Positions 1-64,000 of a stretch of 64,000 nt of DNA are shown piece after piece (position 1 is the first letter of the stretch; every line of letters begins with the position of its first letter). Source of the stretch: Klebsormidium nitens (taxonomy: Eukaryota > Plantae > Klebsormidiophyceae). The notes beneath the pieces were generated by a model. That model was not told the origin of the DNA and made no database searches. It was given only the letters and a program-made list of their open reading frames with translations. The DNA is taken from positions 193,407-257,406 of the forward strand of contig DF237009.1 in NCBI GenBank assembly GCA_000708835.1, given 5' to 3'. A program made the position numbers and the translations under genes.

Positions 1-1025
1 GGCCCCACGTTAGGAGCCGACGAGAACTCCAAACGCTCGGTCCAAATCGAGGGCGAACGCCTTCTTTATGAATCTCGTCAGGACTTGAGCTGAAGAAAGT
101 GAACACATGCGCATAGAAAGCCTTATCGAACAGACTCCCAAGTCGGCAGACCCAAGTGGCAAATGACGTGAGCGTTGAAGAGGCGAGACACGGTGATCTC
201 AAGTTATCGTGACTTCCATAGACTCACCGAGTCAATGACAAGAGCGAGCCGGCCCCCTTCGACTGCATCCTTCAACAAGGCTGCCAAGAAACAGGGACAA
301 ACAAATCAGAAAGGACCTGTTATCCTCGTTGGATGATCTTTCAAAATGACAACGCGTGCTTCAATTATGCTTCTAACATGCCATACTTTGATTGCTGGGA
401 AGCTGGAAAGCAGGTAGCAGTCTAACAGACATATATCAGGTATCTGACTAAGAAGAAAGGCTGTATCCTCATCATTCCTTCTGTACAACGAGTGTTAGCT
501 TTGTCGGCGAGGCGTGATTCGCCTGGACCTCATTTTTGGACAGCTTTCAGAAAACCCCAGTCCTTTGTTTTTCTTGCCAAACCACTTCTGTGACTTGTTC
601 AAGCACGAAGCGCTCTGAGCGGGCTCACCTTCGCCAGCGTTTTGGATACCCACTTTAAGTCCTTCTAAGGATTCGTCATTCTCAAAGTGCACCTTCGAGT
701 ACCCTCCTCGCTGGAGCTTCCCGAGAGCCGAACTCATCCGTCGTGACGCGTCTTCCTGACCGCTCGACCCCACTTCTGCTGCACGTTGGCTCTGGTTCCG
801 GGCTCGCACGGAACTGACATCGTTTGTTTCATCTTTTGGAGTTCTGCCTAGGCTGGAGTCTGGCTCGGGGGAAGTTTGCCACCCTAAGGGATCTGAGAAG
901 CAGTCTAGGACTTGCAGCGGCTCCAAGCCCTCTGTTTCAGAACCGCTGCTCTGATTGAGATGGTGTGAATACTCCTCAGGGGCTCGCTCCAGGGCCAGAA
1001 GTACAGTGCCTCTGCGGAAAGACAC
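1..1025 (-). CDS. Putative multi-exon gene of unknown function, running off the left edge
   Basis: 176-aa ORF 495-1025 of charged/Ser-rich composition; candidate downstream exons with AG/GT boundaries (RNDEDTAFLLSQIPDICLLDCYLLSSFPAIK; ALLKDAVEGGRLALVIDS|gtgagt; SSPDEIHKEGVRPRFG...). No family recognised. Confidence 0.35.
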
Positions 1026-1309
1026 AATTGCATGCTCAGCTGTACTTGCCAGAATGTTGTCAAAGTTTGAGAGCGGTGATTTCAGAGCCTGGCAAGAATA
1101 CGTAGGTCAAGGGGTTTTTGAGCGCATTCCTAAACAAAACCATGCATTGAGTTACACTCCTTAGTCACCTCTGATGCCTGAAGCAGACCCCATTGGTTTC
1201 GGGACAATAAAGCCTCCAGATAGTAAGCTTCCCAGAGCCAAAAGTTTATCTGCTCTGCACCCTGCCCCACCCTAGACCCCCAGTCTATCCCCACCCGTCC
1301 CAGGGTGGT

Positions 1310-2537
1310 TTAGCTGATCGTCCTTGCAGCTTGATGGTTATGAAGTTGACCTTTGTCAACTTCAAAGAAGCACGACTTTCTTTCGCACGCTCTTACCATG
1401 AACTAAGAGTCAATGCTAGCCACACCAGCTTTTTCACGATCATATATGACATGTTGTATCTGATCTTTTTCGGTGGCAAGGCCCTCAAGAGGTAAATCCG
1501 AAATCTTACGCAATTGAACAGATGGCTGATCTCAAATCACCTCGCAATTTGGCAGACATGTCAGTGCCATACTGTATGGTCGCACGTCCTAAGCACTGCC
1601 ATTGTTGCGGATTGAACCAGTCTATGGGACTCATCCTGCATCATGAAAGGTGCCCCTCAACCATCATAAATATGTGCCATTACAAAGTACAAAATTTAGT
1701 CCTGCTCAAGCAGTCAAGTAATCAGGTGATCCACTCTGTAGTGTGAATGGGGAAGTCTCTCACCTGGCCTGTGCCCTTTCTTTCTTCACCACACTGAGCA
1801 ACTCTTGTGAAATATGCTGGCAGACTTGAGGGCCCCCTAGAACTTCTGCAGAGTCCCTCACAATAACCACATTGAAGTAGTCGTTCTCGAGCGCCTTGTC
1901 CTTGAATGAGCGCACCACATTCTCCATTCTATTCACCGCCAGCTACTGATCGAAAGGCCACCAGAAAGATACTCACCAAGTGCTGCTCTGACCCTGGAAT
2001 TATTTCAAGATGAAGCGAGCGAGCGAGAACAACTGGCTTCCCTTCAGTAACATGGAATACCTACACGATACCTGTAGGTCTTCAGCTCCGTGTGACGCTG
2101 GCAATCGCAGCAGGAACAACAATTTCAACATTAAAAGGTTGCACCATGGGTGAATGGAAGTATGAATGAATGAATGAAGTGCCTTCTGAAGTCAGGAAGC
2201 GGGAGCAAATGGTGGTGGTGCAGTACTGGGTGCTGCCAGCCTGGTGGTGGCAAACGGGCCATGGCATTGCAGCAGAGATAATTAGCTTCATCAACGTCAT
2301 GCATGGGCGGACTGTCACTGTGCCCAGAAATATGGACGGCTGGAAACAGCCCTGTTGTCTTGTGATGTCATCCAAAGCCCTTATCGAACGGCTGAGACTG
2401 CGTTCCTGTTGTCTGAAAGTTTCAGAGCTAAATGCCACTAATAATGGAGGTGAAGTCGGTGGCCCTGGGCATGAGGTGAGCCAGCTTGCTTGGTGGAGGG
2501 AGAGCAGGTGGCTGGGGTCTGGGACGCAGCAACGCAT
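1310..2537 (-). CDS. Putative multi-exon gene of unknown function (may join the gene to its left)
   Basis: ATG at 2537; short protein-like segments bounded by AG/GT (LAVNRMENVVRSFKDKALENDYFNVVI|gtgagg; HISQELLSVVKKERAQAR|gtgag; MSPIDWFNPQQWQCLGR). Head-to-head with the gene at 2884. No family recognised. Confidence 0.4.
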
Positions 2538-2883
2538 GCTCCTGAGGTTCTTCGGTGGTGCTTGATGCTGGAGAGTAGGTGAAGTGTGCGCTTAGCTGGA
2601 TGTCTCTGGTGGGTCTGATTTCTATCAGCAAGCAGCCTTCCGGACGAGGCTGGCACGAGCGCGGGAGATACGGAACCGAAGCTTTCAAGGCGTCCTTATT
2701 TTGTCGCACGGAAGAAGCTTGCTGCTTCTCGTTGGGCTTACTCATTTACGCTTCGCGCCTTTTCAGGGCTCGCTGTGCTGCCATCTAACAGAGAAGCGGG
2801 GTTGTGTTCCAAAAGCGCCTATAAAAATCTTCAAGCGGGGCCTGGTTCATTCGATCGTAAGGCCGTAGTTGGAAAGCAAGGCC

Positions 2884-5800
2884 ATGGCGCATATGCGCCG
2901 GGCTGAGAACTCGGATACTCGCTCACAAGGCTTTGATAGGGGGAGGGGCCACCTGAATCACCATTCGGACCGACCGCGCTATTCCCCACCTTTTGAAGGG
3001 GAGCTTGGAGGGCACCTTTTTCTGACAAACCACCAGCAAATAGAAGAAAATTTTGCACGACAGATCTTTGGTGAGTCAACTGAATCATTTGCCAGAGTTT
3101 TTTTGTGGTTGTTTGTGCTCTGTGGTGACCTTATCAGTTTCGCTCAAAGTTGGCAGTATGTTCCAGGTATTGCATCTTGCAGCCAGTGGTGATTGTATCC
3201 AGTATTGCAAGTGTCCCTTGTCTTTCTTCTGGTAACGAAGTGCTGCTTTTAAGTCTATTAGAGTGCTGTGGAGCAGTTGGTAAAGGTTGGATTTGTTATT
3301 GTGCTTCTTATTGTATAGCTGATACCACACATCCCATTATGTCCGCACTCCGAGCTCATTGCATATAAGCTGTCTATTCTGGAGCAACCTCAGTCCATAG
3401 AGGAGCAATTTTGTTTGATTATGTTGGCTGCTCTGTGGAGGCTTTTGGGGAAGGTTGCTCCAGTGTTCTGCCTCTTCTTTGCAGTGACCATGGAGAATAT
3501 GCTGTGTAATTGTTGAGAGGGGTGCCTCGTGCAGCTTCCTCTGATTCCGTGCAGCCTTGCTTAGTAGTCCATTTTGGAATTTTCCATTTGTTGGCGCAAT
3601 GCCTGCCCCCCAAATCAGAATGCAATCGGTTGGATTTATCTGGTCAGTTGGCTTGCCTCGATATCCGTTTCCTGGATTTTGGATGTCTTCGTGCTGTCTG
3701 TTTCCTCTGTTTTTGGTCACCTCGCAATTGCAATGTGTTATGGCTGGAAACTCTGCCTCATGTTGGCGCATCATATATATGGAATTCGAAGCACGTTTGT
3801 TTCGATCGTATCTTTCAGACTTGACAGTTGCCTTGGTAAAATTTTGACAACTTCCCCTCTACGCGGCCTGTGGAATGCACAGTAAACAGTCAGAGACCTA
3901 TGTTTGTGTTCTGAGTCCATCTGATTGCACATTTTTATACAGAAAGTTGTCTTTTGTGCCCTGCAATATCAACTGCGCTTGTTGGTGGTATTCTACTACT
4001 GCTTCCGAAGTTGACAGTCTAGTCTTTCGGTCCGTCGGTTCTAATTGTTGTCTGGTCATGTAGTTTTAACCAAGTATCTGGCTGTCCTTTCAAAGCCTGC
4101 GGAGGCTCACAACTATATCAGGTCGGGAGTACTGTACAAGATGGGTGGTTTGGAACTGCTTCCATGATGATTGCTGAAGTCAAAGTTTTGAAGTGTGACG
4201 CTCCTTGTAGTGAGTGCTGTAACAGGACGACAGTTAACAAGTGGACGTTCTGCCTGAAAGAACCGTATCAAACATTTCATCAATCAACGGGTCAACTGAC
4301 GTCATTCTGCAATGTCCTGCAGCCACCAGCTTTTCCAGAGAACTCCCCTCAGAGGCTAATTCATTGTGCAGGTCTCCCAAAGCAACACGCGCCAACCGTG
4401 CTCCGCATCAAGGAAGGCCTCCCTCTCTTCCTCTACAATACCTCCACACGTGCTCTGCATGGTGTCTTTGAGGCGAGTGTCATTTCATTGTTTTGGTTGA
4501 CCTTTAAAAAAGGGTTGGTCATCCTCCAGATAGCTCAGATGTTCACAGATGGCTGTCTTACACAAGGTGTTGGAGCAGAAGGGAGCTTTCAACTGAGATG
4601 CTGGCAGCGGATGCAGAGAGAACACATCTTCAATCTAGCGAGCACTTAATCATCCGACGTTGCAACCTCAACGCATGTTTCTTTCTGGCAATCTCCGGTT
4701 TTGGAAAACATGTGCTTTGCTGTTTGGTAGAGGCGTGTTGTTGGCCAAGCCATATGTATCCTTTTTGAGCCTGACATTGCTGATGCTTAGGCAAAGGCAC
4801 AGCTCGCCTTTGTGCCCCTATTGTTGAACTGAGGCTGGGGTTCGAATTGACCCAAAATCTGTAGTTTTAGAGACCCAGGAAAGTACTTGAGGCCCTTAGC
4901 GGCCGTGCGCAAACATGTGGCAAGCTTTTTGGTCGCTGAATCGGTCTGGAAACAGTTCTTTTTTCTCAATGGTTACTGGATTGTGCGTATGATATCCTTA
5001 TTCCTTGGTTTTGCAGGCAGCAAGCGACGGTGGACTGAATTTAGAGCCAGACGCCTGGCAAGATCACGCTCTCTCTGCCCAGCTCAAGCAGCCCTTCTCA
5101 AAGTTCCCAGCACAGGTGAGAGCAGCTTGAGACAAGCGATTGTTTCCATGTGCATGTTCCTAAGTAGTGATTAGTGCCTCTTGTATGTTGTCTTAGCTGG
5201 GAGTGGTTGAGGCATTGTGAGGCATCAATGTGAATGGAGTTCGGGGGAATCTGAATGAAATTTGGTCAGAGGAAGTTGAAGTCAGGGTAGACATGGGGTA
5301 TTTATTGTGTTTCTTTTCTTCAGGTGCGCTTTCGCGTACGCGCTGACAGGGGAAGGCTCGCTGAGCCAAAGTTTCGGGACATCCTTGACTACCATACCAG
5401 CGACTACAACACACATTTCCGTCTCCCACTCTCCATAGAACAGGCAAGCATCCTCTGGTCAAGGTCGCAGGCATGGTGATATTGGCTGCTAATGTAATAG
5501 GGGTTCTCTTCTACAAGCAGCCTGCTCAAGTGCTCCAAAATGTTTATCGCAAGTGCTATATACAATCAGCTCGAACGACATATCCAGTTGTAGATGCCGA
5601 CTCAATGTTACTGCGGAGTCGCCACGGTTCAGCACGCTAATTGTTCTGCTGGGACCGCTCCAGGTGCTGGTCGAACCTTGCTTAGGATCTGTCACATCTG
5701 CAATGATGCAGATTGTCACCTTAGAAAGAAGCGGATAAGCAGCAGAGCAGCAAACATGGAAGATTTACGTTCGTCAAATCTCACCTGTTCCACGTAATTT

Positions 5801-8800
5801 CCATGCAGGCAAACCACCTTTTGGAGCTCTTCAACATGGCCCCCTCAGGACCCCGCCCGGCTCCGCCAACCGCAGAGCAGCCATCCGCCGCTGGTGATGT
5901 CATAGACGAAGGGGATTGGGAGCAGGTCAAGACGAAACCGCGCACCAAGCCACTGAAAGTCCAACCGGGCAACTCATATGGCCGGCAAGTAGGGTCTCCG
6001 ACAGGGCCTTCTACTCCGAGGCGGAGAGCAGAGGGGCCGAGGCCCGGACACCAGGGCCCTGTTGGGAACGGAGACGTTGGTGGTGGTAGAGGGGGCCCTG
6101 ACAGGTGGCGGCCGGATGGCGGCGACTGGGCAGCGCGAGCGGGGGGAAGGCAGCATACAGGTTCTGTCTGGGGAGCGAGAGAGGGTGCCGCAAAGGAAGG
6201 CGGTGCAAAGGAGGGGGCTTTGAAAGAGGATGCCGGTGTGGGGAGAGCTGAAGAGAGGGGCAGCAAGGCGGAGGTTCGTGAGAACGGCATCCTGGAAACA
6301 GGGCCTGCGAAGCTCAGTCCGAGGAAGCCTGGAGCGCAGGCGGCGAAGGAGGCCCCGTTTTCGAGCCCGCGAGAGGCGGGGATTTTGGGCAGCGGCAGTG
6401 CAGCAGTAGAGCAGGCAGAGGGGAAGGGACAGGTTGCGGAGAGCGTGACCACGGTTGCTGATCCCCCTGCGAAACCGGGAAAAGCGGCAGTTAAGAGCAG
6501 CACGTTTTCTTATAGTGCAGCTCTCAAGGTGGGACTCCCAGCCAAAATGGAGGACATTAGCGCGAGCGAGAAAGGCAGGGGAGGGGCATCGGACACAGCG
6601 GGAAAAGCAGGGGGGGCGGAGAACGAGAGTGGCGAGGTGTTCCCGGTGCTTAGCAAGAGTAACTCAAAGAACGAGAGGGTTGCGAAGGCGCCAAAGAAGG
6701 AGCACGTTGCCGTCGTCGTGAAGAACGAGGATGGGGAGACAAAGGATGCTGACAGGAAGGACACCGAGAAGAAGGACGATGAGAAAGAGGATGCCGTGAA
6801 AAAGGATGGCGTTGAGAAAAGCGGTAAGAAAGGAGATGGGGAGAAGAAAGCGGAGGCGTCGAAAGTGGGGGATGATATGAGCGAAAAGAAGGACGGGAAG
6901 AAAGTCGAGGCAAAGAAAGACGCGGAGAAAGCTGCGGGGGACAGGAAAGAGGCGCCGAAGAGCAAGGGCGATCCGTTGCAAGCGCCAAAGAGCCCAAAGA
7001 GCAAAAGCGAAGCGGGCGAGGCGTTGGTTGGGGCGCAGAAAGCGGAGCCATCGCCGCCGGCTAAGCCCGAGCCCGTCAAAGCTCCTGAAAAGCCGAAGCC
7101 GAACCCCTGGGGTAAGCTGCCGACGCCGATCGAGCCGGTGTCTCTCGCGGAAGTGCAGCAAAAGGAACAGGAGCAGCAAGCGGAGCTGTCACACGCCGCC
7201 CGAAGGGAGCCTCAGGCGAAGCCCGCGATAGGAGACAGAGAGGGTGCTGTAGACAGGACGAAAGAAGCTGTTGCTTTGCACGAGGGGGGTGAGCGGAGAG
7301 AGGCGGCCAAGCCAGTGGGGCGGGGGTGGGAAGCTAAGAAGCCCGAACTCCAGCAACCGGTGGTGCAGGTGCAAGCGCCCCAAAAGGGAGGGGGTGCGTT
7401 CGCTCCGCCGCTGCGGCAGAAGACACCCCCCCGGATGCAGCATCCGCAGCCCCTTGCCGCAAGACGGGGGGAGCCGGCGCCTGTAACGGACCTGTCGGCG
7501 CTGCCCCCCTCTGCGCCGGAACGGATCCAGCAGCGCAGTATGGGAAACTTGGTGGGGGGCATCCCCGCCAGGAATCGGACCCCCCCCCTCAGTCACCATA
7601 GCCACCGGCCGCAGCCAGTGCAGGTCCCGGCCCCCCAGAGCCTCGGCACGGGGGTGCGAATAAGCCCCACCGCAACCCCGTACACCCCCAACTCAGCCGG
7701 GTTTACCCCATCCGCGACCCCGTTCACACCGTCGGGCCGGCTCTCCCCGGGCCTCCGAGGATACGGCCCCCCGATGGGGGTGCTCCAAACGCCCCCCCCG
7801 ATGTTTGCGGCCGACCCTAGCCTGGCGTACGACCAGAGCTGGCGCATGCCTCGGGGGCGCAACGCGCCCCCCCCCTCGTGCAAACGGGGGGGTCGCGCCG
7901 CCCATGGTCTACAGCCCCACGACTCCCCCTGACTACGGGTATGCGCTCGCGGCGCTGTCTCCGTCCTCGCAGCCAGGGACGCCGCTGGGGCCCCCGGCGA
8001 TGGCGACGCTCGTGGGCGGGGGGTTGCTGCCGCCCCCCCCGCCGGAACTGCTGGCGAACGCAGACGCGCTGCACTGGGAGGTGCTGCGGTACGCGGAAAA
8101 GGCGCGACGGACGCCCGAGGCGCGCGCGCGTGCGGAGAGCGCGGTGCTGTGCGTGCGGCGGGCGATCCAGGCGCTGTGGCCGGCGGCAGATGTCGAGGTA
8201 GGGGCAGAGTTTTGTTGCAAGGCGCGTCCAGGATGATAGGTTCCTGGGTTCGGAACATAGGGGTTCAAGAACTAACACACTCTGGATTTGGGTCTTAGGG
8301 GTTCAATGTTTGGCCCGGAGTTACGGTTCGAGGCGACTCCGCCCGTGGCTTGAGTTGATCAGCTTCAAAGTTGTTTGTTTTTCATCCTGAGGCCGTATCC
8401 TCGCAATGGCACAGCTTCTATCCGCAAATGTTTGGCTCCTCGTCCACTGGCCTCTGCCTCCCTCACAGCAATTTGACTGCTTGGCCGTGTTGTTGCCTTT
8501 CACCAACTAGTCTGCCGGCTGAAGCTCAGGCTGCTTTTCATCAGCTTCGAGATAGTCGTTTAGTTCCTGATGGTTGTTCTACCGCACCGTCAAGATTTCC
8601 TCTTCGCGAAGGTTTCGGTTCCTTGTCACCACATTTTTGTGGTACATCTCCTCCTCACATGTCGGCCCCTTCTCTCCACAGATTTTCGGCTCCTTCTCCA
8701 CCGGCCTCTGCCTTCCCCACAGCGACGTCGACCTGGCAGTCGTCGGCGCCCCTCCCCCTCCCATAGAGCTCGCCAACGTTCCCGGGGGCCGCCCGCTGGT

Positions 8801-11800
8801 GCCGCTCATTAGAGAGCTGGCCGCGGTGCTTCGAACCAGCCCCTGGCTCGACACCCTCACGACCATCGAAACCGCGTCCATGCCCGTGATCAAGCTCCGA
8901 TGCAAGCCCGGGTGGGAAAACGATTCCGCTCCGGGGGGTTCGGAAGAGAGCGGATCGACGGGGGGTACCGAGACGGACGCATCGAAGGGGGGTGCGGAGG
9001 AGAGCCAATCTCAGGGGGATGCGGAGAAGAGCCAATCGACAGGGAGTCCGGAGGAAGGCGAATCGGTCTCGGGGGCTGCGAAGGAGAACGAGGAAGCGCC
9101 GGGGAAAGAGAGCGACGCTGAAGAGCGTCAGAGCGAAGCTTCGGGGGGGGAAAGGAGCCCCAGCCAGGCGCCCCCCGTTGCGATTGATATCACGATCATG
9201 GGCAGGAGGGGTCAGCCGATGGGGACGGACGGGAAGGAGGGGCCGCCGCCAAAGAGCCAGCACAACGGCGCGTCGGCGCGCCAGTTTGTGATTGAGCGGT
9301 TGCAGAGGCTGCCGGCGCTTGCCCCACTCGTGAGTATTCGAGAGCGCTAGTTCCAGCTCTGGCTTGTGTGGTTTAGATTGTTTTACCGTCACATTCTCTC
9401 TGAGATGCAACCTTAGCAGAGCGCCACATATTCCTCGGTCATCTTTGCGGTCAGTTTCAGATCTTCTGCTGTTGGTCGCGGAAGAGATCCACAGAGCAGC
9501 CTCAGAAGCAGCGGAAATCATCGGAGGCAGCAATCTGCCCACGTTCTCTCGATAAAGTCCTCAACAGAGCTCAAGGAATGCCTTGCAGAACGAGACTGGT
9601 GCTCTGTCTTACAGACGGGTTAGCTCGGAGGTTTCGATTCGTGGCAGTTCTCTTTCGTGATATTTCCTCCTCTTTGACTTCACTGTCGCCCCAGGTTTCA
9701 CATGCTCTTTGCTTCGGGCGAGTGGATACTGGTTTTGGACCTTTTATCCAATCAATGAGAGAGAATGCGCGTGCCCTTTGCTGGTAGCTTGTGTTGTGGC
9801 TCGCGCGATGAATTGGCTGACCCGGGGACTTTTCAGACCACAATTTTCTCTTTTAGTCTGCTCTTCTCTCTTTGGGTCAGCCATGCCGCATAGCAGCATA
9901 AGTCAGCGTTCAGTCGTGCATTCATGTCGCAAAGATGGCGAAGATATACGGCCTCTCTTCTGCAGGTGTTGCTGCTCAAGTCCTACCTCCACCACCGAGG
10001 CCTCAACGACGTTTACACGGGCGGTCTCGGCTCCTTCTCCCTCACATTAATGCTAGTGTTCTACTTAGAGGTGGGCTCCTAACTTGCACCAGCAATGCTG
10101 CGCTTTTGGGGCTTTCAAAAACTCCCATCTTTCTTGGCGATGTACACCCAATTGGGGGCAAAATGTGTCCTCCTGACCTTTCAAGTTGCGCAGAACGTGC
10201 AAGATTTCTCCGCTCTGTGTTCGTTGCTAAACAACTTTTTACAGGGTGGCTTCTTCGCTCTGAAGCTTGGTCAGTGTGGCAACTTGATAGCAATGCTTAG
10301 ATGGTTTGACATTCGGAAGCAAAAAATGGTGATTGAATGTTCCAAAAAATGGCCTCAACAAGATGACCTTCCGACATGGTACTTTTGCAGCCCTTCCGAT
10401 CCTCGTCACAGCACGTGCTCATTGGAGACAGGACAATGTTTGCTGTTGTGAAGTGAGAATGGCTTGGGTAATTATCGCCGTCTTTTGTTGGTGCATAGGT
10501 TCTGCAACTCAAGAAACTCTAAATTTTCTCCCCGAAGTCATGTTTTGTTCAGAGTATTTCCGTTCAAAAAAGCAGTGCAACGCTCTGGTCCCCCCTTTCA
10601 GCTCCTAAGAATAATCAGTCTGCGATTACGCCGTGTTCGTCTGACGTTCCTGTTTTTCCATCTGCAGCGAGTAGCCTTCATACCCATGGAGGCTCCCCCG
10701 GTTCCGGTTGCGTCCACGAGCGGTAACGATGCTTCGGCCGGCGTTAATGCTTCTGCCCCAGCAGCAACTAGAGCGGCCGCCGAAATCCCGGGCAAAGAAT
10801 CCAGTGATCCAACGACTGCGCCCGAAACGAGTTCAATCAGCGAGGAGACAGACCAAAAGAGCGTAGGTACTGCAGACGAAGACCCCAGCAATGCGGCGAA
10901 AACAACTAGCGTGAGCGGAAACGACGAGGAGCCAGAGAGTATACGGGGGACAACGAGAGCGGGGGGAAAAGTCGTGGGGATGACGGAGCCCGCGGACTGG
11001 CTCACGTCGGGGCCGATGCCGAACCTGGGGGCGCTGCTGATCGGGTTTTTGCACCTGTTTGGGAACGAATTAGATCTAGCGACCGTGCGTTTAGTGCTGA
11101 AGGTAAGTGCTGCTTTGTCTGTGCCGTCAGAACGCTGATTAGAAGGGGCTCATCTGGAAACATTTTGAAAGGGCGTTGGAGATCCGGCGGCAATCTGGAA
11201 GCTGACGAACCACGTTTGCAGTTTACGCTCGCAGTTTTGTCGTAGGGACCACCCGTGAATCATGACCCAGCCTCTATGCAAACCTGGAACGTAACCCCGA
11301 ATCTGAGATGCTGTTGCTTCTGATAGTTGTTCACAAATGCATGATTTCGGCTGTTGCGTCAGTGAGCTTCTCTGAATTACCTCTGCGGGGACGAGCTTGA
11401 TGCGGAGATTGAGCTCACAAGTGGGTTCTGAGGACGGCTCAGAAATGTGGTTTTGACGAGAGAAACAGGATCCAGAATACCTTGATTGCATATGCTGATA
11501 GCTAGTAGTCGGCTTTCCGACGAAGTAAGGTTGCGCGTTGACTGAAAACCTACTTGGCCTCCAGTGTTGCCTTTCAGTACCGGCAGGTAGGAGGTACGGT
11601 ACCTTTCAGGCCATAGTACCCTTCTGGTATGTACCTTGGTTTACCACGTGGATCGAACAAGCCATCCGATTGGCTGCAAAATCTGGAAAGCTTTTTGCAG
11701 CTTTTCGGTCGACGGCACCCTAAATTCTTCAACAACCAAAAGGCAGACTGCTGAGCGTTTCGGCTGCGTGTTGCAGAGTAACGGCCAGAACGGGGGCATC

Positions 11801-12557
11801 TTCTACCACGACAAGCTGACGCGGCCGGTGGCGCTGTGGATCGACGACCCGCTGCGGCCGGGGGCCAATATCGGGGCGGGCTCGTTCGCTATGTACAACG
11901 TGCAAGTGAGTCTACGGTTTGCTGTTTGACTTTTTCGTATCGCGTTCTGCCGTCACTTTTCTCGTGTCTTCGTTGGGTACCTGGTGTCCCGTATCTATCT
12001 CGTGGGATCCGCAGAGGGTTTGGCGGTTTCCTGTCACCTCATGTCCCCTCACTTGCATCGCTTTCTGTCGTTACGTCTCTTTCGTGTTTATTTGATAATT
12101 AGTCTCCCGTAGCCATGTTGTGGGATCCGCAGAGGGTTTGGCGGTCTTAGGGTGCTCTTGTTTGGGCACTTGTTCTCGTTTGCATTTTCCTCAGGCAGAT
12201 TTTAACAGTGATTTCGCTCTAGGTTGCAGTCGCTTTGCTCTCGGCACCTAAGATCGTTGGCCCTTTTTTCGAAGCATCCGTCTTTTTTCGGACTCCAGCA
12301 CGTCATTGAAAGCGTCCGCTGCCTCAGAAAGCCTCTCTATCATCTGTGCTTTGCAAATTCTCTGCACTTTTTGGGCGACGCAGCAAACAGCAGCGCTGAC
12401 ACGTGCCGCCCCTCTGTTGGCCCAGGCCGCCCTTCGAGAGATGCTGAAATTCCTGTCGACTCCCCGGGTGGCGCCTCCGCGGTTTACGGACGAGTCGTCT
12501 CTGATAGAGCAGCTATTCAGCCAGGTATACCCGGAGCGAGTTTTGAGCCGGACGTAG
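2884..12557 (+). CDS. DCD domain / disordered linker / TRF4-TENT4-like non-canonical poly(A) polymerase fusion protein
   Basis: Exons 2884-3070, 4372-4472, 5017-5115, 5324-5443, 5809-8197 (with a +1 frame change near 7867-7875), 8682-9329, 9966-10070, 10668-11102, 11777-11905, 12426-12557; all junction phases compatible. DCD motifs GGHLFLTN..EENFARQIFGLP, GLPLFLYN..LHGVFEAAS.GG, W..FPAQVRF, LLELF. Nucleotidyltransferase motifs IFGSFSTGLCLPHSDVDL, VAIDIT, LLKSYLHHRGLNDVYTGGLGSFSL, LWIDDPLRPGANIGAGSF. Confidence 0.85.
8418..8492 (+). pseudogene. Degenerate intronic copy of the start of the catalytic exon (pseudo-exon)
   Basis: Reads MFGSSSTGLCLPHSNL versus IFGSFSTGLCLPHSDV of exon 8682; acceptor CAG changed to CAA; catalytic DxD lost. 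Confidence 0.85.
12002..12145 (+). repeat. 26-bp exact direct repeat in an intron
   Basis: gtgggatccgcagagggtttggcggt at 12002-12027 and 12120-12145. Confidence 0.85.
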
Positions 12558-15500
12558 TTTGCGGAGGCATTCGAATCGTACATCTCTTAATGTACAGTAG
12601 AGGGAAAACTTTGCAAGCCCCCCTATTGTCGATGCTTGTGCAGCGAGTGGAAACGCACTGAAATGCAGAGTCCAGGTCGAAGCCTCTTTTGTCTTCCTTG
12701 ATCCTCTCCAAAGCAGATTTGAGCCTCTGCTAGGAAAGAGCCGCAGATTGCCCTACTGATCAGACGGGTTCAGTAGTAGTGAGGTCGTTTACGACGGGAC
12801 CATGGGGACCATGCCATGGCTACTAAAGACAGGTTGCTGAATTGCATGGCTCTATTGGCAGCCTGACCCGAACCACCTGCGTTGCGGGAAGCTACATTGA
12901 CACGAACTGATCTTAGGAGTGATAAATATGACGCCATGTGGAGCACTTATCGGAACGGATCGTAGATAGGGGTGGGTATTTAGAGATAGTTGGGCCCTGT
13001 GTTAGCTGTCCTATCACGCACTCCTAGGAGGTCAAGGAATTTTGGAACACTGCCTCTGCTTCGCCCTCGGAAAGCCATGAAGAAGGTGCTTAAGATTCAA
13101 GCATTTGAGTCCTGTGTATAGTGTACTTCTGGCTATGAGCTGGTTGGGTTAGCGCAGAGTTGGGATCTGGCTTTTTGTTGCATATGATGTTAGTCCATTG
13201 AACCGATCGTCGACGTTCATGTTACAAGTACGTCTGGTCGTATATATTGCAGTCATTTAGAAATCGGAATAATACATGCACGTGAGCTGATATCGCTGCA
13301 AGACTGCGCATGACACGCCAATGTACATGCACATGTGTCACGCAAAATTATAAGCTCTGTCACTACATTTTGTTTCGCGAGCTTCCTAGTGGCTAGCGTG
13401 CATTTTGATAAAGATTGAATATCTAGCTATACGCGCTGGAGTTGGACCACGATATAATTTGATTGGATTGATCTCAGCTTCACTGGACGTAAGCTAGCTT
13501 TGCGCTAGTGGCGTTTATGTAGCCAAGCTCAACTTCGCACAGAGCTGCAAGCAGGGCGGCTAGCTGGCAGTCGTGCGGCTCATGCCTACAAGTGTAAGAT
13601 GATTTCTCCAACTTCTTTCTTGAGTTGAGCATCTAGAGCTTTGGGATGGATATTTCACCAAACTCGGTTTGAAGGTTGGATCTGATAAAGCTGCCAATGA
13701 AGGATGAACAAATGAATTAGTTGCTTGTACCATGCAGCTGCCTTCATGAAAGCAACACGCTTCCTCATATGAACGCGACCTCTGGACCTTTGGCACTGCT
13801 TGCACAATGACGCTTAGTTTCAGAGTAGAAGGTCCAAGTAGACTTCCCGTTCTATGATTCCAAGTCTTGACATCATTTCACGTGGTGGAATGGTGCTTGC
13901 TGAGACTTGATAAAGTGAGCGAGCGCTATGTCGAGATGAGGCATGCGCGAATGGCGCCCGAGCTCCGTGTGAGTCGCCTCAAAATGCAACGTAAAGCCTC
14001 CATTCCAACTTCAAGCAATCCATTACCTTAAGGACTCTGACTTACTCTGAGAAGACAAGAAAGCCTGAATGCTGAATGACATGGGAGAATCGTGGAGCTG
14101 TATTTGCAGAAGGCGTTCGACGCGGAGTGATCCCCGGAGGACCCTGAAGAAATTGGATTCCTGTGTGAGAGCATCCGTCGATGCAGAGAAATCGACGCTG
14201 CTGAGGATTCGCCTGTCAGCGCAGAGTGGCACACAGATGCCGTTGGATACGACGCGCTCCATAGTCTTTGGATCGGACGGTCAAAGATGGATTTGGCGAT
14301 CAACCGTCGTCTGATTGGCTGCCGCTCGCCGGAACAAAACTGGGTACGGCCGGGCCAAGCATGTTGTTGAGAGTACCGTCACGTGCGTACAGTTGTACCT
14401 TACCTATACCGTAGTGCAGGCATGCAGAAAATCGGAGCTCAGTCTCCAGATTGATGACTCACTAAGTAGTTGGAGCTGAGCTGCTCCACAGAGCCACCTG
14501 AGGCAGCGCGGCAGCTCCAGCAAACAAACGTTAATTAAGCTGGCTAGTCACACCAGTTTACTAAACGAGCTCAATGAAGACGGGTGGGGTTAAGGGCCGT
14601 GAGCACGGATGCGGGAGCAGGCAAAGATATTTGGGTTTAAGTGTTGCTTTAGTCTTCTTTTGAGTTGGTTCAATCATAATAATCACGAAATCAGCCAAAA
14701 TCTCGACACGCCTCATTGCCGCAGCCTGAGTGCTTCAGTGCAGTCATTGAGCCAACTAATTGAAGCCTGCAGCTCATAGCTGGCCACTGGTTTTAGATAA
14801 CACTTGATCCAGTTGAAGCTGACCTTCCTAAACGTGGCTGTTTGCGGGCCTGGGCCGCTGTCACGGATGAGGAAACGTAGGACTGATGACGTCATTGGGA
14901 TGTCAGGGCTTTCTCCTGGCACCCCTCAGCTAGCACTCCCGTCTTCTCTTCTGCATGAGCAGCCGTTAGCTTCGGAACTTTATATTACAACATCGGCAGT
15001 GTCTGAGGGCAAGACTCAATCCGGCCGCTGTTCAATCTGTGTTGACACCGAAACTGGTGACCAAAGGAAGAAACAGCTGGTCTGCTAATGGCGCCCGATT
15101 TGATGGAGGGGGCAGCCCGCCAAAGAGCCAAGGGCGAGCTTTCTGCAATTTGCGGATCCAAATGAGCTTACCCGTGAACATAAGGTTATGCTGAGTTGCG
15201 AACAAAACGCTATGCTGAGCTACATCATTAGGAAGGTTCCAAAATGACCCCAGGTGAGCTCCGCTAGCTGACGAGATTGCCATACGGAGCTCGTCTGCTA
15301 CACTCGCTCGAGCGTGTCACACCTTTCTGCTTTCATGAGTCAGATTCTTCCATGCATTTGACACTAGGTGCGAACTGCGAGTTGCAAGTTGAGGTGCCAC
15401 CTTCAAGTGCATAAATTTACAGAACGGGCAGTCCCTTGGGAAGATTCAAAGGCTGACGTCGCGATCGTGCTGCTCCATGTGCGAACCCCCCTGTTCTGCA

Positions 15501-15813
15501 CATGCAGATGAACAACCCCTGCTAAGCTTGCACCCCCAGAGGGTTTCAGGTGGAACGGCCACCAAAGCAGCGGACCTGCGCACGGCAGCTTGCCCGCACA
15601 CCATCAGCCCAAGTCTACTTAGGGGCTTTTGACAGGTTGACAATAGATAAGTAGCACCGACCCATCCCGCGTCCGGCAGCTCGTGGGCCAAAACAATCTC
15701 TGCTGCCCTTAAGGACTCTGGTTAGGGGCTTAGCAACAGACTGACCGTACTTAGACGACGCGCAAATCAGATACGGAAGCTGCTTCCCCCAAAGGCTAAT
15801 CTTCTAGCACAAG

Positions 15814-18800
15814 ATGTGTGAGAAGGCAGCTGGCAAAGCTCATCGGGGCGGGGACGGATCCAGGTCGCGGCACCCCCCCAAGTCGGAACCAGATGTCCCT
15901 TCCCTCACCAAAATGTCCCCAGCGCTTTGGCGGGCCCTCAGCCGAGGTTTCGGCGACCGCACCGGGACAGTCCCCCTAGTCTTGGCGCTTTTGGTCGCCC
16001 TCAGCCTTTTCTCGTCGTGCTTCTCGGAAGTCCAAATCGAGGGGGCCTACTCGGATTACATGCAACGGGTGCTCTCGTCGATAGTCACCCCTCCAAAAGT
16101 GTATCCGGGGTTGATTAAACGGCACGGGGTGAAGTTTCCGCGGGTGTCGCATGCGCACGGGGACGGGGATTTGGCTGAGGATGACAAGGGAGGGTTCAGT
16201 AGAGAAGCAACGGTTTTCGGGGAAGAACGTGGGGTCTCCGGATCAGCAGTTCGGGAGCTTTCGGAGGCAGTACGCGAGAAGATAGGGATCGTCCAAACAG
16301 TGTTCAATCCTGCGCAGGGGGCCTTCCTTGTGACGGCAAATAACTCAAGTCTGGTAGAGGAAGTCGGCAGTTCCGGCCAGCTGGTCAGCGTTGGTAACCT
16401 AGTGCTTAACCTCACTAACCCGAGCCTGATCAACCTCACTAATCCGATCATACTCGATCCCCTCGTCCTGCCTAACCCAGTGAACTCGAGCCTGGCTAAA
16501 CACGAGGGTTTGAGCTTAGTTACGCTGAACCTAAGCTCAGGTCTCAACGTCAGTCGAGTCACGCCGCCCCCGGTCGTTCTCACGTCGACCGGGGGCAAGT
16601 CGAGCTCAAAGGGTATGATGCCGACGCCCAAGTTTTGGCCGGCCGCGTTTTACAAGCCCGGGAGCGCCGCTTATGATAAGCGCTGCGACCTCGGGGACGG
16701 GGAGTGGGTTCTCGGGCCGAAACGGATGAACATCTCCAACTGTCCGTTTGCGTCGCAAACGAAGGAACGGTGCGCGTGGCGCTTTGCGCGGGAGCCCAAC
16801 TACCGGGACTTCCGGTGGCAGCCGCGCGGCTGCGCGCTGCCGGAGTTTGACGCCAGGTGAGAGCGGCTGACTGAGGGGCGGTTGCGAATTCCAGATGGTG
16901 TCAAGTATGTGGAGCTCTCCCAAGAAGAAAGGGGCCGAGCTTCGATGCCTTAATATAACAGAGACATTTTGGGTGAAGCAGTCACTCTAGGAATATTGTG
17001 TGAAGGTGCGCATATTTGACACGTAGTAATTGTATGCAAATTGTGGATAAGAGCCAATGGAAGGCGACTGAACGACTTCTGTAGCAACAGGAAAAAGAGA
17101 AATGTGGTCACCCAGGCACCAAGCGAAGCACGCTTATGGAGGAGCCCTTTCAGACCTCCCGAAATTTCAAGCCTTCATCTTTCAACAACCAGCGCTTGAA
17201 CAATCAAGCTTTCAGGTTTCGGGAAGATCTGAGAATCACTGTTCATCGTCCTGGAGCTTCTTCAAACCAATCGGACATCTCCGTAAGGTCTCCGCACAGG
17301 ACCTTCTTACTACTCTGGCCCAACAGGACGATTCTCGCAAAGCCAACTCCATCAAAGACTTGCATTGATACGTGTCAATTCTTTCAATGCTGCACCAACA
17401 GGACAACATTTGCAGCGCTCCTTGTAATCTCAAGCTCCCTCTAAACATCCAGTCTTTCCGCGCAGCTCCTTCTTACACCGGTGGGCCAACAAGACGATCC
17501 TCGTCGCGGGGGACTCGCTCGGCCGCAACTTCTACGGCTCCTTCATGTGCCACCTGTCGCACGGGGGATCCCTCAACTTGGACGCGAACGCGAGCGCGGC
17601 CGCGGGGTTCCAGATCTTCCGGAACGAGGAGCACAACATCACGATCGGGCGGGCGATGTCCGAGTTTCTGGTGATGAAAGAAACCAGTCAAGAGGCGTTC
17701 TCGCGCCTTAATCAGGTATGGCGTTAACCATTGTTGGTTAGCCCTGTAAGGCCTCTTCGTAACCTCTACTAATAGGGTTTGGGCAGCCTGATAGTCGCGA
17801 ATCAGGCGTTGAGCTCAGGCGTTGAGCGCATTAGCTAGCAGTTCACTTTCCTGGTGAACAAGAGATTTGTTTTCCAACTTGACTAAGCGCGTCAATTATC
17901 GTCGTGTAAACCAACCAGGGTTACTGAGCATGCCGTCAACCATGTTTGTAGGCCGTCGGGTGAAGCAATGTTTCCGGAATCCGCTCGCCAAACCTGCTCT
18001 CATTGTGACCGAAATATCTCCCGGCACTTCTCTTGGGGCCGCAGTTGCGGATCTGTCGAGGCTTATCACTCTTTCCGTGCAGACCGCCAAACGGTAACCG
18101 GCCTTTTCTAACGTCGGTCGTTCAAAGCTCTTGAACATCAGGAAAAGCTCAGAGTTCTGCGGCAGCCTTCGGAAAGCCGAATAGAGTCCTTTCTCAAGGT
18201 CTCAGGACACGTCGCGCCCTTTTCAAACCATCGGGCCAAGCCCTTCCTCTCTCATCTTCGTTCTCATGCCCGCTTCGTTCCGAGCGTCGAGATACGCGCA
18301 TTAGCAGATTGCCACAAAAAAATCTTTTGCATTCTCACCATCAATTCGGCGTCCGATGTCATTCTGACTGTCGCTCTCGCGCGCTCGCAGACGATTGAAA
18401 AGTATCGGTTCGTTCCCAGCTCGAAGAACCGTTTCCGCATTCTCAAAGCTTCGCTTCGATCTGAACCCCGCTCTCCCCGCGCTCGCAGACCGCCGGGAAG
18501 AACGGGTTCATCCTCCAGATCGACCGGGCCGACCCGCTGTGGGCCATACTAATCCAANNNNNNNNNNNNNNNNNNNNNNNNNNNNNNNNNNNNNNNNNNN
18601 NNNNNNNNNNNNNNNNNNNNNNNNNNNNNNNNNNNNNNNNNNNNNNNNNNNNNNNNNNNNNNNNNNNNNNNNNNNNNNNNNNNNNNNNNNNNNNNNNNNN
18701 NNNNNNNNNNNNNNNNNNNNNNNNNNNNNNNNNNNNNNNNNNNNNNNNNNNNNNNNNNNNNNNNNNNNNNNNNNNNNNNNNNNNNNNNNNNNNNNNNNNN

Positions 18801-20965
18801 NNNNNNNNNNTTCTCCAGATCGACCGGGCCGACCCGCTGTGGGCCCGACTGCTGCCCCGCGCGGACCTACTGATTCTCAACTCGGGCCACTGGTGGATGG
18901 GCGGCGGCAAGGAGAAGCTCTTCGTGCTGGACGGGGAATACCGCCCCGATCTCAGCTGGAGCCGCGCCTTCCGCATGTAAGATGCTTCCCCAGAATAGTT
19001 ATACAGCTTCTCCCGATCAACCTGCCAGTTTTAGTGTCATCTAATTAAGACTAATTTCACTCAACATCAGATCGACTAAGTTAGTCTAAAATATTCACTA
19101 AAACTGGCAGGTTGCTCGGAAGAAGTGTAACAAGCTCAATTCAAAGTGAGAACGAAGCTAACACTACCCCTACAGTCACCCGCTCCGCACCCGTGCCCAC
19201 CCTAACCCCCAGACTAACCCCACCCGTCCCAGTACTATAAGTTGAGCTTACTATACCCTTTTTTGGAATATGACGATACAAGCCTCATGTGCTCGGTTAA
19301 GGAATGGGGTAGGCAAGTCGTATCGATTTCAGGTTAACATGCAGCCAGTTCGAGATAGATCAGTTGCCGGGGGACGGGTAGGGTTACTTTTGGGGTTAGG
19401 GCGGAGCAGATGAGATTGCATCTAGGGTTTTGATTCAGTGCGGCCTCCCGCTTTTGCTTGTGTATCTCGACCTGGCTCAGCGCAACCTGAACGATCGAGA
19501 CTTACGAGTAGGAACCTGTATCTGAGACTATACCCATGCTTTGTGCTTAGTGGAACGGTGAACTGGATCAAAGCTGCGTTCAGGTTGAGGTCGAGCCACA
19601 TTTAGCAAGGTAGACGGTTTGTGAACCCTCCTTCGACTTCTCCACTTACTTTTCACTGCATGAAAATGATCCGACGGACTCCGGATCCTTCTGTTTCATT
19701 CTTCTCTTTCTGCTCTTTCCGCAACACCGAAAACCCGTCGAGAATGAGCCATATCTAGCAAGAAAGCATTATCTGAACCCCTCCTTTGATCTTCTACACT
19801 TTTTCTACAATGGAACTCAAGGGAATCGGTTCCTTCCGTTTGAAACTTCTCTTTCCGTTTGTCCGTAGCGGAATGAAGCATGTCCGGAAAGCTGTGGAGA
19901 GGTCCGGCTTCAACGGCACCGCCATCTTCCGGACGTTTTCTCCTTCGCACTACCAAAAGGGCGGCTGGAACTCCGGCGGAACGTGCGACGCAACGGAACC
20001 GAACCCGCAGCTCCAACTCGATCCGTACGTCCGAAAGTGAGGCCCCGCTTTCGGACGGCTCCTGAGACCCGCGCTTGCGGACGCTCTCTTCGAGTCAACC
20101 CGCTGTTCTGCCCTGCCGCGCTGAGGTTTAGATCGGACAGTCCTTGATCAAGCTTCCCTCTTGGCTTTCTCAAAAGGTCGGAAGCGAGAACCTCCGACAA
20201 CTAATCGCGGTTTCCAGGCTGCTTTCTAGTAAGTATTCTGGCCCAAAAGTTCGTCTACTCAAGATAAGCGACTTCCGATGCCAGACACCTCGCGAAAGTT
20301 GCGTGCGCAGCTTCATAACGGACGTTGTTACAACCCCGCTTTGCAGCCGCGCAGTAGCTCCAACTCGTGTGGGCATTGGAGATACTGCGCGAGCAGTGTC
20401 GGTCTTCGCGACATGTGTCGCACAAAGCATCTCGTTTGAGCAATCTTTACAGGCTTGGGCCTCTCCTACAAAGATTCCTTCACGCGGTATCCTGACAGTA
20501 TCTTGAGCTTTTGCGCTTTTGGCCTTCGCTTGAGATTGGCAGGAGAAGGTTGCCCCTTGAAACCATCGCCCATTCTGGAAGTGACCTGCGGACATCTTAC
20601 TCCGGACCCCAATCATTAGGAACGAAACAGGACGCCTCAATCGGGCTTCTATCCCTCGGAAATTCACAGTGTGTCACGTGCAGCTTCTGACCATATGATT
20701 CTCACTCCAGGCAATCAGAAAACTGAAAGACACACCTCCTTTTGCCCCCAGTTTCCTCGACTTGACGCGCATGGTCTTTGCCAACTCGACGTTCCAAGTG
20801 ATGGAGATCAGCCGGCTCAGCGCCTACCGCAGAGACGGCCACGTGGGCCCCATCGCGGGCGCGAGCGCGACACGTGGCGTCCAGGCGGACTGCACCCACT
20901 GGTGCGCGGAGGGTGTGACGGACGCATGGGTGGACATTCTGCAAGCCATGCTGCGGACGGAATGA
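15814..20965 (+). CDS. TBL: Trichome birefringence-like (TBL / PC-esterase) polysaccharide O-acetyltransferase
   Basis: N-terminal TM segment (VPLVLALLVALSLFSSCF), CDL.DGEW...CPF...FRWQPRGC.LP.FD, GDS motif (ILVAGDSLGRN), NSGHWW, FRTFSPSHY..GGWNSGGTC, DCTHWC..GV.D.W. Exons about 15814-16856, 17466-17715, ~18489-18976 (spans gap), 19869-~20023, 20752-20965. Confidence 0.92.
18558..18810. other. Assembly gap (N run) inside a TBL exon; both flanks carry the same 33-bp sequence
   Basis: 253 N; ctccagatcgaccgggccgacccgctgtgggcc occurs on both sides. Confidence 0.97.
18998..19131. repeat. Long inverted repeat (hairpin) in TBL intron
   Basis: cttctcccgatcaacctgccagttttagtg (19007-19036) pairs with cactaaaactggcaggttgctcggaagaag (19096-19125); pairing extends to about 55 bp per arm with a ~25-nt loop. 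Confidence 0.85.
19158..19430. repeat. Foldback element of a dispersed G/C-rich telomere-like repeat family
   Basis: Left arm cctaacccccagactaaccccacccgtccc is an imperfect reverse complement of right arm gggacgggtagggttactttttggggttaggg; related copies at 1261-1303, 29221-29270 and 41091-41170. Confidence 0.7.
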
Positions 20966-21190
20966 TTGTGGACGGAAAGGCTGTGGTGCGGAACAGATGT
21001 GGACGGAATGGCGGCGGATGAGGTGATTGTGCACCGAGTGGCTTGAAGAGAAATGATTGAGGGCGGAACGTTGCGGACGGATTGGTGGCAGACGGGATGA
21101 ATGCGGACGGTGGCTGTGAAGGGGATATTTAAGGGCCCAAAGGATTGCGGACGGAACGACTGCGAACGGAATGACGGACGGAGATCATTG
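20945..21190 (+). repeat. Degenerate tandem (t)gcggacgga(atg) repeats at the TBL 3' end
   Basis: Many gcggacgg / gtggacgg / gacggacgg variants in about 250 bp. Confidence 0.65.
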
Positions 21191-23196
21191 CGGGTGGATC
21201 ATCTACTGCCCATAGCATAAATGGAGGGATGACGCTGAGCGTTGGCGGGCTCTGTATAAGTGGACCGGACGGAAGGAGGCAAGCGGACGGAAAATTTGCG
21301 TCCGGAAATATCGATCGAGGAACGGACGAAGAACGACTTCGGACGCCGGCCGGAAGTGTCCGGATAGGGGCGGACCGAAATCGAAGATTGGTAGTAAAGT
21401 ATGCAGGAATTCTGTAAACTCAGAGCAGGTAAAGTTTCATACCGTAACAAATACTAGTGCTAGGCTTCACTAGAGTGAATGTTGGCAGAACATTCAAGAT
21501 AGGTGAAGAGTTGCTAGGGGATAGACGCAAACGTGCGCGCAGCTGGCGCTTTAGCTTTGACTCTCCAAAGAGCGCTTTGGTTTCTGACATTCCGCCTTAA
21601 AAGCTGGCCTGTTTGGGCGGTCGTTACTCTAAGTTCAACGGCCGGTTTGCATTCACGCAGTCAATCTAATCTAAGAAAGTAACCAGGTTTTGCGAAACCC
21701 ATGTACGTACGTAGAGAGACGAGTGGCCCGCGCATTCGTCTCCGAAACGTTCAGATGACATAAGAAGCTCGCGAACACTGAGTGGCGAACAAATTTTTCA
21801 AGTATGAAAAGCGCTCAAAGGGATTACATGACGCGCATAGTGCCTGGGAATCATCCGAATTCATCATGAGGCGCACCTCAGCGCAAAATGGAAGCAGGAC
21901 ACATGCGCGCACATTAGGAAGCCTTGGAATGGTTGATTTGTTTTCATCTGCAAATGAGTCGGCAGGGTTGACTGGATATGTATGGAGGCTTATTCGCCAA
22001 ATGATGCTCGTTACGTGCGGTTTCGCCTCGCAGGATCTTTCATATTCACCACCGTACTCGAGATGGCACAGTACATTGTAGGTCACTCACTGCGAGTCGT
22101 AACGATCGCGTGGGACTTTACTGAGATCGAGGGCCACATATCCTATGAAAACACACTTAACGAGTCCGACAAAGATTGTATACCCGCTCTGCGTATACTT
22201 GGACCGGTACCCTCGTCACCTCAGATCAGTCAACAGAAAGCCAAACGTTCCCGGCAGAGGCCCTCTGACTTAGCAATCGATGATCATTCTTGGAAGCGTT
22301 TCGATATCTGCGAGATGTCCTTTTCCCCGGCCATGCGCCGTCGGCACGTACTAGCTCTTAGCTCTTCTAGCATCGTCTTACACACTTGACGAAGTTGTGC
22401 GTGCTTGCGTGTGAAACAAGCTGTGCCCGCAGTCGCGACTTCAGCTCGTCTCGTCAATCATCGTAATTCTCGCCTTTAGCACTTACTTACACCTCATGGT
22501 ATCTGATTATGCAGATTAGAACGTACCCGTGTCTACTTGCAAGCCGTTCAAGCTTAATGCAGCTGCACTTTTCGCCAAATCACGGCCACACGGAATGTCA
22601 CACTGAGAATTATCCGCAGAAATACTGGTCGATACAGCCATGTAGATGAGCTCATTCTACAACAGTTGGTTCCATTTTAGCGAGCAGAGCAATGTTTGTC
22701 CACATCACCTAATGATGTCTACCTGGCACGGCCCGCTAGCTGTCAATCAGAAGTTATCCTACCTCAGGTCAGAAACTCTCCCGCGTGAATTATGGTACAC
22801 TCTCCCGCGAACTTGCTCGTCTACTTACACAAGCGAGCCGCCTTATTATTGCTCTATGCGTCCCAACGGTTTTGGAGGCCTGAGTTGCGCGTACTTGATC
22901 TCTGGATAATATCCCTATCCCCATCCCTATTATGGTCACACTTGACGATTATCTTACAAGGCGGTGGCCCTTTTATGTTCCGACTCTTGGTTTGTACCTA
23001 CCGGTCAACTTTGGCGCCTCTAAGTTTAACCTTCCTATGATTTGCGAGAAACAAGCAAGCCTCCAAACCATTATGTGTCACTATCACCTTCAAGCAAAGG
23101 GCCTCGGGGCTCGCGTGCCCGACCGCCCGGTCTCTGCCTACCAAGCTACCTTTTCTCATATTTGATAGTGCCCGGTTCTGAATCACCGGGCGCTTC

Positions 23197-26100
23197 TCAG
23201 ACCATGGACAGCGGCCGCATGACCCGAGCGTAACTCGCCATCTCAAAACTCTTCTGCCCGGTAGACACGCCCGGTGGAAAACTCCGGGCATAGTTCACAT
23301 CCATGGCCGAGCCAGCGCCATAAAGTTTGCCGTTCGCCGGCGGGTAGCTCTCCCCGTAAAACGGGAAATAAGGCCCCGGCGGGCTTTCTGGATAGGACAC
23401 GTTAGCAAAAGCAACGTCACCGAAAGTGACGTCAGCCGCGGTAACTCTACCAAAAGTGACGTTAGCAAACGGGCCTCGGGAGGTTGCAGGGGGGCTCCCG
23501 CTGAAAGGGAACGGGCCCATTATGCGACTTTCGTTTTTGACCAAAGAGAGCCCGTTGTAAACGGCCCGGTTTGCTGGGGGCGGGATGGGACTGGGGCTGG
23601 TGGCCGGAGGAGTTCCCCCTGCGGCGGTTGGGGTCGTTGGAGCCGAGGAAGTTACGGCGTCGAACAGGTCAAGAAGGTTGAGGGTCTGCGAAAAAGAGGA
23701 AACCTCTTAAGGTCAGCTCATACGTCGGAGATTGCAGCGTGTGAGAAAGTTCTTGTGCAACGGTCCAAAGACACGGCTGGACAGATCGCCTGATCCAGAC
23801 TGTCACGAAACAGACTAACGAAGACCTCCCAAAAACCTGACCAAACCTCTGTGTACAAGGGCCGAAAACCCGGTGTGTCTCATGCGTTTGACGGAGGCTT
23901 GCGTTATATGGAAAAAGATGGGGGACAGAAACACCATTGAAACGTGAGAAGCTGACCCATTCAAGGGTCAGTATATGGGACAAGGATAAGGGGAATCCCG
24001 AGTAAGGAAGGTCCTACTAACAATCCTACTAACAACTGCTGATTTCTGCGCAACTCAATCTGGTACGGGACAGGATCCTGATCCGAGCGGAATCTGATGC
24101 TTACCTCCTGAACGGACAGCTGCAACCGGAACTTTGGCCCGTCGTAGTGGTGCAGAATGGGCCGGAAGTGATCCTCGTCCAAGGGACTGCACTGCTTGCG
24201 GACCTTGATGCGGACCTGCAGTGCGAAGTGTCCGATCTTAGAATCTGCAAAAGCGCCACGTGGCGTTCGCCTTTGTATCGTTTCGCTGAGGGACTAAATA
24301 TACCCTCAAGCAAAACACGATGGGAATCTTCAAAGATAGAAAAGTCAGCACTGAAAAGAATGACGAGTACACATCAGTAAAGCCTCGCACAAGACTCTGA
24401 CATGACTCCATTCAGAATTCACTGGCTAATGGTAGACTGAAGCGGACCATCGTAACGACAAACTTGTCTGGTTACTGCTAAATTCCTATCCGAAAAAAGG
24501 TCAAGAAGGAATATGACTCTTTAGGCTCCTTCAGCCCCAGATCGTTCGCTTTTCTACGGCCTAGAATGGCCCGAGTCAGAAGCAGATGGATGCAAAAAGA
24601 ACGCCGTTGGTATGTCGACGGTGTGACAAAGTTGGCACTTCCATTCTGTCCCTGCTACTTAGCCAGAGCGCTGACAGAATGAAGATCGTCCAATAGGTTG
24701 GAAAGTCGAACAGAAAAGTAGAGAGTGCCAGGGAAGAACCACGACCGAATTTCATTGTGTTCTGAATGTCTGCTTTTAGCTGCAGTCCTGCGGCACAGCA
24801 ACCTTTAAGCAGCCGAGTTTCGCTTCCAAGAACTGGTTCGAGTCTTCCAAAACGTCCTTGTCCCCTACCAAAAGCAAACGCAAAGAATTTTTCACCTGAG
24901 CTGGAAATCTGGACTCTCCCTTGGTCTTCTTATCCTCCCACGCATTTGGATCGAGGTTGGAACCTCCAAAACTAGTAGCCTGCAGACGCATAAACAAAGT
25001 GAGATAAAGCAAACAGACTGCCAAGTTGGCAATTCGGATTTTCGGAAACGAGCTGGCCAACTAGCTTCGCTGACCCCCTGCCTGGTAAATCAGTGCGTAG
25101 ATGAAAGAGCAGATCCAACCAGGCCAATATCTAATGAGGTGAAATCAAAGAAAGGCACTTCAAGGGGATCTACTGATAGCATGTGCAGGCCAAACCTGTC
25201 CTGAAGTTGACGCCTATTCTGTAAGATCATCTATAGTATCGCAGGATCGACTAAGGTTGCGTCTTACTGCAGATACAGCAAGTAAGCTTCTGACACCACA
25301 CAACGAGCTGCAAAGATCCGGCTTACGACTTCTGACACAAATTTTAAGCTGCACGGATCAGGTCTCACCTCATATACGCCGTGCAACTGATGTGTTGTGT
25401 AATTGTACAAGAAGAGGGGCAGTCCTGGCTGGATTGCCCGCACAGAGTCACGGTACCGCTGAGGGAGACCTGTGAGAGGGTAGTGACGTCAACAAGGCTG
25501 CCCTTGCAAGCTTCTTTTCAAAGAAAAGGTCTTCCAAGCACTCTTCTTTTCAAGCATGAAGGCAGGATTTTCTACCTCCTACCTCAAGGTGTGAAATATC
25601 AGGTGAGCTTCGAATGTGTTCAATCTCCGTGAAACTAGATGTGAAGGTTCTGGCTAAAATCTGCCATGCAAGTTACAGGTAGTTAATGCTAGCTTGTGAG
25701 GGATTCAATGAAGAAGTCACTGTGAGGGCCAGTGATTGATTGCACAACAAACTCAAAGGCCAGTTCTTGACCTGCAGTGGTCATGACACTTGGATGAGCT
25801 CCAATTTAAGGGCAGCACAGTATGAGCTCAACTTCTGAAGTTGTCTAAGGGCCATGGCCAAACATAGAGGTGTGAGCAAAGAAGTAGACTGTAATACGAA
25901 GCAACGAGCTTGTCAAGACGAATATCGTATCTCCAGAAGGAGCGTCGCATTTCATGAAGGACCAAAAGACAAGGAATGACAAAGCATGGAAGTCGTGATG
26001 CGTGCAGGGTGTGTGCCTTTGGTGCGATCCTCGTGATGACCTTTTCAAGTGGTTGCAAAGAGATTGAGACCGTTCTACAAAGTGAAGAAATTTTCATGAC

Positions 26101-26590
26101 ATGTTGCCAAAAAAACTACTCTATTTTCTCAGGAAACTTCACCTTGAACAAAACTCATGAATCAAGCTTGCAAAGAGCCTCACCAATCGACGCAAAGAAA
26201 CAACTTTCATTCACCAACCAATGCGCTGCCTGTGATTACTTAATATCCAGGTTCAGCAGAAGTAAGGGAACCTATTTTGTTGGCAGACCACACAGCGCCT
26301 GACTAGGAGAAGTCTCTGTTCAGGAGTTAGCTGCAACTTCTCTGATAACCTTGCACAGATAAAGTTGAAGCTGAGAAATGAGACAATGGACCCAAATGAA
26401 ACTCACCAAAAAGTCTTCGCCTCAGGTCATCCTCCATGGTGTCATTGTTGCAGACAAAGATGTAACCCCCCAAAGGCTCATTCCTAGGGAGGGATTCAGC
26501 AGGGGGAAGGCTCTTGAACCTTCTATCCTGGTTATTGGGCCCCATGCTTTGGAGCTGATGAAGGGGAATGCCATTGAAAACCCCTGTCAT
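23197..26590 (-). CDS. NRP: DCD domain protein, NRP/B2-type
   Basis: Exons 26590-26407, 25469-25369, 24979-24896, 24215-24105, 23685-23197. DRRFKSLPPAESLPRNEPLGGYIFVCNNDTMEDDLRRRLFGLPQRYRDSVRAIQPGLPLFLYNYTTHQLHGVYEATSFGGSNLDPNAWEDKKTKGESRFPAQVRIKVRKQCSPLDEDHFRPILHHYDGPKFRLQLSVQETLNLLDLF closely matches the land-plant NRP DCD domain as recalled. The true N-terminus may extend further upstream. Confidence 0.92.
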
Positions 26591-27719
26591 CTTGTAACTT
26601 GCGTGCTTATACCTTGTGAAGTTCTTTGCTATGTGGTCTTGTATCCTGAGCCCTTGCCTACCTATTTTAATTGGTGGTTACACCACTAGTCCCAAGCGTA
26701 CATCTTTTGATGCTTACATCAAAGCCAAAAACTGATTGCCTGCTCTCTGCACCAATTGAGACTTCCTTACTGACCCGAAGAGTCCAAAATCAAAACCATG
26801 TTGACCACCCTCTTTCAGGACAAAGTTCAAAAGGAAGTAGAAAAAGTTAGAAAGAACCACACGGCAGCAAGTACGGCCCTCCCAACCCAAGCTCACTAGC
26901 GGCCCAACATAACTATTGTCCGGGGCATTTTGGGAGGATGAAATCTCAGGTCCTTCGGCCCTTCCCCCTCTTTCCCCGGAATCCGGATGCCCTAGCAATA
27001 GGAAATAGGAAACGCAAAGCGTGCGAGCGTGGCGAGAGACCAGCTCGTGGCAACCGACCCTGACAGCCTGCCTGCAAGGCGTCAGAGCTGGTGACTTCCA
27101 ACAGACAGGTGTTCCTAGCTCAAGGGCAGCACCATGGTCGAAGTTTCGCATCTGACAAGTACCGGTATTTGTTGCATGTGAGCCTTCTCAAGGTAGGTAG
27201 GTAGGTAGTCAGTACGTGTGCACTGCAAGTACCTGCTAGTACCAGGTAACCAGGACTGTTCAGATCAGCAAGCTGGATCGAAATGGATAACCGTACCTAA
27301 CCGTTTTGGTACACAGCTGGAAAGCGATCTGCAAAGCGTACACTTTTTGGTTCGCGAATCTCAGGATATCAACCCACATGGATCGAGTGGAATCCCGAGT
27401 CTGATTTCCGAGCGATTCGATACGGGCGAGCGGCAACGCTGACGCCTAGTGCCTATCAGAAGGCTCGGATCGAATGCTGGGCGACAAATCGCATACACTC
27501 GCCACCCATATCCATGTGATCCGGATTTACGAAGTCGAGACGTACTATCTGTACTTCTCGGTTTAACAGTGACCAGCTTGCGACACGTGGCAACTGTTAG
27601 TTCAGTACACACGCTGATTTGTCAGCCCCACATGGCCCAAGCCTAAAGTTGGGGTACACAATGCACAATATGGCTACACGATCATTGTACAATATCTGAC
27701 ATCAGCTAGGCACCTACTC

Positions 27720-28327
27720 CAGGGGTTCTAGCAGGATTTTGCCCGGAGGTGCTGTGGCGCCCCTGGGCTTCGCCCCGGGGCGCCGACCAGCTTCCCTGGG
27801 GCGCCCAAGCCCGGGCGCCAGCGCCCGGTACAGTAGGTATTCTGGCGGAAGCTGTGTTTAACCGAGCCGAATTCGTGCATACCGGTCCTTGGGCTGCATC
27901 CTGTGCCTCAAGACGTCTGTCTACAGACTACCTATATACGGTACAAGCGGTCGGCAAAAAGTCAAAAAGAATCCGTGCCCTCGTATCCAAAGCAGATTTA
28001 TTGTTATCATCATGATTTTTGGCCAAGTGTAGAGGGCTCGACTTATGGGATTTGTAGCATTTTCAATTAACTACAAGTGCTTATCTCCAGCTCCTGGAAC
28101 CATATGGGCTTCCTTTGTGTCCTGATATGTGCAGGCAATTGCTCTGATAATCTGTAATTAGAATCCAAATTAGAGTTCCCGGTTGTGGCGGCCTGGATAT
28201 AGTACTTTCCAAGAGTAGGCGGGGCCTGCGGCCCAGGGCGCTCTGGCGCCCCGGGCTGTTGCCCGGGGGCGCCAGGATTTGCCCCGGGGCGCTCTGCGCC
28301 CCGTTTGGCGCCCCGCCAGAACCCCTG
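27720..28327. mobile_element. hAT-type non-autonomous element (MITE), 608 bp
   Basis: TIR CAGGGGTTCT(A/G)GC at both ends; perfect 8-bp TSD ACCTACTC at 27712-27719 and 28328-28335; clustered subterminal GGCGCCC/GGGCGCC motifs at both ends; no transposase ORF. Confidence 0.88.
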
Positions 28328-28676
28328 ACCTACTCCCTATCTGCCATGCACCGCGCATTTACCGGCGTAAGTAATCTACTTACCCGTACCTACGGTAATA
28401 ACTTCTGAGCGGCCCAAGCGCCACCCCGGGGTCTCCAGGGGGCCGGCTAATAGCGACCGCCGACGCCCGGGCTAACTGCAGCTGCCGTTCAAGTTTCCAG
28501 CGGCAGATACGGTAGGTCGGGATCTGGGACCCGGTAGCAATCTTGAATCGGAACCGGGACATATTTTCAGCGCGGCCTTCAGCCTTGCAAGATGATGAGT
28601 CTTGAGGGCATGGATGATTATGTACCCTGGAGACTTGTGAACTCTTGAAGTCGTAAGATCAGAACGGCCAGTCAAT

Positions 28677-29033
28677 GAGGCGTTTTACATGAGAGGTGGG
28701 TTGCCGAGGGTAAGTGCCGACTTACCGCGCACTGTCGCGACTAAACTTGTACCGCCCAGACTTACCGTGGGCTCGTCGCGATCGGCGTTTTACATGGTCC
28801 GAGGGTAGGTAAGTCGATGGAAAGTCCCGATCGAGGGCAAATCCGCACTCATTTCGGACTTACCACGACTTACCACGACTTACCTCATCGATTTCGATGA
28901 GTTAAAGTAGGGCCTACTTTACCGTCGGGAAACTCGACTTACCACGGTAAGTCGCTACCATGTAAAAGGCAAGTCGTGGTAAGTCCGAAAATCGGTTTAC
29001 CGTCGGGACTTTAACCTCCATGTAAAACGCCTC
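28677..29033. mobile_element. MITE with 3-bp TSD (PIF/Harbinger/Tourist-like), 357 bp
   Basis: Perfect 15-bp TIR GAGGCGTTTTACATG; AAT directly flanks both ends; many internal GACTTACC/GGTAAGTC motifs; internal partial TIR copies near 28785 and 28958. Confidence 0.8.
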
Positions 29034-29220
29034 AATGACGACTTTTGGCCAATCAGAGGTCTGCTTTAGGATTCGCTGAGTACTCAGGATCTTGAATGTG
29101 TCAGACAGCCTCAATTGTCTCCGGTTCCGACGGAAGACTGGCATGCACGAAGATAATCAATATGTAGGATAGGTATATGTGGAAAGAAGAGCCATACATT
29201 TCTTCAAGGCCCCTGCCCTG

Positions 29221-29270
29221 GAACGGGTGGGGTTAGATCGGGGGTTGAGGTTGGGCGCGGGGGTTGGGCA
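29221..29270 (+). repeat. Copy of the G-rich dispersed repeat; potential G-quadruplex
   Basis: gaacgggtggggttagatcgggggttgaggttgggcgcgggggttggg contains six runs of 3 or more G. Confidence 0.6.
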
Positions 29271-30739
29271 CTGCTGCTGGGAGCAGGGAGATCCAGTTGG
29301 TTAGGGTCTACAAATGTTACAGGGGAACAAGGTTGGGTTAGGTACCGTGACAAATGCGCCTATGATCTATCCATAAATCCAGATGCCTCGCCGCTCAACA
29401 AATGGTGAGATAAAGAGCTCCGGGATCACACGCGCGGCCCTCGACGCCGACGGTGGCCGGCCGGCCCCCGCTATAGCGGCCGCGCGGGCGGCCGCGCCGG
29501 TAGTCGCTGGCCGCCCGAGCTAGCGCCGCGGCTCAAGATTGAGCTTCATGCAGCTACATAGTACGTAGCGCCAGCGCTTACCCTTGGCCCCGCGCGGCCC
29601 AGGTGGCTGCACAATGTGTACGTAGCATATTACTAAGGTAGAAAAGAACATCATTTCAAGGCTCGGCGATCTCAGATGGCAAATGCGAGCCGCAACTTGA
29701 AGGTGGGGGCCCGTGGATCAATGAGAGCGTACATAAGGTGCTTGGCATGCCGGGCACTCCGAATTAGAGACGTAGCACAAGAGTTCCAAGGAAAAGGAAC
29801 TCAACTAATTGCAAACACAAATTAACGCGCGCCCATCTTCTAATCATATATTTGTCTGCTCATCCTATTTATCAATGTAAGCTAGCTCCAATAACGTTCC
29901 TAGTGCAAACGCGACGAGTGCGCTTGATTGCCTGACTTGCAGTTAACGCATGTTGCACATGTGAGAACCATGACATCCGACGTGGTTCATGCAGTACTTA
30001 TCAGGCTTTTGGTGCTCTGCATATTGTGCTACGTGCAACAAGTACTCAGTGCATGGCTAGGCAATGTGACGTCCAACCAATACTAAGAGTCCACAATCGA
30101 TCAATCATGATACTATATATATCAAGGGGTCACTTGTCAATCAAAATAGTGTTTAAGCAGCCAGCTAGAATGTCAAGGCCACCCGTACGTATCTTGCTTC
30201 TCCTAATAATCGTTCTAGCTGCTATGACATCGATCATAAGCGATCAAGTTTCTCCAATCGGGCCAAACTTTATTATTTATAGCAAGTTCGCCTCGAGAAG
30301 AAACTTATTTGGCAAACCAAATCAACTTTCCGGTACTATGGCATTTTGCCATCACTTCACTTGGAGCGGCGGCTATTACGTGTTACTGTAAATCTTCAAT
30401 TTGACAAACGCAACAGCCTAGTACCCCTTAAGAAAATCCATCTTTTACCCTACGACCAAAGCTCAAAGAATCAAGCCACTATACTTGGTTTGAATCCGCC
30501 TTACGTATGTTCCACGGCCTTGGACCAGTTTATGCAGACACTGCTCCTGGATTGAACGCTTGAGGGCCTCGAACAACAGGCGTTCTCCCTATCATCGATC
30601 CTCCAGAAGATGCCCCATTGTTTGCCCAGTCCCAATCACAACCACAACCTCGACTCCGTATTTGACCGACACCCCCAATGTCAGTTGCGCGCTATCGCAT
30701 TTTTCGCTTCCGAGAACGACTCCCACCGAGTTGTTCATG

Positions 30740-33700
30740 TCAAGGCGAAGTGCGAACACTCGATCCGGACACGGACGCGAGTGCGACGCCGTTGACCGGA
30801 GACGGACGTCCGGCGTCCGCCTCCGCCTCGGCGAGGAAGCGCGCGTACTTGTAGTGCGCGCCGAGCGCGGCGCCGACGATGCCAGCCTCGTTGCGCATGG
30901 CGGCCATCACGACCGGGGTGCCCATCGGAAGCTCCAGGTAGTGCGAGAACTAGAGGAGCGGACATTTTTTCGGGTTTGAGGGAGAAGTCAGATTTCCCTT
31001 TGAGGACTAGGAGCAACGTGTCATGTTATGTTAGTGATGGGAAGGGGTATGGAAAGAAGCAATGGAAAAGAAGATTTGGATTGGAAGAGAAGTACGGTGC
31101 ATTATTGATTCTCAAACTTGGAGCAGGACAGGTGGCAAGCGGAGCCAAGACACGTTTGAAGTGGAGGCAAGAACGTGAGCGAAATCCTATGTAGATTCTC
31201 AGCGCCGTGGACCATCAATTTCGGAACAGGGCTAGCGCACGGTCCTCACCTTCTCATCCTTCTTGCTGACACCGCCTCCCATGATCTGCAAAAGATTTGC
31301 GCAAGGAAATCAGCAACTCAAAGCGCTCCTCTACTTGACGGAGAAGCAGCCAGCTTAGCCCGCCTCTTGCCTTACACCGGCCTTCGTCGCTCGACCGGTT
31401 GGCGCTTTGTCCGAACAAGGGACAAAGTTGTCAGCACCGGTCAGTGATGAGCAGAAATTGGGCTCGGGGAATGTCACTGCCAGTTGTGCTTGTCGGCGAC
31501 ACAAGCGCAGAGGGGCACAACTATACAGTCGCCGTGTTATGTTAGGGGAACCGGTCCCTCGACGCCCTCTTTCCGTATCTTGAGACTCCCGTGGCGGCGT
31601 GCCTCTCGATCGAACGCGCATAAGACAAGTACGCAAGAACAGGATCAAAAGCTCCCCATAAATGTCGCTCAAAGGAAGAGCTTACAGCTAAAAGAAGCCT
31701 AGTGGCAGTTCTTGAAGCGCCTATATGCTTTTGAAAATACTCAGGCTCAAGATAGGGTGCCGAAATGCTATGCAAGGGCTCAAGATAAGGCCTGGCGAGA
31801 GGACGCGCGGCAGCTTGCCTGCCTTACGCATTTCGTGGAGTCTGGATATAAGAAGACGAAATCCGGACAAATCTGATAAGCTATGGTAGGCGGCGCTAGA
31901 GCTTGCCCAGGTACTGGCTGGCGCGAACTGTGGCGTTAAAGAAACTGCAACGAATGCATAAGCAATTGACTGGCTCCCGATAAGGTCTGGCACGAGGAGG
32001 CGCTACAGCTTGCCCGAAGTACTGAAGTTGACGCAGAATGGGCCCTCCAGATTGGGCCCTCCGAATTACACAGACAAGAGTTTCAAATAAGCCGGACGAG
32101 GACAATAAGCTACGGAACTAGAGTTAAGGTCTGGCGACAGACGGGGCTCCAGCTTGGCAAAACATTGGCTGACGCGTATCTTTGGCGCATATTTGACCAT
32201 GGATGGCGTGTAAGCAGGACGTAACGAATACCCTACGAAAACGCTCACGATAAGGTCTGGCGAGAGCAGGCGCTCCAGCTTGCCAAGGTATTGGCTGACG
32301 TCTTTTCTGACTCGCCAATTTGTGTATATCAACAAACAAATACAAAACAAATCACAGACAAAACAAAACACAGAATTCAGCCAGAAATCGTAAGCTTTGG
32401 AACTACTCACGATAAGGTCTGGCGACAGCAGGCGCTCCAGCTTGCTGAGGTACTGGCTGACGCATATTGGCCCCCGAAAATGAGGAAGTAAAAGTTATAG
32501 ATAAGCTGGGAGCAAACGATAAGCAACGGAACAACTCACGATAAGGTCTGGCGAGAGCAGGCGCTCCAGCTTGCCGAGGTACTGGCTGACGCGCCCGGCC
32601 CACTTCTTCCAGCTCATGTCCTCGCGCTCGCGCGCCGCCGATGACGCCAGCTTCTCCGCGACCTCGCCGTCCATCTCGATGTGACCCAGTTCTAGATTGG
32701 GGACCTTCACAGAGAGCAGTAAAGGAACTTGAAGAGAATCGGTAGGCCAGACTTGACAAGTAACAGCGTAAGTAGATTCCCGCCGTCCATCTCGATGTGA
32801 CCCAATTCTAGATCAAGGACCTGCACCATGATTCGTGGAAGAACCTCAATGACCAGTAGGCCTATTAGCTAAGAAAAGTGAGGTCAAAAGGGGTTCGGAA
32901 CCTCTAAGCCCCAAATGCCTCACCAACTTTCCTTCGATATACAAAGCGGTTCCGAACGAGTTACCAGGATCTGATCAAAGATTTCCGACGGGATTGTAAT
33001 CCTGTGACGATAATCAGCCCTAATATGTGGGACTAGATTGAAGTTAAAGACCCCAACACCCTGAAAATGTTACCAACTTTCCCTTGATGTACAGAGCAAT
33101 TCGATTTCCATTCCGACTGTGGTCCTAAACTACGTCTTCGACCAGATACCAACATGTATCAGAACAATCAGAATTTTGAACGAGATTGGAGACGGACAGG
33201 AGTGAAAATGCACCCAAAGAAATCAAGACCTAACATTTCAAGAGCCTTACCAACTTCCGGATCCCGTTTCCAATCCCGGTTCCAAACGTCGTTACCAGCA
33301 CCACCTTACCCCTGGAGTTCGCACAAAGTTTCCATGGTCCGAAACCCTGAAATCGGTAGCCCTAAATCCTAAAGCTTCTAGAACCCTAGGAACGCTTACC
33401 AGCTTGCCCTCCACATAGAGCGCGGTTCCAATCTTGGTGGTTCCAGAGGTGGTTAACAGCACATTTATGGAACCTAGATTACATGGCGGTACGTTCTTAA
33501 ACTCGAAACAAAACCCAAAACCAAACCAAAACCCAAAACGAGACCAGAATTGAAGTGTTAAAACCCAAATAACGAAATGCCAAACCCCAATTCTTACCAG
33601 CTTCCCTTCGACGTACAGAGCGGTTCCGATCCCGGTTCCGAACGTGGTTACGAGCACCACCTCCTCTTCGTGCCCCCGCCCCTCGCCGAAGTTCATCTCC

Positions 33701-36592
33701 GCGAGACCCGCCGCATCGGCATCGTTCAAAACGACCACAGGGCAACCCGTCGCCTCCTCGAACAGCTTCTGGGCGTTGATGTTAACCCATGTCTTGTCAA
33801 CTGCAACGCGGCGTTGTTTGATTGTCGTTAACGGACTGCGAAGCCGCTTATCAGCACACTAAGCATGTCTCAGCAGGTGAAAAACGTTGTACGGCAATTT
33901 GTTGTTTCCTCGATTTGAGGTGAGCATACGTAAAGCGGGGTCATAATCTCTATTGGTTCGTTTTGGCTGGGGATTCGAACGGCCTCCCAGGTAACATGAG
34001 TTGCTGTCGTTTCGCCAACTGCGACATAGCAAAACTTTAATTGTGCGGATTGTTCCGAATATCAGATTCCAAGTTCAGCTGTGGAGGAAACGAAAAATCG
34101 GCCACGCTCCGTTTCACTCCTCCACCAAAACGTCAAACTTTTGCAGGCTGCCAAAATCGTGCTTCGACAACTTTATACTGCGGATTCCGCCCTTGGAGGG
34201 AACCACACAGTTGACCGAGGGTCGTTTCACTCACTGTTGGCTGCAGTGTAAACGACCCCCCGCCGCACGACTGACGGCACACCAACCCCAATAACGCCCT
34301 TGAACTGCAGATAAGTCCAAAAGCCTGGTCAAGAGGGACGGCATCCCGGAGGGGCGGTCTGAACATGGGCTTCAGAAAAGCAATCGGACGGCATTTCGAA
34401 CAGCAGCTTTGGAAGGCAGTTGGACGGAGACGGTGCAGAAGTGGGTATATTTGAGTGGTAAACGAACTGGTAGGCTCAAACGTACAAAGCAGGCGGGGGT
34501 TTTTGATAAAACATTCAGGACGACGGGTTTGGACGGCGGGTTTGGACGGCGGGTTTAGGCAGTGACTCCGAAGAGCAGGCTATTGGCGGAAGTGGGACGG
34601 CTCTACTGGAGATTAGATATGGATCGAAGAGCGGAAATTGGTTCGAAGACAGAGAAACGGACTTGAGGTTTCAGGCGGCTGTACTAGGAACAACAGGGGC
34701 TTTTGATGGCGGCATTGACTGGGCGGTCGTAGAGGAGGTTTGGCAAAAGATGCTGCTTAACCGGCTCAGAAGGGGGCTTGAAACCGCCTACCTGATCTGC
34801 GGCCTCAGATGTGCGCTCCGGACCGTTCCTTTTCTTTTCTTTTTTCATTTTCTTTTTTCGAACGGACAAAATAGGTACAGCTTCCCAACAGACAATACGA
34901 AATAAGATTCGGGGACAGAGAGGTCTGATACAGGTCGGATAGGCAGGACGGATACCTTTTACTCACGAAGTACAAAGAGAAAACGTGTTCATTATTGTGC
35001 ATCATGCTGGCAGGTCAATTTACGAATGACACGTGCCGGGGTTGCGAGCGGAGATGGAGGGTCGGAAAGGACAGAACGTACCTCGAAGTGCTCGGCCAAC
35101 TGCTTAATCACGCCTGCGATCGCTTCTGGTGTCGCCGGCTGCGGCGTTGGGATGCGGTGTCGCTCCGCCTGCAGCTCGCCAGTAGTGATGTCCACTGGAG
35201 CCGCTTTGACACCGGTCCCGCCAAAGTCGACCCTGCAAGATGGAGAGCGGTTGTTTCAAGCTTTTCTCGTTTTTACCTAAACTGCTAATCTTACTCCTAG
35301 GTTATGTAGATGAAGTCTGTCCAAGATGATCTTTCAATGACTTGAAATCGGATTGCTTCACGTGTCGCCTTTCAAGTAAGTACGTTCTTCAAGGCCTTTA
35401 CACCAATCATGCAAAGTCAAGCTGCCAACTGAAAGGTAGGGCTGGGTTTCGGCTGGTTTGAAGGTAGGTTTAGGGCCACTTTGAAACTCATTCAGAAGGA
35501 TTGAAAGGTTGATAAGCTATCCGTAAGTCAAGTTCAAGGGTTCTTTTTACACAAAGTGTTGTCAACGTCAATGTTGCACGTTTGAGTTGGATTCAGAGTC
35601 GGGTCTAGGGCTGGGTTTGGGGCTCGCTTAGGGCTCGATTACGTCACTCAGAGGTCCAGAACGGCATCTGCTGGCCCCGCGAGAGCTGGAGATGTAGTGA
35701 AAGGTTTGAGGATGCAGTCTGATGAACCCAGAGACAGGAAGAGTCACCCATACGAGCTCAGCAATTGGTGCTTGGATCACAAGTTCCAAAGTCGATCATT
35801 TCCGCCGTGGTCTCAGAAGTAGAGTCTCCCTGCGCTTGCAATGCGTTTGAACGGAATGTTCCTGGGCATCGCTTCGCTCTACAAGGTTGGCAATTTTGGC
35901 GGACACAATGCCAACAAATGCCTCAAAATTCAATTTCTAACCCCTATATGGAGGAACAGCACCGAAGGAGGACGCAAGAACTGCTGAAGAGAGCGAGGAG
36001 AAGGAGATATTTGAGCACTCAGACTTTTGTCGCCAACCCCGAGAATCTGGGAAAACGGCGGGGTGCCTGATAGTTGTGCATTGGCAGAAAGGCCCCTCCC
36101 TGAAAATTGAGATTATGTTTAGATGTGCCTTAATTTTCAAAACCGCGTTCAACATTGTCTTTTCTTGTAACTCTCACTACCCAATCAGATCCTCCATTTG
36201 CAGCTTATGAAAATGCTAGAAAAATGCTAGAAATGCAGAAAAGCTCACCCAAGAAACACATCCCCTTGCAGCGGCACAACATTCTTCAGGTCAATTGACG
36301 TCCTGTCCCCCCACTTCGACGTGCCTGCAATCCCGCACATCTCTTGCGCACGAACCACCATCGAAGGCCTTGACGGTTCCTGTCGTCGCTGAGGTAAGCA
36401 TTCTGCAATGCTGTGCTTGGAGGCTGCAAAGGTGCTGCGGTTGCTACTCAGGCTCCGGGTGCGAACTAGAGACGGAGAGAAGGCGTGCGCAGCGCAATGG
36501 GGGAGGTTTGGTGAGGATTCTACGTGGCAATTTTGCAGCCGGGGAGTTGTTAGGGAGCCCGCCGGCAGGGGGCACCGGCTAACAACACTCAT
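30740..36592 (-). CDS. ppgK: Polyphosphate glucokinase (ROK family) with transit-peptide-like N-terminus
   Basis: Exons 36592-36249, 35232-35082, 34304-34235, 33800-33598, 32704-32540, 31285-31250, 30949-30740; all phases fit. Motifs [83 protein letters not shown]. Confidence 0.92.
31784..32462 (-). repeat. Intronic array of ~6 degenerate copies of the 3' end plus donor site of ppgK exon 5
   Basis: Copies of [16 protein letters not shown]|gtgag at 32405-32462, 32243-32302, 32125-32176, 31979-32034, 31895-31925 and 31784-31826; similarity decays with distance from the exon. Confidence 0.85.
33400..33462 (-). pseudogene. Intronic copy of the 3' end plus donor site of ppgK exon 4
   Basis: [21 protein letters not shown]|gtaagc versus [20 protein letters not shown]|gtaaga. 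Confidence 0.85.
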
Positions 36593-37772
36593 TGCTGTTT
36601 TGCTGCTTCAAGAATTGAATTGGCGAGGAAGTAGCTTCTCAAGCAATCCTTTGACCCCGGCAGCTTGATTTGGGCTGCAAGCAATCTCCCTGCCTTGAAA
36701 TAGACAATTGGTCCCGATTCACACTCCCCGCTTCGCACACAATCTTACTGTAGCAAGCGAGTGGCTCCGAGAAGTTGCTGCTCAAAAGCAATTGCATTAG
36801 ACTGGAGTGCCGACTTGTATAATTGTAACAGCATTTTAGAACCAAGGTCCAACAGGTCCAAGGACCAAGGAGCAAGCTGACTGGACACTGCAGTCTGCAG
36901 TGCACCCACCTGCGTCGAACTCAGAGTCGGCCTGCATGAGAGCTGCGCGTGGTAACGATTTTCGCGCGCAAACTGTTGGTATGAGTACCGTATGCAGGCT
37001 TTCGACCAAGCACCGTTACCATCATGGCACTGCAGCCCGAGGTTCAAGGGGATCCCCTGAAACAGAACGCACAGGCAGATTGCATGCGCTATCATCAATT
37101 TAGCTTGCATCTGAGTTTGGCTAGGGCCCGATATCATGCGCAGTCGAATTCGCTTATTTTTGATTTGTGGGCGTACGTGACTTGACGATCTGTAAACGTC
37201 GATTACGCCGCATCGATGCTTTTCCATGCTCAGCGCGTTCTCGATCGGAGTCCTTAGCGCGCATGTACTACCTGATTGGTGGGAGCAACAATTGACTCTG
37301 TATGCATGCAGCATGCATGTCATGCCAGAAGCCTGATCGATATCCAGCATGCCCTTGATTGCTTGGGCACACATGACGGCATGTGCGGTTCTCCAGCGCG
37401 GTCATATGCTGAGTGCAAGTACAACATACACGTGATATTTGACGGCTGTATGTTTCACGCTAAGAGCAGCACAAGTGAGCGCGCCGTTTTCGTGTACTTT
37501 GTGAAGAAGTAGGCGCTGCTCGTGCTCCTTACTCGCCTTGGCAAGATTATGCCCACACATATTCAATGACATGTTGGCCGTTTCGCATGTGGGAAGATGC
37601 CGCATGCATTCCTGCCCTTCTGCAAATACCATTATGTGCGCAAAACCCCACATTGCTAGCGATGGCCTGGGCAAATCCCGTTGAACAGTCATGAAGCCAC
37701 AGATTGTGGGCTTCTGCCATGCTCTCATCCCAGCATCAAAGCGTCAAACCCTTTACAAATTTCTCGGATCGG

Positions 37773-40700
37773 TCAAAGCTTGAGAGTTGCCAAATCTACC
37801 AGATGCCGCATGGTTGGCCTTCCGTGGGGGCAATTCCAAGGGGCGTCCAAACCTTCCAAGTGGCGCAGTATCTGCGAGGACAAAGGGATAGAGCGAATCG
37901 GTCAGAACCATTTGGAGACCATTCTTAAGCTCTACTGTCGTTATTGCTCGAGTACTGACGATCGACGCTGAATGTGCGGAAGAAGCAGAATGAGAAATGC
38001 TTTCGTCATTGGACGAAAACGAACAGACCTTATGCTTCTTGAGAGCTGCGAGGTTCCGATTGGACGAGAAGCCAAAGGAAGCGGAAACAAACCGAAAGAA
38101 CGAAGAGAGGAGAAGGTTGTGGAAAGAAGAACGACAGAAAGATTGGAATATCGAAGGAACGTAAGTGAAAAAGCAGGAGACTAGGTAAGGAAGGAGCGCA
38201 ACACAGGGAAGGTCTGTCGTCACATCTTCGACATACAAATTCTGGTGGCTGCCTTGACCCTTTCTCAAACTCTCCCTCTGACCATTGAGTCTCCCTCTCT
38301 TCCCCAGGGCTACAGCCGTCGGTTTTACAACCCCGCCAATCACGATTGCTTGGCTACCGTCCTCACCGTCTATCTGACAAAGACAGCACAACTCGTCCGT
38401 ACCTTAACCATCTGCTGCTTGTTGAGCGGATCGCCGATCATGATGGACGAGCGGCACGCGCGTGACGCCAGCATGGTGCGGACGCGCGACGGCCGGACGG
38501 CGTTCGCGGGGCTGCTCCCCCCAGGGCTGTCCGCGGCCTCGATCGGGGCGTCCGCCAGAAGGGACACCAGCTCGTGAACGTCTGCAGGGAAGCGACCGGG
38601 GGACACTTTATTCGTATCCAGGCAGGGGGGTAAGGCTCCAAAAGGGTCACGAGCGCTTGAGCAGCTGTAGAGAAGAGACTCGCGGAAAGATGAAAACCTC
38701 TTGGGTTCAGGCTGAGGAGGAAGGTGGATAAGAGCAGAGACGCAAGCTCGCGCATGTGCCGGAACAGTGACAGGGGGGTTAAAGAGGACGTCGGTCTATA
38801 CATACCGTCCCGGCTCGATTTTTTCCAGACCAGCTCGGAAGCACATCGACTCCTAGCACAGTTGGCAAGGGCGCTCGACTTTCACCGTGAAAACGAGCGA
38901 TCGAAACTCGGTCGGAGCAACTTTACTCCTTTTTCTCACCCCGTGCAGGTCGAACTCACACCGGTTTTCAAATTTCACGTCACGCGGGCAGACTTTCCGT
39001 GCGATAGAATTTCACCGTATGCGGCTGACGTCAGGCGTTACGGGTCACGGGACGCCCTCTTAAAGAGGACGCAAAGGGGGCGAAGGCCAAAAGCAGGGAC
39101 ACAAACGTGCGAAAATCTGTGGAGAAGCGACTTCCACTTAGAAGTAAAAAGCGTCGACTCTTCCAAGGAGCAGGAAGACTTGAGCGGGGACACCAGCTCA
39201 TGAACATCTGCAAAACTTGCGACCGGGGGAGGATGAGTGAGGCGACGGGGGGGAGAGAGAAGCTACTAAATCATCCAGAGGGGGGGGAAGCTAAAGCAGG
39301 GACGCGGGGTAGGGCAGGAATCGTAATTTCACACCGGTGGGGGGAGAAACTATCCTAAACCTGATTTCAAACCTAATTTTAACCGTAGACCCAGATCAAA
39401 CCCGTAGAGCTATTCCTTAAAAGCTACACTTACACCTACACCTACACTTACACCTAAACCTGAACCTGAACCTAGTTCACCCTAAGCCTAAGGCTGAAAT
39501 GCCTTCCACACGTTCTCTCACCGTCGGGCCCGAACGTGATGTTCTTGCTGAAGGGTACTGCCGCGAGCTTGAAGCGCCGCCCGGCGGGCGCGTCCCGAGC
39601 CTCGACCAGCTCGAACCCGTTCCGCCGGAACGCCTGCAGGTGCGGAATCGTGTGTGTGAGAGATGTCTCTCGTTTAAAACAGATTGTCGATGGATTGGCG
39701 AGGAGCAAAAGCTTCCGAAAGATTTAGTGAAGCAAGCAACTCACAAAAATAGGGCTGTGGATGCAGGCCAAGGGCCGAAGAGCCTGCTTGCATTGCTTGA
39801 ATCCCACATCGAAATAGCAGAGCCTGCAAAGAACGTTTACACGGACGTCCAACACCGTGCAGCCCTCAATTCTACTTTTCTTTTTAACATTCTTCACACC
39901 AGAAGTTTCGAGGATGTCAGGAGCACAATCTGATGCATTCGTACCTGCAAGTGCTCCTGGCACGTAACCTCCTCCGCGGCGGTTAGGTCTAACCCGAGCG
40001 GGTTAAGCAGCGGTTGTTTGTTGAGCACGGTGGTCCGCACCAGGCGCTCAAAGTTGAACTTCTCGTCGGAGGCGTGCTGATCGACGATAAACAGGTCGTT
40101 GTCGAGGCGCGCAATGATGAAGCCAAGGTTAAATTGGCCGCACACATCCATTTTGCTGCAAGAAGAAGGTATGCGCATCAAAAGAGTTGTTTAGATCTGC
40201 GTTACGGACGGGATCCTCGTAGGATGCAAGCTGGTTACGATAAACAGGTCGTTGTCGAGGCGTGCAATGATGAAGCCAAGGTTGGACTGTCCGCACATCG
40301 CCATCCGGCCGCAAAAGAGACATATGAAACGTGGGTAAGCGGAGGGGTTAAGTTTCGGGTTTGGGAGCGGCTGTCCTAGGCCCGTTCGCCGCCGGTTATC
40401 TTCTGTACACAGAGAAGGGTGCGCAATGGTCTTGGGGAAGAAAACACCTCAAGGTATGTTTGAAGGGAGACGATAGTAAAAACTGGAAAGGATTCTCATG
40501 GCAAGATCAGCAGTAAGCATCCAATTTTCGGATACCAAGATGTTTTGGCCACATCTGAGGGAAAGGGTCTGTAGATACCCAGGAAGTGATGCCTTGTTCG
40601 TCAAAGGAACAGGTGCGACATTTCACCTGCGTTTCAATCAAAAAATGTATCGCAACACATTGCAGCATAGTCTGATTACAGGATTCAAAGAGGCCGCTCA

Positions 40701-43700
40701 AATTCAGTACAGTTATTCGGAAGCCCGCAAAGCTCAACCAATTCAACTAAAGCAATGCGTTGCTCTAATCTATAGAAATAAGCACATTCGCAATTAGAAT
40801 CTTTGGTTTTAGTAAGCTGCTTATAGAATCAACAAGAATGAATGGATTAAGAGATTCACCCCTTTTCCTTCTCCTAACCTCTTTAGGGCTTGACCAATCA
40901 AAAAAGTAAAATATTTGTTGTATACGGTAGACTGTACTGCCGAAGGGCACCTGAAAGCCACTCACGGGATAGGCATCTTTCTTCGAGCACATCATTGATC
41001 CCAACTCATGGGAAGCCCCCGGCCCCAAACACCAAAACATCAAAGTCAAGAAAAATAATAGGAAGCCGAGATAATAGTAAGGTAACCGCACTGGGACGGG
41101 TAGAGTTAGTTTGGTGATAAGGGTGGGTATGGGTGCGGAGCGGGTGTATTCTTGGGTTAGGGTTTTTAGTGTTTGTCGGAGCTTACTATTATCTTGGCTT
41201 ACTATTATCTTCCTTGAGTTTTATCACCAAATCCAGGATCTTCGGAAAGCCGCAAGGTTCCATATAGAACCCACCAAGCTCCACACCCCACCAACTGACA
41301 AGAACAAAGTACGACAAGAGCGACGACAAAGCTCACCCAAAGTCCTTCTTGTTGAACACCCGCTCCAGCTCATTAGTTGCCGCGTCTAGATCGCCCGCCT
41401 CGGCCCGCCCGAGCGACGCCGCCGCAAACTGCCGCCCCCGCTTCCTTTCTCTCCCCGTTTCTAGTTGCTCCGCCCTCCAGTTCGCCCACCGCTGCCGCAG
41501 TCGGCCCACGTCAAACGCCACCCGCATGTCGTCGCTCGGCGCTTCCCTAGGGCTGTCGGTCCGGACGTCCGGAGAAGGGGTACTGGCGTCCGTAGGGAGG
41601 GGCGAAGCGTCCGGAAGGGATGCACCGACGTCCGGAATGGTTGTACGGCCGCCGGAGAGGTTAGGCCGGACGTCCGCAGAAGGTGGACGAAGATTTCGGG
41701 GGGCCTTTCGGACGTCCGAACCTGGTGTTTGCGCAGCGGTTTCTCCGAGCGAATCCCTTCGGCTCGCGCCAACATCGTGTTCCACTTCGTCTTCTAGCAC
41801 CTCCAAACCTCCTCGCTCGGGTGCGGCTGTTGCCGTCGGAATCCTTTCCCCCGCAGGGGGCTCCGCACTACCCGCCTCCGCCCCCCCCGACCGTCCTCGT
41901 TTGTTTCGCACCAACGCCGTTCCAGTCCGCTCGCTCTTTGCGGATTCGTCCGGTGATCCGTCCGCAGACCCCACACCGTCTGAATCCTCGCTGTCCCTCA
42001 AATCCGGACATGTGTCCGCCGCTCTGCGGACGTCCGGAGGGCCCGCGCTCGGCTTCCCTCGCACAAGGAATCCGCTCAGCGACGCCTGCCGGGGCTTCTT
42101 TCCGGGGGCAGTTTCGGCCGCGAGGGATCCCCCATTCCCCGACTGAGGGATCCCCCAGGGCGCGTGCGCGGCTTTTTCTGGGGCGGCTTTGCCAGCGGCC
42201 GGTACGTTTAAGAAGGCGTCCAGCGGCACCGGCGTCCGAGCGGCGCTCCGGACGCGTCCGAAGTGCGCGGACCTCGTTCCGGCCCCTCGTTCCGGTTCCG
42301 TTCTCTCCTGGGGAGTGTCTTCTTGCTCATCTTCTGACTCGTTTCTTGGGGGCTCTGATTGTGGAGAAGCTCGAGCCCCTTTTCGAGTTTCCTCTCCTGA
42401 AGGAACCTCAGCGCCACTCCCCTCTTCGTCATCTTCAGCATCTCTCCGGTCCTTGTTCCGTCGGCTCCTCGTTCCGTTCCGGCCCCCGATCTCCTCAGCG
42501 GACTCTGATCCCGCCTCCTCGTCTTCCCCTTCTTCCTCTTCCAACGCGTCTGCAAGACTCCGCATCTTTCTCGTTACCCCCCCGTTCGTCTCGTCCCCCG
42601 TTTGCTCTTCAACTCCCGGACTCAGAGCCCGCCGCTTTCTTGCCCCCTGACTCGGTTCCCCCCCGTTCGCTTCCCCTCCCGCCGAAAACGCTTCCAGACT
42701 GCGCTTTGTTCCGTTCTTCCCTTTACCGCGGGTTCCTTCCTCTTCCATTTCTCCACTCCCCCGCCCGTCTCTAGAACTGCGCTTCTCCGCATCCCTAATG
42801 TCCCCATCTTCTTCGCTCCCATCCTCTTCTAAACCCACACTCAGACTGCGCTTCCTTTTCTTTGCATCCCCTGTTTCTCGCCGGGCCCCCCTCCCCTTCT
42901 CCCCCATATTCTCCTCGCTCTCGTTCTCACTCTCCTCGTCCCCCCCCTCTTCTTCGCTGTCGCTACTTTCCGCCGACTCGTCCTCGTCTCCCCCCACGCT
43001 CAGAGTGCGCTTTTTCCCTGCCTTTGCCCCCCCCTTTTCTTTCGCCGGCTGGCTCTCTTGCACGCGGAACACGTACTTGTCCGGAGCGTACAGCTGCTCC
43101 AAGGATGTCCGGAGCGCGGATAAGAGATCCGCCTCCGTGTGCAGAAAGATCTTGCGCTTGTCGGGCGTCACGTTGACGTCATACGAGTCCTGGAAGAAAG
43201 GCACAGGTGGCAAATGAGTAGCGGCCTTCAAGCAATTGTTTCTTAAACGTCTAAGTGCACCAAGGACGTTTGGAGAGTGGAGAGGAGGCCTGCCTCCGTG
43301 TGCAGAAAGATCTTGCGCTTGTGGGGCGTCACGTTGACGTCATACGACTCCCGGAGAAAAGAGAGGCACAGGCGGCCTATCAGTGATGATCTTCGAGAGG
43401 TTTTTCCAGAAGCGTAAAAGTGCTCCAAAGACGTCTGGGGCGCAGATAAGAGGTCCGCCTCCGTCTGCAAGAATTTCATGCGCTTGTCGGGCGTCAAGTT
43501 GACATCATACAAGTCCTTGCCAAGGAGGCAACGAACGGATTCAGGTGCTGGTCTACAAACGGCTGGCTCATGATGAGATCAACCAGTAGATCGTTTCGGA
43601 AGACGGCGAGCCTCAAACAATCATAGGCAAAGCGTGGCAACATTGTCAACGACTTCCCTTCGGAGAAACCAGAAGGGATTGTTCGCGGAAGGGCGGCCCT

Positions 43701-46700
43701 GCTTCCGGAAGAAACGACTTCCAACAATGCGCACGACATTTCGATCCTTCCACGATGGACCACCGAAGAGATGGACACCTAGAGGAGGGTCCTGATTCGC
43801 AGCATGGGCGAAACGATTCGTGGTAGTAGAACAACTACCGGCAATAGACTCAACACTCCCTGATCGCAAAACCAGTTGCAACCTTTGGCTCACCGTGGGC
43901 AGCACAAAATTGAGAACCGCCATCGGGTACTGCAGGCTGTTGAACGCGCGGTATGTCTCGTTGAGCAGCTTCCCGACTTTGGGCATCTCCACGGGGCGCC
44001 CGTTCACGAACAGAAACTGCCGGTCGCCTGACGCGCGGCCGCAGCCCGCGCCGGCCTTGGACACGAACCTGAACGAAGAAATCGACAGGCTCAATTTCGG
44101 GCGACCATGCGCTCACAATTAGGCAATGCGGGACTGGGGTTGCTGTGTCGAATTATGCGTCGATTGTATGAAATTGACCATTTATGTACGAATACTGGCG
44201 GTCGCCCGACGCGCGGCCGCAGCTCGCGCCAGCCTTCGACACGAACCTGCACGTGGACGAGAAAGTGTCAGTCGTATCTGATGAGATAGCTTTGCGAACT
44301 TCGCTCCATCCGACTGCAAAATGAGTCTCTAACATCTACTCTCGCGGCTTAGCCCGCACATTACTTCTCTATGGAAAAAGAAACTCCACACTTACCCACA
44401 ACTTTCGTGGAGGTCCCCGTTCGCACCTCAATGGCTCCAGGTGGCCGCGGGAATCGGCCCAAAGCACAAAAACAGAAGCAATACTTGCAAGGTCGTGAAC
44501 AAGAAGAGCACTAGAAAGGAGCAAGTTCAAATTCGTGATAACTTACTCGAAACCTTTGTGCAAGTCCCAAATCGCAACCTCTACGTGGCCCAAACTTGCG
44601 GCAAATTTAGTTTCGAAGCACACAGAGGAAAGTTGACATTTCAAGCTCTTGGGGGCTGAGAAGCACCAAAATGAGCAAAGCAAAGAAGTCTGCTTCATCT
44701 CACCCGGTGACTTTGTACAAGCCCCGAGCGCCGCGTTTATGGGCTCCAAACTGACGCAAACTTGGTCCCAATCCTTACGACGGAACCGAAGCTTCCAAGC
44801 TCAAACACTAAAACAGCATCAGATTGAGCAATGCCTGAAGTTTTATTTCTTCCACCCAATAGTGTATGCGAGTCCCCGATCGCCACCTCTATGGGCTCCA
44901 GGCTGGCCGCGAACTCAATCTTAGATCCGAAAGATGGAAACTTCCGCTAGGATAAAAGGAAAGGCTTTGTTTTCCTTACCCAGTAACTTTGTGCGAGTCC
45001 CCAATCGCCACCTCAATCGGCTCCAAACTGGAGGCAAACTTGGTCCCGAACACGGTGACAATGTTGTCCCGGACGCTGCGGCCGCCCTGCGTCTGAATGA
45101 CGGTGCTGCGTCCGGCGGACCCAGCTTGGTTTGTGCAGATGAGCCGGACGTCCGTAGAGATCAGAGCGTACGCCTGGAAGCATAAAGAAGGATAACATGA
45201 CTTCGGACGCCCGGCTAATAGTAATCGTGGGAGCAGAAGAAGGAAGATGGTACTGCCTCCGGCGGACCCAGCCTGGTTCGTGCAGATGAGCCGGACGTCC
45301 ATGATGATCAGAGCGTACGCCTGGGAGCAGAATGAAATAACTTCCGGACGTCCGTAGAATGCAAAGCGTAAGCCTGGGAGCATACAAAGAGAGTGGTGGG
45401 GCCAGCGGATCCGGCTTGGTTCGTGCAGATGAGCCGGACGTCAATGGATCTCAAATTGTACGCCTGGGAGATATCAAGCGCTTGCCAAGATTACAGAACA
45501 AAAGAAACTGATCATAGCTTGGGATGGGAGCAAGACTTTCAAAATGCAAAAGCTACACGGTTTTCAAATCGTGTCTGAAATTCTTGCATGATTTCTGACG
45601 CAACCTCGTCAAGCAGCAATATTTTGGAGCAGAAGGTTGGCATGAGACCCGGAACATCCGGATCGATTGAGCGTCCGCCTGAAGGCATAAAAAGGACGAT
45701 ATGAGATCCGGACGTCCGAGGAACCTAAAGGCGTACACCTTCGAGCGGAGCATAAGAAGGATGATCAGATTCGGAAGCCCGTAGAGAATCAGCGTACACC
45801 AGTGAGCATAACAGATGATTTGAGATACAGACGTCCGAAGAGATTGAGGACGACTGAGCTCCTCGCGGAAAAGCACTTGCTCTCGCTCCATACGTTGGGG
45901 TTAGAGCCCAATCGGAATACGTGAGCGCACCTGGAGCAGCGTCAGCAGTTTCCCATACTCGCGCTTGACGTTGCGCGTGAACTCGCGGTGGCGCACCGGC
46001 AGCGGCGAGAAGAGCTTGCCCACCGCCACTGTCGTGCCCACAGCGCGCGCCACCTTGCGCGAGCTCGCCACGCGGCCGTTGCGGTCGAACACGAGCTCCG
46101 TCGCAACGGGCTCCGCAGCAGTCCTGAAAGAATACGGTCTTCGAAATCATCATCCGCGAACCTCGGTGATAAGCAGTAACGCAAAAGCAGGCTTCTGGGC
46201 GAGGTACACACTTGCGGGTAAGGAGTGATGGGGCCCAGTCTGCCAAGGGATTGATGACAAGGAGATTGCAACCGAGTCCTTAGCAATACTGGAAGCGAGA
46301 GTGTCAAGTGAGGCGATGTTGGAAGCTGACTAAGGTTTGTTGTCCTCCATGTACTGCCACTTCCAACACCAAACTGTCAGGAAATGTGTCAAGAAAGTCC
46401 GCCCAAGCAGCCTTGATCTGTGCCACTCAGAAGAACGAGGCCTTCAGGCCTTTCAATATCCCCAAAGTTGCGCAGTGCAGCTCAAGGCATGCGATCAGAC
46501 CCCTGGTCGGACGCCCGTTTTTGAAGACATGCCACAAGCCCCAGACCCAATCATATGCCAAAACGCTTGTATTTGGAGTTCTCATGATCAGAACTTTGAG
46601 TATCCTGAAGAGCTCAAACCGCAAGATAGCTTGCCTCGTTGTGATGGTGACATCAGCAAGCGCACACAGCGAGCTCAGCGCCTCCCCACGGAAGCCAAAT

Positions 46701-47780
46701 GTGGCAAGCGACGTCAGGTCTGAGAATGTAGAAATCTTGGACGTGTGGTACTTGAGGGCCAAGCCCGCATGGTTTTCGGGCGCCACGCCGCAGCCATTGT
46801 CCGCGACTTCAATCAGCTCGGAGCCGTACTCTTTCAATCGGATGTCGATGTTTCGTGCTCCGGCGTCGAGGCTGCAACAGGGGACCAAAGCGCTATTACC
46901 AATGAAGCTGATACTGGGTTAAAGTTCGATGAAAAAACTCGATACCGTACTTTGTCAAGCGGATGTCGATGTTTCGCGCCCCAACATTGAGTCTGCAGAC
47001 GAGAGCCAAATGAGGTGATGGACGAAGTAGAGGCTGTGTTTGGATCCTGACAGAATCATGGCCTTTGCGGGGCGCTTGAACAACCAGTGACCGCAGTAAG
47101 CTATTCTCTCTGCAAATTTCCACCTTGGAGCCATGCTCGTGCAGGCAAACTGTAAACTTCACGACCTGGTGTCAGGGCTGCCCTGAGGAGAGGGACAGGG
47201 ATGTTAGCGGGAGGGATTTGCTTGATGAGGTATTAGCCAAAAGGCATTGCAATAATGCATTTGCTTCATCAATTGACATCAGAGAGCACAAAATCGATGA
47301 AACTCTATCCTCGAATCTCTGAGAGTGCTTTCCTTGTGGGGGGATGCACAACTGTGCAGCCGGCCATCAAGCAGGAGGATAAGAGTCCTCAAGAAACAGA
47401 AGGGCAGCTTACACTGTCTGTCTGTTGGGCATCATCCTCGCTCTATGTGGCAAAACCCAGACCCACAATTCAGCTATTGTCAGACTTTTTCAGTCATAAA
47501 TGACCAACATTTATGAGCTTCCAAGTAGCTCATAACAGCCACTCTCACCAAACATCTCTCTTTGAGAAGACCTCAACGATTGCAGTGATCCGGGACCTGC
47601 GCCGAAGAAGCTGTTGATGAAATCAAAAACAATAAAGCAGCAGCGTGCTTCTCACCTGTTTTCCACAAGCTCTTTGACGGCCGTGGCTAGGTCGAGCACC
47701 ACCTGCCCCGAACAGATTCGATGCACCGCTGCCTTGTCAATCGGCTTGATAGCACCACCCTGATGGCTGCCTCCTGCCAT
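37773..47780 (-). CDS. PMS2: DNA mismatch repair endonuclease PMS2 (plant PMS1), MutL family
   Basis: [130 protein letters not shown]. Start 47780, stop 37773; 1853-nt linker exon 43189-41337. Confidence 0.96.
39420..39480 (+). repeat. Simple degenerate (ACACCT/AACCTG) repeat in a PMS2 intron
   Basis: ctacacttacacctacacctacacttacacctaaacctgaacctgaaccta. Confidence 0.7.
41060..41215. repeat. G-rich dispersed repeat copy flanked by short inverted repeats
   Basis: gccgagataatagtaag ... cttactattatcttggc flank ctgggacgggtagagttag...gggtgcggagcgggtg, which matches the reverse complement of 19158-19232. Confidence 0.65.
44391..45830 (-). repeat. Arrays of degenerate exon-start and exon-end copies around PMS2 exon ~45175-44981
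   Basis: About 5-6 copies of the exon start ([16 protein letters not shown]) at 45258-45830; 4 copies of the exon end at 44391-44910, several with donor-like gtaagt. Confidence 0.8.
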
Positions 47781-49066
47781 GGACCTGACTTCTTTTTGAA
47801 GAATGACTACAATTCGCTACAAGTCTGCAGCATTGCAGCGACCTGGCCAACCTACTCAGCGACGTGCACTGCTTTGCCCCAACTCTCAAAATTCTTCCCT
47901 ACTCAAAACTCTAAAGGCTGATGTCTCACGCCAAACTACAATGAACTTTGCACTTTCCTCTACCCAAGGAGAGCTCTGCCCTTGCTTCCCCATTCAGACT
48001 TCAGTTCAGCCTTCAAGTTCCTCCATGGAATCAATGCAGGAAGAAATCAAAGTTGGCGCGCCATTTCTACTGACTGCGCGTTCAAGCGCGCGCTCATATA
48101 ACAGGCGGCCGCGTGAGTGGCCCGTAGCGCGCGGACGGAGGCTAAATGCGCCGCCGCGCCGCGCGGCACTGACTCGAATTTTGTCGCGGCCGGCCGGCCG
48201 CGTCCGTTGACCTCGAAGACGTTGCACTGGCAAAGTTCGAACGTCTTGCATGTCGAAAGTCTGCGGAGCGGTCTCCGCAGGTCTTCTCTTCCACGTGCGA
48301 GCCATGGCTGCTCTGCAAAGTCACCCTTGTCAAAATTTCAGACACCTCCCGCAAGATCGCCTCGTGCGCTTGTTGTGGCTGCCCTTTCGTCGCTCAGGAT
48401 TCTGGTCACAGGGAAGTGTGTGGTCCGCTTTCAACCACGACAGTCCAATGTAAGTATCTGCTCGTCAATCATCAAGTAATCTTACTTGCTGAGTGACGTT
48501 TTAGAGCCTTATCCGCTTCGTATTCTCTCTTCCGAAGAATATTCTCTGCCTTATTAGAGAGTTCTTCAATCATACTGGAGACCAAGCTGTGCTCATTTCA
48601 AGTTCCCTCGAGCTCAGAAGTCGGCTTTCGGTATCTTTCGGCAAGCAGAAGACCTTCCCTTCTGCAGGGACGCTGAGCAGGTCTCGAAGAAGACGGCCTG
48701 GCGAAGTGGCAACTGAAATGCACACTGGCTGCGCCAAGCTGCTCTCTTGTGCGTGCTGAGGCACTATGGCAGTGCAGCAAATCCGGGAGAAAGTCCTTCT
48801 AGAGCGGCTCTGCGGTGACGCTGGCTGAAGAAGCTTCGTTTTGGTAACTCTTGGAGAACAAGCTCCAAAAAGGTTCCGAGCGAAATTTGCAGAAAGCCTA
48901 TCAGATTCCTGTGTTGCTTAACAGGAAAAGACTTCTTTGTTCACAGCAGGACAGACCATTTTTGGAAGAAGGTGCTTGTGCTGGCAAGGTCTTGATTGAG
49001 GTTTGGGAAAGAACAAGTAAGGGGCCTGCAAGGCTCTACTCAAACAGTTGGGAGCTTCTTCCGTGC

Positions 49067-52000
49067 ATGGCTGATAGGACGTTTGTGTATGAAGCCACTC
49101 CAATAAAGAGACTCAATCTCGAAGAGCAAAGCCCCAGTGGGAAGCATGGAGCCGTACAAAGGCAAAGGTCGAGAAGCGAGGGAGACACCGAAGTCTTGGG
49201 GCCAAGGTTTGCTGCTAACCAAACGGTTAGGCTTCCGAGACCCTCCCTTGGGGAGCGCAGCGGAAGGAGGGAGCTTCCTGAGGTAACCCGTTTCCTAACC
49301 CGGTCCTGGGAGGCCATTCTGGAGTCTGACAGGGAGAACAAGGAGGGTTTGAAAAGGATCTCTGGGGTTGTTAAGCCACGAACTCTGAGGCGACGATCTC
49401 GAAGCTTGGGTGACGCAGATGGAGCCAGTCTTGCCAACAGATGGGGTTCGCTGCTTGGGGGGGCTCCCAGCAGTGCCAAGAGGACCCCCCGGGGAAGGTC
49501 TCTTAGCGAGGCAGACTCGCCTGTGCTGAAAAGGAACCAGACGTTTCCGTCGTTTTTTGGGCGGGGGGACGAGTCCAGTAGCAGGGGAAGGCGGCACTCG
49601 ACCGGGGAATGGAAACCGGGGTCGGAAGGGGAGGGTTTGGTTCAGGGGGGTGCGGATCTGGGAGGAAAACCAGGGAGTGCTCGGTTGACTTCTTTGAAGC
49701 TCGCGGCGTTTGATGACGTCCTTCCCCAAAGTGAGAGCAGTGAGGAGAATGAGCCCGGAAAGGCGCGGCGAGCCTTGGCAAAGGCTGGAGCCTACTTGAG
49801 TAAGTTGTGATGTTCTACTCTGCCATGAGCTACGTAACTTTCTTCCGAAAGAGTGTGTCTTTCTGGAGCTGCATCTCTGCAGCAACGTCGTCGTCGTCTC
49901 GTTCCTAGGACGATCAAGACAGACGCACTTCAATTCTTCGGAGTTCGGCGTGCTTCGAGAAAGCTTTCTTTGCCGTGCTGCTTCTGCATTTTAGAGCTTG
50001 CCTTTCTTAGATCAGTTCCGGAAGATTGGGACCAACTCTAGTTGGTGAAGCTCGTAGTCGTCCAACCAAATTTCCGCAAGGCGACGCGATATTGCTGCAC
50101 CCATTGCTTAGACGATTCGCTGTCTAGACGCGTTTCGTAAAGCTAGAAGCTGATTAGATGTTAACTCTCGGCTCCAGTTAAACACAAGGTGTCTTCGCCT
50201 CAAGATCTCAACCTGCATAATCACTTCGTTCGGTTGCCTTGGAATTTACCACTTATAACATAGGCTTCTGACAAAGGACTCTTATACATTGCCTGGCTCT
50301 TTTAGTCTCTGCAGATTGTCTAAGACGACCAAACGCTGCACACTTCGCCGTTTTCTGCTACCTCCTTGACACTAGTTTCTTTTCGCAGAGGACGCGGCTA
50401 CTGTGACGGTCTCCGCCGGTGTCTGGTCATGCGGCGACCAGTTGCTCCAGCACCTAGTGTTCCACGGAACCGGGCGCTCGGTCAGGCAGCAAATGCAGTT
50501 ACTAATGGCGGGAAAGGTTGGGGGAAGGGTTAGCGTCCAAACCCGGGTGCCCCTCGCGATCGGCCGGGACATGCTCGCCAACGCCTTCTCAATTGCCACG
50601 TAAGCAGTGGAAAGGCGACTCAGTAATTGCCTCTTTCAAATTTGTTTTTCTTTAATTGTCGTATTTTGTTTCCAGTTATTTTCTTTTCCTTCTGTCTTTT
50701 CGAGAAGGGGCATCGTGTCCTGCAAACAGGGGAGAAGGACGCGAGATCGTTTCGCGAGGAGAATGTGGTTGATGGGCGATGGAGTGTTGGCAAGTCCACT
50801 TGTGTCTGCCATTCCGCGGGTTGCGAAAACGAGAAGTGAAAGTTTCGCAGAAGGAAAGGTTGAAGTAGCCCTTTGACGTCGACCACCAGGCGACAGCAAA
50901 ACGCCTGGACAACTCACTTCTCAGGAGTTCTACACAATCAGCCGTAAGCAAAGAAAACCGCAGTACTTTCTGCTCGTGTACCATATCCATCCCCATCCGT
51001 TCTCGTGTTTTGTCAAACTGAATCTCAGACTAACGTTTGTTGATTTGTGCAGGTTCGACTTTCTGTCCTCGCGCGGTGCCCCCCAGATGGTGGCCAGCAC
51101 GGCGGGCACTTTCTCCGCGAGCGCAGTCACGGTCCCCGCCTGGCACCTCTCCTACCTCCTCCAGGTACGTACCGGGACGTTCGCAGGTTCGAAGTCCGCA
51201 AACATCTATTAGACGCGTATCTTTTGATACCGAAGGTACAAAAAAGCGGGATGAGGTGGGGGAATAAGAGGGCGATTGCGAATTTGGCATGCATGTTCAG
51301 TCCTGCGATAAGGGCAACTCTATCGAAGAGAGCGAAGCTGGGAAAGCGCATGACTCGTACGCGACTCTGCTTGAGCCGTTGCTCGGAACGTCAGTCGCTC
51401 GGAGTTGACGGATTCGAGCGTCAATCGATCCGTCTAGCTCGTGCCATTCCTGCGCATGAGCTTTCTTGATTGATAAGCTTGTCGATACGAATTGAAGAGG
51501 GATCATCCTACGGACCAGAACCAGACACCTTTCGCCTTTAGTTATTCCTCCCACGTAGTCCCTCACAGCTGTGGAATATTTTCGCTTGTCCGCCCGCTAA
51601 CCTTGTTCATCTTTCTGGACCAGAGCGGCTGTCCCGCTTGCCTCCCCACTAACTCTTTCTTAATCTGGTTATCTTGCAGACCGGCGCGGCTTCGACTCCG
51701 CGGCAGGCCTGGGACCTGTTCATCGAGTCACAGGGCATCGAGGGACTCTTCTCGGGCCTGGTTCCAACCGTCGTCAGAAGCATCCCGACGAGCTTCGTGA
51801 TGGTAGGTTTCATTCCAACGCTTCAGTGCAGAACTTTCGCCGTTGAAAACGATGCAAACTTTGTTTTCCCTGAGAATTGAGGGAATGGGTCGAAACATCT
51901 ACGCTACTTTTCAGCTTCTTGTGTACGCTCTGTCTCGAGGAAACAAAGGCTTTTACGTACCAGTCCGACGGTACGTAACGGTTCAGCACCTGGAGCATGT

Positions 52001-52715
52001 CACACGATCCGCGTTCATTCCGCTTATTACATGAATGTAGAGTTGATTTGGACCTTTTACGTCCCTATATGAGATCAATTAACGCAGTAACACAGTCGTT
52101 GGAACTGGTTTGCTCAGTTATGGCTCGACCTTTTTCTTTCAGAGCGGCACGCACGCTGCCCTCAAGCGGCTCCTCGCGAAAGCCAAGAAGAGCGACCAGA
52201 CGAACCTGCTCGACGTCTTCCTGCTCGGCGCCGCGGCCGGCTTCGCGTCCTCCGTGACGTCACTCTCGATCGACGCCGTCAGCAAGTCGGTGCCGACGCT
52301 CATCCTCAAGCGCGCGCCCGCGAGCGTGGTCGCGCTTGCGCTCGAGCGCGCGGCTCGCCACGTGGCGGCCCAAACCCTGTCCAAGGGGATTCTGGTGGGA
52401 ATCGGCACCACCGGGCTGTCGTACGTCGTGGATGACGTCACGGGGAAGCTGCTGCAGAAACTAGAGGAGCGGGTAGTCAGCCCGCCACGTGGGCGCATCT
52501 CCACCGACCTCAAGTCGTTGGCGGTACAGAGGGCGCTGGACCACTCTGCGGGCGCCACGTGGCAGCATCACGACGGCCAGGACGGTGGCCATGGCCACGC
52601 GGACGCACGAAGTCCGTTCCAGATGCCGGACGTTGACGTCATGGGCGGTCATCATATGCATAGGGACTTCGCGGAGGCCCATAGTTTGGCGAGGCCCATA
52701 GCCGTAGCGGCTTAA
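49067..52715 (+). CDS. Divergent mitochondrial-carrier (SLC25)-like protein with long basic/Ser-rich N-terminus and His-rich C-terminus
   Basis: Exons 49067-49800, 50389-50599, 51053-51164, 51680-51802, 52143-52715 in consistent phase. Carrier-like segments AGTFSASAVTVP..., QGIEGLFSGLVPTVVRSIP, FLLGAAAGFASSVT.SIDAV. The Px[DE]xx[KR] signatures are degenerate, so the family call is tentative while the gene itself is well supported. Confidence 0.62.
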
Positions 52716-53895
52716 AGGTCAAGTCCACGGAGCATGATGGCCGTGAAAGCTGGTCACTAGTCTAGAAGATTGTAAGAGAGTGGGGAAACGGTTCAAGTCG
52801 AGCGAAGTTGTAGGATATTTTCTCATCAAAGAGAGGAAAGCTGTAAGATTGTATTAGCACGGTGGTGCACCAGGATTGTCTAAGAAGCAACGGAACATTG
52901 AGGTTCGGTATATCAGAGTCGGTTATCGTTCCATTTCAGAAGAAGGATAAAGGAGAAAACCCCGCAACCGCATTGGTTGCATCAATTTTGGACTCGTAGT
53001 GCAACAACTTCGCTCAGGTTGAGAGAGAGATCATTAGGATTAAAGACTTGGAACGTCATAGCGAGGTCTTCAGAAGACCGCTTGCGGTGACATGCCATTG
53101 AGTTGGCTTTCTTCCTCGCGTCATATGTGTGGAATGTTTCCATTTCTGCACTGGCAGTACGCACAAATAGGCACATGACTGGTTTAGGGCCAAGCTTGGA
53201 AGCCTTCTGGCTTGCAAGCTATACGTGACTTCAAAGGAGTCCGATCAGCAGGGAGCCATCGACTTGCTGAGATCTTCACCTGCAAGTACCCTCTGTGCGT
53301 ACTTTTACTTACAAAACGGAGCCCAGAGTTGAGTGCTTACAATTTTCTCATATTGCAGGTCAAAGCCGTTCCCGTGCTACATCAAATGTTCGATTGCAGT
53401 CGGACAATTAATTTGTATCCGCGCACTTTCGTCAGCCTACATGCATGGGCTAGCCTTCAGGAAAGACGATTTCTTCTCGTCAGCGGGCCTCATCTTCTTG
53501 ACGTGCTTTGCCGTAAGCTTACTGGCCAAATCTGCAAGATCAGCCTAGCCTAGTTGGATCGATTGTCGAGGGGCCGCTCGATCCAATTGTCAGTCCGCTT
53601 CCGTCTTGGAAGATCTTTCGTAGCTTCGGATTACATGTTATTGTTGCTGCCTTAGCGGTGTCGTATTCTTCCTGAGCAAGAAGACTTTTGGAAACCTTTT
53701 TGCAACCTGCTGATGCTTCTCTTGACAAGCTACTGTTAGTCGTCTTGATAATGTGGAAACAATAGCATGTGTTGAGTTTCGCACGTACCATGCAGCCGCC
53801 GAATTCAGTTTCGCATCCGTTTTGATTGAACACCAATTGTAAGAAGCCCCAGGGCGCTCTTTACATCTTACATCTATCTCAGCCTTAGCAGTTGC

Positions 53896-54001
53896 TCGTA
53901 GCAACTATGGCGCACAGCACGCAAAGATGCAGGGAAGCTACAGGCGGTTCGTAGCAACTATGGCGCACAGCACGCAAAGATGCAGGGAAGCTACAGGCGG
54001 T
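53896..54001 (+). repeat. Exact 2 x 53-bp tandem duplication spanning the BTB start codon
   Basis: tcgtagcaactatggcgcacagcacgcaaagatgcagggaagctacaggcggt at 53896-53948 and 53949-54001. Confidence 0.95.
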
Positions 54002-55521
54002 AAGGCACCTCGAAAACAACTCGCAACCAAGGCGGCATACCGTCCAAAGTCTTCTCCGATGGAGCGCGACATTGCCAAGCTGTTCCTTCAGGAGCACCTG
54101 AACGACGTGGCCTTCATCGTGGGCCCGGAACGGTCGCGTCTTCCAGGCCACAAGGCAATCCTGGCCGCACGATGTCCCAAGTTTGAGGCTCTCTTCTCGG
54201 GAGGGTTTGGAGACTCCTCCGCAACAGAGGACGAGCTACCAGATGTGAATACCACCGCCTTCACCGCAATGCTGGATTACATCTACAGTGGCGATGTAAG
54301 CGGCTAAAGGATGGGGTTTAGAAATTAGCTTGACTGCCTTCTATCACTGATGGTCAGAACTTGTTGAAGATACTCAAATAGTAGCATTGCAAATACTGAG
54401 CAGCTGAGCTTGGTAGAAGCATGGGAGCTAGAATATTTCATTGGAGGTGAAAAATCAAGGTGCTGGTAACACTAGTACTCTTTTAAAAGACTCCTGAGAT
54501 CACAAGTAAGGTCTTTCTTAAATTTCTTGTGGTGCCAAATGACCCACTTTCTTCTCGCAATCTCTTCTTCTTATGACTCACAAACCCATCATAACGCATC
54601 AAACATACTAATTGTAGATTCAACGAACCGGGCCCCCTTAACTCGCCTCGGGACGTATGCCTTGTGCACTCTTACTTGTCGGCCGTCTCAGGTTGAATGG
54701 AGATAGATCGAACTGCCGGTCACACGTGGTCTTCGAGCTAAAGTGGAAAATGTGGTGGATGCAGATGAGCTGCTTCAATGAGCTTGCGCCGGACACGCTT
54801 GCGGCGACCTTCGCCCTGGCGGACGAGTACATTCTGCCGCTACTCAGAGTGGGCTGTAAATTCGCGTTCACAGAAAGGGTAAGGTTCCAGTGCAGTGACT
54901 TCACGAACCCTGCCCGATTTGCCTGGCCCCTCCACCCCGGTGTCTTCGAGATTCGTCGAAGCCAAATGGATACTCGACAATGGCCAGTTTCTACAAAGGT
55001 TTACTTTCTTGTCCAGCTGGGTCCTGCTGACAGCAACTCCACAGTTTTCTCTAGTAACCTAGCATTATATCCCAGCAACTCTATAGTTTTCTCTAGTAAC
55101 ACAGCAGTATATGCCAGCAACTCCACCGTTTTAAGCAACGCTATGCTTAACTTTTATTGGCGAGACTTCTTTGTCTGTCCTGATAACAGTTCAACCTGCA
55201 TCTTTGTAGTTTGCAGAAACCCGTACTAGAATTTTGCATCCTGAAATCTACCTAGGGGCTTAGGAGGAACCGTAGCTGAATGGGAGACCTATCACCGTGC
55301 TGCACAAAATGTCTATTCTAAACCCGCAGATGCAGCCTACGAATGCGTGCGAGACCCTTCCCATCGTGTCAGGGCGTCCCGAGTGCGCGGAGCTGGCGCA
55401 AATCTGCGAGCAGTACATTGCCGACTACTTTCACGACTTTTCAAAAGAGAGTCTGAAAGTGCTGACGGAGGATCTTGACCTTTTGTTAGCCGTCCTCAAG
55501 AACGGCATCGCTCCCAAGTAG
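53960..55521 (+). CDS. BTB/POZ(-BACK-like) protein with a histone H3 tail-like N-terminus
   Basis: Exons 53960-54295, 54765-54878, 55330-55521 (all phase 0). BTB motifs NDVAFIVG, GHKAILAARCPKFEALFSGGF, ELPDV...FTAMLDYIYSG, LADEYIL..L...C. N-terminal [15 protein letters not shown] is identical to H3 residues 11-25. Confidence 0.87.
55031..55135 (+). repeat. 42-bp minisatellite, about 2.5 units, in a BTB intron
   Basis: cagcaactccacagttttctctagtaacctagcattatatcc units start at 55031, 55073 and 55115. Confidence 0.85.
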
Positions 55522-56979
55522 ATGCGACTTCTCAAGTCTCCCTTCGGGTCAAGGAGCTCAGCCTTCAAAACGAACGATCCACCTGGAACAAGGACCTAGA
55601 TTTCTTGTGTTTCTCGTACGCGGGGTTTAGGATCAAAGTCATTGTGGCCAGCCCATGATTAACTCGATGTTTCACAATCATGGTTACGTCAGACTAATAA
55701 GGTTTTGTGACTTTGGTGCGATGTGAGGCAGCCATGTGACTAAGTTTGAATTGAAATAGTCGAGCTCGCATCCGACTGGACGGTTGACCATGAGGCGAGA
55801 TTCAATATAACGTCGCTCAGTGACATGTGTATGATGGTAGCCTGTCTCATCATGTCCGGACTCCGCCTGCATGGTCGCCGATTATATCAGTGGCAGTCGA
55901 ACAGCGTGAGCAGTCATTCTTGCACGTCGATTAGTATGATGTAAGAAAGCAGGCCGGCGAGCTACGTACACACGCCCCTTGAGAGGCGACGGCGATGAAT
56001 GGACAGCATTTTCTACTGCAATGAACACTCGAGCCCATGGCGGCCGCCTTATGCATGATTCAATGCAGGCTCGTTGCCAGAGATTCAAGAAAAATTTATA
56101 GTCGCGCTATGACATGTGCTTGGCGGCCCGCAATACTAGCTTTCATAAGAAGTTCATGCGGGCGGCCACTGAGCGACGTCGTCAGAATTGAGAGATTGAC
56201 CAGGATGCATGAGATTAATCTGCCAGGCTGGTGCAACCTGGCTCACGGGTACTTGATTCAGCGCGCCCCGAAACGCCACAGATGGAGTGCCTTCCATGCG
56301 CACGAGGAATTCAGCCGGTCAATGGATCCGTCTGCACGATTGTTTTGCCGCCCGCTCACTGAACACGTGCCAAGTACAAGCCGTCCAAGCTACTAGCATG
56401 CTGCTTGATATTTTCAAATTGAAGATAAGCTAACGCAACCGTCTGCTTGCGGATAAGACAATCTAGCTTGCTGCAACTTCTAAAGATTGACAGGCGCTTA
56501 GAACGCTGCAGAATTTAAGAATCTTCTTCGGAATTCAGTAAGTACGCACCTTTGACGCAGATTGTCTAATCCGCAAGTAGCAAGCGAGTCGGTGGAGCCT
56601 AGACACTAGCTGAAAGTTGTAAATATGAAAACCAAGAATCCAGATAGCTCAAACAAGCTACACTAGGCCCCATAAGATAACGGTGCTTGCTGTACGCGGA
56701 ACTTTGTTTAGCCTACAAGCTTCAGCTCTCACAGGGACGAATCACCCTGCCCATTGGTAATCCCGCGTGCATATCACCCCCATCTGCTCTAAAGTTACGA
56801 GTTCCGTCACAAGGCATGATGGGCTCGCTCCGTTCCGCTTCCAACTAGTACCAGCTTGCCCTGTCCACCTACTGCGGCGCATATACCTTCAAATCATCAT
56901 TCTACTCTCTCCCACAACAACCTGCCCTCTCGACTTCTCAACATAGCCGCTGAGCGTATTCACACCCTCGCTCCGCGCT

Positions 56980-59900
56980 CTACTCAAAGCGGGTGTGCAT
57001 GCCCTTCGGCGCGGGCAGGCCCCGCAGTTTCCCCTCTTCTTCCTCTTCCACCTCGCCGTCCGAGTCGAACCTCACGTGCGAGCCCTCGTGCGCCGGCAGC
57101 CCGCGCAGAACAACAGGCCCGTCTGCGACTTGCAGCGACTCCATGACGTCACAGATGACGTCGAGGGACTCCGAGTCGAGCGCAGTCTCCTTGGTGGGCG
57201 ATTCCGGCGGGGGCGATCCGGTGGAGTACCAGGCCGGAACGGGGAACTCTTGCGGGGCGGCAGGCGCGGAACCCGCGGCGGCCTTTGCAGGGGAGGGCTT
57301 CTTCTCCTGAGAGAGAAAGCAGTCAGGTCAGTGCATGGGCTTGGAAGGGGCACGCCTGACGAACTAAGAAACTAGTGGCTTCGGATCGATTCTACCTTTG
57401 CTGAAATTGCTAGTATGGACGAGCGAACATATCTGGAGGAATTCGCTTCGTCCTAAGCTTTTAACATCCTCGAACAGTTAAAACGCATCGCCGGTCATCG
57501 TCTACCGAGTTTCTGTGGCTCGCGTCGTGTACACATTTTGTTCCGACTTCGCAGAAACAGCCCACCTACGTGACAGCTAGTACCGAAATACTCTGTGCAC
57601 TCATTCCTCTAGTTGTATTTCTTGTGTCTCCTTTGCTGCAGTCGCCGACTGCGCCCCTTTGCTCCAAAATCAATAGTGCGAGTTGTGCCTTGCGCGGGTC
57701 TCACCTTTTGCTTCTTGGCCGACTCGTTGTGCAGCGCCCTCCTCAGCAGCGGCAGCGTCGCCCCCACAACCCGCTTGCCCGCCGCCAGCTTGGGCGACAG
57801 CGGCGGAACCCCTAGCGCTTTCTTCGGGCCAGCGTCCTCCAGCACGACCGTGGGAAGGTCTTCGAACAGCGAGGGCTTGCCGGCGGCCGCGGCGTGGCGC
57901 CGCCATGCGACACGTGGCGCGGGGACGGGGCTGAAGACGCCGAGGGCCAGCGGGAGCTTCATCAGGGGGATGGTCGAGACTGCGGCAGAAGAGGACACAT
58001 GTTTTGGCTGCCGTGTCAAGGCAAAGGAGGTGTCGTCAGAGTTACTCGCTTGTCTTTTCCGCCCTTGAGACGAGACTGGACATTAAAGTGATCTTTTCGC
58101 CGTTGAGAAAACATGTAGGTTTCCAAAGGCACGTCTCACCTGAAAGAAACTCTTTTCTTGGTTCGTCCACAAAGTTCGTCGAGGAACGACGTCAGACTAG
58201 GTCGACAGTTCAACTCAATAATTTTGGGATAGCTGAAGACACCCCGGAGAAAAGACACCCAGACGAGAGCCGCTTGAAAAGCAGAGAGCGGAGTTTCCAA
58301 ATTGAGTCTATCAACCAGTCTCAAGCTCAGGACTCATGAAGTTGCTCCCAAACAACATCAACGAAACGCGAAAAGAATTCCTTGTCATACCATCCGGTCC
58401 CGTAGGAAAACTTGTCTGAGACTTTTCAGACCCACCTTGAGACGGCGCTTCCTCCTTCGGCCCGGACGGGCCCTCCTTTCGCTCAGCGTCGGAATCGGCG
58501 TCCGGTCCGTACCCATCCGTGTCACCGCCCGGTACGTACCGCTCGGGGCTGCTGACGTTGACTTCCATGGACCACTGCAGCTGGTGCTGCTGGACGCCAG
58601 ATGCCGGGCTGTTCGAATTCAGCAGCGGCGACCAAACGTCCGCATCCTGCAAGAGAATGGTCGCCGAATCTGAGCAAGCAGAAATTTCCCGCGTGACAGA
58701 AATACTGTCTTTTCGAGAATGGAAGGCCACGCCTTGACGACCGGATTTGGCAGCAGAGAGCAGACGTCCGCATCCTGCGCTAGAATCGTCGACTTCGCAA
58801 AACGTTGGATGAGCAGGCGAAAGGAAGAAAAGAACTTGAGACGTTTCCGTCTTAGAAGCACCTTCAAAAACGTGACCGCTGAAGGTTTGAAACTGCCCTT
58901 GAAACTGCCTGCTCGAAGAAGCCAACAACCTGTGTTGATTGTTTTGTTTAAGCTGAAACCGGTTTTTTGCTCGTCACACAAGCTGCATTCTTTGGAGCCC
59001 CTCCTCTGGAGAGTCAACGACCCCCGAAATGAGCTTTTGCTCGGACCGACCAGATCACTCTATTCAGTTCAGGACCCCCTTCCAAACACCGTTGCGCACA
59101 AAAGATTTGCGTTCCTGGGACGACCAGAGCGCTCGATATGGTATCGAAGGGAAAAGTGCTTCTCAACCAAGGTCCGCTTTCAAAGCCTGCAGAATCCATT
59201 CACGTCAGCAAAACCGTTCGGGACTCCCTCCTCCGGGAACGTCACCACGACCATTGCTTCACAGACGCCTGCTCGGAACGACCGGAAGGCTCATTTCTAA
59301 GATAGACAAAACGACTTCCAGAAACGGAATTCTCAAAACGCAGTCCGCGCATTCCCCCTCACCTCAGCAGCATCGTTTGCGGATCCCTCCTCTGGAGATG
59401 GCACCACGACCACGGACTTGAGGCGCCTGCTCGGGACGACCGGGGTGCGGACGAGCAGCGCGGTGGGGCTGTCCGGATCACTATCCGCATCAAAACGGAG
59501 CGCCCGGGTGATGCTGTGCGAGGTGGGGGGCGGGGAGCCCTCGTCGTCGGTCTCTTCCGCTGCATGCTCTGCAAGGCCAAGAGAGCATTGGTCAACACTG
59601 ACGAGAAGGTGGTTGATGTTGACAGTATATCCACGAGGCTTACGAGAGGAGCAAGTAGCCACAGCATGCCTTTAAAATGGGGGTCCCTAGTCGTTTTGCA
59701 GCGTGCTCTGCAAGAAAGATTGACATTTGTTTGATAAGGCATATGCCTAGGAATCGTGATTCGGAATGCTGAAATGGTTGTGGTTCACAGCATGCTCTGC
59801 AAAAAGATACAAGACAATGTTGAGGAGGGGCTTTTGCTTCGACGCTACGAGTCAGATTGTACAGAGTGGAGCTGTCGGACGTGAAAGTTGGTCGAAAGGT

Positions 59901-62900
59901 CTGAAGGTAGCGGTCGATGTTGATTGCTTCTGCTTAGTTCTGTCAAAGGAAGACGTAGTGTCTTTCCGAGCATCCGAGATACGTTGGACCTTTTATAGGA
60001 ACAGATTGATGTGGAGACCCAATGGGCACACCGTATCAGCCGGAAAATCTGGATCCGTAACCGCTCAACAACACGGTTCTGCTGCATCAAGTGACAACAG
60101 CTTCATTTCGTTCCTTCGGCCTCGTTTGTCACCAGCTTTCAGCACAAAAGCCATCGAGAATGATCTAACATTTGGTATCTTTGTAAGACGTGATTCTGTT
60201 CTAGCCGAAGCCACCCCGGACAACGAATGCGGGGTGCAAACACACCTAGCATAAACACTGGCGAGCGGCTTCCTTTCGGACGAAATCTGTCCACTGTACA
60301 GGTGAGAGTCGCAATACTTCCTCTCTTTCAAATATTTCAATCCAAGAGCCGAATTCTGCACTCAAGATCTCTAAAGAAGAGAAGTATTCTCTTTTAAAAT
60401 GAAGGTTTCGAATCCGAACGCAAGCCTTGAAGCCCACCTGTCTCCAGCTTCTCGATCGCCGCCGCCAGCAGCCGCCCCGCGCTCTCCTGCAAGCCCTTGT
60501 TCACGCTGCCTCCGAGCGCCACCTCAATCTCTGAGGAAGATGACGTCACAGGAGTGTTTGCTGGCGTGGGGGCCTTCTTGGTGGCGGAGCAGGGGCTGTA
60601 CACGGAGGGCGCGTCGTCGGAGGGGAGCTCGAGCAGCGGGAGAGGGGCGAGCTCGGGCTGCTTCTCCAGTAGAGCGCGCACCTAGGGAGATGGCATCGGA
60701 GCGGTGTGAGATATCTGATCGTGACGACTTGAACTCTTTTGGACGCAAGGGGAATATTTGGGATGTGTGTCCGACAACTTTTTCCTGAGGGAGGGCTTGA
60801 AGACAAGTGGAGGGAACAGAGGGTGACAGAGAAAGTGGGGGCTGCTTTCTGAAAGAGGTCGTGCACCTGGAGAAGAAAGGAAGCGCAACTCGAGGAGGGG
60901 TGTCCAGGTTCCGAAGTGAAAGTTGCTCGTGAGAGAGATGAGGAAGTTCTACGGCACAGCTTCGATTTCCGTCTGGGCTTACTTCTGGTTCTGGACAGGA
61001 AGCTGAAAGGCTGAATGGATGGTGAAGGAGGGAACTAGAGCGGGTTGTTTGTCACGGAGACCTTGCAGAAATAGGTGAGCATGGATCTGAAAATGTTAAT
61101 TGCAAAGCCGATGGGGTATGGGGCACGAGCAGGCCCGATTTTCTTTTTGGGTGTGTTTCCAGACGCGGACAGTGGGCCTGCAACAAAATGTCTAAAGACC
61201 TATTGTCAGAACTCCAAGTACACGAGAGCCACTCTGCGTACAGCTGTCCACAATAGATCGGGCGCAGAATGGATTTCAAAAGGCCTGAAAATGAAAACTG
61301 GAGAATCTAAGACACGGAGGCTGTGCAGCAAAGTCTGCACTGCCTGCATTGAGAGCAACTCGACTTCTCGTGAAAGAAGCGGACTTAACGCAAGCAAAGG
61401 CTTGAGCCCTTGCTGGGGCAGTCCAAGCTGTCAAGGCTCTCTGTATGCAACTAAGCCAAGTAATGCCCAAATGGGTCAATCCTTTCATTGTTCTCATGAG
61501 AAAGACGAGAAGTGCAACTAAGTGCAAAGTCGACAACCTGCGTCTCCTGCCAGAACATCTAGGTACATCATAGAGAGTCCTCGAATTCTGCCAGCCTAAG
61601 TGTTCACTGGGATCCATGTCAATGTATCTCGGGCACTGCAGAACTGGTCAAACCTTGCGCTCAGCTCAGACGAGCTATACGAGCGCCAGCTGTTAGGTTC
61701 TATTGAAAGTCGTGGCAACCAAAAAAGTGCGAACTCTGATGGTTGAGAAAAGAGGAACCCGATTGAGCAACTTAGTAATTAATTGCTGGGGCTTATGAAA
61801 GTCTGCAAACGAGAAGCTCTCAACAAGTCTCCAGGCGCACTGTTCTCCCTCCCGTTCTGCATCCCCCTTGGCACTCATCAACAAAAGAGGAGAGATCCCA
61901 GCCTCATCAAACGGAACAGTCACGGGTCCTGTGTACTACTGAAACCCCAAGTGACGAACCACATTCCAGCATCCCCTTGTGCACGTATAATGATAGGTCT
62001 GTCGCAGACCAGCAAATGCCATACGCACCTGAGACCGAAGCACCTCTTCTCCATCCTGTTGTGGCGAGCCGGGCCCTGACTTGGCAGGGGTGCGCTTCAG
62101 ACGGCTCTGAGTTTGCAGCTTGCCAGGCACGATCCCGGCAATTGGGGAATTGCTGTTGGTCAGGTCGCAGAACGGGGCGCGCTCTTTGCTGTCTGCTGGA
62201 GCATCTGCCTTCTTCTTGGACTTTGCCTGGGAAGTGAAGGGCTTCTCTGCAAGTGGATCAAGGAAAGAAAGCTTTGGATTTAAGAAACTTGCAGCCTGGA
62301 TGAGATCCCTTCATAGGATCGAAGGTTTCATGGCCGAATCCATGGTCAAAAGTTGTGTGGTGCAAGGGTGAAGGACATAAGAAGGATTGTATCTAGGGCG
62401 GATGTATCATGAGGAGTCTAACTGCACAGTCCCTTAGGAAGTTCAGGTCCCAGGAAAGTTTCCTGGACAAAAGCTGCAACTAGAGTACAGAAGTAGTGCA
62501 TGGTGGGCGCCGTTGCTGAAATATGCAGTGGAGACAAGCTGACACATCGTTAGTTCGTAGAGCTCTGGAGCAGACTGCAAAGACAGACTCGTTGAAATGG
62601 TGAATTGCCTTTCTGCCTAATCTTGCTGTGGTCCTTCTGAACAGAAACACCTTGCCTTTCCATGCACCCTCGGATTGCCGATGTCTGGGAAAACCCTTGA
62701 AAGACGGGATACATTCCACACTGCGAGTGCTCCTATGCAGGCTCGACTGAAATATGCAAAGCTTCCAGCAAGGCAGCCTTTACGTTGACAAAACAAGCAT
62801 TAGATGTGTGCTCTTCTTCGCAACAGCAACCATAGCAGCCCGATAGAAGCAGCTTGTTCAGGAACGTGGAACCCCCTTGTTGCCATTATGACAAAATCAC

Positions 62901-63015
62901 TCCACAGTAGGCTACAGCCTAAGGAGGAGACGTTGGCAATCAGGTGCTCACCGGCAGTGTTTGGCTGAGAGCGTGCCCTGCTTCTGGTCAGCCTTTGCAT
63001 TGTTGGGGTATCCAT
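56980..63015 (-). CDS. Disordered protein resembling the land-plant mitosis-associated family recalled as Arabidopsis AT5G66230-like
   Basis: MDTPTMQRLTRSR (63015, ends G|gtgag), exon 62246-62029 RAPFCDLTNSNSPIAG...GEEVLRSQ|VRALLEKQ, APTPANTP, ITRALRFD, WSMEVNVS, LDVICDVMESLQV, GLPAHEGSHVRFDSD, LRGLPAPKGMHTRFE* (stop 56980). The motif order matches my recollection of that family; the locus ID is from memory and unverified. Confidence 0.75.
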
Positions 63016-63372
63016 CTTCGCTGTTCACCACCTTCCCTGACAGCCCCTCCTCCTGGGTTTCAAGCCTCCTTGCTCAAGAGCGTCTCAAAGCGTTCAAGCA
63101 CTCAGCAATGCAAACAGCCTCCTCGCGTGTCACTTGTCACTCTTGTCTCTTGTAGTGGCAGCACTCTTGTTCAGCCCTTTGCAGACTGCAACATTCAAGA
63201 CGTTCCACAAGAGCGGCTAACGTCACTGAGGCAGTATGAAGCAGAGGAGTATTTGAACCTTCTTTGTGGCACAGAGCTGTCTCCTTTGCTCTCCCCTCTT
63301 GCCTCCTGGAGGACCTCCTCTTTGGCTTTCTTCGGACTTCCTCCTTGAAGCAGTCGTTTGTATGACGAAGCT

Positions 63373-63473
63373 AGCCGTTGACAGGGGATGAAGATTGTGT
63401 GCAGTCACGCCATCGACGGTTTAACTCAGCTGAGCCATAAACCTGCTGGGGGCGGCGCCTATAACCGTCGATG
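63373..63473. promoter_or_regulatory. Cluster of MSA-like (MYB3R) elements upstream of the 63015 gene
   Basis: TCAACGGCT on the minus strand at 63373-63381; CATCGACGGTT at 63411-63421 and its exact reverse complement at 63463-63473. Confidence 0.45.
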
Positions 63474-64000
63474 TTCTACGCGCGAGCGGCCTGCTGGCTC
63501 TAGCCCGACCATTTATCTGATCCAGCGCGCGCGGCAACGCGCCACATTTTGATACACGCGCCTTGCATTTCAACCACCAGCAATTTGTTGGCATGTGAAA
63601 TATCCGGATTCCGGACTCGGAGCGACCGCGCTGTGCGCTAGGAGGGACTCATCATCGGCCCGGCCCTACTCCTGCCCTACTGCCGGCCCCCCTTACATAT
63701 AAGTGCAGAACTCCCACTAAACTTTGTCAATTTCAGCTGGGTTTTTTGCTCCAGTCTTTTTTTTTTTTTTTGTATGAATAATCTGGCCACACGCAGCTCG
63801 TCATCAGGAGTCTGCGGACTGGCACACCGCTTTGGAGCGGATTTTCAAGTCAACTTTCTGGTACCGCTTCTAACGCTGCGGTGTACTGGATCTAGCACGT
63901 TTCCGAACATGCCGCTCATCTATGAGCGGAGCACCAGTGGTGGTGTTGACTGCTTCTCGAGTGGAGGCGCTCCTCTTCTTGGCGACATACTGCCATGACA

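Follow-up and report, generated by a model that had tools for sequence, protein, structure and literature searches.

The locus at 2884-12557 of the window (the whole 64,000-nucleotide stretch of Klebsormidium nitens DNA analyzed here) raises the question of whether a plant gene can carry a DCD domain and an RNA-tailing enzyme in one protein. A sequence-only reading of this DNA had proposed one phase-consistent exon chain leading from a DCD domain through a low-complexity linker into a TRF4/TENT4-type nucleotidyltransferase. That continuity does not hold as assembled because exon 5 contains a +1 frame change and the DCD frame stops at 7932. Regardless of this interruption, we judge it probable that K. 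nitens has a member of a conserved streptophyte family that combines a DCD domain, a disordered linker, and a Trf4/TENT4-like enzyme, with the frame change being a likely draft error.

Locus and Exon Structure

All ten exons lie on one strand between a start ATG at 2884 and a stop codon at 12555-12557, and their summed length is 4345 nt (3n+1). Exon ends were taken from the sequence and then fixed by alignment with 26 family members, and all nine splice junctions agree with the family alignment. The features are as follows.

2884..12557, plus strand: whole locus, interpreted as a single ancestral gene whose ten exons encode a DCD domain, the disordered linker, and a nucleotidyltransferase of Trf4 type
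3007..5832, plus strand: DCD domain, residues 42-177 of the public protein P0127, across exons 1-5
2884..3070, plus strand: exon 1, start codon and first DCD strand (LGGHLFLTN), GT donor
4372..4472, plus strand: exon 2, DCD (GLPLFLYN...HGVFE), GC donor at 4473
5017..5115, plus strand: exon 3, DCD (AASDGGLNLEPDAW...FPAQ), placed by the family alignment and P0127
5324..5443, plus strand: exon 4, DCD (VRFRV...FRLPLSIEQ), GC donor at 5444
5809..8197, plus strand: exon 5, 2389 nt, last DCD helix (ANHLLELFN), linker, and enzyme N-terminal helices
5911..5937, plus strand: linker motif GDWEQVKTK, common to zygnematophytes, bryophytes, and a lycophyte
6505..6528, plus strand: linker motif FSYSAALK, common to bryophytes and a lycophyte
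8430..8510, plus strand: decayed partial copy of the exon 6 start inside intron 5, DxD codons lost
8682..9329, plus strand: exon 6, catalytic palm, with GS at 8685-8708, DxD at 8718-8735, and the third Asp in 9177-9194
8913-9173, plus strand: insert in exon 6, 87 residues, acidic and Ser-rich
9966..10070, plus strand: exon 7, central-domain helix with GGLGSFSL (10020-10043), aligns to Trf4
10668..11102, plus strand: exon 8, 115-residue low-complexity insert followed by PNLGALLIGFLHLFGNELD
11777..11905, plus strand: exon 9, LWIDDPLRPGANIGAGSF, nucleotide-recognition-like motif, aligned to Trf4
12426..12557, plus strand: exon 10, AALREMLKFL... to the stop
24102-26590, minus strand: gene for a canonical DCD protein in the same window

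The junction after exon 2 (VFE/AASDGG) agrees with both the family and P0127, and the end of exon 4 coincides with an intron at the same position in the related contig L004. Exon 10 has a reading frame that is conserved relative to the related contig L001, and homologues continue across its junction as ...HVQ/AAMREML.... An alternative last exon from 12299 (HVIESVRCL...) was dropped in favor of the exon at 12426, which continues the family sequence ...VQ/AA.REML. Antisense ORFs of 189-295 residues in 5781-9542 gave no Pfam matches and were set aside as by-products of GC-rich sequence, and an Rfam scan of window positions 1-16000 found no RNA family. A match to protein P0026 at 8362-8475 touches the decayed copy in intron 5.

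A Streptophyte Family with Both Domains in One Chain

Of 1.8 billion representative proteins searched with exon 6, only 67 were returned, and the long proteins among them mostly have an N-terminal DCD domain. Among 54 matches to the enzyme part, 45 contain PF10539 (DCD) and PF22600 in one chain, and 43 of these also contain PF01909. The fused proteins come from 15 genera: Closterium, Spirogloea, Sphagnum, Physcomitrium, Ceratodon, Marchantia, Riccia, and Calypogeia among algae and bryophytes, and Selaginella, Diphasiastrum, Psilotum, Adiantum, Ceratopteris, Cryptomeria, and Taxus among vascular plants. In Psilotum, both domains are found on single Trinity transcript ORFs. The proposal of a DCD domain and an enzyme in one protein therefore stands for these 45 proteins, while in the window it is interrupted by the frame change. 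Orthology of the K. nitens locus to the family holds for every part, including the DCD subtype, linker motifs, intron position, and enzyme.

The range of the family runs from streptophyte algae to conifers, and no member with the DCD-nucleotidyltransferase combination was found in flowering plants. If angiosperms lack the family, as it appears, studies of Arabidopsis and rice would have had no occasion to encounter it. A literature search for DCD-bearing tailing enzymes and for the gene identifiers turned up no description, in line with the earlier statement that no characterized plant tailing enzyme (HESO1, URT1, TRL) is known to have a DCD domain; the architecture itself, however, already sits unremarked in land-plant proteomes, as with the Physcomitrium member (UniProt A0A7I4CRB1), which is labeled "DCD domain-containing protein". 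From these searches, the family appears to be uncharacterized and to form its own small clade, confined to streptophytes other than angiosperms.

The linker between the DCD domain and the nucleotidyltransferase is about 740 residues long in K. nitens and 400-900 residues across the family. Its description as low-complexity is borne out by composition, with A, P, G, K, E, and S making up 62% of 671 linker residues. Short conserved stretches stand within it: the pattern G[DEQ]WE.V[KR].[KR] directly follows the DCD domain in 15 of 36 family members. Such motifs probably recruit partners.

A Trf4-like Nucleotidyltransferase

The enzyme begins with an N-terminal helix at about 8045. In exon 6, FGSFSTGLCLPHSDVDL lies at 8685-8735 and VAIDIT, which supplies the third Asp, at 9177-9194; IDDPLRPGANIG follows at 11840-11875. 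Exon 6 alone matches PF22600 (MTPAP-like_central) with 33 bits and PF01909 (NTP_transf_2) with 25.2 bits, both above the cut-off. The G-S and DxD residues are invariant in 36 of 36 family members and the third Asp in 35 of 35, and every motif quoted earlier in favor of an intact nucleotidyltransferase is present. The accompanying claim of a PAP-associated domain is only partly upheld: its motifs are present and the region, which begins at 11013 with PNLGALLIGFLHLFGNELD in exon 8, aligns to the central domain of Trf4, but PF03828 scores 19.2 and 20.3 bits against a cut-off of 22.6. Long low-complexity inserts interrupt the catalytic module. All 35 residues of exon 7 are identical in the relatives L001 and L002 at a nucleotide identity of 79%, and dN/dS for the enzyme exons against these two relatives is about 0.04-0.15.

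In profile comparisons, the solved structure nearest to the enzyme is yeast Trf4/Pap2, the polymerase core of TRAMP (PDB 3nyb), which was matched at E 1e-36 with the family profile and at 2e-27 with one protein. The family profile gave E values of 2e-11 for Cid1, 7e-7 for GLD-2, 1e-5 for TUT7, and 0.02 for URT1. When the model of an orthologue's fusion protein was submitted to Foldseek, the top match was again 3nyb (TM 0.70), with only enzyme matches being listed. The alignment with Trf4 extends over the palm, the central domain, and a DDPxxxxNIxxGSF motif; the family differs in the addition of the N-terminal DCD domain, the long disordered linker, and the inserts in the catalytic module. The Trf4 relatives human TENT4A/B and Arabidopsis TRL were not among the returned matches. 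Cid1, TUT4/7, and URT1 have the Pol-beta-type fold in common with the family but are far more distant by profile. In Cid1, His336 is the UTP determinant according to PDB entries, whereas no conserved histidine is found in the DDPLRPGxNIGAGSF motif among 36 family members, a comparison made at the level of the motif. These results agree with the TRF4/TENT4-type assignment made earlier, and profile and model together indicate a Trf4/TENT4-like enzyme that is nearer to Trf4 than to the Cid1/TUT, GLD-2, and URT1 branches. Its activity and nucleotide preference are predicted from homology: the enzyme would extend RNA 3′ ends without a template, most likely with A-rich tails. RNA-tailing biology gains a Trf4-type enzyme with its own candidate substrate-recognition domain.

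The DCD Domain and What It May Recognize

The sequence-only reading had called the DCD domain complete and divergent, and both terms apply. P0127 matches PF10539 over profile positions 1-126 of 126 (116.7 bits, E 7e-34), and the ORF with exon 2 alone already gives a Pfam DCD match of 40.4 bits. Identity to the Selaginella family member is 48%, as compared with 57-72% for other members among themselves. A homologue search with the ORF holding exon 2 yielded seven candidates and no match, and a sequence-level PDB search with the DCD part gave no match even at E 10. The fold was reached through P0127, whose sole folded domain is the DCD domain and whose AlphaFold model has pLDDT mostly above 90 over residues 41-150. 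Foldseek with this model returned PH1033, MJECL36, many YTH domains, and the EVE protein 2eve (probability 1.00, E 8e-6 to 1e-3, TM 0.55-0.72). The kinship of DCD with EVE and YTH domains that had been put forward is thus supported by the model, and HHpred likewise ties DCD to EVE (PMC7641849). On the strength of the model, the K. nitens DCD domain appears to fold as a PUA-like beta-barrel of YTH/EVE type. The model superposes on the readers YTHDF2, Pho92, YTHDC1, AtCPSF30-YTH, PSPTO5229, and PH1033, although at 12-18% sequence identity.

The family differs from the DCD proteins already known in plants. It shares the Pfam domain and the core motifs LGG..IF, GLPLFLYN, FPAQV, and FRL.LS with B2, NRP/N-rich, and DCD-Kelch proteins. 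The four described plant DCD architectures, however, have no enzymatic domain (PMC1182354), whereas here the DCD domain is joined to a nucleotidyltransferase. A parallel is CPSF30, for which plant CPSF30-YTH and heterokont CPSF30 with YTH-DCD-KH provide examples of a reader fused to a 3′-end protein (PMC7641849). As in the family described here, a PUA-like reader is joined to RNA 3′-end machinery. CPSF30, however, acts in cleavage and polyadenylation and is not a polymerase, whereas in this family it is the tailing enzyme that bears the reader-like domain.

What a plant DCD domain binds is a question that dates from 2005. DCD has stayed fused to an RNA 3′-tailing enzyme over hundreds of millions of years, an association that speaks strongly for an action of DCD on RNA, and the family names a concrete protein, present in tractable mosses and liverworts, for its study. 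We propose that the DCD domain of the enzyme would serve to find its substrates, in place of the separate zinc-knuckle RNA-binding partner (Air1/2) needed by yeast Trf4. Coupling of tailing to a modified base is plausible. The fully developed form of this idea is an ancient streptophyte "reader-tailer" in which the DCD domain reads a modified base (m6A, m5C, or other) and licenses Trf4-type 3′ tailing, with loss in angiosperms; we regard it as a tentative and rather doubtful proposal. Tailing would then mark only recognized transcripts, for decay or for stabilization, and the pathway would be no younger than the ancestor shared by Klebsormidium and land plants. If true, this would be the first biochemical role for a plant DCD domain.

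The fusion could also be real while the DCD domain serves as a general RNA-binding, protein-interaction, or regulatory domain, leaving tailing uncoupled from any RNA mark. Mmi1, whose RNA-bound YTH domain is among the structural neighbors, recognizes a sequence motif and not m6A, and the low identity to YTH domains fits a general role as well. Tenhaken et al. proposed protein-protein interaction for DCD in 2005 (PMC1182354), and Bell et al. stated in 2020 that the ligand of plant DCD and its action on DNA versus RNA were unclear (PMC7641849). We nevertheless hold this alternative to be unlikely: m6A-bound YTH domains and EVE proteins dominate the fold neighbors, the polar and aromatic residues of the DCD domain are nearly invariant across 46 sequences, and prokaryotic DCD is found in modification-dependent restriction contexts (PMC7641849).

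The Frame Change in Exon 5 and the Two Public Gene Models

The window sequence as assembled does not contain the DCD domain, linker, and enzyme in one unbroken frame. Exon 5 carries one +1 frame change, which comparison with the relative L002 maps to the interval from about 7846 to about 7870. The DCD/linker frame terminates at the stop codon at 7930-7932, within exon 5, and a stop map shows that the frame with the enzyme N-terminal helix is open from 7664 only. This frame change is the reason that public annotation has two adjacent models.

2884..7932, plus strand: public model 1, KFL_000600310 (P0127), 876 aa, DCD only
7933..7999, plus strand: 67-nt "intergenic" gap between the public models, conserved coding sequence in the second frame
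8000..12557, plus strand: public model 2, 548 aa, MTPAP-like_central and NTP_transf_2 (L006 15117-19674)

P0127 corresponds to the translations of exons 1-4 and of 5809-7929 (L006 10001-15049), and model 2 begins at an internal ATG at 8000 (MATLVGGG). Two ways of reconciling the frames within K. nitens were discarded. A frame-restoring intron was rejected, as 5801-8200 is uniformly exon-like and, in the comparison with L002, no more than about 25 nt separate the last residue matched in the first frame from the first one matched in the second; GC is 0.51-0.78 and T at most 0.16 throughout exon 5, compared with T of 0.24-0.36 in the flanking introns. Programmed frameshifting was dropped for want of support, relatives having a single frame.

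The sequences of relatives speak for one gene. A single ORF of L002 spans both window frames, and a single 730-residue ORF of L004 runs from just past the DCD domain to WPDADVEV, so that in two related genomic contigs a common ORF encodes both the linker and the N-terminus of the enzyme. In K. nitens, the last DCD helix and the linker are encoded by the same exon. The supposed gap and the preceding ~80 nt are conserved at the protein level in the second frame, and 7922-7999 has 92% amino-acid identity to L001 and L002 at 82% nucleotide identity. Because relatives are continuous, 45 proteins carry both domains in one chain, and coding sequence is conserved through the 67-nt gap, comparative sequence evidence indicates that the gene was ancestrally one and that the split arose either by a fission of recent date or in the 454/Newbler assembly, as an error. 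For annotation, the two K. nitens models 67 nt apart would be halves of one ancestral gene.

The most likely cause of the frame change is a single-base error in the draft, which was built from 454 and Illumina data with Newbler, in a stretch with homopolymer runs (G5, C9, and G7 at 7853-7892). The change maps before or at the start of these runs and not clearly inside one. An exact look-up of the 709-residue ORF, aimed at independent assemblies with the same frame, gave no record, and metagenome pattern scans around the frame junction gave no match. Farther along the window, an N gap lies at 18558-18810.

The alternative cause is a very recent, strain-level fission. K. nitens would then make a DCD-linker protein of 876 residues and, starting at the ATG at 8000, a separate Trf4-like enzyme of 548 residues, two proteins that might cooperate in trans. 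The assembled sequence and the public models agree with two genes, the annotation was made with cDNA data available, the shorter model would keep a complete catalytic module, and the interval at about 7846-7870 is homopolymer only in part. The two-gene outcome that the earlier reading had named as refuting it thus has an exact counterpart in the annotation, yet these models are predictions and therefore do not settle the one-gene versus two-gene question. Several observations make a true fission improbable. Nothing promoter-like or intron-like in composition separates the models, protein-level conservation continues across the gap and upstream of it, the closest sampled relative (L002) is continuous, and 45 of 45 orthologues are fused. 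In eukaryotes, a second ORF on an mRNA is translated poorly, which would also apply to the enzyme if both ORFs shared one mRNA. A draft error in a gene that encodes the fused protein remains our preferred reading. That the locus is instead a decaying pseudogene, as the frame change, the decayed duplicate of the exon 6 start in intron 5, and the divergent DCD domain might suggest, is highly improbable given exactly one disruption in 4.3 kb of coding sequence, nine of nine splice junctions that fit the family, fully intact catalytic residues, and strong purifying selection relative to L001 and L002 on both sides of the frame change, with dN/dS at the linker end being 0.28.

Gene Structure and the Frame Change in Exon 5

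By record coordinates, the window is the terminal 64 kb of scaffold DF237009.1 (GCA_000708835.1) from the K. nitens NIES-2285 genome, which was assembled with Newbler from Roche 454 and Illumina GAIIx reads (PMC4052687). Its initial 17,932 bases match that scaffold without a difference. The ends of the ten exons listed here were read off the sequence and then fixed by separate alignment of each exon to 26 members of the DCD-nucleotidyltransferase family. Exons were searched singly, and whole-protein analyses used database proteins, namely the public model 1 protein P0127 and orthologues.

Exons of the DCD-nucleotidyltransferase gene, placed by sequence and family alignment
2884-3070, +, exon 1 (E1)
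4372-4472, +, exon 2 (E2)
5017-5115, +, exon 3 (E3)
5324-5443, +, exon 4 (E4)
5809-8197, +, exon 5 (E5)
8682-9329, +, exon 6 (E6)
9966-10070, +, exon 7 (E7)
10668-11102, +, exon 8 (E8)
11777-11905, +, exon 9 (E9)
12426-12557, +, exon 10 (E10)

The outer coordinates proposed in the sequence-only reading (2884 and 12557) and every motif quoted there are correct in the window sequence. Its single phase-consistent exon chain did not survive: the frame changes in E5, and the exons total 4345 nt (3n+1). The first frame, encoding the last DCD helix and the linker, reaches a stop at 7930-7932, and the second (+1) frame, encoding the N-terminal helices of the enzyme, is open only from 7664. Runs of G5, C9, and G7 lie within the frame-change interval and its flank.

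Close relatives of the gene occur on environmental or unassigned contigs, L001 (JGI 3300060285) and L002/L003 (Logan SRR14092359/58), with exon nucleotide identity of 80-86% and dS of ~0.6-1.0; these contigs presumably come from other Klebsormidiophyceae. A frame-restoring intron in E5 is ruled out by L002 (~80% nucleotide identity), in which a single ORF matches the first frame to ~7845 and the second frame from ~7871 and therefore leaves no space for an intron. The composition of E5 is likewise seamless, with GC of 0.51-0.78 and T of at most 0.16 versus T of 0.24-0.36 in the flanking introns.

The public annotation divides the locus into two same-strand models, 2884-7932 and 8000-12557, with 67 nt between them that read ...DYGYALAALSPSSQPGTPLG... 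in the second frame. Relative to L001 and L002, 7922-7999 has 92% protein identity and 82% nucleotide identity, and it is therefore coding sequence rather than spacer. Against the same two contigs, dN/dS is ~0.04-0.15 for the enzyme exons and ~0.28 for the linker end, so both halves evolved as coding sequence. Ancestrally, 2884-12557 is one gene, and its split in the K. nitens assembly comes either from an error or from a fission that is very recent.

Translated separately, E1-E4 and 5809-7929 give exactly P0127 (KFL_000600310, 876 aa). This protein uses two GC-AG introns, whose GC donors start at 4473 and 5444; a bryophyte-like genomic contig, L004, carries GT instead at the site corresponding to the latter. 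Intron 5 also contains a decayed partial copy of the E6 start (8430-8510, MFGSSSTGLCLPHSN...) that has lost the acceptor and the DxD codons, and the last intron carries, within 11939-12145, an 89-nt unit twice, 118 nt apart and 76% identical.

The DCD Domain and the Nucleotidyltransferase

P0127 matches PF10539 end to end (116.7 bits), and in its AlphaFold model the DCD has pLDDT mostly >90 while the remainder is disordered. Foldseek relates this model to PH1033, MJECL36, the EVE protein 2eve, and many YTH domains (YTHDF2-m6A, Pho92, MRB1, Mmi1, AtCPSF30, and YTHDC1), with probability 1.00 and TM of 0.55-0.72. The domain is thus complete and PUA/EVE-related, as had been proposed. Its YTH/EVE-like fold agrees with the work of Bell, Wolf and Koonin (2020), who tied DCD to EVE via HHpred and for whom the plant DCD ligand was unknown (PMC7641849).

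The assignment of the enzyme to the TRF4/TENT4 type is borne out by comparisons with solved structures. Among these, yeast Trf4 is the closest (3nyb; E of 2e-27 for a single protein and 1e-36 for a profile), versus Cid1 at 2e-11, GLD-2 at 7e-7, TUT7 at 1e-5, and URT1 at 0.02. As modeled by AlphaFold, the Selaginella orthologue is confident in the DCD and the enzyme and disordered in the linker, and its best Foldseek match is also 3nyb (TM 0.70). All 36 aligned family members share the catalytic G-S, the D-x-D, and the third Asp. The catalytic triad of the nucleotidyltransferase is accordingly intact, and the PAP-associated domain claimed beside it scores under the Pfam cut-off for PAP_assoc. 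In Cid1, His336 is the UTP determinant (PDB entry titles). The family motif DDPLRPGxNIGAGSF, with V, A, S, or M at x, has no conserved histidine at any position among the 36 members, a comparison made motif-wide. Long, low-complexity, acidic, Ser/Thr-rich inserts at 8913-9173 (87 residues) and 10668-11012 (115 residues) sit within the catalytic and central domains, and orthologues have low-confidence loops at the same sites (P0086 residues 596-616 and 682-734).

Judging from homology, 3′ tailing of RNA is the most likely activity of the protein, and the DCD would most likely be the enzyme's own targeting domain. Recognition of a modified base by the DCD is plausible from the modeled fold. Yeast Trf4 depends on Air1/2 to bind RNA. 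None of the four DCD architectures described by Tenhaken et al. (2005) includes an enzyme, and we found no published description of a DCD-bearing nucleotidyltransferase in a literature search that was thin on subscription journals.

Distribution across Streptophytes

When E6 was run through HMMER against all 1.8 billion representatives, just 67 matched. Most of the long proteins among them also match the DCD exons (tblastn), and of eight examined, six carry a complete Pfam DCD N-terminal of the enzyme. The enzyme part of a Sphagnum member gave 54 matches, 45 with both PF10539 and PF22600 (43 also with PF01909). DCD and nucleotidyltransferase therefore do share one protein, from Closterium to Taxus: the 45 come from algae and bryophytes (Closterium, Spirogloea, Sphagnum, Physcomitrium, Ceratodon, Marchantia, Riccia, and Calypogeia) and vascular plants (Selaginella, Diphasiastrum, Psilotum, Adiantum, Ceratopteris, Cryptomeria, and Taxus). 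Those from Psilotum correspond to ORFs within single Trinity transcripts. L004 has a 730-residue ORF running from just past the DCD through ...WPDADVEV, and its intron before the last DCD helix is positioned as in K. nitens. The K. nitens linker motifs GDWEQVKTK, FSYSAALK, and NPWGK are common to other lineages.

A query with the DCD part ranked family members first, and its angiosperm matches were DCD proteins of the B2 type, which lack the enzyme. Neither enzyme-part nor DCD-part queries found an angiosperm protein with the fusion architecture or of the same enzyme clade. This absence, together with presence in two gymnosperm genera, suggests that the gene was lost at the base of flowering plants.

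Three orthologue gene models are probably faulty: in P0003 (Diphasiastrum KAJ7184006.1) the DCD is preceded by a retrotransposon-derived Tf2-1 SH3/integrase fragment, P0025 (Mesotaenium) lacks the DCD, and P0008 (Diphasiastrum) has only a weak, partial DCD match.

Neighboring Genes

Other genes in the window
Up to ~1928, -, Elongator Iki1/ELP5-like gene, upstream and divergent from the DCD gene
15814 onward, +, trichome-birefringence-like (TBL-like) gene (PMR5N/PC-esterase), downstream
24102-26590, -, second DCD gene, canonical B2/NRP type, at least four exons
41333-46900, -, MutL/PMS1-like mismatch-repair gene, one long exon of which is acidic and of low complexity

The second DCD gene, which has no adjoining nucleotidyltransferase, carries the motifs LGGYIFVCNNDTM..., FGGSNLDPNAWEDKK, FPAQV, and HHYDGPKFRLQLS. 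Fusion-family DCDs are closer to its DCD than to the divergent one at 2884-5832. An N run marking an assembly gap (18558-18810) lies within or beside the TBL-like gene.
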